64,000 nt of DNA from Okamejei kenojei. Taxonomy: Eukaryota. Shown here one piece after another: positions 1-64,000 of this stretch. How positions within the stretch are numbered: position 1 is the first letter of the stretch; every line of letters starts with the position of its first letter. The notes beneath the pieces are model-generated. The model was not told the DNA's origin, did no database searches, and saw only the letters and a list, made by a program, of their open reading frames with translations. The position numbers were made by a program, and so were the translations under genes. The stretch lies in assembly GCA_035221665.1 (NCBI GenBank), contig CM069174.1:10230001-10294000 (forward strand), in the 5' to 3' direction.

Positions 1-582
1 GCCACTAACTCAGCGGCTTGCGCTGAGAAATGCTTAGGTAGTGCTACGGCCTTGATGATCCTTGTGTCACCAACGACTGCATATCCCGCCATATTTTCTC
101 CAATCTCATTCTTTTTGCATGACCCATCAATATAAAGAGTTAGGTCTTGATTCTTCAGCGCCATGTCTTTCAGGTCAGGACGTGGCATGACCAGTTTGTC
201 CGTTTCTTCCAAACAGCTGTGTGGTTCTCCGTCCGCTTCGGTTGGCAGTAGGGTGGCCGGATTCAGCATAGTACATCGCTCGATTGTCAGGTTAGGTTGT
301 GAAAGCAGTACCGCCATGCAGGAAAGGTGTCTTGCCGGTGAAAGATATGAGATCTTTTGTTGTAACAGCAGTACGGCGACCGCATGTGGGACCCGCTGTG
401 TTAAGGTCCAGTACAACACTATGGTGGCGGAAGCTTGTACCGCAAGGGACGCAGCAATAACTGCTTGCAGGCAAGTCGGCAGTGCTCGCGCCACCTGATC
501 CAGTTTCTTAGAATAGTATGCCACGGGCTTCATCTTTCCCCCGTGTTCTTGTAGCAAGACCGATGTCGTATATCCGTTCTTC
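1..582 (-). pseudogene. pol: ERV pol fragment: RT connection/tether and N-terminal RNase H
   Basis: Manual translation of a stop-free frame missing from the ORF track because it runs off the edge: [41 protein letters not shown]...PHAV...LNPATLLP...RPDLKD...LYIDGSC...AGYAVV...SAQAAELVA. PVAYxSKKLD, [11 protein letters not shown] and SAQxAEL are hallmark class I retroviral motifs. Confidence 0.93.
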
Positions 583-1488
583 ATTATCATTAGGTTCCCA
601 TTCGAAATGCAATCCTGCCGCGTTATGGGGGTTCCAATCCCCTTCAATCAAACACCAATCAAAACCGAACATACTTCGCAAGGCTTGTTCATATTCAACA
701 CTGTTTAACCGATAACTCACGACCAGGTTTCCAAAATCCCGTTGCCACCTTGTGAAACTCTTTTGGGGTGTGTTATCCCTTCTACTGCCTTCTTAACATC
801 CTTGAGTGTCCACGCCTGATATACATATACCGGCTGGGCTGCTCCATTCTGGATTAGGCATGGCTATCATTGGCAAGATATTCCGCTCCCCTTCGCCCAC
901 TTGGTTAAAGGTCGGGCGAGGCGGGCTCATTAGGGCCCCCATTCCTCGGTTTATTTGTTCCATAAATGGTTTAAAATGAGTTCCTGACCTGGTGATGCTT
1001 GGATTTTGTAAACCTGGTATGGGTCCGTGATCTCGGGCCGTCGCGGTCCCAGCTTCGCTCCTTTCTCCCGGTGGCAAGGCCACTACACCTTCCTGAAAAT
1101 AGGGAGGGGGGTGGGCACTCGCCGTCCTGGGGTTCGCCGGCAAAGGCGTCAACGTATTTTTAGGCGGCGATCGATAGAAGACCTTGGTGTCTCCTTTCCA
1201 TAGGTACGCCGTCGTCTGTTCTTCTTTTTGCTTTTTCTCCTCCTGCCCGTCCTTCCGTGCTTTGGCTACGCCGAGCCAAATTTGTGCCTGTTGGTAGCCT
1301 AACTTATTTTTGTTTATACGTTTCTTAACGGCATCATTTAATATTGCGGACATTAGTTTAGAACAATCGTCTACCAATAATTTACCACTAAACCCATAGT
1401 CCCTTTTCCACCTCATTAGGTGTTTACAATTTTGTTTGCTATCTATAAACATGCATTTTTCATAATTTTTTGAGTTTGTCGAACCCAT
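583..1488 (-). pseudogene. gag: ERV gag (MA, late domain, start of CA), frameshifted and truncated
   Basis: ORF 793-1488 starts MGSTNS (myristoylation-type M-G-x-x-x-S), is basic and has a PPPY late domain. It continues after frameshifts as YVYQAWTLKDVKKAVEGI and SYRLNSVEYEQALRSMFG, then joins pol at ~582. Confidence 0.8.
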
Positions 1489-2077
1489 ACTCCCCTCTCG
1501 TTTACACTGTCAGTACTTACAATTTTCTTTTTCCTTCTTCAAGTCACACTTGACAAGGGTTTATGAAGTCCCAGACTTCCGTGGCCGTGCCACACGAGTA
1601 GTTGCACTTACTCGGACAATTATTCGCAACAGTTGTCTCTTACCCTTCGTTTTCGTTTTTCCTTTCCTGTACAGTTTCGCGAGAGTACAAAGTGGTTTGT
1701 CAAAATCAAACAGTTTACCTTTTCAGTTTGTCGAGCCCATTCTGATTCCCTCCTCGAGACTTACGACGATACTTTTTTCCTGTCAAGTCCAACTTGACTC
1801 TGAAGTCCCAGACTTCTTTGGCGACCCAATTGCCGGAGTAGTCCAACTACTCTCTTCAGTTGTCCCGGCAATTCTGTATGTCGTCTCTGGTCTCCGAGGA
1901 AGGTAACTAAATACAACTCAGCAAAGTCAAAATTACTTAACCCGGGTCCGTTTCCTACGGAACATTCAGTTTTATCTCGGTCGTGTCGATTGGACCCCGT
2001 CGCTCTGTTTCCACCTTCCGTAAATCCTTAAAGTGAGCGCTCTTGGTTTATTGGAAGAAGGCAACAGAGGTATTGGG

Positions 2078-2095
2078 GCCCCACATTGGGCGCCA
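2078..2095 (-). promoter_or_regulatory. Primer-binding site, tRNA-Lys(CUU)/Lys1,2 type
   Basis: - strand TGGCGCCCAATGTGGGGC, one mismatch to the known Lys1,2 PBS TGGCGCCCAACGTGGGGC; 4 nt downstream of the LTR end ...TCTAACA. Confidence 0.88.
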
Positions 2096-2099
2096 ATTA

Positions 2100-2483
2100 T
2101 GTTAGAAATATTTTTCCCAACAAACGACAGTCACAGAAATTTAGATCCAATGTTTAATACATGAGAGAGGATTGCACAGAGTACAGGCGTCTAAGTGAGT
2201 CTCTCTGTCGAAGCAGTGCCCAAACTCATTCTTTTATACAATGGAGTAAACAAGGATGTATCGACCACAACTTAATCTCATCACGCAGGTATCGGACACA
2301 ACTTAATCTCATCACACAGGACCACAACTTAGTCTCGTCACACAGAGTACAAAGTACAAAACCATAGACAGCACATAATGTCATCCCAAGATAGACTTGC
2401 CCATACATGATTCTTAAAGGTACAATCCCCGATAATAACTATAGGAATGAATTTTTATATCACTATCTCCACCAAATCTAATA
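2100..2483 (-). repeat. ERV 5' LTR (~384 bp)
   Basis: Ends in CA next to the PBS. ATTAAA at 2153-2158 and TATAAAA at 2232-2238 (- strand); three ~26-31 bp tandem U3 repeats at 2258-2346. The outer boundary is inferred from TCTAATA (2477-2483), a one-mismatch inverted copy of TGTTAGA. Confidence 0.75.
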
Positions 2484-5400
2484 TTTGGGTCGTGATGCCG
2501 GGTCTCTACCTGAAATGCCTCTGCCTCCACAGATGCTGCTTGGCCAGCTGAGTTCTTCCAGAACCTGTTTTTAACTCCGGCGTTTATTTTGCTGACTTTC
2601 CCACAACACAAAGAGCACCAGTACAACAGAGGCTCCAGGGGTATTACTAACTTTTCTTTAGAATAACTAAATGCAGCATTTAATGCCAGGCTTCTTGTTT
2701 ATTATGAGGAGACTGCTGCAATACTTTAGTTTCCAATTTCCAAGCCACTGCCGTGAACTGGAGTCTCACTTTTCCAATAACCAATAATTTGTTTAAAAAG
2801 AATTCCAGGGAGCACAACCATTATAAGTGTTTAGACAACTCTTTTCTGAGGGGTACCAATAATGCAATCGAGCAGTGCAATTCATTTTGCTATTTTCTTT
2901 TCATTTTGTTTTTTAAACAATATTAGCCATGTCTTGTAACATAGAAACACTGGAGATTAATATGTTTTTATATTTACAAACCCAAGTTTAGCACTTCAAG
3001 TTGAGTCTTGTTTGCAGTTAATTCTCCTCTGTATTTATCGTAGCAAGTCTGGGCAGAACCTCCCTTTCTACCGAGTCCATGTACAACATGTTGTGTAAAG
3101 AAGTCTCTACAATCTTGTCTGTTCAATACCAGATCCTAATTGGCAAATTAGCTGTGATTTGGTTTGTAATCACTGTATATCCTGCAAAGAGTTTGCAGCA
3201 GTCCCTGCTGGATACCTATGCAGACATCAGAAGCCATAATTTGTCAGGTTTGAATAGTTAATGGTGCTGGGTGGCTCCTGCTTACTTTTACCTTGCTTTC
3301 CCAAATTCCCCGGTTAATTTAGTGGCTAAACCAAAGAAGGGTTGTGGTTCATGGTGGAGACACGAGATACTGCAAATTCTGGAATCTTGAGCAATCTTGC
3401 TTAGTTTGAAGAGGTTCCCCGCTATCTGACGCGAGTTATGTACAATCTTCTTTCACTGCTTCCCCTCTGTAGAGTCTGAAGAAGGGTCCCAACCTGAAAC
3501 ATCATCTGTGCATTCCCTCCATAAGTGCTGCCTGACCCGCAGAGTTCCTCCGGCAGTCTGTAGTTCAAAGTGCCTTTTTAAAATATGGGCTATTCATTCT
3601 CTTTCCCTCCCAGAGACATTGACCTGCTTGAGGTCACATTTCCTCAATAGGTAATCCCGTGGCCAAATCGGCTGCTGCTACAGTCTCCAAATCATACAGG
3701 AGATCATCATAGCTGCCCTGTAAGCTATGCATTTTACGCCTGATTTGTGATTTTGATTCTGAAATGCATGTTTTCCCAGTCAGCCAAAGACCATGCAGGT
3801 GCACTGAAGGCTGTGATGAATTTCACTGTCGATTGGTCTTCACTGAGAGGTGCCCCACAATGTAAGGAATAGCTCACCTTTCTTTGTGATGTTAACGAGA
3901 GCCATTTGTGGGGGGTTTTGTTATAAGCAGTAACATGGGATGGGAGGAGATTAACAGAAGCAAATAGTAGAATCCTTTCTATATTTACAAGTGGATGCTA
4001 GAGCTGCCAAAGCGAATGTCACCTCAAGATACAGTAGGTAGTAATAAGGCTATTCAGACCAGTCCAGAGAGTGCAATGTTTTGCATTACTTTTCACTACA
4101 TCTAGATCTGTTACGCAGTTACTAATCTCCCTTTCAGAATCTGCTGGTGTAGCCATTTCTTTGTCATCTGCTCTTCATTGGTACCATTCCACACATAGCT
4201 AAATAATGTGGTAGAGTGCACGGATACTGATCTCCTCCAGGCTTTTTTTTTGTAAAAGAAAGCCTTTCCACAGGAAGGTGAAGCTAAATTTAATGAAGAG
4301 CCGATCAAGCAGACCTGGGAATGTTTGCAACTTGACAAAGGCAAAACTTGCATCCTTGCTTCAATTAGGAACATTGCAATCTGTGAAACGTTTTTTTGTT
4401 TGACTAGAGATCTAGCAATTCCTACTGTTTCATATTGAGAATTTGCAGTAGACTGTATGATTTCCCTCAATGCTAACCATGCTGCTACTTCAAACCCCCC
4501 CACCCAACCCCTCACACTTCCCTCTGTCCTCCTCCAAGCCTGGGTTTGACCCCAGCCCTTGCCCCGTCAGGTTTCCACCATCCCTAACCTCCTCTTTCAG
4601 ATGCGGAATGGTCGGTCCTCAGCAAAGGCTTTAGATTTGTACCCCTGCACCCACACATCGCGTTCTGAGCCCGTCATTAAAAAGTCTGATGAGTCACCTA
4701 TCCATGTCTCCAGAGATGCTGCCGAAAGATCTTTGATGCTGCCTGCTGAGTTACTCCAGTGCTTTGTGTCTTTTTTTTAAACCAGCACCTGCAGTTCCTT
4801 GTATCTTCTTACGGTACAGAATATACAAGTTGTATTCTTGGAGCTGACCTTTGCTGGATTTCAACCTGGGATCGTTATCCAAATAAAACACGGAGGTAGA
4901 ATTTGGATCGTGTAACACCATGTGTTTACGTGCCATGCAGCTCAATCAATGAGAAATCGTACCTGATGATAATCAGGGACTTGCGATGAGCTTTATAACT
5001 CCTGTGGATTTTTTTTCCCTTCCAATTCCTTTGTGCGCCTGACACATCGGTTGGGTGGACGGACACCAAGGGTGGTATCCACTTTCATGGGTGCCACTTC
5101 CGGGATTACTGTCCGCATGTGCATTGCTCCTGTTACCCACCTTCCTCTGGTGTACAAGCAGGTCCTTGCAATGCTCAAGATCTGCATGTGTTATTTAAAA
5201 AGGAATTAAAACATGATTCTGAATATAGACAGTATCTGTGGCAAAAGAAACAAGGTTAATGTTTCGGGGTGAGCTTCCATTGTTAACAGCATTTTACATT
5301 TTTGGGGGGATTTCCAATATCAACGTTATTTTTTAGGTTGTGGACTCTGTGAACTCTCCAATGATGGATCTTGTCATTTAATATACTTTACTATCCCTTG

Positions 5401-6364
5401 CTGGGGTTCCTCCACCAGCTTTTAATTCTTGTTCTGCAGCTAGTAAGGACGTATTACATTTGATTTTCCCATCTAAACCTTTGATTGTATATTGTGAACG
5501 TCTGGGACTCCTGCACCAATCCCTGTGGCACACTACTTCTCACAGCCTCCCAGCCCAAAAATGACTTGTTTATTCCTGTTTGATCATGTGCCTGTTAACA
5601 CACATGCATGGTTGGAGTATTGGTTATCACCAATCCTGATATCTGGCCTAGCTCGTCCTACCAACCTGTCGCTCAACCTCTCTACGATATTAGAATTCTG
5701 ATGTCCATTCCTACTGGCACCTGATTTTCTGGATGTTTACTTTGCACACCATGCAATAGCGCAAAGCCTGATTTTCGTTTCGCAAGACATCTTTGGCCTT
5801 CTGCACCACTGAATTTTCCTTGAACATAACATTGACCTGCATTCCACAGATAGTTCAAACTGCCTAAACGGGTGTCATGGTAGGCACAAGGCCTGTAATA
5901 CAGAGCACCAAGAAAAATGGCACGCTCTATTTTCGCTTAAGGACTGTCTGTTGCAGGACGAATAAAAAATGAAGCATAGTTTAAAAGAAAAATGAGCCAT
6001 TCAGCCCAACTACCCATCTACTTTGGGAGTCTTGTCCGTTCCATCTGTTTGGTCCGTGTCTCTACTTTCTTTTCTCATGTACTAGTCCAGTTTCTTTAAA
6101 GAAATAAGGCGTACAGGTGCAGCGTTGCGCCCTGATTTCAACATTCAGTCTGCAGCAATTAGGAAATACAGCTCAGTCGGGAGGATCATTTGTAGAAAGG
6201 TGAAATAAAATCTGACAATGCTGGAAATACTCAAGGTTTATCAGCATCTTCGGAAGGAGGAACAGAGTTCATATTTCAGGCCGAAGACCTGAACTCTGTT
6301 TCTTTCTTCATAGATGCTGCCCAACCTGCTGAATATTTCCAGCACTTTAAGTTTCTATTTCTGT

Positions 6365-6503
6365 CTTCTTCTTCTTTCATGTGGCGTGCACAGCCTAAAG
6401 TTGTTGGATAACTTGTTCTATTTGATCTTCTGTGTGTGCACGTCGAGTTGATTGTATTAGTCGAAACAGGGCGGACCACGTGAAAGTTGCAATCTTCCAC
6501 CCC
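6365..6503 (-). repeat. Dispersed ~135-bp repeat with (GAA)n tail, copy 1
   Basis: Closely similar to 50703-50840 in the opposite orientation; family not recognised. Confidence 0.8.
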
Positions 6504-7539
6504 CCTCTACTTCCGTCATCCAGCATCGTTTGGTGGTGGTAGAGATCAGAAAACCTGCAGGGAAGGTTACTCATTGACCCACTACCTGCTAATTCAAGGA
6601 GTTTAGTGTATCCTGTCCATGTATTTTGTTTACTCCCAATGCTGTTTTAGTGAATCTACTTCGAAGGAAACTGGTGGTGCTTATTTTTGTCTCTGAACTG
6701 TATGGAAATAAAATAAATTCACTGTACTTGGGTACATGTGACAATAAAGTACTATTGAACCATTAACTGAGTTGGACCTGTGGCCACGATTGGAATGCTG
6801 TGCAAGGTGAAATTAAGTTTGCAATAACAAACCTTTAGCCAACTACAATAGGAAATGTATTATCAAGGAAGCAGTGCATTGAAATCAGTCCCAATTAATT
6901 GGTTCTGGCAGAGAATTGCACCCGTAATGTACAATTGAGCTACAATGCAAGGGTGCAAGAGTTGCCTTGTGTTTGCATTTCACTTTGATTTTCAAAGGAC
7001 ATTTCTCCCGTCAGTTCCTCACACAGTCTGTTGTCCAGGCTTTGGGGCTGTTTTCATTCAGCATTGATGAAGCCCAAGTGTGCCACAGGACCTGTGCTGA
7101 AGAGGTGCCCTGCTTTCCTGAAGCTGTCACGTGACAATAAAGGCAGAACTCTGTGCAATCTGTGGCATGGAAGTTCGTTTGAACGGTAGCACAAAATGAT
7201 TGCTGTTGTCTAAGCAGTCGGAGTTGTTCCTTGCCCTAGCATTTTATTGGTCTGTCCCACAGTTGCTGCCAGAAGTTGACAACAAGCGGGCAGTCGACGT
7301 AAAACCCTGTGTGTTGCCCTCTCGACCGAGTTGAACTTTTGTCCATTTCAGTCTCTTCAGCATTGTGGCTTTCTGCTCTGGGTTATGGATACAAGCGAGA
7401 AACACTCTGATCCCTGAGCCTGTTTATTTCTGTCCCTTTCCGTATCTCTTTATACATCTCTCATTAATCCAGGAGGCATGAGGCCAAAGTGTCTGATTGA
7501 GCAACTTGGGCCAGATCAGAGAATAAAACGTTCCAAACT

Positions 7540-8240
7540 ATTCTAAGTCGGGTCTAGACTGCACCATGCTCCTGAATACCAAACTATTAGGTGGGCTGCT
7601 CATTTTGCCTCCTATTTTGGTTCTCTCTGCTGGACCCACTAGCAACGCATCTCCTAAAGCTGCCAAGGTAGGTCTGGAGATGACCTGCTCTCGAGTGTCC
7701 GCTGTTCCCGCTGCCATTCTGCGGAAGAGGGTGGCGAACGTATGATGTGGCTCGTTGACTGTCATGCCCTCCTCATAGTTGGGTTTGATTTGGAGTTGGG
7801 AATTAACCCAGTGTCCATCCATTTCCTCCTGCGGGGCTCTGGCACGGTGACGTCCTCCGATTTTTGCGCTCATTCAACGTTTTGTCTCCATGGGGTTTAA
7901 CCTCTTGCACCAAGATCGTTAAAAGACATGGTGCAGTTTCCTGTTCCATTTGCCTGAGCTGAGTTAGCTGAGTAAGGAAAGCAACCTTGTGCTTTGCCAC
8001 CTGCCATTTTAATTGTTTCCCCCAGGTGCTAATTGCTAAATTTCTGTAACGCCGAACTGTGGAAGAGCGACAGCACTTCTGAATGTGACCTGACTCCAGT
8101 GATGGATTTTGGAGGAGGTTCCCTGTTGTAGATCCAAAATGCCTTCCCTATGGTCATGAACGGTGACGACTCTGAACAAAACTAAATTAGTGCTGCTGCA
8201 GTTTCTGCTCCTGCCATGCAGGGAGCTCATTTTTACCCAT
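7540..8240 (-). mobile_element. Possible decayed LTR-retroelement gag-like fragment
   Basis: Overlapping short - strand ORFs with coding-like sequence (FLTQLTQLRQMEQETAPCLL...); no diagnostic motif. Confidence 0.25.
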
Positions 8241-9049
8241 CTGTCTGTCCAGATGTAGTGGGTTTTCTACATTCTTCCTGCAGATGCTTGGTTTTCAACA
8301 TTGTTTTGAAAATTGGCATTATTATAAAGAAATGCAGCAGTCATTTTTTTTTGCCAAACAAACCAGATAGCCCTTTTGATGGATAAGTATTAGCCTGGAT
8401 ATTTTTTGTGTTTGGGGAGCAGAAAACTGCTCAGATTTCTGCTCTGGGATTTTCCCTGTGGGCCACTTTCAACATCTTGTCTGAAGGACAGCACATCTAT
8501 CCTTGCAACATGGCCGCGGTACTGCTTTCCTGCATCAGCCTGGATTCTGTGATCCTAGAGCGCAGCTTAAATCTACAACCACCTCACTGCTGAGGTGACT
8601 GGTGCAGACTGCTTCCTCTACTAAAAAGCAATGTGGGTCATAATAGGTCCTGGTTATGGTTGCCTTTTCAAATTGTGTTTTTGATTGAATATACAATGCC
8701 AGCTCTGGCCAGAGTTTTGGGCATATGTGTAAAGGGCTGACGAGACAGGCTTGGTTTTCCTGTAGCATCAACTTGCCTCATCCCAGTTTGTTGGGCATGT
8801 GTGACTCCCCTAGTGCAGCGGGTGAATTCACTGAGTGGGGTGGCTGTGAACCAAGAGAAACCAAGTTACTGAGAGGTGTCGGTGTCTATGCAACTGGTCC
8901 CTGGCCTGAAGAGTTGCTGAAGCAAAATTGTTAGGGAGAAACTGTCTGGAAAGAGGTCAGCTGAAGTAGGGAGCATTTCTAATGTCTAAATTGACCAGTC
9001 CAATCTAATGATCACTGCAGAATCAAACTATGCCTCTGCTTTCTTTCAG

Positions 9050-9100
9050 GCTCCCTGGTTCTGGGACACACGACATTGCTGGTACAACTACCCATATCAG
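9050..9100 (+). CDS. CERS5: Ceramide synthase 5, internal exon (51 nt)
   Basis: ttctttcAG|GCT...CAG|GTgag; APWFWDTRHCWYNYPYQ. Confidence 0.95.
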
Positions 9101-10782
9101 GTGAGAGCCGAATAATGGAGGTGCAGTCATAAAATTGTACAACATAGAAACACGCCATTTGGCCCACCTCATCAACTGTCAACTGTGATGCCCATGTCTG
9201 CTAATCCCATTTGCCTATATTAGCCCCGTATCCCTCTATGCCTTTCTTGACTAAGTTCCTGTTGAAATGCCTTTATATTGTTTCAGCCTCTACAACCACC
9301 TCTGGCAACCCGTTCCAGTCAACCACCACCCTCTGTGTGGAACAATTTACACTTCTTCCCTTAAACTTGTGTCCTCTAATTTTGGACTCTCCTACTCTGG
9401 AAAAGAGACTAACAAACTATCTATCCAAGCCCCTCATAATTTGATGAAAGTTACTCCCTCAGCCCCTAACATTCCAGTATGAATATAACCAGCCCCCTAA
9501 TCCAATCTCTTCTGGTAACTTAAAGCTCTCCACTCCTGGCAACTTCCTGGTGCATCTCTTCTTTCTATTGCCCCTACATCCTGTAGTGCAGTGACTAGAA
9601 CTGTACACAGTACTCTTAAGTGCAGTCTAACCAATACTTTACTGGTGCAACAGTTGGAGTCATTCTTGTTGGGTTCCTGTCCTGCAGTTTGCCCTTTCCC
9701 CCATGAACTGAACACTGTGTCGACGAGTATTAAGCAGCAGAATTTACTGGTTTCGAATTACTTATGGTTATTATTGCCAAATACGTCATTAATAAAACTG
9801 CACCCGATTTGTGATAATAAGTGAGACTAATTTATAATGTGGGGCCCTTTTAAAGGATTATATAATGTAACCCTATTTTAAAAAAATCAGAACATGTTTT
9901 AAATGACCTTCCTGAAAAAAATCCTATGGAATTCCTTTACTTGCCTCTACATCTGGGGACCAAGATTTGAACTCCATCTAGGCTCGAGTCATAGAGCTGC
10001 ACAGCAAAGAAACGGGCATTTGTCCCAAGTTGGCCTACTAGGTTAGTGCCATTGCCCTGCATTTGGCCCATACCTGTCTAAACCCTTCCTACCCAAAAGT
10101 CGTGGAATAATATAAAATGCTGGAAAAAATCAGCAGGTCAGATGACTTCTATGGGGGAGAGAAGCCACATTAATGTTACCTGTTGTCAAAGTCAAAGTCA
10201 AAAGAGTTTATTGTCATGTGTCCCTGACAGGACAATGAAATTGCTGATCATTCTTCAAAACTCTGGCATAAGAATGTGACACTAAACTTTTTTAAAAGAG
10301 CACTATGAATCTTAATGCTTTTTAAAAGCACCAGCTGTGAGATTCTTTGCTTGCATACCCAAGGTATACAAACGAAAGAAAAAAGACAAAGTTCTGGAGT
10401 AAATTTCTCCTCTGCAAAGGGTCACTTTAATCACTTCCAGCCTGTGTTACTTAAGGAAAACTCCCTGACATAAACTCTCATTTTATATATTTAAAAAAAG
10501 ATTGAAGCCTTTTGAAATTTTGGAGATCAATAAAGCCTTTTATACAACAGTGTGAAATATGATCAACATATCAGGTTCAATACAATAAGAGCTATCAATT
10601 AGTTTTTTTATGTAGTTAAGAGCAATATTGACTTTTTTATGAAGAAAAGTCTGATCTAAATATGATGCGTTCAACCGTGTGATTTCAAGGTTCTCATTAG
10701 CGTGATATTTGTGTTTTATACAGGGACCTTTTATGCATGAGACTATACATTGGCAAATAAATGTTTTCTCCTTTTCCTACAG

Positions 10783-10875
10783 CAACTGGAATTTGACATG
10801 TATTATTATTACATAATGGAGCTGTCATTCTACTGGTCGCTGATGTTTTCACAGTTTACAGATATTAAAAGAAAG
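10783..10875 (+). CDS. CERS5: Ceramide synthase 5, internal exon (93 nt)
   Basis: cctacAG|CAA...AAG|GTaag; [31 protein letters not shown]. Confidence 0.96.
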
Positions 10876-11619
10876 GTAAGCAGCTGGATTTCCTATTGAG
10901 TTCCAATCCTATTGAGGTGTAATCTCTTCTAAATTGGTTGGAAACTCCAGCATTGCAGATGCTGGTCTAATTACAGTTTTTCTTTACTTAATCACTTACT
11001 ATAACAGGAGAGGAAGGCTATTCGACCAATCAGGTCCACTCAAGCCCTGAACACAATAGTCTAATTTTCACCTCATTATTTCCCTGTAGTTTGACAACTT
11101 ATCAATTTGGCAGTTTTATGTTACATTTATTTTTTCGAAAGAGCTGGCTCAAACCTGACAAGCTAAATGTCTGCCTTCTGGGCTGGGTTCTGTTACTGAA
11201 AGCTTCTCTGTAGGGAATGGGGAACATGTCCTGCAATGTTCTGCTTTTCTTTTGTGATACTAGCATCCTAATGTTTTATTTATTTTTTCTAATTGGAGAA
11301 CCATTTTGAATGCGAGATCAACTTTTAACTTGCATATGCTCAATTTTTAGATAATTAGCCATTTAAGTACTGTGTAAGTGGGTGGGGGGAAAAACATTGA
11401 GCACTTCATTTTATCTAGACCTTATTTTTAAAAACACTTTGCTCTGTCCTCTTTATTTGTGCCACATTGTTTTGACAAAGCCTCTTGACAGCAGGTGCAG
11501 TACTGGACTGCATGAAGCTGCTGAAGTGTTTGATTATGTGATTGCAGCTTTCCCACCTTTCATAAAGGAAGCAAAGTTGAACCAAAACCATTTTTGTAGT
11601 GATTGGTTTGAGGATGAAT

Positions 11620-12025
11620 TTCTGTGAGTATTATTCTCAACGTGGGAAAAACGAAGGAGATGGTTGTTGACTTCAGGAGGGCGGGAAAACAACGCCATAC
11701 ACCTCTGCACATCGATGGAGCTGATGTGGAAAGGGTCAGCAGTGTGAAGTTCCTAGGACTCCACCTGTCGGATGACCTGACGTCCACGACCAACACCACA
11801 GCACTGGTCAAGAAAGCCCAGCAGCGACTACACCCTCTCCGAAGACTACAGAAAGCAGGTCGCCCCACTGCACACCTATGAACTTTTTATAGGGGGACAA
11901 TCGAGAGCACATTAACCTAGCATCACCTCCTGGTTCGGGAGCTGCAAAGGCGTACGAACGGTACCAACTGGACAGGATTGTGAAGACCGCCAGCAGGATT
12001 ATTGGTGCTCCACTCCCTTTATTGC
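11620..12025 (+). mobile_element. Non-LTR retrotransposon RT C-terminal fragment (Rex1/Babar-like)
   Basis: LNVGKTKEMVVDFRRA...VERVSSVKFLGLHLSDDL...VKKAQQRL; frameshifted continuation FYRGTIESTL. Confidence 0.8.
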
Positions 12026-15000
12026 TGAGACCAGATCCATAAGAGTCAATGAGCATGTTTCACCTTTTCTCAAGGATGTCTTCTAAAACCTTTGAGTCTT
12101 TTCCTCAATTTAATTGTAGTTTGATGTAAAATCACAATCATAGACGGGTAACTCATGGCAGGTGGAAGAGGTGGTTGGGTTGAATAGTATCGATTCATTT
12201 GGGAGGAGGCAGGAGATGTTGATGAGGGAGAGAGGAATGGAGGCACGTGTGGTTGGAATTGACTGGGGAAGATACGAAGCTGGCTTAATTGAAGCATAAA
12301 TGCATGGGCTGGTCAGGCCAGATGGCCTGTTCCAGTCTTGTGAAGCCCTTGAATTTGTTAAGGAACTAACAGGCATGCAGTTTATCTGATATTCTTGAAC
12401 TTTAGGAACGCCTTTTTACAAGCTACGACTTGGGAGATTACTGTAGAAGAGTAAGGATAATTTGAAAGATTGCAAGCTGATTTTTCTTTTTACAAATGTT
12501 CTTAAAGGAGAATAGATACATTTTTCCTGACTAATTGCAAATGGGTCACCGTGTCTGACTGCTGCCGTTCTGGGACCATTTCTAGTTGGTATGTTGTCTG
12601 TCATTGTCATTGTGTCCCCAAATGAATGGTGACATTTGCAGATGACATTGGAACAGTTAATTCTTTAAAAGATCCTGAGCAAAGAGATAGCGATGAGATG
12701 GGATGTACAGTTGATAATGTGGGAAGGTGTTGCATGTTACTTGCAGGTGGTGAGTAAAAATTAATGTGGCAAATAGAAGCTGTGAGCAATTTTCCTTCCT
12801 AGTTATACAATAGCGACAGACACAAATCCTCTGCAATGGATTTGTACAGATCACACTCCAGTGTGAGTGGGTTTTAATCTAAAGTGGTTAGCAGATTAAA
12901 ATGGTTTATCTCCTGCTTAATGTAAAAATCTATCATCTTTCATTTGGATAGTGTCTTGTGGCCACTCAGCTGCCTGTCGTATGAACGCAATATCTGATAA
13001 ATTAATTATCTTGGCTTTTAAATTAAAGACTGTGTTTGCAAGCTGGTCTCAGCTCAGAAATGGTCACAAACATGACCGCTCTGACTGCGAGTTTAATTCC
13101 GATTCGGTTGTCCCTTTTTTAGAAAGTATGATTGTGACATTTAATCCTTGCCAGTTCTTTCCAAAATCTAAGCAGAGAACTTGGGGGAATCCAAACTTTC
13201 CTATTGTCTAGAACATTGTATCAACTGATGGCATCAGCTAATTTTTTTTAATTCAAATGTAATTAAAAACATAAGTGTTTCAAAGTTACTCTTTGGACTT
13301 AAAACAAAATTAAAAATCCTTCTTTGATTTTTATGAATCCGCTGAAGAAATGTAAACCCGTTGGTGATATGGTATTGCACTCCTCCCATACTGGTGGGCC
13401 TTTTTTAATTAACTCCATCTCCTTTTCTTCCTCACTTACCCTTGAATGTGCCCTGCTCTGCTTTCAGGTTTAACTCCACAGCTTATTGTGTTTGTACTGA
13501 TATACATTGTTACAGGATCAGCTGAATTCCCCACCAGTGACAGTTGAACTAGTGGAAGTTATCCCCAAACATCTGGTCATACAGCAGCTGGAGTCTCCAA
13601 CGCTCTGTGCCACAGACTTTCAATGTGTACACACATTCTTAGTTTTTTCTTTCCATTCCTCTTTCCTCAAAACTATTCTGTCCAGGAATGGATGGATAAA
13701 AAGATGACAGAATCTCTTCATTCTCTTCCTTCTGGGTTTTAACGGGTTCAGATCAAAAACAGGCCAGCAATCCTCCTGGCTGCGGAAGGTGCAAAATGCA
13801 GAGAATGCGGGGGGGGGGGGGGGGGCAGCAAAGAGAGTGTTTATGTGTTGAGGACAAATTGAGAGTTTTTGACCAAATTGGTTATGTGCATTTTAAAAAA
13901 AACACTTCACTGACAGGGCTTTACAGTTTAAGTCTAAACTGGGGGCTGAAAAGAACAAGGTCTTACTTGGATTTATTTTAAATGTTTCATTCCAATAAAA
14001 CTCCATCTTGATTATAAAAGGCAACCTGTGCAGAATTAATATTTTCATTAATTTTGCTTTAAGAAGTGGCTTTTAAAACATGCAAGCTGAGTGCTGCCAA
14101 TCCCATGTGTTTGTGGGATGTGTTCTTGATAGAGACCAAAACTTGTTGCCTGACTTGACCGTGCATGTGTGGATAACTTTGCTGGTAAACTCCATCTTGT
14201 ACCTATCAAGCTCTTTTTACCGGAAAGAAGATCCCATTTTCCATCGTGCTCGCTTGTCACATTTCCTCCTTACCCTTATGTATTATTTGTCTGGACTATT
14301 GTGCTGACTGATTCATTCATCTGCTGTTCTAAATGGCTCCCTCTTGACTTGCTCTTTGTCATCACCAGTTTCAACATTGCTGTCTGTGTGCTACTTGTAG
14401 CCAGGGCTGTTTGCACTTACCTCGCACTGGGCGTAGAGTTTGTCCAGCATTTTGTGTGTCCCTTGCCTCTTTAGTTTTCTGCTTAATTAGCTTCCTTTTA
14501 ATTCTAATCATATGGGGCTCACTTGCTGCATTTTCCAATTTCCTCTGTACTCTCTTTAGAAGCTGAATTTGATTTTAACTGCTATCTCGACTCCTTGAAC
14601 GTTAAGGACTTGCAGCGCATTTGTATTATTTTTCTAAAGTTGCTGACCAAGGGAAGGCACTTTCTTTTGCAATAGGGAGCTGCATTAGCCTGCAGGCCGT
14701 CGCTGTGGGTGGGAGGCTGTGTGCTTGTGATTGCCCAAGCGATGGTTTCAGTCAAAGATTGTTTCCAGTGAGAGGTATCAAACAGAGGCTAGGCGCTTGG
14801 TCTCTGGAATATCTCCCAGGTAGTGTTCGAAGGCCTCTTGTGGTCTGGCTCTTTCTTTCACTTGCTCACTCTGTTCATGAGTGTCATGAACACAGGCACA
14901 TTTTTTGGAGTGAACCATGGGGTTAGGTTTAGCAGAGGAACATGACACTGAGGAAAAATATCAGCCATGGAGACTCAAGAGTGCAGATGTTGGAATCTTG

Positions 15001-15894
15001 AGCAAAAAACAGTGCTGAAGGAACTCAGCAGGTCAGGCAGCATCCATATAGGGAAATGGACAGAGTACTAAGAAAGGACATGTGGCTGTAGCAGCGAGTC
15101 TGGATGAGAATATGGTCGAGCAGTAAGAATCATGGAGGGGGAGCAGTCGGAGAGTACTGAAGAAGGACATTTCCCTCCACAAAAGCTACCTGAAACGCTG
15201 ATTCCCAAAAGATCACCTATGATTTAATCGCAAGGGGCCCAAATGGCCTCGTTTTTATTTCTCATGTTCTTTTGGGCCATGTACGATTGTTATCATAGCT
15301 TGCCATTCCAAAGTAGCAGACCATGAAGAGGGCCACTTACACTGGCCTCTGTGGATGCCTCGGGGCTGTCTGATGTTCCTGTCTGCTACATTGTCAAAAG
15401 CATTAACCCATGCTTCAACTGATTCATTTAAAAGTCAGGCAGTTTAAAAGCTAAAATAGAATAGAAGAATTTTGAGCAAACATTCTTTGCATCCATAAAA
15501 TATGATATAATTTCTGGGTTCTGGCTATGTTTGACTCTCATCCAGACAAGCGGAATTAAATGCCAGTTTCCTTGTACTTGATGTTTTGGAAGTTGGAGAA
15601 TCCTCATCGCAATCCCCTCCTCTCCCATTTGAATGAAATGGTTGGCATGATAAAATTTGTGTAGCCAGATGGAGCTAGTTCACTTTTCATTTCTGGAGTT
15701 TTAATCACATTTTTATTGGAAGATTACATTTTCTGATGTCTTGTGATTTAAAAAAAAAAATGTTTTTGCTTTTGGACAGTGCACTTCTATTGTCACTCAG
15801 AATGTGAAGATTTATGTCAACTTTAGAAGATTAGTTGAATGGATGAGTTTCTGATGGCAAAATTTTCATCAGAATTAAACATTTTTAAATGAAT

Positions 15895-16095
15895 GACGCG
15901 TTCTCTCCGTGATTTGTGTGTTTCCTCCGGGTGCTCCGGTTTCCTCCCGCATTCTAACATGCAGGTTTGTAGGTTAATTGCCCCCTGTGGGTAGGAAGTG
16001 AATGGGAAAGTAGGATTATGTAGAACCAGCGTGAGCAGGTGATCGATGGTCGGAACAATCCTGGTGGGCCAAATAGCATGTTACCATGCTGTAAT
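15895..16095 (+). mobile_element. V-SINE fragment (core and tail)
   Basis: GTTTCCTCCGGGTGCTCCGGTTTCCTCCC V-domain motif. Confidence 0.7.
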
Positions 16096-17053
16096 TTTCA
16101 ATTAGGTTCAATTCTTGAGATAATTGGAATCTGTAGGGATAGAGATTGAGCATTGCTTTGGCTAGTTGGTCAAGTGATTTTACACAGTAAGGGACTTTCA
16201 GCCTATCTGGCTTCGCAGACGACACCAGAGATTCTTTGCGTTTGTCTTTTTGAGTGTTTGGGAAGATTTTTTCCATTTTGCTTCCTTTCACTCGGGGGTC
16301 AAAAGCCAGGAGGTTGGTGAAAAAATAAATTTGTTGATATGATATTAACGTGAGAGGTTAATTTTGTGGTGAGATTTTATACAATAGCAATAATAGAATT
16401 TCTTAGAGTTAAACAGTTGCAGATAATCAATGCGTGTGGTACTTCATTGCAGATATCCAGTCTTCACTTTGCATTTGTGGTATTTTTACATATATATAAG
16501 CATTCTGCACTGACAGGCATTTTGCTCCCTATAATCACCACCACCTCCACCTTACACCGTTGTTTAATCCCTCATGCCTTTGTATTTGTTCTCTCCTATC
16601 CTTTTCCCCTTCTCTGCATCCCAAACCTGAAACAAACTCTCTTTCTCACCCTCCACAGATGCTGCCTGACTTGCTGAACATCTGTAGCATTTCCTGTGTT
16701 GATTTCAGATTTCCAGCATCTGCAGCATCTTTGGTATTCTGAAAAAGTTGCTCTTGTTCAGTTGAATATTTCAGGGCTATGGGCACAGCAGATATTTTGC
16801 ATGCTCTTACTACAAGTTCTTCGGCTTGTTCTTCAATCCTTTCCAGTCCCTACGGTTTGCATTAGAGTTACAGTGCTTCTCCCAGTCAAAGATTCTCCCA
16901 TCCCCTCTCCAAAAACTGGTGTGTTGATGCGTGGAAACCTGGTAACTGCAGTAGGAGGGAGAAGAGGAGACCCCAGCTGTAGCTCCATCCTATTTGCAAC
17001 GTGTAGTTTGTGTTAATAATCGACCGACCTCTGCCCTATTGTTCTCTTTGCAG

Positions 17054-17182
17054 GATTTCCTCATTATGTTTCTTCATCACCTTGCAACGGTCGGATTGAT
17101 CACATTTTCTTACGTCAACAACATGGTGCGGGTTGGAACACTCGTCATGTGCCTTCACGACACATCTGATTTCCTTTTAGAG
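17054..17182 (+). CDS. CERS5: Ceramide synthase 5, Lag1p-motif exon (129 nt)
   Basis: ttgcAG|GAT...GAG|GTgag; [43 protein letters not shown] with the conserved HH and HDxSD residues. Confidence 0.97.
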
Positions 17183-17427
17183 GTGAGAATATTTTGTAAA
17201 ATGCTGCCTGCAAGGAATCTGCGATTCTCTGCGGAGTGGAGGGTAATTGGTTCTCAGTCCCATCAGACAGTGACATTTAGCTGTTGTCGACTGTCATCAG
17301 CACAGTACAAAACTTACAAAGAAAGCCCCCACAGAAAGTGAAAACTGTGATAAGAAGGCAGGGAAAAAATCCCATCTGGGAATAAGTCTAAAACTTCAGT
17401 CTGATAACCTAGTTCAAATAATGGTTA

Positions 17428-18996
17428 CAGTGCCCTCCATAATGTTTGGGATAAAGACCAATCATTTCTTTATTTGCCTCTGTACTCCACAATTTGAGAT
17501 TTGTAATAGAAAAAAAAAATCACATGTGGTTAAAGTGCACATTGTCAGATTTTAAAGCTTTTTATACATTTTGGTTTCACCATGTAGAAATTACAGCAGT
17601 GTTTATACCTAGTCCCCCCCCCATTTCAGGGCACCATAATGTTTGGGACACAGCAATGTCATGTAAATGAAAGTAGTCATGTTTAGTATTTTGTTGCATA
17701 TCCTTTGCACGCAATGACTGCTTGAAGTCTGCGATTCATGGACATCGCCAGTTGTTTGGTGTCTTCTCTGGTGATGCTCTGCCAGGCCTGTATTGCAGCC
17801 ATCTTTAGCTTATGCTTGTTTTGGGGGCTAGTACCCTTCAGTTTTCTCTTCAGCATATAAAAGGCATGCTCAATTGGGTTCAGATCAGGTGATTCACTTG
17901 GCCACTAAGGAATTGACCATTTTTTAGCTTTGAAAAACTCCTTTGTTGCTTGAGCAGTATGTTTGGGATCATTGGGTTACACAAAAAGCTGGAGAAACTC
18001 AGCGGGTGCAGCAGCATCTAAGGAGCGAAGGAGATAGGCGACGTTTCGGGTCGAGACCCTTCTTCAGACTGGTCAGTTTTGAGGCAATTGAAAGATGTTG
18101 ATGAACTTGATCAGAGAGGATGTGTCTATACACTTCAGAATTCATTATGCTGGACTACCATCAGCAGTTGTATTATCAATCTGAAGATAAGTGAGCCATG
18201 CTTGGGTCCCTGAAAGGAGTGACAAGTGTTGCATTCAAGGGAAAGTGCAAGGGAGCCATTACATGCGGGTGGAGGGGTCAGGCCTGGCGCGGATAGTTGT
18301 ATTTGCACCCCTGAGCCTCCATCAGTGGGGGAGTCGAGCCTCAGAGAGTTTTAAGAATGAGGCCATGTGATGACATGGAGCAGATGTAGACCCAGATAGG
18401 ACAATGAAATTCTTGCAATTTGTCACAGTTGAGGTTTTGGTATGCTTTGGATGACTTGGCAGGGGCACTGGTACCTTCTCTCTGGGCTCCATATTTTGTT
18501 CTTTGAGGGTGAGGACCAACTCACTCTGAGGAAGAACCGATAAAGTTAATCTGGTTGTCCTGGAGAATGGAATGCATCTGTCCACAAGGGGGATAGGATG
18601 GCCCTTTTCCAGAACTGTGGTTGCTCTTTTAAGTAGGCTTATTGGCAAACTGTAACCTGGCCATCCTATTTTCGCAGCTAACCAGTGGTTTGCATCTTGC
18701 AGTATTTCTATTCATGAAGTCTTCTGCGGACAGTGGTCATTGACAAATCCATACCTGACTCCTGAAGATTCAGGTGTGGGGGGGGGGGGGGTACTATGTA
18801 TAAACACAGCTGTAATTTCTACATGGTGAAACCAAAATGTATAAAATACCCTTTAATACAATCTGACAATGTGCACTTTAACCACATGTGATTTTTTTTT
18901 TTTTTTTTTTTTTTCTATAACAAATCTCAAATTGTGGAGTGCCGAGGCAAATAAATAAATGTTGGGTCTTTCTCCCAAACATTATGGAGGGCACTG
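17428..18996 (-). mobile_element. Tc1/mariner DNA transposon of IR/DR type, defective
   Basis: TA|CAGTGCCCTCCATAATGTTTGGGA...TCCCAAACATTATGGAGGGCACTG|TA; ~200-bp TIRs; inner direct repeat at ~17630-17650. - strand remnants ARCKPLVS...YLKEQPQFWK, WPSESPDLNPIEHA and RRLQAVIACKGYATKY*. Confidence 0.93.
17974..18070 (-). mobile_element. Penelope-derived short element with minimal hammerhead motif, nested in the Tc1
   Basis: - strand AGTCTGAAGAAGGGTCTCGACCCGAAACGTC at 18040-18070; near-identical to the copies at 33076 and 33962. Confidence 0.8.
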
Positions 18997-21742
18997 TATG
19001 AATGACTTTACATTTGAATTTTGTGATTTACAAGCCTGCAATTGTTTAGAAACATTACCCCCCCACACTCGAGGCCCCCCACCTAAATGTGATTTGCACG
19101 TATTTAGATGACAAAAAGTGTTTATTAAATATTCCTTAAGATGAACACCTCAGATTCGAAAGGAAACTGAAGTTTGGTCCTTTTGTTCTCTGTAGAATTT
19201 CATCAAAGGTTTCCACCCAGCAAGTGTTTCATTTCTCAGGCTTGTACTTGCCAGCATCAATTTAACTTTGCTATTTGAAGTTTTGTGTGGACTTTGCCCT
19301 CCTAAAACTTCAACCCATGAGATACGTCACTAACCCAACCTCGCCAAACCCAAGGCAGAAGCTGCTCCAAGCTGGGCTGTTGATCCATGTCGTATTCTGA
19401 TGTGGCTTGGAATTGAACTCCCATTATGGAACAGAGGGAGGCCATTTGGCCCTTTTGAGCCTAATGACTGCAGCAATCCTGCCAGATCTTTTTCCTTGCT
19501 CTTTCCGCATAAATCTAAGATATTCTATCTCATGAGCCAAACAAATTTTGAAAGCCCTGATTGACTCTGTTTCTACCACGCATACAGTCAGTGAGCTCCA
19601 GATCACTGCCGATTTCCTTGCGTCCCCCTTTAAAGCTGTGTCCCTAGTCCTCAAACTGCCCACCAATGGGAACAGCTATCTTCTCCCCCCCCCCATCTCA
19701 ATCTGTTGTGATATCATGCACATTTCTGTTCAACCTCCTCTCAATCCTCTTTGCTCCAAGAACATTATTTCCAGTCTTCTGACTGGCATCACTAATGCCA
19801 TTTGGCACGGCATCTTAGGGCCATGACATCTGAGCTTTGTGCCCTCTGACTGCCCAAAACCCACAAATGCAATGCTTTCAGCTTTCTGATCCAGAATTGC
19901 AATTGTGTGAGAGGTTACAATTCCCAATCTATGCCAGGATGAGTGCTTTAAATAAAAGGAGTGCACAACCATTTTTTTTTTTTCTCCTCGCCTAACTTAC
20001 CATAAAATACATGGAAGTTAATAATATCCCACAGTATCTTGCAAAGCCCAAAGCCACACAAAGAAAATGACCAGAGTGTAAATGATCCTGGTTATGTTGG
20101 TTACTTTCCTGAGTTAAGTGTGGATGGTATTCATTTGGGTGGGGGAGGCTGATTTGCGTAATGAATTGGGCTGTATGAGAACTCTGCAATTTCTTCCAGT
20201 CTTGAGTGCAGAGCAGTTGCCCATAACAAGCCGAGATGCATCCCGATCGGATGCTTTTCATGATGTGTTTGTAGAAATTGGTAAGAGTCATTGGATACAT
20301 GCCAAATTTCCTTCAGAGGAAGTAAAGGTATTTATGTGCTTGGAGAAACAAGGAACTGCAGATGCTGGTTTACAAAAATGACACGGTGCTGGTATCTCAG
20401 CAGGTCAAGCAGTTTCTCTGGAGAACATGGGTGCCATTTCAGGTCGGGACCGTTCTTCAGACGAGTCCTGACCCGAAACATCACCTATCCATTTTCTCCA
20501 GAGATGCTGCCTGACCCGCTGAGTTACTTCAGCACTTTGTCTTTTTTTAAATTGATGTGCTTTTTTGATCGTGGTGTTGAAATTGCTGGTGACAGTTATA
20601 CCTAGGAACTTGAAGCTCTCAAAATGGGGTGGGGGCAGAAAGCTTAGGACTTGCACCAAATTGAATTTGAGGTGAAGGTATGTGACAGTGAAGGAACAAG
20701 TGTGCAGTGAACAAAGTCTGAAGGTTGGGTGAAAGTGTCTGGTTAGATGAAAGCTGCAGGGCTGGAAAGGCGATGGTCCAGGCCTCTGAAGTGGAATGAT
20801 TATGTTGCTGATTGCCTGGGACCTGGAAACCATGGTGTTTGGCGAAAACGTCAGCGAATGATGTGTGTTTCTGCTCTGCGACCTTGGGTTTCTGAATGAG
20901 TTGAAATCTGTTTTAGATGTAGCAGAGGAGGCTGTTCGCAGATGGGTTTAAAACAAAACACTTCAGTGGCAGAAGGAATGAGATGTCTTAGACAGCTTGT
21001 GGGATGGGAGACACTTGAGGGAGCAGGCTGCAGGTGTGGAGTTTGAAGCAGAGGTCAGACGGGATGCCCTGTTACACTCCTGCATCTAACAGGAGCGATG
21101 GGATCTGTGCCTGAAGCATGATCTTCTGTGAAGCCAAACAGGATGGTGTTTGCCGGTCAAGTGACCGCTTGTATTCCATCTGTAAACATTTCTGGATTAA
21201 TTTTGTGGAATCTTTTCTTTCCCAGCGCTGGAAAGTAGTTGGAAAATTGCTTGTGTGATCACTCTTGCAGATGCACACAATGTTGGAAATTTCTCAGCTG
21301 AAATTGTTTAGTGGTTGTCTCGATTGTGGTTGAAGAGTAATGAGGCTCACAAAACTAACAAAGCATTTTGCTTCTCTCGTGTTCATAGCACCCTCCAAGC
21401 AGCCCAGTGATGTATTGCTCGTTTTATTTGTCTGTACTCGCCACAATTTGCCAATTTACTCAACAAACAGAGCATAAAGCGGAGGTTGAAAATGTCCTTT
21501 TCAGGTTGAGTCAAAGCTGGACTGAAGTAAGAGTACTGAGGGTTGGTGCAGAGCTGCCCAAATCTCAAATGTTCCAAATTAATCTCGAGTGTACTGAGAA
21601 TGACGCTATCCAAGGGACAGGGGGACTAGTTAACTTTTTCCATTTGGTGACAGTTTTCTCAGATGGCCTTGCTTTAATCTCCTGCCCCATCAGCTCTACG
21701 ACACAGTGCACTAATGAGCTCTTTCTCTGTTTTGCCTTCCAG

Positions 21743-21849
21743 GCTGCTAAATTAGCCAATTACGCCAAGTATCAAAGACTTTGCGACTCATTATTTGTGA
21801 TGTTTGGTTTTGTCTTCGTCAGCAGTAGGCTTGGCATTTACCCATTCTG
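21743..21849 (+). CDS. CERS5: Ceramide synthase 5, internal exon (107 nt)
   Basis: ttccAG|GCT...TTC TG|GTgag; AAKLANYAKYQRLCDSLFVMFGFVFVSSRLGIYPF(W). Confidence 0.97.
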
Positions 21850-22464
21850 GTGAGTAATAGCTGTGTGGGGAGGTTTGGACCTCTAGCTGAGATCCTGGGG
21901 AAGAGAGAAACTGATCAATTTATTTTTGATAGTTTAGTTTTCTGATGAATTCTGCATTGGTGTAATAATGTGTATAACAGTTCAATTTACTTGAAAAAAT
22001 GCACTTGGATTTTCTAAGATGTGTTGGGAATTATAGTGAAGAAGCTTGGGGCATTTGAAAGAAAACGTTTCCCTTTTGATTGTATATGCCAGGTTGCTAG
22101 CTACATATTACATACGGTCTCCCTCCTAATGGCAACGCTTTAGAACTGAGCTAAAAAAAACAAAAGTGGCTGGAGGAACAGGCAGCATCTGTGGAGTTAC
22201 TCCAGCACTTTGTTTTTTGCTCAAGATTCCAGCATCTGCAGTTCCTTGTGCCGCCTTCAGAACTCTAGTGGGATCAAATTCATAAAATGAAGGGAGCAAG
22301 AAAATGTTTGTATCCTGAAGTCATTTCCATGACACACTGCCTCCACTCAGTACAACAAAATAAGTCGCCATTATCAATGCCAATTAACATTCTTTACCAC
22401 CTGCTCTCCCCTCCTCAAAAAAGGACTAGAAGAGCTGTGACCGACAGCATTAGTGACCCATTTA

Positions 22465-22750
22465 GTTCAATTTAGAGATATAATGTGGAAGGAAGGCTCT
22501 TCGTCCCATTGAGTGCACACCAACCATCAATTACCCATTCATGCTAGTTCCACTAGGGGGCAATTTACAGAGGCCAATTAACCAATTGAACGTCTTTGGG
22601 ATGTGGGATGAAACCGGAGCACCCAGAGGAAACCCACACGGTCACAGGGAGAATGTGCACATTCCACACAGACAGCACCCCAGGTCAGGATTGTACCTGG
22701 GTCTCTGACGCCGTGAAGCAGCAACTCCACCAGCTGCATCACCGTGCCGT
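22465..22750 (-). mobile_element. V-SINE (tRNA-derived head, V core)
   Basis: Reverse complement shows a tRNA-like head (GGCACGGTGATGCAGCTGGTGGAG) and core GTGGGTTTCCTCTGGGTGCTCCGGTTTC. Confidence 0.8.
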
Positions 22751-25689
22751 CCATTGGGGGAAGGTAGAATTAAAGTGTGATTTATTTTGCTCCCAACATG
22801 GACCTGACGGACAGAGTGGCCACCTTCTCCCTGTATAATTCCTCTGAATTTCTCCTCTGATGAGATGGCTGGCTGCAGTATGGGAAAAGTGTAACCTACT
22901 CCTCCCTCTTTCTTCTTGTTTCTGCTTGTTTTTAGCATTGTGGCACTGAGTGAAAAGATCTTGGTGCTGACAGTGTCACCGATGGTCAGAACAGCTGCAT
23001 TGTAGATTAACAATGACCATTACTTTTTCTTCCTTGCCAAATGGAGAGAGACTGAAGAGCAACATTAATTTTGTGTTCTGGAATACTTCCATTCTAAGTC
23101 CAGGTTCTGGTCTTGCTCCAAATGCTTTTTTGTCATCTGTTAGGGGATTGGAGTGCCAGCACGATCTGACATATCACCGCAATACAAAGCCTGTCATGAT
23201 TTGTTCTGCAGGTTTTCACAAGGCAATGAAAATTGATAATTGATTTGCTTTCCTGCTCTTTTTTGTTTTATGCTGGCTAAATTCTTGTGTCCCCGATTGC
23301 AGGATTTGGAGGGACCTGCCCTCACTTTATAACCGGTATGTTGTCGAGGCTCCCGCATCGCATTTTCTACGGTGTAGTGACTTTTCCTGTAACCATATTG
23401 CAAATATATTTGTTGAGACTGCCACTCAAGTGAATTCTCTGGTGATGTGTGAGAGCTGCAGGCTGCTCAGATCTGCTGGTTTCTGATTTACAGGGGATAG
23501 GTTTACAAGATGAATGGAAAGCCTGGAGCTTATTTCACCACCAGCATCACACCCTGCAGCGCTGTGACATGCATATGCTTGTGCGGGGCACTGTGCAGAG
23601 TTGCACGACCAGTGAAGCCGTATAAAGTTGCCCACAACTTCTGTAGCATGTATAACTGGCTCCTGCTCCAAGTAGACAAATTCCTCGTAGCTTCTCCTTG
23701 GAATTCGAAGGATCCTAATTGCCATGTTTCCTCAGCCCATGAAGTTTAACCTGGCTCCTAAACATCCCATTTCCCCTACAATTTTAATAGTCTTTCTGCG
23801 TTCCTGATGTGAGATTGTTCCAGGAAATAAATTAAGTATTTTAGCTGCCCATTCCCTCTGAGTCGGTGAGTGACTCGCTGTGTCCTTTGCGTTTTGCTCA
23901 AGATTCCAGCATCTACAGTTTCTTGAGTCTCAACTTTCCTTCTTTGCACTTCCCCCTAGCCTGTCATCACAGCTGATCTTCAACCCCATGACATTTTCCT
24001 GCACGATCCACAGCTCTCCATGCCCTTAATAGGTGAAACTGTTAGTCACACAGCATGCAAACAGACCCTGTATCCCTCGAGTGTCAAAAGTTCCATCAAT
24101 GTTCACCTTGAATACACCAGTTGGCTGAGTATTGCTGGTTGTCTTGAGTAGTGAGTTCCCAAGGTGGCCAAGATTGGTGATGAGTTCTCAGACCTTTTGC
24201 TATACAACATCCATGCCTTAAAGGCTGTCTTCCTGTTAGCTGCCAAAGTGAAAATAATTTTATGCAACCCAGCTTCAAATGGGATTCTCAAACAGCAGAT
24301 CTCTCACGGTGTAGCAGATGTGAAAACTGTAGCTAAGGAAAACCAAGTATGTGGTGTGTATGGGTGATAATGAACTTGCTTTCACCATGTAAACACTTTC
24401 AGTGGTTTGATTGGATATAATGTGCGAGCTGCTGTTACTGTTTTTGGTTTGATTGTGGTGCACGTACCCGAGCGCATTCCAAGATCTCCAGCACCTCGTT
24501 CAAGTGGCTATTCCCAGATTGGAGAGCCCATCACTTGCCAATCAAGTTCAGACCAAGCAAATAAGTGCTGGCATACGTTCACATCTGCTTAAGGCTTTGC
24601 AGTGGAGCCCAATGGTGTTCTTTCTCTTGCTTCCACATGTTCATCAGATCACTTATAGGTCATCAGGAGCAACAAGCCCAGCTAACTTGTGTAGCACACA
24701 AAATCTCCCGCGCACGAAGAACGAAGACCAAATTTAGGAGATGGAAGGGGCAAAGTTTAAAGGAGATGTGCGAGGCAACTTTTTTTTTTGAGCGTGCTGT
24801 CAGGGGTGGTAATGGAGGCAGATACAACAGTGGCATTTAAGAGGCTTATAGATGGGCACATGGATATGCAGAACATGGATCATTTAGTTTAACTTGGCAT
24901 CACGTTTGGCACAGACACTGGGGCAAAGGACCTGTGACCTGTGCTGTACTATTGTAAGATTGAAGATTAATTGAACCAGGGTAAACAAATGGAATTAATT
25001 CCCCATTTTAAGATTGTGCTTTTAAAATAAAAATTATTAGATATTTCTGCCCACATTGACAATGGAAATTGCCGACGTAAATTTGCTGTTAGCCCCCCTC
25101 CCCTGCCAGTGATGGCAAGGCGGTATCTTTACTGGGAGGATGTAATTACAGAATAAAGGATTTGCGTAGATAGTTTATATTATTAATGCCCAGTCCTGAA
25201 TTAATGATAGTAAAGTTCACATGAAGTGCAGATGTAAGTTGTTTCTTAACTATAGCAATAGAAAGTGCTGTAAGACGCAGTATCTTTGTAACTACTCAAA
25301 TTACTTGACTTTTTGCCAAAATTACCTTGTATGTGAGTTCTCAAAATGGATTGTAGTTTTAGTGCCCTGTAACATCGTAATAACTGGATGGTTCCCAGTC
25401 CAAACATGTATTTAATGATAAACTGAGCCACTGGGTTATATTGATTCAACTATCTGATTCTGTTTTTACTGCCTGCATTTATGAGATGTTCCTGATGTTT
25501 CTTTTTAGGATTGCATTCCACGATTCTATCAGCTGCACCCTTGCTAACAGCAAACTCCGGCAGTTTGTTGCTGTACACTCAGTGTTTCTTGCATTAGCTG
25601 ATCTGGTTTCAGCTATAGTCTAGGCTCCGGACAGAAGAATGCTGTGGAAAAACTTTGTTTTGTATGCTGTCCAAGCAGATCATACCAAA

Positions 25690-26218
25690 TGTAGTGGTTC
25701 TGCAGATAATAGGGAAGGTTGTGAATGATTGCAGCAGGATCTGGATCGATTGGCTAGGTGGGCGGAGGAATGGTTGATGGAATTTAATGCAGAGAAGTGC
25801 GAGGTATTGCATTTTGGGATGTCGAACAAGGGTAGGACCTACACAGTAAATGGCAGGCCTCTGGGTAGTGTTGTAGAGCAGAGGGATCTAGGAGTACAGG
25901 TGCATGGTTCCTTGAAGGTCAAGTCACAGGTAGATAAGGTGGTCAAAAAGGGGAAAAGATTTAATAGGAATCCGAGGAGTAACTTTTTCACACAAAGTGT
26001 GGTGGGTGTATGGAACAAGTTGCCAGAGGAGGTAGTTGAGGCTGGGACTATCCCATTTTTTTTTTTAAAGAAACAGTTAGACGGGTAATTGGCTAGGACA
26101 GGTTTGGAGGGATATGGACCAAGCACAGGCAGGTGGGACTGGTGTAGCTGGGACATTGTTGGCCAGTGTGGGCGAGTTGGGCCGAAGGGCCTGTTTCCAC
26201 ACTGTATCACTCTGACTA
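25690..26218 (+). mobile_element. CR1 LINE 3' fragment with internal deletion
   Basis: LQQDLDRLARWAEEWLMEFNAEKCEVLHFG...RDLGVQV joined to FFTQSVVGVWNKLP, followed by a CR1-type 3' UTR. Confidence 0.88.
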
Positions 26219-27317
26219 TGACCCATTTTACTGGTGCACCTGAAAATTAATCCTGATATTTGATGCTGGGCTTCATTCAGAATTGAAGGCTATAAACTGG
26301 CATTTATCTATGCCTCTGCCCATAAATGCGACTTGCCTTGGACCATTTAGTTTAATAGTTCATTCGTATGACTGTGAAAACGTTCTGCCACTGGTATTGT
26401 TTTGCATGTCCAAAAATAACTCTGACCTGCTCCCATTTCTTCACATTAACAGGTCAGATGGTGCAAGGAAGGAAATGACCACACAAATGCCATCCAAACA
26501 ATGACTCGATTATTCTCTGCATATAAAAGGGAGGGTGGATGAAAGAATGTACATGTATCTTTCGTTATTTCATTCATCAGAATTTCCAGTTTCTAGATAT
26601 GCGGCGGATGTTTCATGGATGAGTGACATGTACTAATGGCATGCTCAAAGCTGGGAGATTGTGGATACAGTCTCCTATCCACTCAACACTGCCCACTCCT
26701 TTTGTAAAAGGAAAGCTGTGTGACTCGGGTAGAATGGATTTTTGTCACAGCAAATAGTGGTAGTTGGCTTCAGTTATTCCTTCTCCCCACTCCAGTCTGG
26801 CAGAAGGTACAGAAGCTTGAAAGTGTACACCACCAGACACGGGAACAGCTTCTTCCCCTCTGTTATCAGACTTCTGTTGGGTCCTTCCATAGGCTAGGGT
26901 ACTGTTTGATTCACCTCTACCCCATTGTGAACACTGGACTGTCTAAGGAACTGATGCGCTACAATGCTGAGAACTATATTCTGCACTCTGTGTCTTTCCC
27001 TCTGCTTTACCTAGAGTCATACAGCACAGAAACGGGCCATTCAGCCCAACTCATCCATGCCATCTAAGCTAATCTCATTTGCTTGCATTTGGTCCATATC
27101 AATCTCAATCTAAACCTTTCCTATCAGTACCTATTGTACTCGAGTTTGATTGGATTGTATTTATGGATGGTATTATCTGATTTGATTGGATTGCAAAATG
27201 AAAATAAAATAATGTGGTATTCTTTAACACTTAAATCAAATGCCTGAAAAGGAAAATTGGATATTATCTCTGTCTATTGGAAAATGAATATTTTGCGTTG
27301 TTTAATTTAATTTGCAG

Positions 27318-27474
27318 GATTTTAAATACAACACTCTTTGAAAGTTGGGAGATCATTGGGCCATACCCCTCCTGGTGGGTCTTCAACGTGCTGTTGCTGC
27401 TACTACAGGTTCTACACGCCATTTGGTCATATCTCATTCTACGCATTGCATACAAGGCTGTCGTGAAGGGAAAG
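27318..27474 (+). CDS. CERS5: Ceramide synthase 5, penultimate constitutive exon (157 nt)
   Basis: ttgcAG|G ATT...AAG|GTaat; [52 protein letters not shown]. Phase matches the previous exon. Confidence 0.97.
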
Positions 27475-30400
27475 GTAATTTTGAAAACCTTTAGCAGTAG
27501 AGTTTTTTTTTTGTTGTTCTCGGCAGAACTTCACTATTTCTGATCATCAATTGTAGCTTCAAACACCAGGTCCATGTGAGACTTGCTAGTCTCCTTAGGG
27601 TGAGAAAGCTGGAGGTTTCGTGTAATGGGCATGATGGGTGGGGGGCGAAGGTGGTTGCAGAGTGCCCTGAGGGAGGGAGCAAAGGCTTGAGTTTCTGTAA
27701 GCCCTGTAATTAATTGACCTTCATCATCCTGCCAGACCCCACTTAGCCTGTGCTGTAACTTGGACCTTCTATATTTCGGTCTCACTTAACCAGGCAGTGT
27801 ATGTGTGTTGGTTGATCTGTGGATGAGGAAGAGTTGGGGGTTCAGAAACATTCATATCTATTCCTTGCTGATCTTGTGGAAACACCAATGGTGACTGTTA
27901 AAGTCTCAGTAGGACATTCTGGAAGAAGACTGGTGGTGGGTATAAAGAGAACCAGTATAAAGTGTGCCTTCAGAACGATATATTTATAAAAATGGCCGTG
28001 GGGGTGGTCCCCGGAAGGGCAGTCTTGTAATTCCCAGGGAGTGTCAATGGTGTTGGATGTGATCCAGTGTTAAACGGAGCGCCTCATCCGTGCCATCATG
28101 TCGATGTGATAACCATTATTGGAAGCAGAGCCAACAGTACTCTGGGTGACGGTAGTCACAGCCAGCGTTACTCTGAGGGTCCTTGCCAAAGGCCTTCTGC
28201 GAATTGAGATGTATTGCAGTATTCTTGTCTCGTCTTTCTGTTAGATCTTCAAAGAATTTGTGAAAATGGTCAGCAAAGGGTGTTCCTTTTCTAAAGTCCA
28301 CGCTGATTATTCATTATGTAGCCCATTTCTCGAAGGCTTTCTATTTAATCCCTGAGTAGAGATTCCATTAATTTTTTTCTCCTGCTGATAGCAAGTTTAC
28401 TGTCGATAGTTGGCTTGCCATCTTCTATCGCTCTCTTTTCTTGGCTATCAGCCAGTTCTCTGACACTTACTGAATTATTAAATCTGTCATGGTGCCAATG
28501 TTATCTCTTCCCTGGATTCTTTCAAAATGCATTGAAGTAATTGACCTGGAACGGGCATTGTATTCTCCCCCTTGTTTCTCTTTTTTTGCATAATAAAGTG
28601 CAATTATCTGTTCTAATTTTGTTCGGCGCTCATCTTGTTTTGATCTGTCTACCTGGTAATGCTAAAGCAAAATAATTCTGCAATATTTTTGCATTTTGCA
28701 ATTGTTAATTGTGACTTCAGTATGCTTATCCCATTCCAACTTTTCTTGCTATTTACATGCCTGTTGATTATGTTACTATTTGATTCCATGGCATTTTAAC
28801 ATCATGTTAAAATCCTGTTCCTACTGGCCTCCCATTGTTTCTTTGACATCTGTTTGCATTCTGTCCTGTCCTGTCCCGTTTGTACCTCCTTGCAGTCGGC
28901 TTTGTCCTTGTGAATTTGTCATAAATATTATACACACAGAAACAGGCCCTTCATCCCACCACATTCATGCTGGCCTTTTTGCCTATCTACATTCCACCTA
29001 TTTGCCTGCATTAGGATGGTATTATTCTGTGTCTTGCCTTTTGTGTCTGTCTAAATGCTTCTTAAACATAGTAATCATATCTGATTCTACCACCTCCTGA
29101 ATCCATGGTGTCTTGTTCATCGTTATATTGTTCATTTATAACAAATACATAATTCTTGTACTCTTAACACTATGAAATGTGGTTCATTGTATTCTATGTT
29201 ATTCCTTACCAATATTGTTACCCACAACTGTTTTGATAGCCCCTCATAATTGAGCTTTTCTTTGGTCCATTGCCCCACTTTGTCGTTTTCAATTATTATT
29301 TTAGAATGTATTATATGGTCACTATTGCCTTAATGTTACCCACTTCTATATCTATGGTTCATTCTCTATTACTAAATTTGGTAGCAAATATTCTTTCAGC
29401 AGGCTATTTAAGTGGTCTGACCAATTAATTTGGGGTTAGCTGAGAATCTGCATTTTTTTTTTAATATAAATCTTCTCTTTTGCATACATCTGCTGTTGGT
29501 GCTCTGGAGATGAGCCTATGGCTGGATTGATTCTGACTGTCTTATACTGCGTCACTTTTTTTCCTCTCCACCATTATATTATCTTTTAGGTGCAACTAGT
29601 GTAACCTTTCAAGAGACTGAGCACTTTTGCTCCCTTAAGGGAAACCAAAGATGGGCAGTAAATACTCTCGCCAGCCATACCCACATCCCATAAATGAATG
29701 CAAAGGATTGCTTGGCATTAAGTGCCATTTTTACAGAGGGTTGAGATCCGATTTTGTTTGTTAATTTATTTAACCACAAGAAGCACTAGCTTTGTGATCT
29801 TGTGTTTGCCGCCACTCAATAACATCTTGCTCTTTATAGACTGGCACAAATAACGTACCCAGCAAAGGCACAGGACCTCTGACTGAATTTAGCAGGGGCA
29901 TGTAGCTGGTGGCACTCGCTCTGCCTGAAGGTTCTGCCCATGTCGGTGGTGCCTCACTAACATTAGTTTGGGGGAGGGGGAGGAGGAGAGGGAGAAATCT
30001 CAGAGTGCCTCTGCGTGTTTCCGTGGGAACAGGATGTGGGAAGGGTGAAGAAGAGATTTTTTCAAAAATATCTTGAGGTTATTGTCTGACGTGTTTCCTT
30101 TGTAATGCCACTTGCATGAGTGTGACCCTGGAATACACATACAGCCCTGTCAGTACACTAGATACTTCGAATTTCAACTTTCACCAAATAACAGTAAGCA
30201 GCGCTCTTGTTGCCCATGAGACCCAGCAGAACACCAACCAGTGCCACACGCTCTCTGCCCTGGCCGATCTTGTATTGTAAACCTGCCAATTGAATGAACT
30301 TTTTATACATACTGACCCTCTGCAAGCTCAACTAGCTATTTTCTTTTCTTTTCTTCTCACTTTCTGTCGGGTTTGACTGAGAGAAAAGATTAGAAACTAT

Positions 30401-30537
30401 AGCGATTTTCTTTTTCACTCCTCTCTATTTAAGCCATTATTTTCCTCCCACTTAAAATTCTAATTGAAAGTCAGACATGGACTATTTTTTAGTTGAATTT
30501 TAACTGACTCGCTGGATTTTGTTTTTTTTTTTGCAAG

Positions 30538-30639
30538 ATTCAGTATTTCAGGCTTTCACTTGAATACAGGAGCAATGGATTCAGGCTGATGCCAGTGGTG
30601 GATGAATTTGTAATTCATAACTCTGCTCTCCGATCGTGA
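30538..30639 (+). other. Candidate alternative CERS5 exon (in-frame 33 aa then stop, or 98-nt cassette)
   Basis: Branch-like TAACTGAC, long poly-T tract, then AAG|ATT; IQYFRLSLEYRSNGFRLMPVVDEFVIHNSALRS*; donor-like GTGAGC at 30636. Confidence 0.45.
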
Positions 30640-30811
30640 GCACGCAGCTGTTCTTGGTGTTGCGTTTCTTCTGTGTGTTTCTGTGTATATGTAACTGTGC
30701 AAGAATTTCTTGAGCAGCTTTTCCGTGGTGTAAGATGTGGTTTCATTTTTGTTTCTGTCTCTTCTTCCCCCACCCTTTTGCTTTGTTTGAATTCTCTTTC
30801 TATCACTGTAC

Positions 30812-30835
30812 ACCGGGAAGCGGGACCTTTTGCAT
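30812..30835 (+). other. 24-nt microexon-like sequence (TGKRDLLH) resembling the CERS6 alternative exon; acceptor is AC, not AG
   Basis: ACC GGG AAG CGG GAC CTT TTG CAT|GTAAGT after a long pyrimidine tract; lies between the GK and VSKDD exons. Confidence 0.6.
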
Positions 30836-32179
30836 GTAAGTGTTGCAACTGTTGGAGTCAGCCGCCTGACTATTTTGCTGTGCAACCCTCCCCTGCTTTG
30901 CATGGCTAAGTAGATTTGCTGAAATGTACCACTGTGCTACAATGCCCTTCTGCTTTGCACGATTATAACTAGCACCTTGCAGCCTGAAGTAACAGCATGG
31001 GACCACCTGAACAGCCAACTAGAGGCTGTAACCACTGCCAGTAATTAACTTAATGCTGCTTTACCGGTCACCAAAAGTGAAATCATACTGATATCCTCGG
31101 CCATTCTTTGTACAAAGCTTTCCATTTATCCTGGTATGGCTTTAATATTTTGGGCACCAGCAACTATCTCATCTGAGGCCATTCCACTGTTGGGGATTTC
31201 CAGCTTTTTTTAAAACGTGGATTATCATGCTGTTTTTTGAGCTGATTGATACTTTGTTATCACATGTGACATGTCACATTGAAATTCTTTGTTTTACATC
31301 CCCCTTTGTTCTCGTAAGTGTGAGTTGCCCAATTTGTTAATGATTCCACTGCCTTCCCTGGTCCTCTCACACAGGATGGCAAAGCTTCAACTCCAACCCT
31401 TGCTTTCTGCTGTTAATTGTTCTCCAGTGCGATTTAAGGCACTGAGGTCTAATGAGAGCTGCACACTTGTCCTGGCGATCCTGGAGGTGAGCAGGTCACG
31501 AGGCGTTCAGTTCAAGGGGTTTAGATTAAGTGGCGTATTGTGGGGGCTGGAGGTGGTGGCTGATCTCGTAACCTGGAGCAGATTCCCTCACCACTGATGC
31601 CGCAAGCATCCCCTCAACCAGACCAGCCATGTAAACAACGTGGCTACGGGCTGGTCAGAAACTCTGGATCCTGTAACAGGCACCAATTTTCTCCCCCGGC
31701 CCCAGACCTCTTATCTGAATTAACATGCCAAAGTAAATATTTTCTTAAAAGGATGGAGAGAAAGTGGCCTTTTACAGTAACATGCCAATTTTAGATGAAG
31801 CCTCTGTCCCCCCTGTTGGTCGGCCTGTCTGAACCAGGCACTGAGACGATGGAGAGGACAGGAGGCATCTTTCCCACCGTTGGATGGTGCTTGGCTTCTG
31901 TTTGGCTTCCTTCCACACTGGCATAAGAGCCCAAGTACATGTCATGCTGGCCTGGAAAATTCACTAATTCCTTTCCCCTTCCTGTACAAAACGTTAATCA
32001 ACAATTGACACTTTTTTTAAAAACATGAATTTTCCTGCATTAATGAATAGAACTTAGCTCTTCAGAAGGGACAGGCTTCCAAAAGGCAGATCGTTTGTTG
32101 TCTAATGGGGCTGGTAAGCGACTCTCTTCACCAATGTTTTATGCATCAGTTTTGTATCTGTTTCACCAAAATAGTTTTG

Positions 32180-32705
32180 TGATTCAAGATTCAATTTAAT
32201 TGTCGCATGTACCAATTAAGATACAGTGAAATTTGAGTTGCCATACTAAGTAAAAAGCAAAAATACACATAGCACATAACATAAAGTTTAACATAAACAT
32301 CCACCACAGTGGAATCAACAGTCCTCACTGTGATGGAAGGCAATAAATTTCAGTCATCTTCCTCCTTTGAACGGGGCCGTTGCTGCTGGTCCGCTGTTCA
32401 AGCTCTCTCATCCGGATGATCGAAACTCCAGCGTCGGGACGGATCGGAACACACCGTGCATGGAGCTCCTGAGTCAACCTCTGCTTCACAGGCCCTGCGG
32501 TCGAAGCTCCAACACTGGCGATCCTAGGCAAAAGATCCTAGGCTCCGTGATGGTAAGTCTGAGTGGCATCCGTGACTTGAAGCACCGGGCCAGTATCCAG
32601 GAAAGGTCACACCACTCCACGTTGTAGGCCGCAAAAGGGGGGGGGGGGGCGCGGAGATGCGACATGGAGAAAAATCCCACCTCCATCGAGGTAAGTTTCA
32701 CACAA

Positions 32706-32738
<33 letters not shown>

Positions 32739-32870
32739 ACATAAAACATACCAAGTGAGATTAAAACAAACATTCAAGACGTACTTAAAATAATAAAAAC
32801 AGAGAAGTGACAAGATAGACTGCTGGTGGGGCGGCCATTACGGGCGCCACCCGGTGGCACCTGCATCTCA
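32180..32870 (-). mobile_element. Non-LTR-derived repeat with GC-rich body and a LINE-like 3' end
   Basis: - strand 3' end (TTTCACTGTA...GTACATGCGACAAT...TGAATCTTGAATC) resembles ends at ~6715-6750 and 52830-53030; CpG-rich body. Confidence 0.5.
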
Positions 32871-33075
32871 GAGATCCAAAATGCGATGAGATGTGTGCAA
32901 ATGTGTGTATCATTCCCCGTGCCATAATATAAATCTACATTTTTTTTAAACTTCGGTCTGTGTTTCTAAGTTTTAAAAATTATTGCATTTTTTTTCATGC
33001 AATGGGAGTTTTTACACAGTTGCAAAGATGGCCTTCGAAAACTGGAATGCTGTTCGGGCAAATCCTCTACTAAAG

Positions 33076-33168
33076 GGTACACAAAAGGCTGGAGAAACTC
33101 AGCAGGTGCAGCAGCATCTAAGGAGCGAAGGAGATGGGCGACGTTTCGGGTCGAGACCCTTCTTCAGA
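33076..33168 (-). mobile_element. ~93-nt Penelope-derived hammerhead-motif element with 11-bp TSD
   Basis: Flanked by CTCTACTAAAG (33065-33075 and 33169-33179); hammerhead motif at 33140-33170. Confidence 0.85.
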
Positions 33169-33591
33169 CTCTACTAAAGCATAGTTTTGTGTGTGTTCAC
33201 CCCCCCGAGGAGTTGGAAATTCTGGCATTTCCATGAGGGATTCATTCCTCAGTGTGCTTTGTGCAAGTTGCCTTTCAGTAGGCTTTCCGTACGTTGTTTA
33301 ACGTACCAGCAGACGAGAAGCATGTGCTGTGGGAAGCAAGCTGACCACCTGGGAGGAGCCCGAGGCACATGAGCGACTGATACAGAGAATGTGGCTGCTT
33401 GCAGCCTGGCCTGTTGCAGACTGCCACCTGCTGGCTTGTGTGAAAGGACAATCACCCTCTATATCCCCTGCTGGTCCACTGGTGCTAGTGGCATCGATGG
33501 GGCCGGCAAATCCAAGAGTGAATGAGGTTTCTGAGTTGCTACCTGCTGTGCCCTTTCTCAAAACCAACCAAATAACAACCTCAGTCGCTCA

Positions 33592-34568
33592 ACTATCCCG
33601 CTTTTGGCGGGATATTCCCGCTTTTTAGGTTCCCTTCCCGCCATCCCGATTTGTACCCTAATTATCCCGCTAAATTCTTCCTCCCGTGGTGAACGCCGGC
33701 GCCATGTGTCCCCGGTTTGCCGGCCTGCGCGATCAGCGGCACTTTGCCGGGCCCTAGTGGCCGCGCGTGCGCAGTGGGGGAGGGTTGCCGGGCCCCAGTG
33801 GCCGCGCGTGCGCAGTGGGGGAGGGTTGCCGGGCCTGGCGCCATTTCGAGCCACGCCACGCCCGGCCCAGAGCCCGGGCGGCGCCGGCCCGCGCGATCAG
33901 CGGCACTTTCTTGCCGCCAGCCGGCCGCCAGCCGGCCGCTCGCGGCAGCCCCATCACCGGGGGTACACAAAAAGCTGGAGAAACTCAGCGGGTGCAGCAG
34001 CATCTAAGGAGCGAAGGAGATAGGCGACGTTTCGGGTCGAGACCCTTCTTCAGCTAGAAGAAGGGTCTCGACCCGAAACGTCGCCTATCTCCTTCGCTCC
34101 TTAGATGCTGCTGCACCCGCTGAGTTTCTCCAGCTTTTTGTGTACCCTCGATTCTCCAGCATCTGCAGTTCCTTCTTTAAAGCCCCATCACCGGGCCTCC
34201 ACCCCCACCCAGTGCGCAGGCGCAGACCCGCCGGCAACCTGGCCAAGTGCGCATGTGCCGCACCCGCCCGCCGGCAGCCCGCTGATCTGCACCAGTGCGC
34301 AGGCGCATAGCCGCCGGCAACAACCCCAAGTGAGAGAAATTAAGTGAGTCTAGTGCCAAGTTTATCAAAGTTTAACAAAGAATTATAAATGTTTCAGCAT
34401 ACATGTACCTTTTTCACATTTTGGCATTTAAAATACTTCTTCACAATTTAGAATTTGTGACATGGGACCCCGAATAGGGCGCCGCGACATATTATGAATT
34501 TTCATTTAAAAATATGAATTTTGAGGGGAAATATTATGAATTTTGACAATCAAATGTTGGGAGGTCTG
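33592..34568. mobile_element. GC-rich non-autonomous element (possibly hAT-like) flanked by a 22-bp direct repeat
   Basis: AAATAACAACCTCAGTCGCTCA at 33570-33591 and 34569-34590; internal ~39-bp tandem repeat at 33756-33836; right end GTTGGGAGGTCTG. Confidence 0.7.
33962..34180. mobile_element. Palindromic Penelope-derived element with 15-bp TSD, nested in the GC-rich element
   Basis: ~90-bp perfect inverted arms (33961-34051 and 34057-34147); TSD AGCCCCATCACCGGG at 33947-33961 and 34181-34195. Confidence 0.88.
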
Positions 34569-35620
34569 AAATAACAACCTCAGTCGCTCAGTTATTGCTT
34601 AAGATTTTTATTTTTAAAGTGTGATTATCAGTGTTCTGCAGATCTGGCGTTGTCTTCAACTGATTATAAATTCACAGGCTTTAAACTGGTGTTGCTTGGG
34701 AACCACAGTGTAAGAGGAAGGAAGCATTTTGACCCATCACCCTGTGCAATCTAGTCAGTCCATTCCCACAGCTCTGTTCACAAGAGTCCTGCACATTTCT
34801 TTGGTTAAAGTCCCTTTGTGTAAGTAGTGCTTCTGCCACTTTTTCAGGCAGTGACATTTATATCTGGAATCCAGACAATGAAAAAACCTGAAACTCTGTT
34901 CCTCTCTACACAGATGCTGCCTGACCTGCTGAGTGTATCTAGCATTTTCAGCTTTTATTTTGGATTTGCAGCATCTGTAATTTTTTTTTTTGTTTAATTT
35001 GTATTTAAAGTGAATTCCAAATCGCCGCTGCTTGTTGTGTGGAAATATTTTATTACGTCTCCTTTAGCTTATTTTGCCGCTTGCCTTAAAATCTTGTCCC
35101 GTTGCTCTTGATTCTTCTACAAATGGGGACGGTTTATTTCCCTTCTATCGCTATCGAGACCCTCTTGAATACTCTTATCAAATCACAAATGACTTCTGAC
35201 AGGACCGTTCAGTAGTCTGATAACGGCGAGGAAGAAGCTGTTTCTGAGTCTGGTGCAAAGGATACAGTAAAATGTAGTTTTTACAAAAGTGTTCACTTTC
35301 TCTTGCTGACTTAGTTTCTCAGAGGTTGACTGATGGGGTGGGGAGGCTGGATAAATGCTGGGGGTGAGGGGTGGTGCTGGGTGAGTGCCGGTGGTGAAAC
35401 CCTGTGAAGGATCTGGAATCTTCTGCCAACTCCTTCGGTGGGCAACTTCGACTGACATGAAAGAAAAGTTTTTTATCTTGGTTTCAGTCACATCACTTTT
35501 AAAGGGGAATCTTATTGAGAATCCTTTAATTTGCCATAGTCCTGTTTACACAAGTTCTGACTGTATAGGCATATTTCACACTTAATCTGTGAGTGAGAAA
35601 AGTTTACCCCACTTTACCCC

Positions 35621-35679
35621 ACATTTATAACGTCATGCATACTGCTAATGCATGACGTTATAAATGTCATGCATTAGCA
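35621..35679. repeat. Compound perfect palindrome
   Basis: 20-bp arms 35621-35640 and 35648-35667 with a 7-nt loop, overlapped by 14-bp arms 35644-35657 and 35666-35679. Confidence 0.9.
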
Positions 35680-35834
35680 AACTGGGTCACATGGCTGCGA
35701 CTCCAACAGCCGCCCACCAGCCATGTGACCCAGTTTGTAGCCTAGGACCAATGTTGGTTGTATTGCCCGATTCCGGCTTTTGAAACTGCCGACAGTGGTG
35801 GGTAAATAGTATTCCAACTCTTTCTTCCATCCAG

Positions 35835-36053
35835 GTCTCCAAGGATGATCGCAGTGACATTGAGAGCAGCTCCGATGAGGAGGACGCCTTGACCAATGGC
35901 ACAAAGCTTCATCACCACAGCCCTTTCAAAGGAACCACCAATGCAAATGGGACCAACGGGCATCTAACCACTGGAACATGGGTGGGAGACCATTACATGG
36001 CGTCCTCACGGACTATGTGTAACATGGGTGAGGTACAGAAAGGACAACCTTGA
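35835..36053 (+). CDS. CERS5: Ceramide synthase 5, last coding exon
   Basis: ccatccAG|GTC; VSKDDRSDIESSSDEEDALTNGTK...NGHLTTGTWVGDHYMASSRTMCNMGEVQKGQP*. Contains the DxRSDxE motif and acidic serine cluster. CERS5 rather than CERS6 on sequence and adjacency to COX14. Confidence 0.93.
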   Translation, partial: VSKDDRSDIESSSDEEDALTNGTKLHHHSPFKGTTNANGTNGHLTTGTWVGDHYMASSRTMCNMGEVQKGQP

Positions 36054-39000
36054 TGGAAAACTTCCCAGCACTGGACAGTTTTATTTTTAAAAGATAGATA
36101 TATAAAGAACTGTGTGTTGCTGCATGGGATCTGAGCCCACCTGTCTGCTCGGTAACGTACACCTGCAAGGTGCCCAGTCATTTTGACATTTTTCATTGTT
36201 TTTGCTTTAGCAATATGAGAAATTGAAGTGCAGCTTTAAATGAGAAGGGTGGGGGGGTGCTGTGAATGCGCCTGGCCCCTCTTTCCTCCCCCATTTAACC
36301 ACCTGCACAGCTTTCAATGGGTATTGTGCAATTTGTCGAATTGCTAAAGGTTGAGTTTACATTTCAGGCCGGTGTTATTGTCGTGTTATATTTTTGCAAT
36401 TATTTTGGATTTTGGAGGGGGGGGGGGCGGAGGGAAAATAAGCAAAACGGAAGACCCAAGTTGAACTGTGGGGATCGTGTGATCAGTTGCGGGTGGTGGG
36501 CATTGAATGAAGTGGAGTGGTAATGCAGGGAATATTGGGCAGAGTGGCATCATAGGTTGGTGTTTGAACACTTGCCAACCCCGGCATGGGTAGTTTTATA
36601 GAAAATAATAGAGTTGCTTGCTAAATCCAAAAAATCAGGAGAGTTCATGGGCAAGGGTCCAAATTGTCACTTTTGTAGTGTTATTTCACTGTTGACTAAA
36701 TGTTCAAACAGGTGTATGTGTGTCTCGAGGAGAAGTCTGGAAACAGGATATGAGCAGAGGAAATGTCCTTGCTCACTTCTACATGGAGTGGTCGGTTAAC
36801 TCGCTTCAGTTTGATGCAGTCTTGTCCCATGTGGTTTGCAGAGCGGAAGGAGACTATAACGTTGGCCAGTCCACAGCTGCTGCACTCTGGGTGCTCTTCA
36901 TTGGCTCCATGGCACATTTAAGGCTGGCATTGCCCGGTGCTACCACAGCGGATTGAAGCTTTGACAAATTTTCACAGACAATTCTTTCTACTTCTAGAGA
37001 CAATTCTCTGAAGTAAAAGATTTAATGTACTTTTTATTGCTTTCTCGTTCCCCTCCACCCATTCCCACTCCCCAGAGCGATGGTTTAACTTTTTATGTTT
37101 TACAGTCTCTAGTTGCTTCATTCCTCTAGAGGACTCTAGATTTAGGACCTTGCAAAAACCAATGCACCCAACTGAATTTGATTTATTTTTAATCTGATGC
37201 TGGTCTTGCTGAACTCCTGGTGTACAAGATTGCTTTTTAAACTTTTCCACATTTCCCTGCAGTAACTGTTCAGGTGTCTCACTCAATGTAGCTTGAATTA
37301 AGCCAGAGTTTGTGTGATAACTCTTCCAATATACTTTGTTTGCAAGTTGCAGCGTTTGTCTTTTTAAACTTAACTTGAAAGAAGACCCTCCTTGCACTGT
37401 GGTTCCAGCTGTGCCAAATGCCTCTTCAAAGGAAAAGAGATGATCATTTTCAGCAGTGGTACGATCAAAGTTCTGGTGACTAAGCTGTCTGGGCGCTGTG
37501 TAAATACAGAATTGGGGGAAATTTGAAGATAGTTAAGTGAACCTGATTTTTTTTTTTTAAATGAAGACTTAAATTGTATTGATGTAATACAAATACACAA
37601 TGCAATAGAGTTTTTTATTCCACATCAGGCTCTGGAAGCTGAGAAGCGATTTTTTGATATCTTCACTACTGATGCTGGGTGTCGCTCCTCGCCAAGTCTA
37701 TGGACAGGTCCAAATTAAATTGATCCTGAATTAAATTAGGATGGCAGTCTAGCGAAAAAGAGGCATCTGTGAATATTTTTTTGTAAACTGCTGTCTATAC
37801 AAGGCCCCACCTCCCATCCACGTGAAAAGTGGAACATTGTCCCCCAGCCAGCCTTCACTCGAAGCCTCTGCTGACTGTGCCATCCTGCTCCCCTTGTCAT
37901 TGACTGCGGTGCGGTGCGCCAGCTTTGCTTGTCCTCCAAGGCCTGAGCTCTGACAGTAACTGGTGTTGTTCCCTGATCGGGAGAGGTGGTCTGTAAACCG
38001 CAGACCCTGCTAACACCGATTTGGCTATTTGATTGGTTGTGTGTTTATTGGGGAATTTTTAAATGATGTGCGTTAAAATATTGATCTGCCCAGAACACAG
38101 TTTCTGCAGCAGTGATGAGTTTGTGTTTTGGGGAAAATAGAAATGGCATTTGTAAATGGGTTGTGCTGCCCAAGTTCTGTCCGATTAGGATGTGAACTGA
38201 TTTGTGTTGCTTTCTGCAGTTTGAACTCTAGCAAGAACCCTATTGTGGAATGACCACAAAGGTGTCAGTTTGGACTCTTTATCTGTAACAAAACAAAACA
38301 TAGTAAGTTCATTGCAATTTGACCTGCAAAAAATTGCTGGAGTCTGCCCAAATTCCTTTCAAAGTGATTTTATTCTCGCTGATCAACATCCAAAGGATTG
38401 TGAGAGATGCCTTAAAACCATGTAGCCCTTGGCCAGAAGCTGAACTGTCCGCCGACTTATCTTGCTGAGGCAGAACTTTAATAATTAGTGTCTTCAGGAC
38501 AGGACTGTTTAAAGTCCACTGTATAATCCACCTTTTATAAACTACAGGATTGCTTTTGTTTTGTTTGGTATTTTAGCAATCACAATCACAAATAACACTG
38601 ATTTAAAAATAAAATGTAAAAAAAAACTTCATTGTGGGGTATAAAAATGGGATTTTTAAAAAAATTACTCTTCTGCAATTGCCCTTCCCTTTTGGATTTA
38701 TGGAGGAAGCTATGTGCTGTGCCCATAGCATCTTGCTCCGGTGATTGTGTGGAAACCCTAAACTCTGGTTTATCTTAGAACTGTTGATTAAGTGAGACTG
38801 CTGGGCCAGTTCATGGACTACTTAATGGAGAGATGGGAGGAAATTGAAGATATTTGAATTCTGTAATAAGTTAGTGAGCATTCTACATTGTAACCTGGTG
38901 AAGATGACATTACCCGCTTTGGATCAGGTCAAATTTGCCACTGAATCTGGAAGAATCGGGTTCAAGCAGGTTGCCATTTTGGATCTTTAAGAGGGAACAT

Positions 39001-40235
39001 TGTTGTGGGTAGCATGACCTGTGAAAAATTGGTGTAAAGTACTCCCTCTTGTATTATCTTGTCTGAGGTCATACTTGCACCCATACAGATGCGGTCTTGA
39101 TTTGCCAGTTTTTGTGCACAGCAGCCCCAGTGAGATGATTTGTCCCTGCTCCATTCTGAGGCAGTCTTCTGTCTCTGCTCTGGCCACCTCACTGCTGTGC
39201 TCTTGAGCATGATCCATCAGGCACATTATTGAGCTGGGCTGGCTGGTCCCCGACTAGACACAACCAGAGGAAGGAAGGAAGGCAAATGGGAGCTATAGCT
39301 CTGTGGGAGGAAAACAAAATGCTTTTATTTCCACAATGCACACCTCACCTGTGCAAGTATAATGAGTTTTGTGACTAAAGCAGATTGATGTTGTTGATTA
39401 AGTAATGAGAACAGTTTGAAATTTTACAGGATACTGAATTAGTGTTTCCTCATTCCTCTTTGAGCACGACACTTGTAACTGCCGTGATTGTACGGTTGAA
39501 ATATGTTCATTCTTGCTATTTTGTGCTAGTTGATACCAATGTCTTCCTCCACTGGTTAGCTCAGCCAGGCTGGGACTCCTCATTGTTTCTCTTTTGTTTA
39601 TGGGGTGATGGAATATTGTATCACACATTGGTCATTGCTCCAGAAATTTTATCCAATCACGTTTTTAGTTCTGACTTTTATAGTGCCACCCTGTGTCTGC
39701 ACAGAAACTGATTCAAATGTCTGTTGACACCCATATTGTTGTAAATGAAGTGGATGTTTCAAGATTACATGGACAAGATGTTAGCTGGGATGGAGTTAGG
39801 AATGATGGATCCTCTGACTGACCTGGAGATTACTAGAATACAGTAAGTTTAAAATTGCAAACTGGACATCGTTTTGGACAAGGTGACTGTGTGGCAATGC
39901 TTACTTTATTAAACGCAGTTGATATCATTCCCTAGAATGGATTGCTTGTTAATTTTTGTAATACTCTACTGGACCAGTAATGCTGTAACTGAACTTAAAG
40001 TATGTGATGTGTAACATTTATCTTGTTATTGATTGCTTGTACTTATGTTGACTGCTGTTTCTTGGTAGATAACTGTGGTTTGGCATTGCATATCTTTACA
40101 GCAATTATGTTATCCTTGATTTTTTTTTTTTTTTAAGCCCTAGGATTGCCAACACATCTGAGACTCTGCCGAGCTGCAGTGCCTGTTTTTTTTTGTTTTT
40201 TTTTCATTGATTGGCTAAAAATCAATAGAATGAGC

Positions 40236-40273
<38 letters not shown>

Positions 40274-41095
40274 TTTTTTTTAATTTACTAGAGCCACTGG
40301 CTCAGTTGGTGACCGATTTTCCCCTGTTGTGTATCTGACGTGCAGAAAACAGGAAGAGCCCAGAGTTGATCAACAATGTGGGAGCACAAAACCTGACAGA
40401 AAAAAAAAACAGGCATCACACTGCAAGCTCCTGTGTGAAGTGTGAATTGTACAAGTGCCACCCAGCAAAAGCTGGAGCCTGCAGGGTTGCTGAGTAAGCA
40501 GCACTACCCGCTAAACCATGCAGGTCTGCTTGGGTTGGGGACGGTGCTACTTTTTGTTACACTCTGGATATTCCCTTGTGGTGTTACGGTTACTGACAGA
40601 GGCAAAAGCCGGCTTGTGTCTACCAGGCTTGTTGTGTTGGATCTGGAATACTGCCTGATTTGGTTTGTTCTTGTGTTGAACTGTTAATCTTGCTATAGAA
40701 CGTTACTTTGTAGCTTTGTGCTTGATTCAGCCCAATCCTGCATTGCGGATGAGACCGAGTTATTGATCAGCCTCGGCCAGGCTGCCACACGATGGAAGAT
40801 TGAGGAGAATTTATTTGGCTCTGCCCTGCTTCCTGAGCCAAACGCCCCAGTGACTAAATCAGAGTGATTTGGGGAGGGGTGGAGGGGGAGGGGGAGAAGA
40901 GTGGAGGACAACTTTGTTAATTAAAGTACCGAAATTGCCTTGCATTTTGAATCAATGCATCAAAATTTTTGTCAATACAGACTCGTGGTTTGCTAGATGA
41001 CAAGCTGTGGATGTGTTGGTGGAGGTAGTTCTTGTTAATTCAATGTTTTTTTTACTGGACACATTGCAATAAAAATGTCATTCAATATTTTAAAT
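36054..41095 (+). other. CERS5: Probable long CERS5 3' UTR; poly(A) signals AATAAA at ~38608 and 41068-41073
   Basis: About 5 kb with no recognisable TE and U-rich tracts, ending at AATAAA just before the convergent COX14 3' end. Confidence 0.55.
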
Positions 41096-41766
41096 GGAAT
41101 CTTTCATTTTTAATTTCTGCTCCCACCAGCAGCACAGAATCCCCATCCCTCAAATCTCTCTTACCCCTCCCAACTTGCCCTTGGCCTTCAAGGCCATTAA
41201 GTACAGCCTTTTCAATGAATCGAAATTTGTAGAACAAATATTATTATTATTATTATTAATGTTTTTGTTTATCTTATTATTTTTTATTTTAATCTTAATA
41301 TGAACGTATTTAAAATACCAAAGTGTAAAAGAAGATTCAACGAAATAATTCTCCCCGACTGACAGCCACAATTAAAACATTAGTAAGTCATGAGGGCTAT
41401 TTTAACAAAATAATGTACATTTTGAAGTATATCTAATTGAAGTTTCTTGGATGCAGCCTTATTAGATTACAGCTAACGTAATGCGGCATTCCGACATGAA
41501 AAGGTTCCCCACCCCTGACCCAAACGTTAACCATTTCACCTGAGGGAGGAGGAATTAAACCACTCAACTTTTAAAACAAAACTGATTAAAAAATGATAAT
41601 GCACAAAGCTCAAAACAAATCATATTAAATAATTATTTAAACCTTTTATAATGAGTAGATTTTAAAGCTGATGCACAAAATTTTAGAATTGGATATACAA
41701 TATGAAACATTATTTTTTTCACATGCTGCAAAGCGGGGTGCTTTGTTCCCCAAACAGGAGCAGCTT

Positions 41767-41943
41767 TTAGTCCTTGATTATTTCACTTGTTTGGTCTTTA
41801 GCCGCTGCCTTCAAGGTCTTTTGTCTCTGGAAGTAGCGATAGGCACGGGCACTGCACAGATAGCCACCGTACACCGTCAGTAATATCATTGAGCCAGAAA
41901 CCATCCTGTAGCCCATGTCTGCTAGTTTCTTAGAGGACACCAT
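41767..41943 (-). CDS. COX14: Cytochrome c oxidase assembly factor COX14 (58 aa, single coding exon)
   Basis: MVSSKKLADMGYRMVSGSMILLTVYGGYLCSARAYRYFQRQK...; LADxGY and LTVYGGYLCS match COX14. Kozak-like CACCATGG; acceptor TTTCAG| at 41953; AATAAA at 41283-41288 (-). Confidence 0.95.
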   Translation of the reverse strand: MVSSKKLADMGYRMVSGSMILLTVYGGYLCSARAYRYFQRQKTLKAAAKDQTSEIIKD

Positions 41944-42541
41944 GGTGACAAATCTGAAATACATACACCAAGCTTTAGTTAATGAGGAAAAGAGCCAAAG
42001 CAAACACTTGCCCAATGACTGGTCCATGCCATTTCCTGAGAAAGGAGCGGCTATGTTTTTTGGTGGGCAAGAGCTACTGTTTGATGCAAAGCCCTTCCAA
42101 GAACCCGCCTCCATGGCATAGAACCCCTTACTGTTCCATGTGATAAATTAGACACACAACTTCACTATGTTTTGCAAAAAAAACACAGGTGTAGTGGGTG
42201 TCTGAAATGGGATCCATGAGAGATGAACAATTCCAGGCTCAAGCCAAAAGCAGGATGTTTAATACTTAAACCCTGCTGCTTTCAGAGAGGAAAGAGGATA
42301 TACATCTGTCTCACAATTTCACTAATGAACCCAGGGCAAGGAACATAGAAAGGTACAGCTCAGGAACAGGCTCTTTGGCCCACTATATCTGAGCCAAACA
42401 TGATCCCAAGTTAAATTAATCTCCATCTGCACATGATCCACTTCCACCCATTCCCTACACATCTGCATGTGTATCTAAAAGCTTCTAAAATCCCACTATT
42501 GTATCTGCCTCCACAGCCCACTCCTGGCAATGGGTTCCAGG

Positions 42542-42568
42542 CATAGGTAGAAATCCCAGGGGGAGGGT

Positions 42569-42603
<35 letters not shown>

Positions 42604-43182
42604 TCATGTTTTGAGAAGTGGGGGACAATGTTTTGTAATCCGGATTTTAAAAATCGGTGGAAAATAATCTAAAATCTCCGCGGCGATTGAGGGCGCCGAT
42701 TGGATGAGACATCGGTCAGCAGGCCGTGGGGGGGGGGGGGGGGGACATGATGATTCAGCGCGATGATTGGAGGAGGGAGGTGTCGGTCAGAGGTGGAAGT
42801 AGGGGGGTGGGACCGAGGATGGAGCGCGATGATTGGAGGAGGGAGACGTCCTGGTGGACGTCTATAACAAAGATCATAGAGCGGAGCTTGAATCGGCCCA
42901 TTCGCGGGGCTTTTCATCGCCCGGCACGGTCAAATTGCTGCGTCTAGGCGAACGAGGCTCCTGATGTAGAATCCCCCGCCGGGAGATGAAAGGCCCTGCG
43001 AACGGGCCGATTGAAGCCCCATGATTCGGAGCGGACAAAGCTGCTGTTTCTGGAGTTCGGAGTCGGTCACCAACCAGGTCAGCTCCCAATGTTACCGTCC
43101 ACAGGGCTCCACGGCTTAAGCCTCCAAAGCCTCGCGCTCGCAGGGCTAAGAAATTGTGTTTTGATAGCGATTTCCACCCCTG
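42542..43182. mobile_element. hAT-like non-autonomous DNA transposon inserted in a CR1 3' end
   Basis: Imperfect TIRs CATAGGTAGAAATC / GATTTCCACCCCTG; 8-bp TSD GTTCCAGG / GTGCCAGG; internal (TG)n, tandem repeats and a 40-bp inverted repeat. Confidence 0.7.
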
Positions 43183-44150
43183 GTGCCAGGCACCCACCAC
43201 CTTCTATGTTTATAAGAAAACTTGCCCCACACATTTCATTGAAACTTTGTTCCTCTCACCTTAAATAAATGCCCTCTCATCTTTGGCATTCCAACCCTGG
43301 TAAAAAAGTTCGGAGGCAGCTATAGACTCGAACCCCAAAGTCCCTCTATCCATCACTGTTGTTGAGGGTCTTGCCTTACCTTCCTGTTACATTCGACCTT
43401 CCATAATGCAACAACTCGCGCATGCTCAGTATTAAACGCCATCTCCCTCTTTGCCATCTTTATGGTTGTTCTATATCCTGCTGTATACTTTTGACATCCT
43501 TACTGTCTGTAACTCCACCAATTATTGTGTCATCTATCCTTGCATCAAAGTCATATACTATCACAAACAACAGAGGTCACAGCACAGATCCCTGTGGACG
43601 CAAATGGCCTTAGACCTCCAGCCTGAATAACACCCTTCCACCACAACCCCATCTTCTGTGAGTAAGCCAGATGTGAATCTAAATAACCAAATCACCCTGG
43701 ATCACGGCCCCACAGCAGAAGCGTCCACGTCGCGGGGCTGGTAACTGGAAGTATCCTGAGCTAATTCTGCTACCACCGTCATCTATTGTGACAAGTGATA
43801 GCTTCCACTGATTGTCGCTGGAAGCTTGTGTCCATTTCAAGACGGACGATGACAGCAAGGTCAACATTTGTAACAAGATGGACACAAAAAGACCCTGGAT
43901 CCCATGCATCTTAATCTTCTGGATCAGCCTACCAAGAGAGACTTTATCAAAAGCCTTATTAAAATCCATGAGGACAACATCCAACCCCTACCACCATCGG
44001 TCACCTCAAAAAAATAATCTAAGTAGTAAGGCATGACCTGCTGTGGACAACGCCATGTTGACTGACCCTAATTAGCCCATTCTCCTCCAAATATGAGTAA
44101 ATCCTATCCCAAAGAATGCTCTCAATTAGATTCCAACCACGGATGTGAGG
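43183..44150 (-). mobile_element. CR1 LINE RT fragments, degraded
   Basis: VDVVLMDFNKAFDKV...LIQKIKMHGIQG and PQGSVL motif. Confidence 0.8.
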
Positions 44151-44189
44151 ATTACCATGATCACAACCACGTCATCTGATTAGTTACTA

Positions 44190-46265
44190 TGGTACTAAGA
44201 CCAATAAGAGTGGCCTGGGAGATTTACCAGCCTCGATAGGAGGACTTTATGGTGAGAGAGTAGATAGGCTGAGCTTGTTTTCCCCTGGAGTGAAGAAGGC
44301 TAAAGAGTGACCTAATAGTGATATACAAAATTATAAGAGGCATTGATAGGGTGGATCATCAGAATCTTTTTTCCCCATAATAGGGGAATCAAATATCAGG
44401 TAGGCATTGGTTTATGATGAGAGGAAGGAGTTTTAAAGGGAATCCAAGGGGAACTTTTTTTTCCCACACAGCGTGTGGTTGATACCTGCCATAGGAGGTG
44501 GAGTCTGATACAATTATAGACATTTTAGACAGAAAGTTAAATGGGCAAGGCATAGAAGAATATGAATCTAATTCAGGCAAATAGATTAGTGGTAAAAAGG
44601 TCAGCGTGGTCATGGTTGGCTGAAGGGATAGTTTATGTGTTGTACAACTCTTATAACAGTGGCTTCCAAACTTTTTTATTAGATTGTCATATCCTTTTTC
44701 CAAAGCATTTGTAGTCATGGGCTATTCTTACCATCTAAATTTCAATATTATTTAATACAATATAGAACTGCAACACGCAAACAGGGGTTCAAAAGTAGGT
44801 GAGGAATTTCTTTAGTCAGAAGGTGGCGAATTTGTGGAATTTGTTGCTGCAGCCTGCTGTGGAAGTCAAGTCATTGGGTATTTTTAAGGTGGAGATTGAC
44901 AGATTCCTGATTAGTATGGATGTGGGGAGAATATTATGGTTATGGGGAGAAGGCAGGAGAATGGGTTTGAGAGGGAAGGATAGATCAAGCATGATTGAAT
45001 GGTGGAGTAGATTTGATGGGCTGAATGGCCTAATTCTGTTTTTATGACATTAACTTAATAAGAGTCTTGAATGTACCTTTGTGATGTAAATCCTCTATGA
45101 GCGCAGGGAATGGTTTCCCTCTCTGTTCAAACCTTAAAAGCAAACTAACGGGATTAGAATTAAGGCACTAAAACCCCCTGCAGCTCTAGAACCCGCCGTA
45201 AGGACATCCAACACCCGCCTTGAGGAAGGACATCCTTGTGATTGAGGCAGTGCAGCGTAGGTTCACCAGATCGATCCCTGGGATGGTGGGACTGTCATAT
45301 GAGGAAAGATTGAAAAGACTAGGCTTGTATTCACTGGAGTTTAGAAGGATGAGGGGGGGATTTTGTGGAAACATATCAAATTATAAAAGGACTGTTTTGG
45401 TCTCCAAATCTGAGGAAGGACATTATTGCCATAGAGGGAGTGCAGAGAAGGTTCACCAGACTGATTCCTGGGATGTCAGGACTGTTTATGAAGAAAGACT
45501 GGATAGACTCGGTTTATACTCTCTCTGGAATTTAGGAGATTGAGAGGGGATCTTATAGAAACTTACAAAATTCTTAAGGGTTGGACAGGCTAGATGCAGG
45601 AAGATTGTTCCCGATGTTGGGGAAGTCCAGGACAAGGGGTCACAGCTTAAGGATAAGGGGGAAATCCTTTAAGACCGAGATGAGAAAGACTTTTTTTCAC
45701 ACAGAGAGTGGTGAGTCTCTGGAACTCTCTGCCACAGAGGGTAGTTGAGGCCAGTTCATTGGCTATATTTAAGAGTGAGTTGGATGTGGCCCTTGTGGCT
45801 AAGGGGATCAGAGGGTATGGAGAGAAGGCAGGTACGGGATATTGAGTTGGATGATCAGCCATGATCATATTGAATGGCGGTGCAGGCTCGAAGGGCTGAA
45901 TGGCCTACTCCTGCACCTAATTTCTATGTTTCTATGACTGGACAAGCTAGATGCAGGAAAAATGTTCCCAATGTTGGGCGAGTCCAGAACCAGGGGCCAC
46001 ACAGTCTTAGAATAAAGGGGAGGCCATTTAAGACTGAGGTGAGGAAAAACTTTTCCACCCAGAGAGTTGTGAATCTGTGGGATTCCCTGCCACAGAGGGC
46101 AGTGGAGGCCAAGTCACTGGATGGATTTAAGAGAGAGTTGGATAGAGCTCTAGGGGCTGGTGGAGTCAAGGGATATGGGGAGAAGGCAGGCACGGGTTAT
46201 TGATTGGGGACGATCAGCCATGATCACAATGAATGGCGGTGCTGGCTCGATTTTCTATGTTTCTA
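44190..46265 (+). mobile_element. Cluster of tandem CR1 3' fragments
   Basis: Repeated IEAVQRRFTR / YEERLxRLGLYSLE / FFTQRVVxLWNSLP segments; shared 3' UTR ...GAATGGCCTACTCCTGCACC...TTCTATGTTTCTATG. Confidence 0.88.
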
Positions 46266-46329
46266 AACCATAACCATCCCCTGGCCTCAGCCTGCGGACA
46301 GCAGTGTTAACTGGTGACATTGCGGGTCG

Positions 46330-46750
46330 TGGTGTAGTTTAAATGAACTGAAAGGACAATAACTGGAGCTGCATCCCCTCCCTCCCCGGGACCCGCCGCC
46401 GCCGCCGCGGTTTCAGCGGAGGCCGTGAAGTGGGCGGCGGGTCCCGGGGCCGATCCTCGGCGTCAGTCCAAGGACGCGCGGACAACAGGGCGACGGGAAC
46501 CAGTAACCTGCCAGGGGGCCTGTGGCACAAATCAGAGTCCGGAGCTGAGCGGCAGCAACTTACCCGTGAATCTTGCTCTAGTATCTGGGCCGTGAACCGC
46601 CGACTCCCTCCCAGGCGCCGTGTTCCGCCGGTTTTATTGACCGGGTGGAGCAGCGACGCGATTTACCGGGGGAGCGGAGAGCAGGAGGGACCGGCTGCGC
46701 CGGAAGCGGAAGCGGCAGCGGCCCTGCTGCGGGCGGGAGTCACTGGACCC
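46330..46750 (-). promoter_or_regulatory. COX14: CpG-island promoter and non-coding exon 1 of COX14
   Basis: GC/CpG-rich island; - strand donor CGG|GTAAGT (exon ends 46564); tandem ETS/GABP sites CCGGAAGCGGAAG at 46700-46712; GC box at ~46730. Confidence 0.75.
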
Positions 46751-48551
46751 GGATCTCAACTTAACTCTTTCAAATGGCCTACTCCTGCACCTATTGTCTA
46801 AATTAGATCTCTTATTCTTCCAACTCCAGTGAATACAGACCTAACGAACCCAACCGTCTTATCATACAACTATCATGTCCTTCCAAAAATCATTCTGGTG
46901 AACTTTTGCTGATTACAGACCAGGATCTGCCTCATCAGAGCCCTGCATGTCTTCCATGGGTGTCTGCTGCTCCTGTCCTCACTCCGTCCCTGGTGTGAAA
47001 ACGTGAATGGTACAAGAAGTGGCAGATATAACACATTGTGGATAACAGTGAGATCATCCACCATGGTGGAAAAAATTGGAAAGGTCAAAGATTTTGTAAA
47101 TGGTGAGAGATTGAAAGGGAGCTCAGCTGCCTAGTACACAAATCACAGTTAAATGTGCAGGTTCAGCAAGCAGTTATAATGGAAAATGATATGTCAGCCT
47201 TTGTTGCAAGAGGACAGAAGCCATACTAAAATTATATAGGACCCCAGTGAGACCACCACTGGAATATTCCCTCTAGGCCCAGTCTCCCTACATAAGATAG
47301 AATGTTCTTGTGAAAGAGGAAGTTAGCAAAACAAAGAAAGGCTCACTGGATTGAATGGCACATCTGTCAAGTCCTGGACGAAATTTGTACCTTGCATAAA
47401 GACTAATAAGTCTTATAAGACTAATAAGCAGGAGACTAAGGATCTAGTTCCAATAGGAAGAACTGGGGGTGCAGGGATGATTGTTGAGATAGCAAATAAG
47501 GGGCTTGAGCTTTGGAGGTTCAGGTGGATGTGCTGGTTAGGCACATTGAAGAGTGGTTGTTGGATAAATCATTTAAGGTTGAGTTATTGGCTTACTTAGC
47601 TGTTGGTTCAGTCAGGTGATGCACTGGCGAAGATCAAGCTGTCACGGCAGCACACAAAGATTGTCGGCCGCTTTCAGGACAATGTGGGCGAACCTCCCCT
47701 GCAATGCTTCAGAAGAAATGTTGTACTGGAAGTGACACAGAAGTCACATCAGGGTCCAAGTACGTCTGAGGCCCATAAGGGACATTTCTAGAATGCCAAT
47801 GAAACATGTTGTCATTTTTCATATTCAATTTCACTGCAATTTGTCATTTTTCATATTCAAACACTGCAATTTCAATTTCAATAACATTGCAATTTCTCAG
47901 CATATCACAAGAGGATAAAGTTCTCGTTTGTTAAATAACCAGGTAAATACAGCTTGCATGTGGGGGACAATAAATTGTATCTTTTCCGCTACAACTCCCC
48001 CTGCCTCACTCATACCCTACTGAATATTAGCCCCACTTGCCTCTGTCTCTCTGTCCCCCTCTATGCATAGACAGACTGCCTACATTGCCAGAGAATTTGA
48101 AATGTTTTGTGACAACCCCATTTGAGATTTGTCATTATATGTCACCCTGTCAAAGCCCTTTTTTAAAAATTATTTAACATTGAAAAAAAATGCTTAATCC
48201 TGCCTCTTCTATCTGCTTTTTGCCTTTGAAACTCGTGTATTACTTCACCTTTTGAATGGTTAACTTAATGAGTTTCAAATAAGTGAGCATACTTATATTG
48301 TGACCCTTGGCACCAGTTTTCTCCATTTCACAATGAAACACCTGTACCAAATCGTACTCCAAACCAAATTTCATGAAAATCACACTGCTAAAAGTAATTT
48401 ACGTGTAATTATTTTTGATTTAGAAGTGATCTGATAAAAAAGACCAAAAACAGCAGCAGCTGTACAATAATACCTTAATGTAATCGGTGTGATGCATTAA
48501 ACTATGGTTTCCAATTGCAAAAATGGGATTATCTAATTCTTCTGGTGTAGT

Positions 48552-49017
48552 TGTAGCGGTAGATTTTCATATCGTTCAAGAGATTACTCCCGCTAGCTGC
48601 TAAATGAGCTACATGATTAAGGGGAATGTCTTTGTACGCATGCAAGCTCTCCGCCGGGGACCTTCAGAGCTTCTTCGCAGATAAATCTTCAAAACACAGT
48701 CTTTTGATTAATGAATTCTTTATTGTTGATGAAAAACAATAAGGTACATCCAAACTTCTTCCGACTCGTACACTATAACCTTCATCGAACTCCAGTTTAG
48801 TGCATTAAACGTTAGAAAACTCCTCGTGACTCCGTTACACTTCGCATGGTCAAAGGGTGAACCTTCCCCATGCTCGTCCAAATCTAAACTGAAAACTAAG
48901 CTTCTACCCAAGAAACTTAGCTCCAAACACGCCCTAAAATCCCACCCACAATATAACGGGCAGTCTAAAATTTAAAGACACATGCCATAGTTAATGACAC
49001 GCCAAATGGCCACTACA
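48552..49017 (-). mobile_element. Solo LTR (466 bp)
   Basis: TGTAGCGG...CCACTACA termini; perfect 5-bp TSD GTAGT (48547-48551 and 49018-49022); AATAAA on the - strand at 48719-48724. Confidence 0.85.
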
Positions 49018-50702
49018 GTAGTTTCAAATCTCATATTTTAATTTCTGAAATGGTGGTCTATTTTGAAGAATAGTATTATGTAACAGGTCAAAGAGCCCCA
49101 TATAGAGATTGATTTGTTTTTGGTATACTTCTCATCCTTTTGTATTCAAGCCAAGAGAGAACTTTGTTGGCGAGGAGACAGATCATCTGCCGTTTAAGTC
49201 ATATCCAAACTATTTTTCCGTGTGCACACATCTGAAATAAGTCAACCTCGCACCCTCACAATTTTTGTACATCCGATGTACCACTCAGATGTTCTGCGAC
49301 TGCTGGGGATACACGTCACATAGTTGGGAGCACCAATTGTAGAATCATCCTTGCCAAATCCTTCACTTTTTGAAACCATTACTTTGACTTTGATTTATTT
49401 TAGGTGCTTTTTAATGTTTCATTTTGTTTATAATTAAGCCTATTTCTTATTAGTTTTATTTATTTTTACAATTCATTAAATTACAACCTGAAATCTACAA
49501 TCACAGACACACTCAGCCCCCATTTAAGGCGAGTTGCTGAACACACACACAATTTGATTTGATTGTGTTGTAACCCACCCTCTACAAACTTTCAAAGTGC
49601 AATACAGTCTTCCTTTAACTCCTGTATATGTTTGAATAAAGCACCAGCATCACATAGCACCATTTGGCATGACAAATTCCTTAAGACAAGCAGAGAAAAG
49701 GGCTGGTTTTATCTCTGCGTTCTCGAGTGCTCAGTGCCCCCCACACACATATGGCTCTGAAACCAGAATTCATGTCATACTGTAGAACAGCTTCACCATG
49801 TAGCCTGCCAAATCTGAGCACAAATATATCTAAATTGAAACAGCCAAGAACTTGTTGCTGTTTCAATTTAGTGACACTTATGGAGATTGAAGGATGAAAC
49901 ATGAAAGGAAATGCCCCCAAAATAATGAAAAATAAAACACTGAAAAATTCAACCCCTGCTTATCTTCTTAGATAAAAATTACTGGAACAATGCTCTTTTA
50001 TCTATTACTCATGGGACCATCAATTGTCAGAAAGTTTCCACAGCCAAAGAGATTGGATTAGATGAAGCTATTGTTTCAGCCACCTCATCATAATTTACAC
50101 AAGGATTCTATTCAATGGTTATTTTAGATCACAACACAATTTAAAGAGCGATTTGTAGAATTCCTATTTGTTCCGGTGTAGAAAGAAGGCTGTTTCATCA
50201 TCTGATAGAAACAGAATTTAAAAAACATATTTAGACACAAAGTGCTGGAGTAATTCAGCGGGTCAGGCAGCATCCCTAGAGAAGACAGATCGGTGACATT
50301 TCAGCTTGGGACCCTTCTTCAGACTGATTTGGCAGAGCCACATGGTGAAGCTGTTCTACAACTTGAAAGTCTGACTGAAGAAGTGTTAGAGATGCTGCCT
50401 GACCCGCAGAGTTAATCCAGCAGCCATTTGTGTCTTTTTTTTTAGCACACCAGTTCTTTGTTTCTATTTTTTTAATCCTTTTTCAGAGTCCTCTTGGTTT
50501 ATCCATGAAACACATACGTTTTCACAGGAGTTATGTGAATTAGATAGATCGCGATTCTTGCCTTTTTAGTCCAGGGTTGGATAACATAAGGCTCTGGGAT
50601 AAGATTTCATTAATACCACCGTGTACGATTTGTCTTTGTCATTGATGTATTCAACAGTCTCTGGATCCTGGTAATTAGTTAAGCCAAGTGAATCAACAAT
50701 GC

Positions 50703-50840
50703 GGGATGGAAGATTGCAACCTTCACGTGGTCCGCCCGGTTTCGACTAATGTAATCAACTCGATGCGCACAAACGGAAGATCAAATAGAACAAGTTGTCC
50801 AACAACTTTAGGCTGTGCACGCCACACGAAAGAAGAAGAA
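50703..50840 (+). repeat. Dispersed ~135-bp repeat with (GAA)n tail, copy 2
   Basis: Homologous to 6365-6503. Confidence 0.8.
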
Positions 50841-51902
50841 GGGGCTGTTTCCCTGCTGTATCTCGAAGCTAAACGAAACTAAAAAAGGACAAAATAATGT
50901 TTTAAAGATGTTAATAAAAGGTAAATATTGGACTGGACAGCAAGGTGATCTGATCTTCTTCACAACAGTGCCATGGGAGCTCTCATTTCCACCTGAAAGA
51001 GCAGATACAGTTCAGCATCTAATTTTAAAGACAGCATCTCTGCCACTGCAGCACTCCTTCAAACTGTTCAGGAGCACCAACCTGAGCTTTGGCCCTCCAG
51101 TGACGTTTGAACCATCATCCTTCTTGAGTACAGAAGCAAGAATGCAGCCCACTGCACCATGTGGTAACTAACACCAGCAACTTTTGCAAGGAATTTCACA
51201 GGAGGAAACAGTGGTAACGAGTCAGAAAATCTGGGCAAGGCAACTGCCAGAGTTTAGGGTTTGGCAGTAGTGGAGAGATGGAAGCCAGGGCCAGAGTCCA
51301 CATTTGGAGGAATGAAGAGATCCTATTGGGTTATAGCATTGGTGAAAGGTTCACGGAGGAGGTTTGAAAACAGGCAAGGGTTTGGAGATCAAAGTATTAC
51401 TTAGCCAGCAGCTTTTCTCATTAAATAAAATCCACAGCTGGATATAGCAGGCTGCAAACAAGCTAATTCTCAGGTCTATGCAGCAGTAATGTTGTTACCA
51501 ACTGCTCTGTTGCTTGGCAAGATTAGCAATGACATGATTTAACTGCAACAGTGATATCTTAAGGAAAGCTGCCAGGCTCCAGAGTTACTTCAGGGCTACA
51601 CACTGTTCTTACCTCCCCCATAAAAGAAAAAACACTGCCATTGCATTCCATACTGTAGCTCTTGATGTGTCGGTTAGATTTTGTGTGAGTTGCAGTTTCC
51701 TCCTTATTTTTCTCCTGGATTCAAATCCAACAGGCTGTCCTTTGGTAACGTTACGCTCACACTTATTATAACTCACTGTTGCAATCCAAGCTTAATCATA
51801 GTACTTGTCCATGCTCAGAGTAACAAAACAATTTACACTAGCAGGACCACACTTCCGATAAACCGTAACTTAAAACCTTGCGTAAATAGTTTGCTGCAAG
51901 AC

Positions 51903-52075
51903 AGGGCAGCACAGTGGCGCAGCTGGTAGAGCTGCTGCCTCACAGCGCCAAAGACCCTGGTTCGATCGTGACCTCGAGCGCGATCTGCGTGGAGTTTGCA
52001 TGTTCTCCCTGTGACAGCGTTGTGTCAACCAGTGATCAATGATTAGAGTGGACTTAGTGCTGCATCTCTAAACTA
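51903..52075 (+). mobile_element. tRNA-derived V-SINE with internal deletion
   Basis: A box TGGCGCAGCTGG, B box GGTTCGATC, then GTGGAGTTTGCATGTTCTCCCTGTG. Confidence 0.85.
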
Positions 52076-54294
52076 ACAATCACCTGAAGAAAGAAGCTTG
52101 AAGAACACCATCTTCAATCCAGGCACATTTGCAACCCTCAAGACTCAACACTGTTAAGGGGCCAGATGGTCAGTTCTGACAGAAGGTCACCGACCGCAAC
52201 ATGTTTTTAACTCTCCACAGATGCTGACTGACCTGTTGGCCATTTCTGGCAGTCTCTTTTATTTCAGACTTCCAGTAACTGTAGTGTTTTACATCTCAGA
52301 CTTCCAGCATTCTTTGTTTTTTCTCTCCTCTATTCTCACTCTTCTTCTATTTACACCTCGTCTTGAGTGGTGATTAACGGAGCCTTGTCCATCTTCTGCC
52401 GCCCAGCACCAACACAACTCAAGTCATTCTGTCTCCCCTGGGCCCTGCCCTATCACAGAAAGACCTATTCTCTTCTCTCCATCTTTGGCCCTCTCTGCAC
52501 CCCTAAAATACATTCGGTTTCAGACATTTTCTGTTTTTATTATCATTTCACAAATTGAAGAGACTAAGTGCATAGCATTAGCACTGACTGGATCCTGGTT
52601 GCAGCATAATGCAAGATGAGTCACCTCCTCATAAATTAGCAAATTATTCAGATTGCACTGTGCGCTATTTAAAATATGGTCCAAAGACAAAGACAAAAAC
52701 ATTTCTTGAGCAGCAACTCAATAGTACAATTTCCTGGCTACAAATTAGTGTGAACTGGTTATAATCCAGGAATACTTTTCATTGACCCAACTTTCTCCCG
52801 ATCCAAGAACCTTCCTAAATTAACATTGGTATTGGTTTATTATTGTCACATGTACATGTACAGTGAAAAGCCCTGTTTGCGTGCTATCCAGTCAAATCAT
52901 AATATACTGTATGTGAATACAATCAAGGCCAAGAACTGGAGCTCATCCTTGATCCTGAAGGACTGAGATGTTTCGGTCTATTATTGTCATGTGTACCGAG
53001 GTACAGTGAAAAGCTTTGTTTTGCATGCTATCCAATCAGATCAGATAATACTATACATAACTGCAACCTGTTCAAACTCCAGGGGAGTTCTCTCTCCACT
53101 GCCACCTCTCTCTCTCCTCCACTGCCACCTGCCCTGTCAACACTCAAACCCCTTTGTGCTAGTTTATTCTGCAACACCCCTGGAACATTTAAAACACGGT
53201 CACTTTATCCCTGGCTTACTGTTGATTAGTTTCTTGCCATCTCTCCGGAAAGAGCTGACTTTTACATGGAACAGTACAGCATAAGAACAGACCCTTCGGC
53301 CCAGAATGTTTGTGCTGAACATGACGCCAAGTCAACTCTCACCTATCCAAATCCCTCCTTTCCCTGCATCTGTATGCTTATGCAAATCTCTCTTCAATGC
53401 CACTGTCATTCACACGAGGGACAAGGGGTAGAATTTCTGTCAGAAAACTGAGGAAAAGGCCAGGGGCTTGGGTTATTTACTGTATTAAAATAGTCTAGGA
53501 GTGAATCTAATGCAAGTGTATTCACTGATTAAGTAAAAGTAGCAGACAGACAAAATTAAATCTCCAGCAATTCAGAAATTTGCAGATAAACTAAATGCGC
53601 CCAAGCCCCATTTAAGATAACTCAGCTCATTCTGCTAAATATAGTTTTTTTTAAAATGTGTTCTCTCGTGGCGAGGGGTCGTTCGCTAAAGATGCATAGA
53701 GGGGAGGGAGAAATTTTATAATTGTCCTTTCCCCTCAATTTTGCATATAACTGTTCCTTCAGGCTAGGCATTGCTCCACTAAAACAGGCAATAGGGTACT
53801 GGTTTATTGACAGAGGGTACCCGACCACCATGTTACAGAAATTAATAATGCAGGAGGCACAAGAGACTGCAGATGCTGGAATCCGGAGCAAAATGTAGTG
53901 CTGGAGAAACTCAGCAGATCAGGCAGCATTTGTGGAAAAAACAGTCAACTTGGTCTAGATGAAGGGTTCCATCCTGCAACGTCCTGTCACTTTTCCTTCA
54001 CAGATGCTGCCTGATCTGCAATGTTCCCCCAAGAACAGCTCTCTTTTAATGCAGGAGGTTATTGGGCCCAGTGTCCAGGACCACCCACCTCCAACATCAT
54101 TCTGCAAGCATCCTCTCTGGACAGATCTTAAGACAACAGAGCCCTGTAATAGCAGACCGAGTTATCTAGCCTCTGGATCTACGATGGTGGAGCTGTCATT
54201 GGCCAACAGCTCCATGAGCCTTGCAGAGCCACCACAATTTTTCCAGCTAGAAGGGTATGGTTCAAATCTTGCACGATCTGGATCTATGACCTCA

Positions 54295-54520
54295 CTGGTA
54301 GTTTACACCCCAGCGGTATGAAAATTGACCTCCAATTTCACGTAGTCCTTGCTTTCTCCCTCCTTCCCAGCTCTCCCTAACCCCACTGTCTCCGCCTCTT
54401 CCTTTCTTCTTCCCGCCCCACATCAGTCTGAAGAAGGGTCTTGACCCGAAAGGTCACCTGTTCCTTCGCTCCATAGATGCTGCCTCACCCGCTGAGTCTC
54501 TCCTGCATTTCTGTCTACCG
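54295..54520 (+). mobile_element. Penelope 3' end with hammerhead-like motif
   Basis: Matches 58652-58900; CTGAAGAAGGGTCTTGACCCGAAAGGTC at 54428-54455. Confidence 0.8.
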
Positions 54521-55809
54521 ATGACCTCACTGACGCACCTTGGGACCACAAAAGTGCAGGTTCTGGAGTAGGCCCTTTTTCTCTTTGTATATCAGCCAGA
54601 TTCTCAACTGCTCAAAATTGACAGGACTCCAAAACTCCCTCTCAAACCACGTAATCTCAGGAATCCACCTCTCGGCTGATCCCTTTGTGTACTCCTGACA
54701 GAAGTGAACGATGCGAGTCAGGCTTTTGCAGTGGGCTCAACTACGATGCCTTCTTCAGTCCAAATCCTTCCAACACTCATCACTAAGGAAGACACAAAGT
54801 GCTGGAGTAACTCAGTGGGTCAGGCAGTATCTCTGAAGAACATGGTTAAGTGACGTTGTGGGTCAGGACCCTTCTTCTGACTTATCCATGTTCTCCAGAG
54901 ATGCCTGACCTGCTGAGTTACTCTAGCACTTTGTATCAAACCTTATCTTACACCTTTTTGCATTTCATCTCTGGCCTTTGTTCAACCATCCACCTATCAC
55001 TCTCCACGCTTTGTCCTGCCTCCATCCTCTTTTCCAGTTTTCTTCCCCGTCTCCCCCCCCCCCCCCATCTCTCACAATTGGGCCCCGAGCGAAACGACTC
55101 TAGAGACCCTGTCTGACCCGCTGAGTTACTGCAGAACTTTGTGTCTTTTTGTTTGTAAATCAGTATCTGCAGCTCCTTGTCACTAAGGCTCGTATATGAG
55201 GCACGCCTATTCGGTGGGACCTCTGGATGGTCGCCATGGAATTGTACATTTGTGGCGTTAATCTCTTACTAAGGCAGTTAAGTTTATCTCAACTCTTCTC
55301 ACAGACTCCTACATCTTTGAACAAATGAGACCAAGTCTCCCTCAAGGCATTTTACCGTCGGTTTTTCAGCGGCAAGTCTCCCTCTCGAGCGCAGTCAAAC
55401 GGTTGGCGCTTCTGCACCCATAACCGTCCACACTGCTGATTCGCTGCCTGTGTTGCGCGGTCATGTAGGTAGGCAGAGGGCGGTGGAGGCAGGTTCTCTG
55501 GATACTTTTGAGAGCAAGATAGGACTCTTAAAGATAGTGGAGTCAGGGGATATGAGAAGGCAGGAACAGGGTACTGATTGTGGATGATCAGCCATGATCA
55601 CATTGAATGGCGGTGCTGGCTCGAATGGCCTACTCCTGCACCCATTGTCTTAAGTCGACACTGCAATTCAATCACGACTGATCCATCTCTCCCTCCTAAC
55701 CCCATTCCCCGACACTGTACAAACCAATTTTACTTCAGTGCCATCTGCAAACATGCTAATCACACCGTGTATGTTCCCATGATGAATATGGTAATAAAGC
55801 TAAACTGAA

Positions 55810-57503
55810 GCTAGGCAGGTAGTGCAGGAGTCCCCTGCGGTCATCTCCCTCCTAAACAGGTATACCATTTTGGATACTGTTGAGGGAGATGGCTCACCAG
55901 GTTCATGGCACCATGGGTGGCTCTGCAGCACATGAGGGGGGAAAAAAGAGGGGAAGGGCAATAGTAATAGGGGATTCAATTGTCAGGGGAATAGATAGGC
56001 GTTTCTGCGGCCGCAAACAAGACTCCAGGATGGTATGTTGCCTCCCTGGTGCAAAGGTCAGGGATGTCACTGAACGGCTGCAGAACATTCTGGAGGGGGA
56101 GGGTGAACAGCCAGTTGTCGTGGTTAATTCAGAAACAATGGTTCTGAACTTAAAGAAAGGTAACTTTGAGGGTATGAGACGTGAATTGGCCAAGATTGAC
56201 TGCAATTAATTCTAAAAGGGTTGACGGTGGATATACAATGGAAGACATTTAAAGATTGCATGGATGAACTACAAAAAATTGTTCATCCCAGTTTGGCAAA
56301 AGAATAAATCGGGGAAGGTAGTGCATCCGGTGAAATCAGGGATAGTAGCAAAGGATGATGCGTACAAAGTAGCCAGAAAAATACCAAGAGGACTGGGAGA
56401 AATTCAGTTAATTAGGAAAGGAAAAATAGATTATGAAAGAAAACTGGCAGGGGAACATAAAAACTGACTGCAAAAGTTTTTATAGATATGTGAAGAGAAA
56501 GAGGTTAGTTAAAACAAATGTAGGTCCCTTGCAGTCAGAAACAGGTGAGTTGATCATGGGGAACAAGGATATGGCGGACCAATTGAATAACTACTTTGGT
56601 TCGTCTTCACGGAAGACATAATAATCAAATAGCAGGGGACTGTGGGTCAAAGAGTAGTGAAATCCAGGAGGGGATAAATGAATAGCCGAAATGAATACGT
56701 CCCAGGCTTGAAAAGTGGAATGCAAGGGGGAGGGATTCAAATTTTAGGGCACTGGGACCAGTTCTGGGGGAACAAGGTGGGACCGGGATAACAAACAGGA
56801 CGGTTTGGCACCTGGGAATGGAATGGAACCAATGTTCTTGGGGGAGTGTTTGCTAGTGCTGTCGGGGAGGATTTAAACTAGTGTGGCAGGGGGATGGGTA
56901 CAAGAGCAGAGAGGCAGGAGGGTGTAAAATGAGGGTAGAAGCATTAGGTAGCAAGGTGAAAAGTAAAAGTGGCAGGCAGACAAAACCAGGGCAAAAATCA
57001 AAAAGGGCCACTTTTCAGCAAAATTGTATAAGGGGTAAGTGCGTTGTAAAGACAAGCCTGAAGGCTTTGTGTCTCAATGCAAGGAGTACTCGCTGGAGTT
57101 TAGAAGATTGAGGGGGGATCTTATAGAGACTTACAAAATTCTTAAGGGGTTGGACAGGCTAGATGCAGGAAGATTGTTCCCGATGTTGGGGAAGTCCAGG
57201 ACAAGGGGTCACAGCTTAAGGATAAGGGGGAAATCCTTTAAGACCGAGATGAGAAAGACTTTTTTCACACAGAGAGTGGTGAGTCTCTGGAACTCTCTGC
57301 CACAGAGGGTAGTTGAGGCCAGTTCATTGGCTATATTTAAGAGTGAGTTGGATGTGGCCCTTGTGGCTAAGGGGATCAGAGGGTATGGAGAGAAGGCAGG
57401 TACGGGATACTGAGTTGGATGATCAGCCATGATCATATTGAATGGCGGTGCAGGCTCGAAGGGCTGAATGGCCTACTCCTGCATCTAATTTCTATGTTTC
57501 TAT
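55810..57503 (+). mobile_element. Rearranged CR1 LINE including ORF1 esterase (SGNH/GDSL-like) remnants
   Basis: AIVIGDSIVRGIDRR...CCLPGAKV (ORF1); KSFYRYVKRKR...QLNNYFGS (ORF2 linker); LKALCLNARS (endonuclease start); intact-looking 3' end. Confidence 0.88.
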
Positions 57504-57769
57504 GAATAGAATCAGGCCATGCTGACCATATGCCCCAGTCCACATGACAATAAACTAAACTCTCCCCAGAAAAAGAAATAAGTTTAGCAAGCAATAAGAA
57601 ATTGCAGCGAATTGTAGGCACAACCCAGACCATCACACAAACCAACCTGCCTTCCATCGACATACATCATGCTGCTTCGTCAAGGCGAGCGGCATAATCA
57701 AGGATGAGTCACCCTGGCCACTCCCTCTTCTCTTCTCTACCATCAGGCAAAAAGTACAGAAGAGTGAAA

Positions 57770-58900
57770 ATTGCATTGGTGCTACCTCCAGCATCCACGC
57801 AGAACTCACTGACTTAATGCATTTCACCACTAATTTCCATCCGACACTCAAATTCACCTGGACCATTTCACACATCTCCCTACCATTTCTAGATCTCACT
57901 ATCTCCATCGCAGGTAACAAACTAACTAACCAACATCCACTATAAACTCACTGTCACCCATGACTATCTGGACTACACTTCTTCCCACCCTGCTTCCTGT
58001 AAGGACTCTATCCCCTACTCCCAATTCCTCCATCTATGCCACATCTGCACCCAGGATGAGGTATTCCAGACCAGGGCATCAGAGATGTCCTCATTCTTTA
58101 GGGAACGGGTCTCCCCTCTTCTATTATAAATGAGGCTCTCACCAGGGTCTCCTCTATATCCCTTGTCCTCACCTTCCACCTTGTCAGCCGTCGCATACAA
58201 CATATAATCCACCAACATTTTCGCCACCTCCAACGGGATCCCACCACTGGCCACATCTTCCCATCTCCTCCCCTTTCTGCAGAGACCGTTCCCTCCGCAG
58301 CTCGCTGGTCATTTCCCACCCAAACCACCCCCTCTCCTGGCACTTTCCCTTGCAACCGCAGAAAATGCTACACTTGTCGCTTTACCTCCCCCCTCGACTC
58401 CATACAAGGACCTAACCCCATCTACTGCATCCACTGTTCCAGGTGTCAACTTCTCTACGTCGGCCAGACCAAAGAGCAGGCTTTGCAATCGCTTCGTCCA
58501 ACACCTCCGCTCAGTTCACACTAACCAACCTGTACTCCCAGTGGCTCAGCACTTCAACTCTCCCTCCCATTCCGAATCTGACCTGGGCCTCCTCCATTGC
58601 CAGAGTGAGGCCCAGCGCAAATTGGAGGAACAGCACCTCATATCTCGCTTGGGTAGTTTACACCCCAGCGGTATGAACATTGACCTCCAAATTTCAGATA
58701 GTCCTTGATCTCTCCCTCCTTCCCCTCGCCCTTCCCGGCTCTCCTACAAGCCTACCGTCTCTGCCTCTTCCTTTCTTTTTCCTGCCCCTCCCCCCTCCAC
58801 ATCAGTCTGAAGAAGGGGCGACCTGAAACGTTGCCTATTCCTTCTCTCCATAGATGCTGCCTCACCCGCTGAGGTTCTCCAGCATTTTTGTCTACCTCCA
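57770..58900 (+). mobile_element. Penelope-like element remnant (RT C-terminus, GIY-YIG endonuclease, 3' repeat)
   Basis: NFHPTLKFTWTIS, PFLDL, YLDYTSSHP, IPYSQFL; IYCIHCSRCQLLYVGQT; HCQSEAQRKLEEQHLISRLGSLHPSGMN; 3' CTGAAGA...GAAACGTT at ~58806-58832. Confidence 0.9.
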
Positions 58901-59077
58901 GATTTTGGGACTGTTTCTTCCCAGCTGTTATCAGGCAACAAAAAAATAAATTAAAAAATAAATATGAAACACAAGTATAACCTTGTTTCAGTGGGAGCAG
59001 ATTTTAGGGAAGAAATTCTACACATTTATGCAACACTTGTCTTTAAAAAAAAACACAATATGTTTAAGTGTTAACAG

Positions 59078-59083
59078 TTTATT
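59078..59083 (-). promoter_or_regulatory. PTGES3: Probable PTGES3 poly(A) signal
   Basis: AATAAA (-) ~720 nt past the stop and followed by U-rich sequence; a second one at ~59392-59397. Confidence 0.6.
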
Positions 59084-59799
59084 AGAAAGATATTGTAGGC
59101 TTAAAAAAAATTCCATTGCATTTGACATAAATTGAGGTTTTCAGCTTGTACTGAGCAGATTTCACAAAATACATCCTAAAGATAGTGTATTAACAGTTTT
59201 TCAAAACTTGCATTCATACTCAAGACAGTGCAAATACACTTTTGGTCATCTAAATGTACAGCCACTTAAGATCCACAAGCGACAATGTACAGCTTTATCA
59301 CTCATCGTACTAACAGATGTAGAAGCTTAAGGGTCAACCAATACCATTTATAGTTTGAGCCAATTCTTAAGAGATGAAGCCACTCTGAAAATTTATTAAA
59401 ACCTCAGCATCCTAACTGCTGCAGAATTAGCTAAGGTGGCTTAATTGAAACAGAAGGAATACAGTATTAGATTGTATAGGAACCAACTACAAGGTTTAGT
59501 GCTAGTCAGTACAAATTCAGATCACTATAAATAATTTTTGCTCAAGTCCTGGCATATTTTAATCCGGCATATAATATGCATAACGGCATATCTTTATATT
59601 GTCCTGTATTGGTAAGCAATTTTGTCCAATACTCTGGTATGCATCGACCCCTAGAAAAGCCTTTTAAACAGGTTGAAAATGGATTGAAAGATGCTTCACT
59701 GCTCCGAACAGCTATCAACTTATAATTGTTTTGTTAAAAATTAACAGTTTAATGAATGCGTTTCTTCCAATTCCTCGAAGCCTTTTCCCCTCAATTCAT

Positions 59800-59819
59800 T
59801 TACTCTAGATCTGGCATTT
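59800..59819 (-). CDS. PTGES3: PTGES3 (p23 co-chaperone), last coding exon
   Basis: tttcAG|AA ATG CCA GAT CTA GAG TAA = (K)MPDLE*, the canonical p23 C-terminus. Confidence 0.95.
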
Positions 59820-59902
59820 CTGAAAGAAAAACAAAAAGATCAGAATCCAAGTACCAGTGGAAACAAAATAAATCTCAAACAACATTACAAAAATCTACTT
59901 AC

Positions 59903-59930
59903 TTTCATCATCACTATCCTGTGACCCATC
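59903..59930 (-). CDS. PTGES3: PTGES3 exon (28 nt)
   Basis: tttAG|GAT...GAA A|GTaag; DGSQDSDDE. Confidence 0.93.
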
Positions 59931-61346
59931 CTAAAGAGCAAAAGGTAACAATTAAAAAGATTTACTAAATGTTACAAATTCACTTTACAGATAGCACCAA
60001 AATATCCTCAGTGGGACAAACTTGTCAATTTATGTCCCATATGTTCTCAAATACACAACTGCAATTGGACATCCCATAGCAAAATACGCAATACATACTT
60101 TGAGGTAGAGGAAAAAATGGAAGCTTAATCCACATACTCCGATTATCAAAAGACTTAAATTGGTGTAGCATGGCACAGTTTAATACATTTGCAGTAGTTA
60201 CCACATGCAAATCCAGATGGAATAAAAATTCAAATGTAAGAACCCAGTGGGACACTATAGGTGAAAATGAATTGCCCGTTTAGACAGTGGACAGACCTAC
60301 ATCAAAAATACTGTGTTTTAGTTTCTCTTCAAAAACAATTTCTAGTATAAATTTATAGCATTGAGCCACACATTCCTGCAATCTGGGGTGCACTGATTTT
60401 TCTACTTAAGTAACATTATCGATCAATAAGCACCAAATTGATAAACTTTATACCTTAGTCTGACTATGTACCTTGTACTGACCTGTTTCCAAGTCTGTGT
60501 TGTAACATCCCTATCTGCCGAGTATTACATCTGTGCTTGCCCGTATCTGGCCTTATGGGAAGCATTGAAAATTTAAACTGCACACATCTTCATTTTACAT
60601 ACCAACAATGTGTGTTTTGGGCTAGAACATACTTTCTGGGACTTAGTTGCTAGAAAAAGTATAGAGTTACCAAAATAGGACTTAACCATGACTGCCATCA
60701 CAACTGAAAGATTTCTAGTCATTAATCTTAATTTACTTTTGTGTAACATCTAAATCCAACACAATACAAGCCAACAGATATCATTTGGTGAATGACTCAA
60801 GGAAAGCTTTAAGAGGCATAGGAATGTCAACTTTTCATATGGCTGAAATTTGAAGGGCTATGAGAGCAGGGAAGAGTTGAAAATGCACAAAAACCAGTCA
60901 GACAGTCATGAATAACCGTGGCACCAAAGGATTGTCTACACCTGCAAAATTGGAGTTAGCAATCGAGGAAGTAAAATTTCCATGAAAATCTACTAATGGC
61001 CAACCTGATAATATGCAAACCCAAGGCTTGCATCAACTCAATTTTAAGTGTAGCACTGCCAAAATCTCTCTCAACTGATTTCTTTAAACTATTGCTGTTA
61101 ACTATACTGTGGACCATGACTTCTGCAACAGAAGGTAGTTAAAGCAGTCACTTTTGATACCTTTCTAAAGGCAAAATCAGTTAATGACCACATGCAATCT
61201 ACACTACTTAACAGAAAGCCCTAAAACTATAGTAGCTGAAAGGACTTGATCCCTCCAGAATTTAGTTATAACAGCTGCATAATCATTTCCATTTCACAAA
61301 TTTAAAAATAGATAAAACCCATCTAAGCTAGTATCTTCATACTTAC

Positions 61347-61409
61347 ATCATCCATTCCATCAACGTCTGGGATGTCTCCATCATCATCTCCTCCCATATT
61401 GTTCATCAT
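61347..61409 (-). CDS. PTGES3: PTGES3 exon (63 nt)
   Basis: tatAG|ATG...GAT|GTaagt; MMNNMGGDDDGDIPDVDGMDD. Confidence 0.95.
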
Positions 61410-62337
61410 CTATAAAGATTTATTTTTTGTTTTAAACTTAATTCTAAGCAGTACATTAATATAGACATTCCAACTAGGGGCCAGTACAACATGGGGTGGT
61501 GCTGATTTATACAGACCAGAATGGTCCTATTTCAATCCCTCACTAATTTCAGCTATGATACTGGTTACAAATTTCTGGATGACGTGGCTGTGGGTCAAAT
61601 GCCCAGATTCTTCCTCCAGTGTTTGAATATCATAACTGTCACAAGTGCAATCAGCTCCACAGCCCACAGCCTGTTGAAGCTATTAACACCCCATTCGGTT
61701 GAAGTAATTAAGTAGTAGTCGAGCACAAATGCGCGTTCAATATAAATCAAAGTGATTAAAAAATCTTTTTCTTTTTAAACGGTCATTGAGGTTCAATAGC
61801 CTTAGATCTTTTGAAAACTGCCATTACTTAGAGAAACTGTATGCAACACAAGCAGGACACAATGCATTTTAATATCAGAATTTTAATTAATAAAAGCATT
61901 CCCATGCAGTTTCCTGCCAAACCAGAAAGTTAAAAACAATTTTCAGTGCCATTGTGCAAGGAACACTTTAGTTTAGATGTAGTTTTGTCCACTGTACTGT
62001 GCATAATGTTTACTATATGACAGATTATTTTTGAACAATAGTGTAGTTGCATACTTTGCAGTGCTGAGCAAACATAAGTAGGTAAAATAACTCAAATTCA
62101 GCAGGAAAGCAAATTAAAATCTTAGCATGCGCTGAATTTTTATCAAGAATCCAACTTTTCAGGAGTTTACTTCCCAAAATATCAAATTTCTTCCTTAAAG
62201 TATTTATTCAAAAGACATCCATTTTCCAGAAACTGATCACTGACCCTCACTCAACAAATGTTAACCACCCCTTAAGGATGTGTATATCCATATGCAGTAA
62301 TATATATTAGCCAATTACATAAATGCAATGTCCCTAC

Positions 62338-62430
62338 CTGTGAGAACTTTTCGAAGCTGGATAGATCTTCTTCTTCTGGATCATCATCCCAATCTCTCCA
62401 GTTATTGAAATCCACTTTGAGCCAGTTCAA
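62338..62430 (-). CDS. PTGES3: PTGES3 exon (93 nt)
   Basis: gcAG|TTG...CAG|GTagg; LNWLKVDFNNWRDWDDDPEEEDLSSFEKFSQ. Confidence 0.96.
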
Positions 62431-62512
62431 CTGCAAAAGTGGTCAGTCAGTAATTGAAAGTTGTTTTTTTTTTTAACAGGATATTAGAACAATATTGCAA
62501 GGTCCTAGTTAC

Positions 62513-62611
62513 CTTTGGTGTCTCTTTGGTTAACCGTGGCCATTTTTGACCAGAATCTCCTTTTCGTAAAAAGCACAAGACAGATCTGTCTGTCCGCTTG
62601 TATCTGGAATC
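62513..62611 (-). CDS. PTGES3: PTGES3 exon (99 nt)
   Basis: gtgtAG|GAT...AAG|GTaac; DSRYKRTDRSVLCFLRKGDSGQKWPRLTKETPK with the p23 WPRLTKE signature. Upstream exons were not found in the window. Confidence 0.96.
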
Positions 62612-64000
62612 CTACACAAAGGAACAACAATGACCAGTATTATACAGATTCATACAATTAGACATTGCAGCAACTATTCTCCCAGTAAATTGTAAATAAA
62701 TCTACTCTCCAGCCCCCAAATGAGAATTTCAATACCACAAGGATTTAACAAATAATTCAACTACACTTTGCAAAAGAGACAGAGAACCACTATGGCATTT
62801 TTAGTGGAAAAATGAACGACTCCACTGATAGAATTCAATATTGATCATTAACATTGTTTCTTAACCAAGCATTGGCACAAGCATGACCAAAGTAGTAGAG
62901 GTTATTACTTATCTGGCTCATTTATTGTCCAATACTTACATTTGCTTCAATTGCATTAAAAAGATTAACTTCATTAAAATGCTTTACGTTCTCAGCTCCT
63001 CCAAGACAGCTACAATGAAAAGAGATGCCATACAAAAAAAAGTGAATTTCAATACCATGTTCTCAAATATTAAATGCCATAAAACTATAGACTTTTTAAC
63101 ATATCATGCCATATATTCTGACGCAATTCTTAAAAAAGTCATTTATCAGTACGCAAAATCCTAGATCAATAGACGTACCGCTGGAAAGAAAACATCCACA
63201 CCATTGTTTGATGTCATCTTGCCTTCAGGTATAAACTCTTTGAATGAACCAGATAGGCAAGGTGTTCAAAAGCTCCACTCTGTATCGGAGTATAAGCCCT
63301 ACACACTTGTTCCTTAAATTGTCTTCCCCACCCCACTGATATCTATTACATATCACTTTCAATATTTCAAAGAAGCTGAACATTACACACTGCAGGACAC
63401 CAAAAATACCGGAGAGGAGCAGTTAAAATATCAGTGTGGAAAAGGTTATTGGTTGAACATTTTTAATATTTTCTCTTAAATCCTGTGCAAGTATTTCTAT
63501 CATCTCTTTTCATTTCATATTTTTATTTAGGAGCCAAGGAATTAATAAACAGATTATGTTTCCAAGATGGTGTGCATCCTATCCAGAGTATCTTTCCTCA
63601 GCTATCCGCCTCCTGATGGTCTTCATGCATTCCCAATTTTATGGCATTTTTCTTAATTACCCTTATTTAGTTTAAATGTTTTTCATTTGCAATGCTTTCA
63701 GTTTTGATAAAAGCCTGAATTACAAAGACACTCTCAGCTCAGGCAACATCTACAACTAAAAACTTTTTTTTTCTCATCTGGCATCGCTCAGTTTAACTTC
63801 TTGAGAAAATTAAGGTAACGGCACAGCTAACCCTAAACCCTCTGATTCAATGTAAATACGAGGACTGGTCAAAAGTATTCATTAGGCACTTGCCACAATA
63901 AAACCATGGCAGGATCTCCTCTCTTAGTGGACTGGTGGTCATCTGAGATGTCACCTCCTCTGGAACAGGTGATCCTTGGGGACATTTACATTCAGCATGG

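Follow-up and report, generated by a model that had tools for sequence, protein, structure and literature searches.

The window considered here, a stretch of 64,000 nt from Okamejei kenojei (contig CM069174.1), harbours on its minus strand at 33076-33168 a solo terminal (pLTR) stub, made up of the final ~95 nt of a Penelope-like element (PLE), itself young, of ~3.96 kb and possessing RT and GIY-YIG. As was noticed in a preliminary description of this DNA, the insert lies within an 11 bp TSD, the duplicates being located at 33065-33075 and 33169-33179. Element positions are numbered herein from the first C of CUGAAGA (+1; window 33167, minus strand), such that the T, G and A ahead of it become 0, -1 and -2, respectively, and the predicted cut falls after +28. 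On this scale the stub extends from 0 to +92, has a tail-less 3′ end, and displays 95.8 % identity to the full-length copy L145. The final base of the left TSD also matches element +93, and the first two bases of the right TSD also match -1 and -2, representing microhomology at the putative RNA start.

Positions 33138-33169 (minus strand) contain a minimal type I hammerhead motif, predicted from sequence. It reads CTGAAGA-A-GGGTC-TC-GACCC-GAA-ACGT-C, just as originally reported, and comprises the core at 33167-33161, stem II at 33159-33148, GAAA, and a palindromic ACGU at 33144-33141, with the predicted cut falling between 33140 and 33139. The CUGANGA, GAAA and NUH core is present, along with an extra base ahead of stem II, and the assignment to the Penelope type is borne out by its match to the hammerheads of metazoan PLEs (PMC4209133). 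The suspected weakness of stem I (~2 bp) is likewise real, with 2 bp found here and 2 bp given for Helix I of the D. virilis Penelope hammerhead (PMC4209133). An Rfam search of the 64 kb window returned no hammerhead match.

Three further near-identical copies of the stub are found in the window. The units at 17974 and 33962 had previously been recognized, and their similarity (96-99 %) is upheld; the accompanying claim that all units stop at the 5′ edge of the core is not, as the first of these (17974-18076, minus strand, element -8 to +94, 99 %, no TSD seen) ends at 18076, corresponding to -8 of the parental upstream sequence. This copy sits antisense between two exon-like pieces (~17000-17300 and ~21780-21850, plus strand) that we take to resemble a ceramide synthase (TLC-domain) gene. 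The second, 33962-34053, had been presented as a unit of its own, and is merely the left, minus-strand arm of an inverted pair (33962-34180), whose plus-strand mate at 34057-34180, with a tail of ~33 nt, is the fourth near-identical copy and had been overlooked.

The inverted pair has its own 15 bp TSD (33947-33961 and 34181-34195), and is itself a passenger within a non-coding TIR element of ~1 kb at 33590-34568. All 40 scored places for the pair (from 970 candidates) are 100 % identical, and identical flanks surround it at each of 30 fetched loci; it therefore represents one old event that was spread by the TIR element. A discrete hairpin element, as suggested by 40 identical matches of 222 bp, was accordingly rejected. 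The host element (33590-34568 and L001-L030) is GC-rich, with 13 bp TIRs in most other copies and TSDs mostly of 6-8 bp; in the window copy the left TIR is clipped and the flanking duplication is 22 bp. A further inverted pair of the stub, in rearranged form, resides in a second multi-copy host repeat (L047, L108, L198 and L205).

Older relatives are also present. Alignment to the parent unit succeeds for five of the six degenerate copies named beforehand (75-89 %), but not for the site near 52175, a very distant relative with no match in a direct search using the parent unit. By alignment to the parent unit, older-subfamily stubs are located at 3473-3561 (plus strand, 5′ end at -2) and 50235-50326 (minus strand, 5′ end at about -3). 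Older-subfamily inverted pairs occupy 20346-20540, with a tail and including the copy at 20396-20540, and 54792-54934. At 54297-54519 (plus strand) an older 5′-truncated copy retains ~130 nt of 3′ UTR ahead of its hammerhead copy (54424-54510), and this upstream sequence is shared with an older Penelope-like remnant at 57772-58888 (plus strand). The remnant contains an RT thumb, a C-x4-C-xx-C linker, a degenerate GIY-YIG, 3′ UTR and a terminal hammerhead repeat; its attachment to Penelope sequence, noted earlier, is correct, as 58803-58888 follows the RT-thumb/GIY-YIG region at 57772-58683. Elsewhere in the window, a fragment at 3-647 (minus strand) bears a resemblance to LTR retroelement pol, in its RT/RNase H region. 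In addition, 43696-43771 (plus strand) scores 42.9 bits as a match to the HDV-like CPEB3 ribozyme of Rfam (gathering score 35; E 3.6e-8), with no CPEB3 exon seen among the stop-to-stop frames of at least 110 aa in the window, and is possibly a mobile HDV-like ribozyme.

Across the 2.76 Gb genome, exact matches to a 34 nt stub core number 43,325, in excess of chance, a reversed-pattern control giving none. Ends were mapped for the first 100 matches, at the beginning of one contig; as both arms of each inverted pair were counted, these are not wholly independent. By context, they comprise 32 solo copies, 34 inverted, 31 longer and 3 flagged as tandem, only one of which (L068) is a true head-to-tail pair, the other two being rejected on inspection. 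TSDs of 8-25 bp, mostly 11-15 bp, adjoin the element or leave short fillers. A total of 26 matches extend from 55 to >1,280 nt upstream into a common sequence (five loci touching the edge of the fetched sequence were extended further), in which RT motifs are encoded together with a C-x4-C-xx-C linker and GIY-YIG.

The parental element is represented at full length by two loci, both of which display partial-tandem pLTRs with an internal hammerhead: L143, a complete copy with a 283 bp repeat-ORF-repeat structure and a 14 bp TSD, and L145, a head-to-tail tandem of ~3.96 kb units that are 99.6 % identical. In the parent, the tail is followed by the 5′ UTR and then by an ATG at +164. Pfam analysis of three ORF pieces identified RVT_1 in two (E 6.7e-8) and a weak GIY-YIG in one (E 1e-3, under the Pfam cut-off), with one having no match; the copies examined are frameshifted. 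The parent is assigned to the Neptune/Nematis type by its linker motif, a CX2-5CxxC linker between RT and EN being given as defining for this type (PMC8557442). Stubs are 96-99 % identical to the terminus of this young full-length element, in agreement with the initial proposal that Penelope produced the copies, and we consider it very likely that they are by-products derived from it. The family is real, young and very abundant, but of an ordinary kind.

The ends of the stubs are far from random, as had been anticipated. At the 3′ side there are two fixed ends, +93 and +126, with 67 of the 100 matches ending at +88 to +95 and the remaining 33 at +115 to +126, the latter including the Penelope tail of ~33 nt. 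At the 5′ side, 42 of 100 end at -3 to +3 (some of the -3 ends stemming from palindromic overlap) and 54 within the 15 nt from -6 to +8, vs only 5 in the adjoining 48 nt (-54 to -7), with 26 at -55 or beyond and 9 at +9 to +20. Ends at +21 to +29, where the ribozyme would cut, number 0 of 100; of the six at +30 to +37, L051 is an alignment artefact and the rest are inversion, duplication or deletion junctions. The 5′ peak is broad (-3 to +5), spanning more than one base. Genome-wide, nested exact counts fall from 29,168 at +5 to 18,545 at -2, 16,311 at -3, 12,533 at -10 and 9,432 at -31, with losses across successive steps of 6.3, 12.1, 3.7 and 1.3 % per nt, the final figure including mutation. 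The steepest loss therefore occurs at -2/-3, at an initiator-like A, and background level is reached by -10; 43 % of exact-match copies (12,533/29,168) extend to at least -10 of the parent.

Conservation of the hammerhead was assessed in 48 of 92 older copies found, the remainder stopping short of the motif. Core columns are 79-98 % conserved, with 69 % for the cut-site C17, and core subfamily variants are absent from these 48 copies. Conservation of the core exceeds that of the upstream flank, but not that of the downstream region from +43 to +89, which overlaps the search anchor. Stem II pairs are retained in 39-43 of 46-47 copies, with one-sided wobbles the frequent changes; stem I pairs are retained in 32/43 and 33/46, and a third pair in 3/45. 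No double covariation in the stems was found among the 48. When modelled, the active dimer has an energy of -6.7 kcal/mol vs -19.7 to -35.3 for the best alternative folds, placing it 13-29 kcal/mol above the best fold, and a transcript across an inverted pair would form a long hairpin concealing the motif. The inserted copies are not derived from cleaved RNA. Metazoan PLE hammerheads are described in PMC4209133 as mostly single motifs of truncated copies with low activity in vitro. A longer stem I activated by splicing was also considered and rejected, as no GTRAG donor was apparent by eye in the 186 nt upstream repeat.

The explanation that we favour, and regard as probable, is that a stub results when RT starts inside uncleaved RNA and runs off the RNA 5′ end just ahead of the hammerhead. 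In this scheme, a partial-tandem transcript would begin at the initiator-like A(-2) of the upstream repeat, so that the priming site would be present twice. Use of the 3′ priming copy would yield ordinary 5′-truncated or full-length elements, use of the 5′ copy a run-off product of 95 or 128 nt, and a second round might generate the inverted pairs. The hammerhead would be a passenger, dispensable for stub insertion. There is in vitro precedent in a lizard PLE, for which PMC11167929 reports that two internal priming sites define the tail, that uncleaved RNA is used with cleavage dispensable, that RNA downstream of the priming sites is required, and that cleavage is protein-assisted; this is a Poseidon-clade element, whilst the skate parent has a Neptune/Nematis-type linker. 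By analogy (PMC11167929), stubs, which lack the RNA downstream of the priming site, are probably inert dead ends.

With regard to A(-2) as the RNA start, the A lies within CCAGTCT, which we take to fit the initiator consensus, although this is a short one. For Drosophila Penelope, a promoter and start site within the pLTR are reported (PMC2377424 and PMC8557442). L174, in which the ORF start is joined directly to -2, is the kind of copy expected when RT switches templates on reaching the end of an RNA. The pile-up of stubs at one point likely marks where the parent RNA begins. Assembled contigs from four of 24 RNA runs, all 24 being contig sets, displayed neither starts nor ends of transcripts and, as they may be DNA, are discounted as a sign of expression. 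Amongst copies without the templated C, the base before A(-2) is G in 992, A in 787 and T in 455 (G 44 % of 2,234). At a +2 control with 852 copies, the corresponding counts amongst the first 100 listed are 23 for G, 36 for A and 41 for T (G vs A+T, p 2e-5; G vs A, p 0.012). A total of 130 loci ending at -2 were then fetched (50 G, 40 A and 40 T), with inverted, longer and TSD-less examples set aside. Untemplated fillers of 1-3 nt are found in 11/18 G, 4/20 A and 2/17 T of the TSD-resolved solo copies (G 11/18 vs A/T 6/37, p 0.0014), and at the +2 control (50 loci) in 4/9 G, 0/5 A and 0/2 T (p 0.45 vs -2). Untemplated G at L1 and SVA 5′ junctions has been ascribed to the cap (PMC3287187), and the G excess at -2 suggests a copied cap. 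It can do no more than suggest one, and was rejected as proof of the RNA start, since untemplated G likewise occurs at +2; terminal-transferase or other non-templated addition can account for part of the signal. No cap-G or start-site stubs were found for Penelope amongst published literature listings, an absence that is not proof; what is new here is the step seen at -2/-3 across the genome, along with the G signal, itself partial.

A bolder extension, which we put forward tentatively and think may well be wrong, is that the stubs are a fossil 5′-RACE, recording a capped RNA that starts 3 nt ahead of the hammerhead core. If true, this start would explain the 2 bp stem I, the ribozyme would be a decapping switch that removes a capped leader of 31 nt, and cap-proximal priming would give the majority product of Penelope transposition.

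The main rival to run-off is a copying stop on a longer RNA, with RT, a bound protein or an RNA fold ending copying just past the hammerhead, at a point where no RNA 5′ end would lie. The breadth of the 5′ peak, which tails to +20, the G fillers at +2, and the many inverted junctions within the hairpin region are all in keeping with such a stop. A hairpin block would, however, be expected 3′ of stem II (~+20), where ends are few (9 at +9 to +20 and none at +21 to +29); moreover, loss is steepest at -2/-3 and at background by -10, and the G excess at -2 is about twice that at +2. We judge a copying stop unlikely, if still a serious competitor.

The proposal made at the outset was of a separate, non-autonomous mini-retroelement family, in essence a retrozyme-like unit of ~95 nt that is self-transcribed and mobilized in trans. 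Its own TSDs of 8-25 bp, the 32 solo copies per 100 matches, the very high copy number and the existence of Penelope-derived retrozymes in vertebrates (reported in 10.64898/2026.07.22.740005) would all accord with this. Yet no 5′ end of 100 lies at the cut site, the 3′ ends fall elsewhere, and the single head-to-tail pair per 100 matches is not the tandem arrangement of retrozymes. Copies form a continuum into the parental ORF, and solo copies include both parental 3′ ends, with the parental tail in 9/32. Nor is there sign of a SINE-like master lineage of its own, as solo and long copies with both 3′ ends have common variants at the two sites tested, +81 and +90 (at +81, T/C/A is 17/7/1 in long vs 18/11/3 in solo copies). 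By analogy with PMC11167929, RNA needed 3′ of the priming site is also missing from stubs. The mini-retrozyme reading is hence not supported, and appears quite improbable.

More doubtful again is that a splice acceptor forms the wall, with stubs arising from spliced RNAs. L145 3499-3520 (element -21 to 0) does resemble a 3′ splice site, with a pyrimidine tract, a branch-like CTGAC and CAG|TCTG, and in D. virilis Penelope the end of an intron coincides with the 5′ side of Helix I (PMC4209133). Solo copies, however, have no common upstream exon, their TSDs adjoin the element directly or with few filler bases, and no GT..AG joint at position 0 occurs among 15 of 103 joints listed (from assembled contigs, which may be DNA). 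Finally, ordinary random 5′ truncation without a special point, which would suit the 26 long copies ending at scattered positions, is refuted by the clustering of 54 ends in 15 nt and a per-base loss of 5-9 times background.

The run-off reading bears upon open questions, namely the role of the Penelope hammerhead and the origin of pLTRs, tails and inverted arms. Internal priming and the use of uncleaved RNA, for which the evidence so far came from in vitro work on a single lizard element (PMC11167929), gain in vivo support from the mapped ends of these young copies, which number in the tens of thousands. The stubs predict a precise RNA start adjoining the ribozyme, and such stubs should not be annotated as retrozymes or SINEs.

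Compared with known systems, the skate motif shares with minimal PLE hammerheads (PMC4209133) the core, the extra base before stem II, G10.1-C11.1 and the palindromic ACGU that stands in for Helix III. Its stem I resembles that of D. virilis in length, with 4-5 bp given for Schistosoma, and its stem II is 4-5 bp. The element PAc (Poseidon, Anolis carolinensis), as portrayed in the available text of PMC11167929, likewise has two internal priming sites ~33 nt apart, roughly 95-130 nt 3′ of the hammerhead, and copies derived from uncleaved RNA. It differs in clade and in that its ORF starts at stem II vs +164 here; that text does not describe a 5′ pile-up for PAc, although its Fig. S2 coverage plots may show one. 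Non-LTR retrozymes, according to PMC7229834 and 10.64898/2026.07.22.740005, are also short and non-coding, with a type I hammerhead, PLE pLTR kinship and dispersed monomers on record, but they are tandem repeats cut from site to site into circles, whereas skate stubs are solo or inverted and bounded elsewhere. A close likeness is to the EN+ PLEs of the Neptune/Nematis type, for which PMC8557442 and PMC3846280 describe RT with a C-terminal GIY-YIG, a CX2-5CxxC linker, partial-tandem pLTRs, heavy 5′ truncation, an inverted 5′ arm, an optional tail of 30-40 bp, a pLTR hammerhead and solo pLTRs (the solo pLTRs, tails and inverted arms being on record in PMC3846280). All of these features are shared by the skate element, including the optional tail (33/100) and inverted context (34/100). 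Unlike in the EN+ PLEs so described, the 5′ ends of about half of the skate copies are gathered in a stretch of 15 nt at the 5′ edge of the hammerhead.
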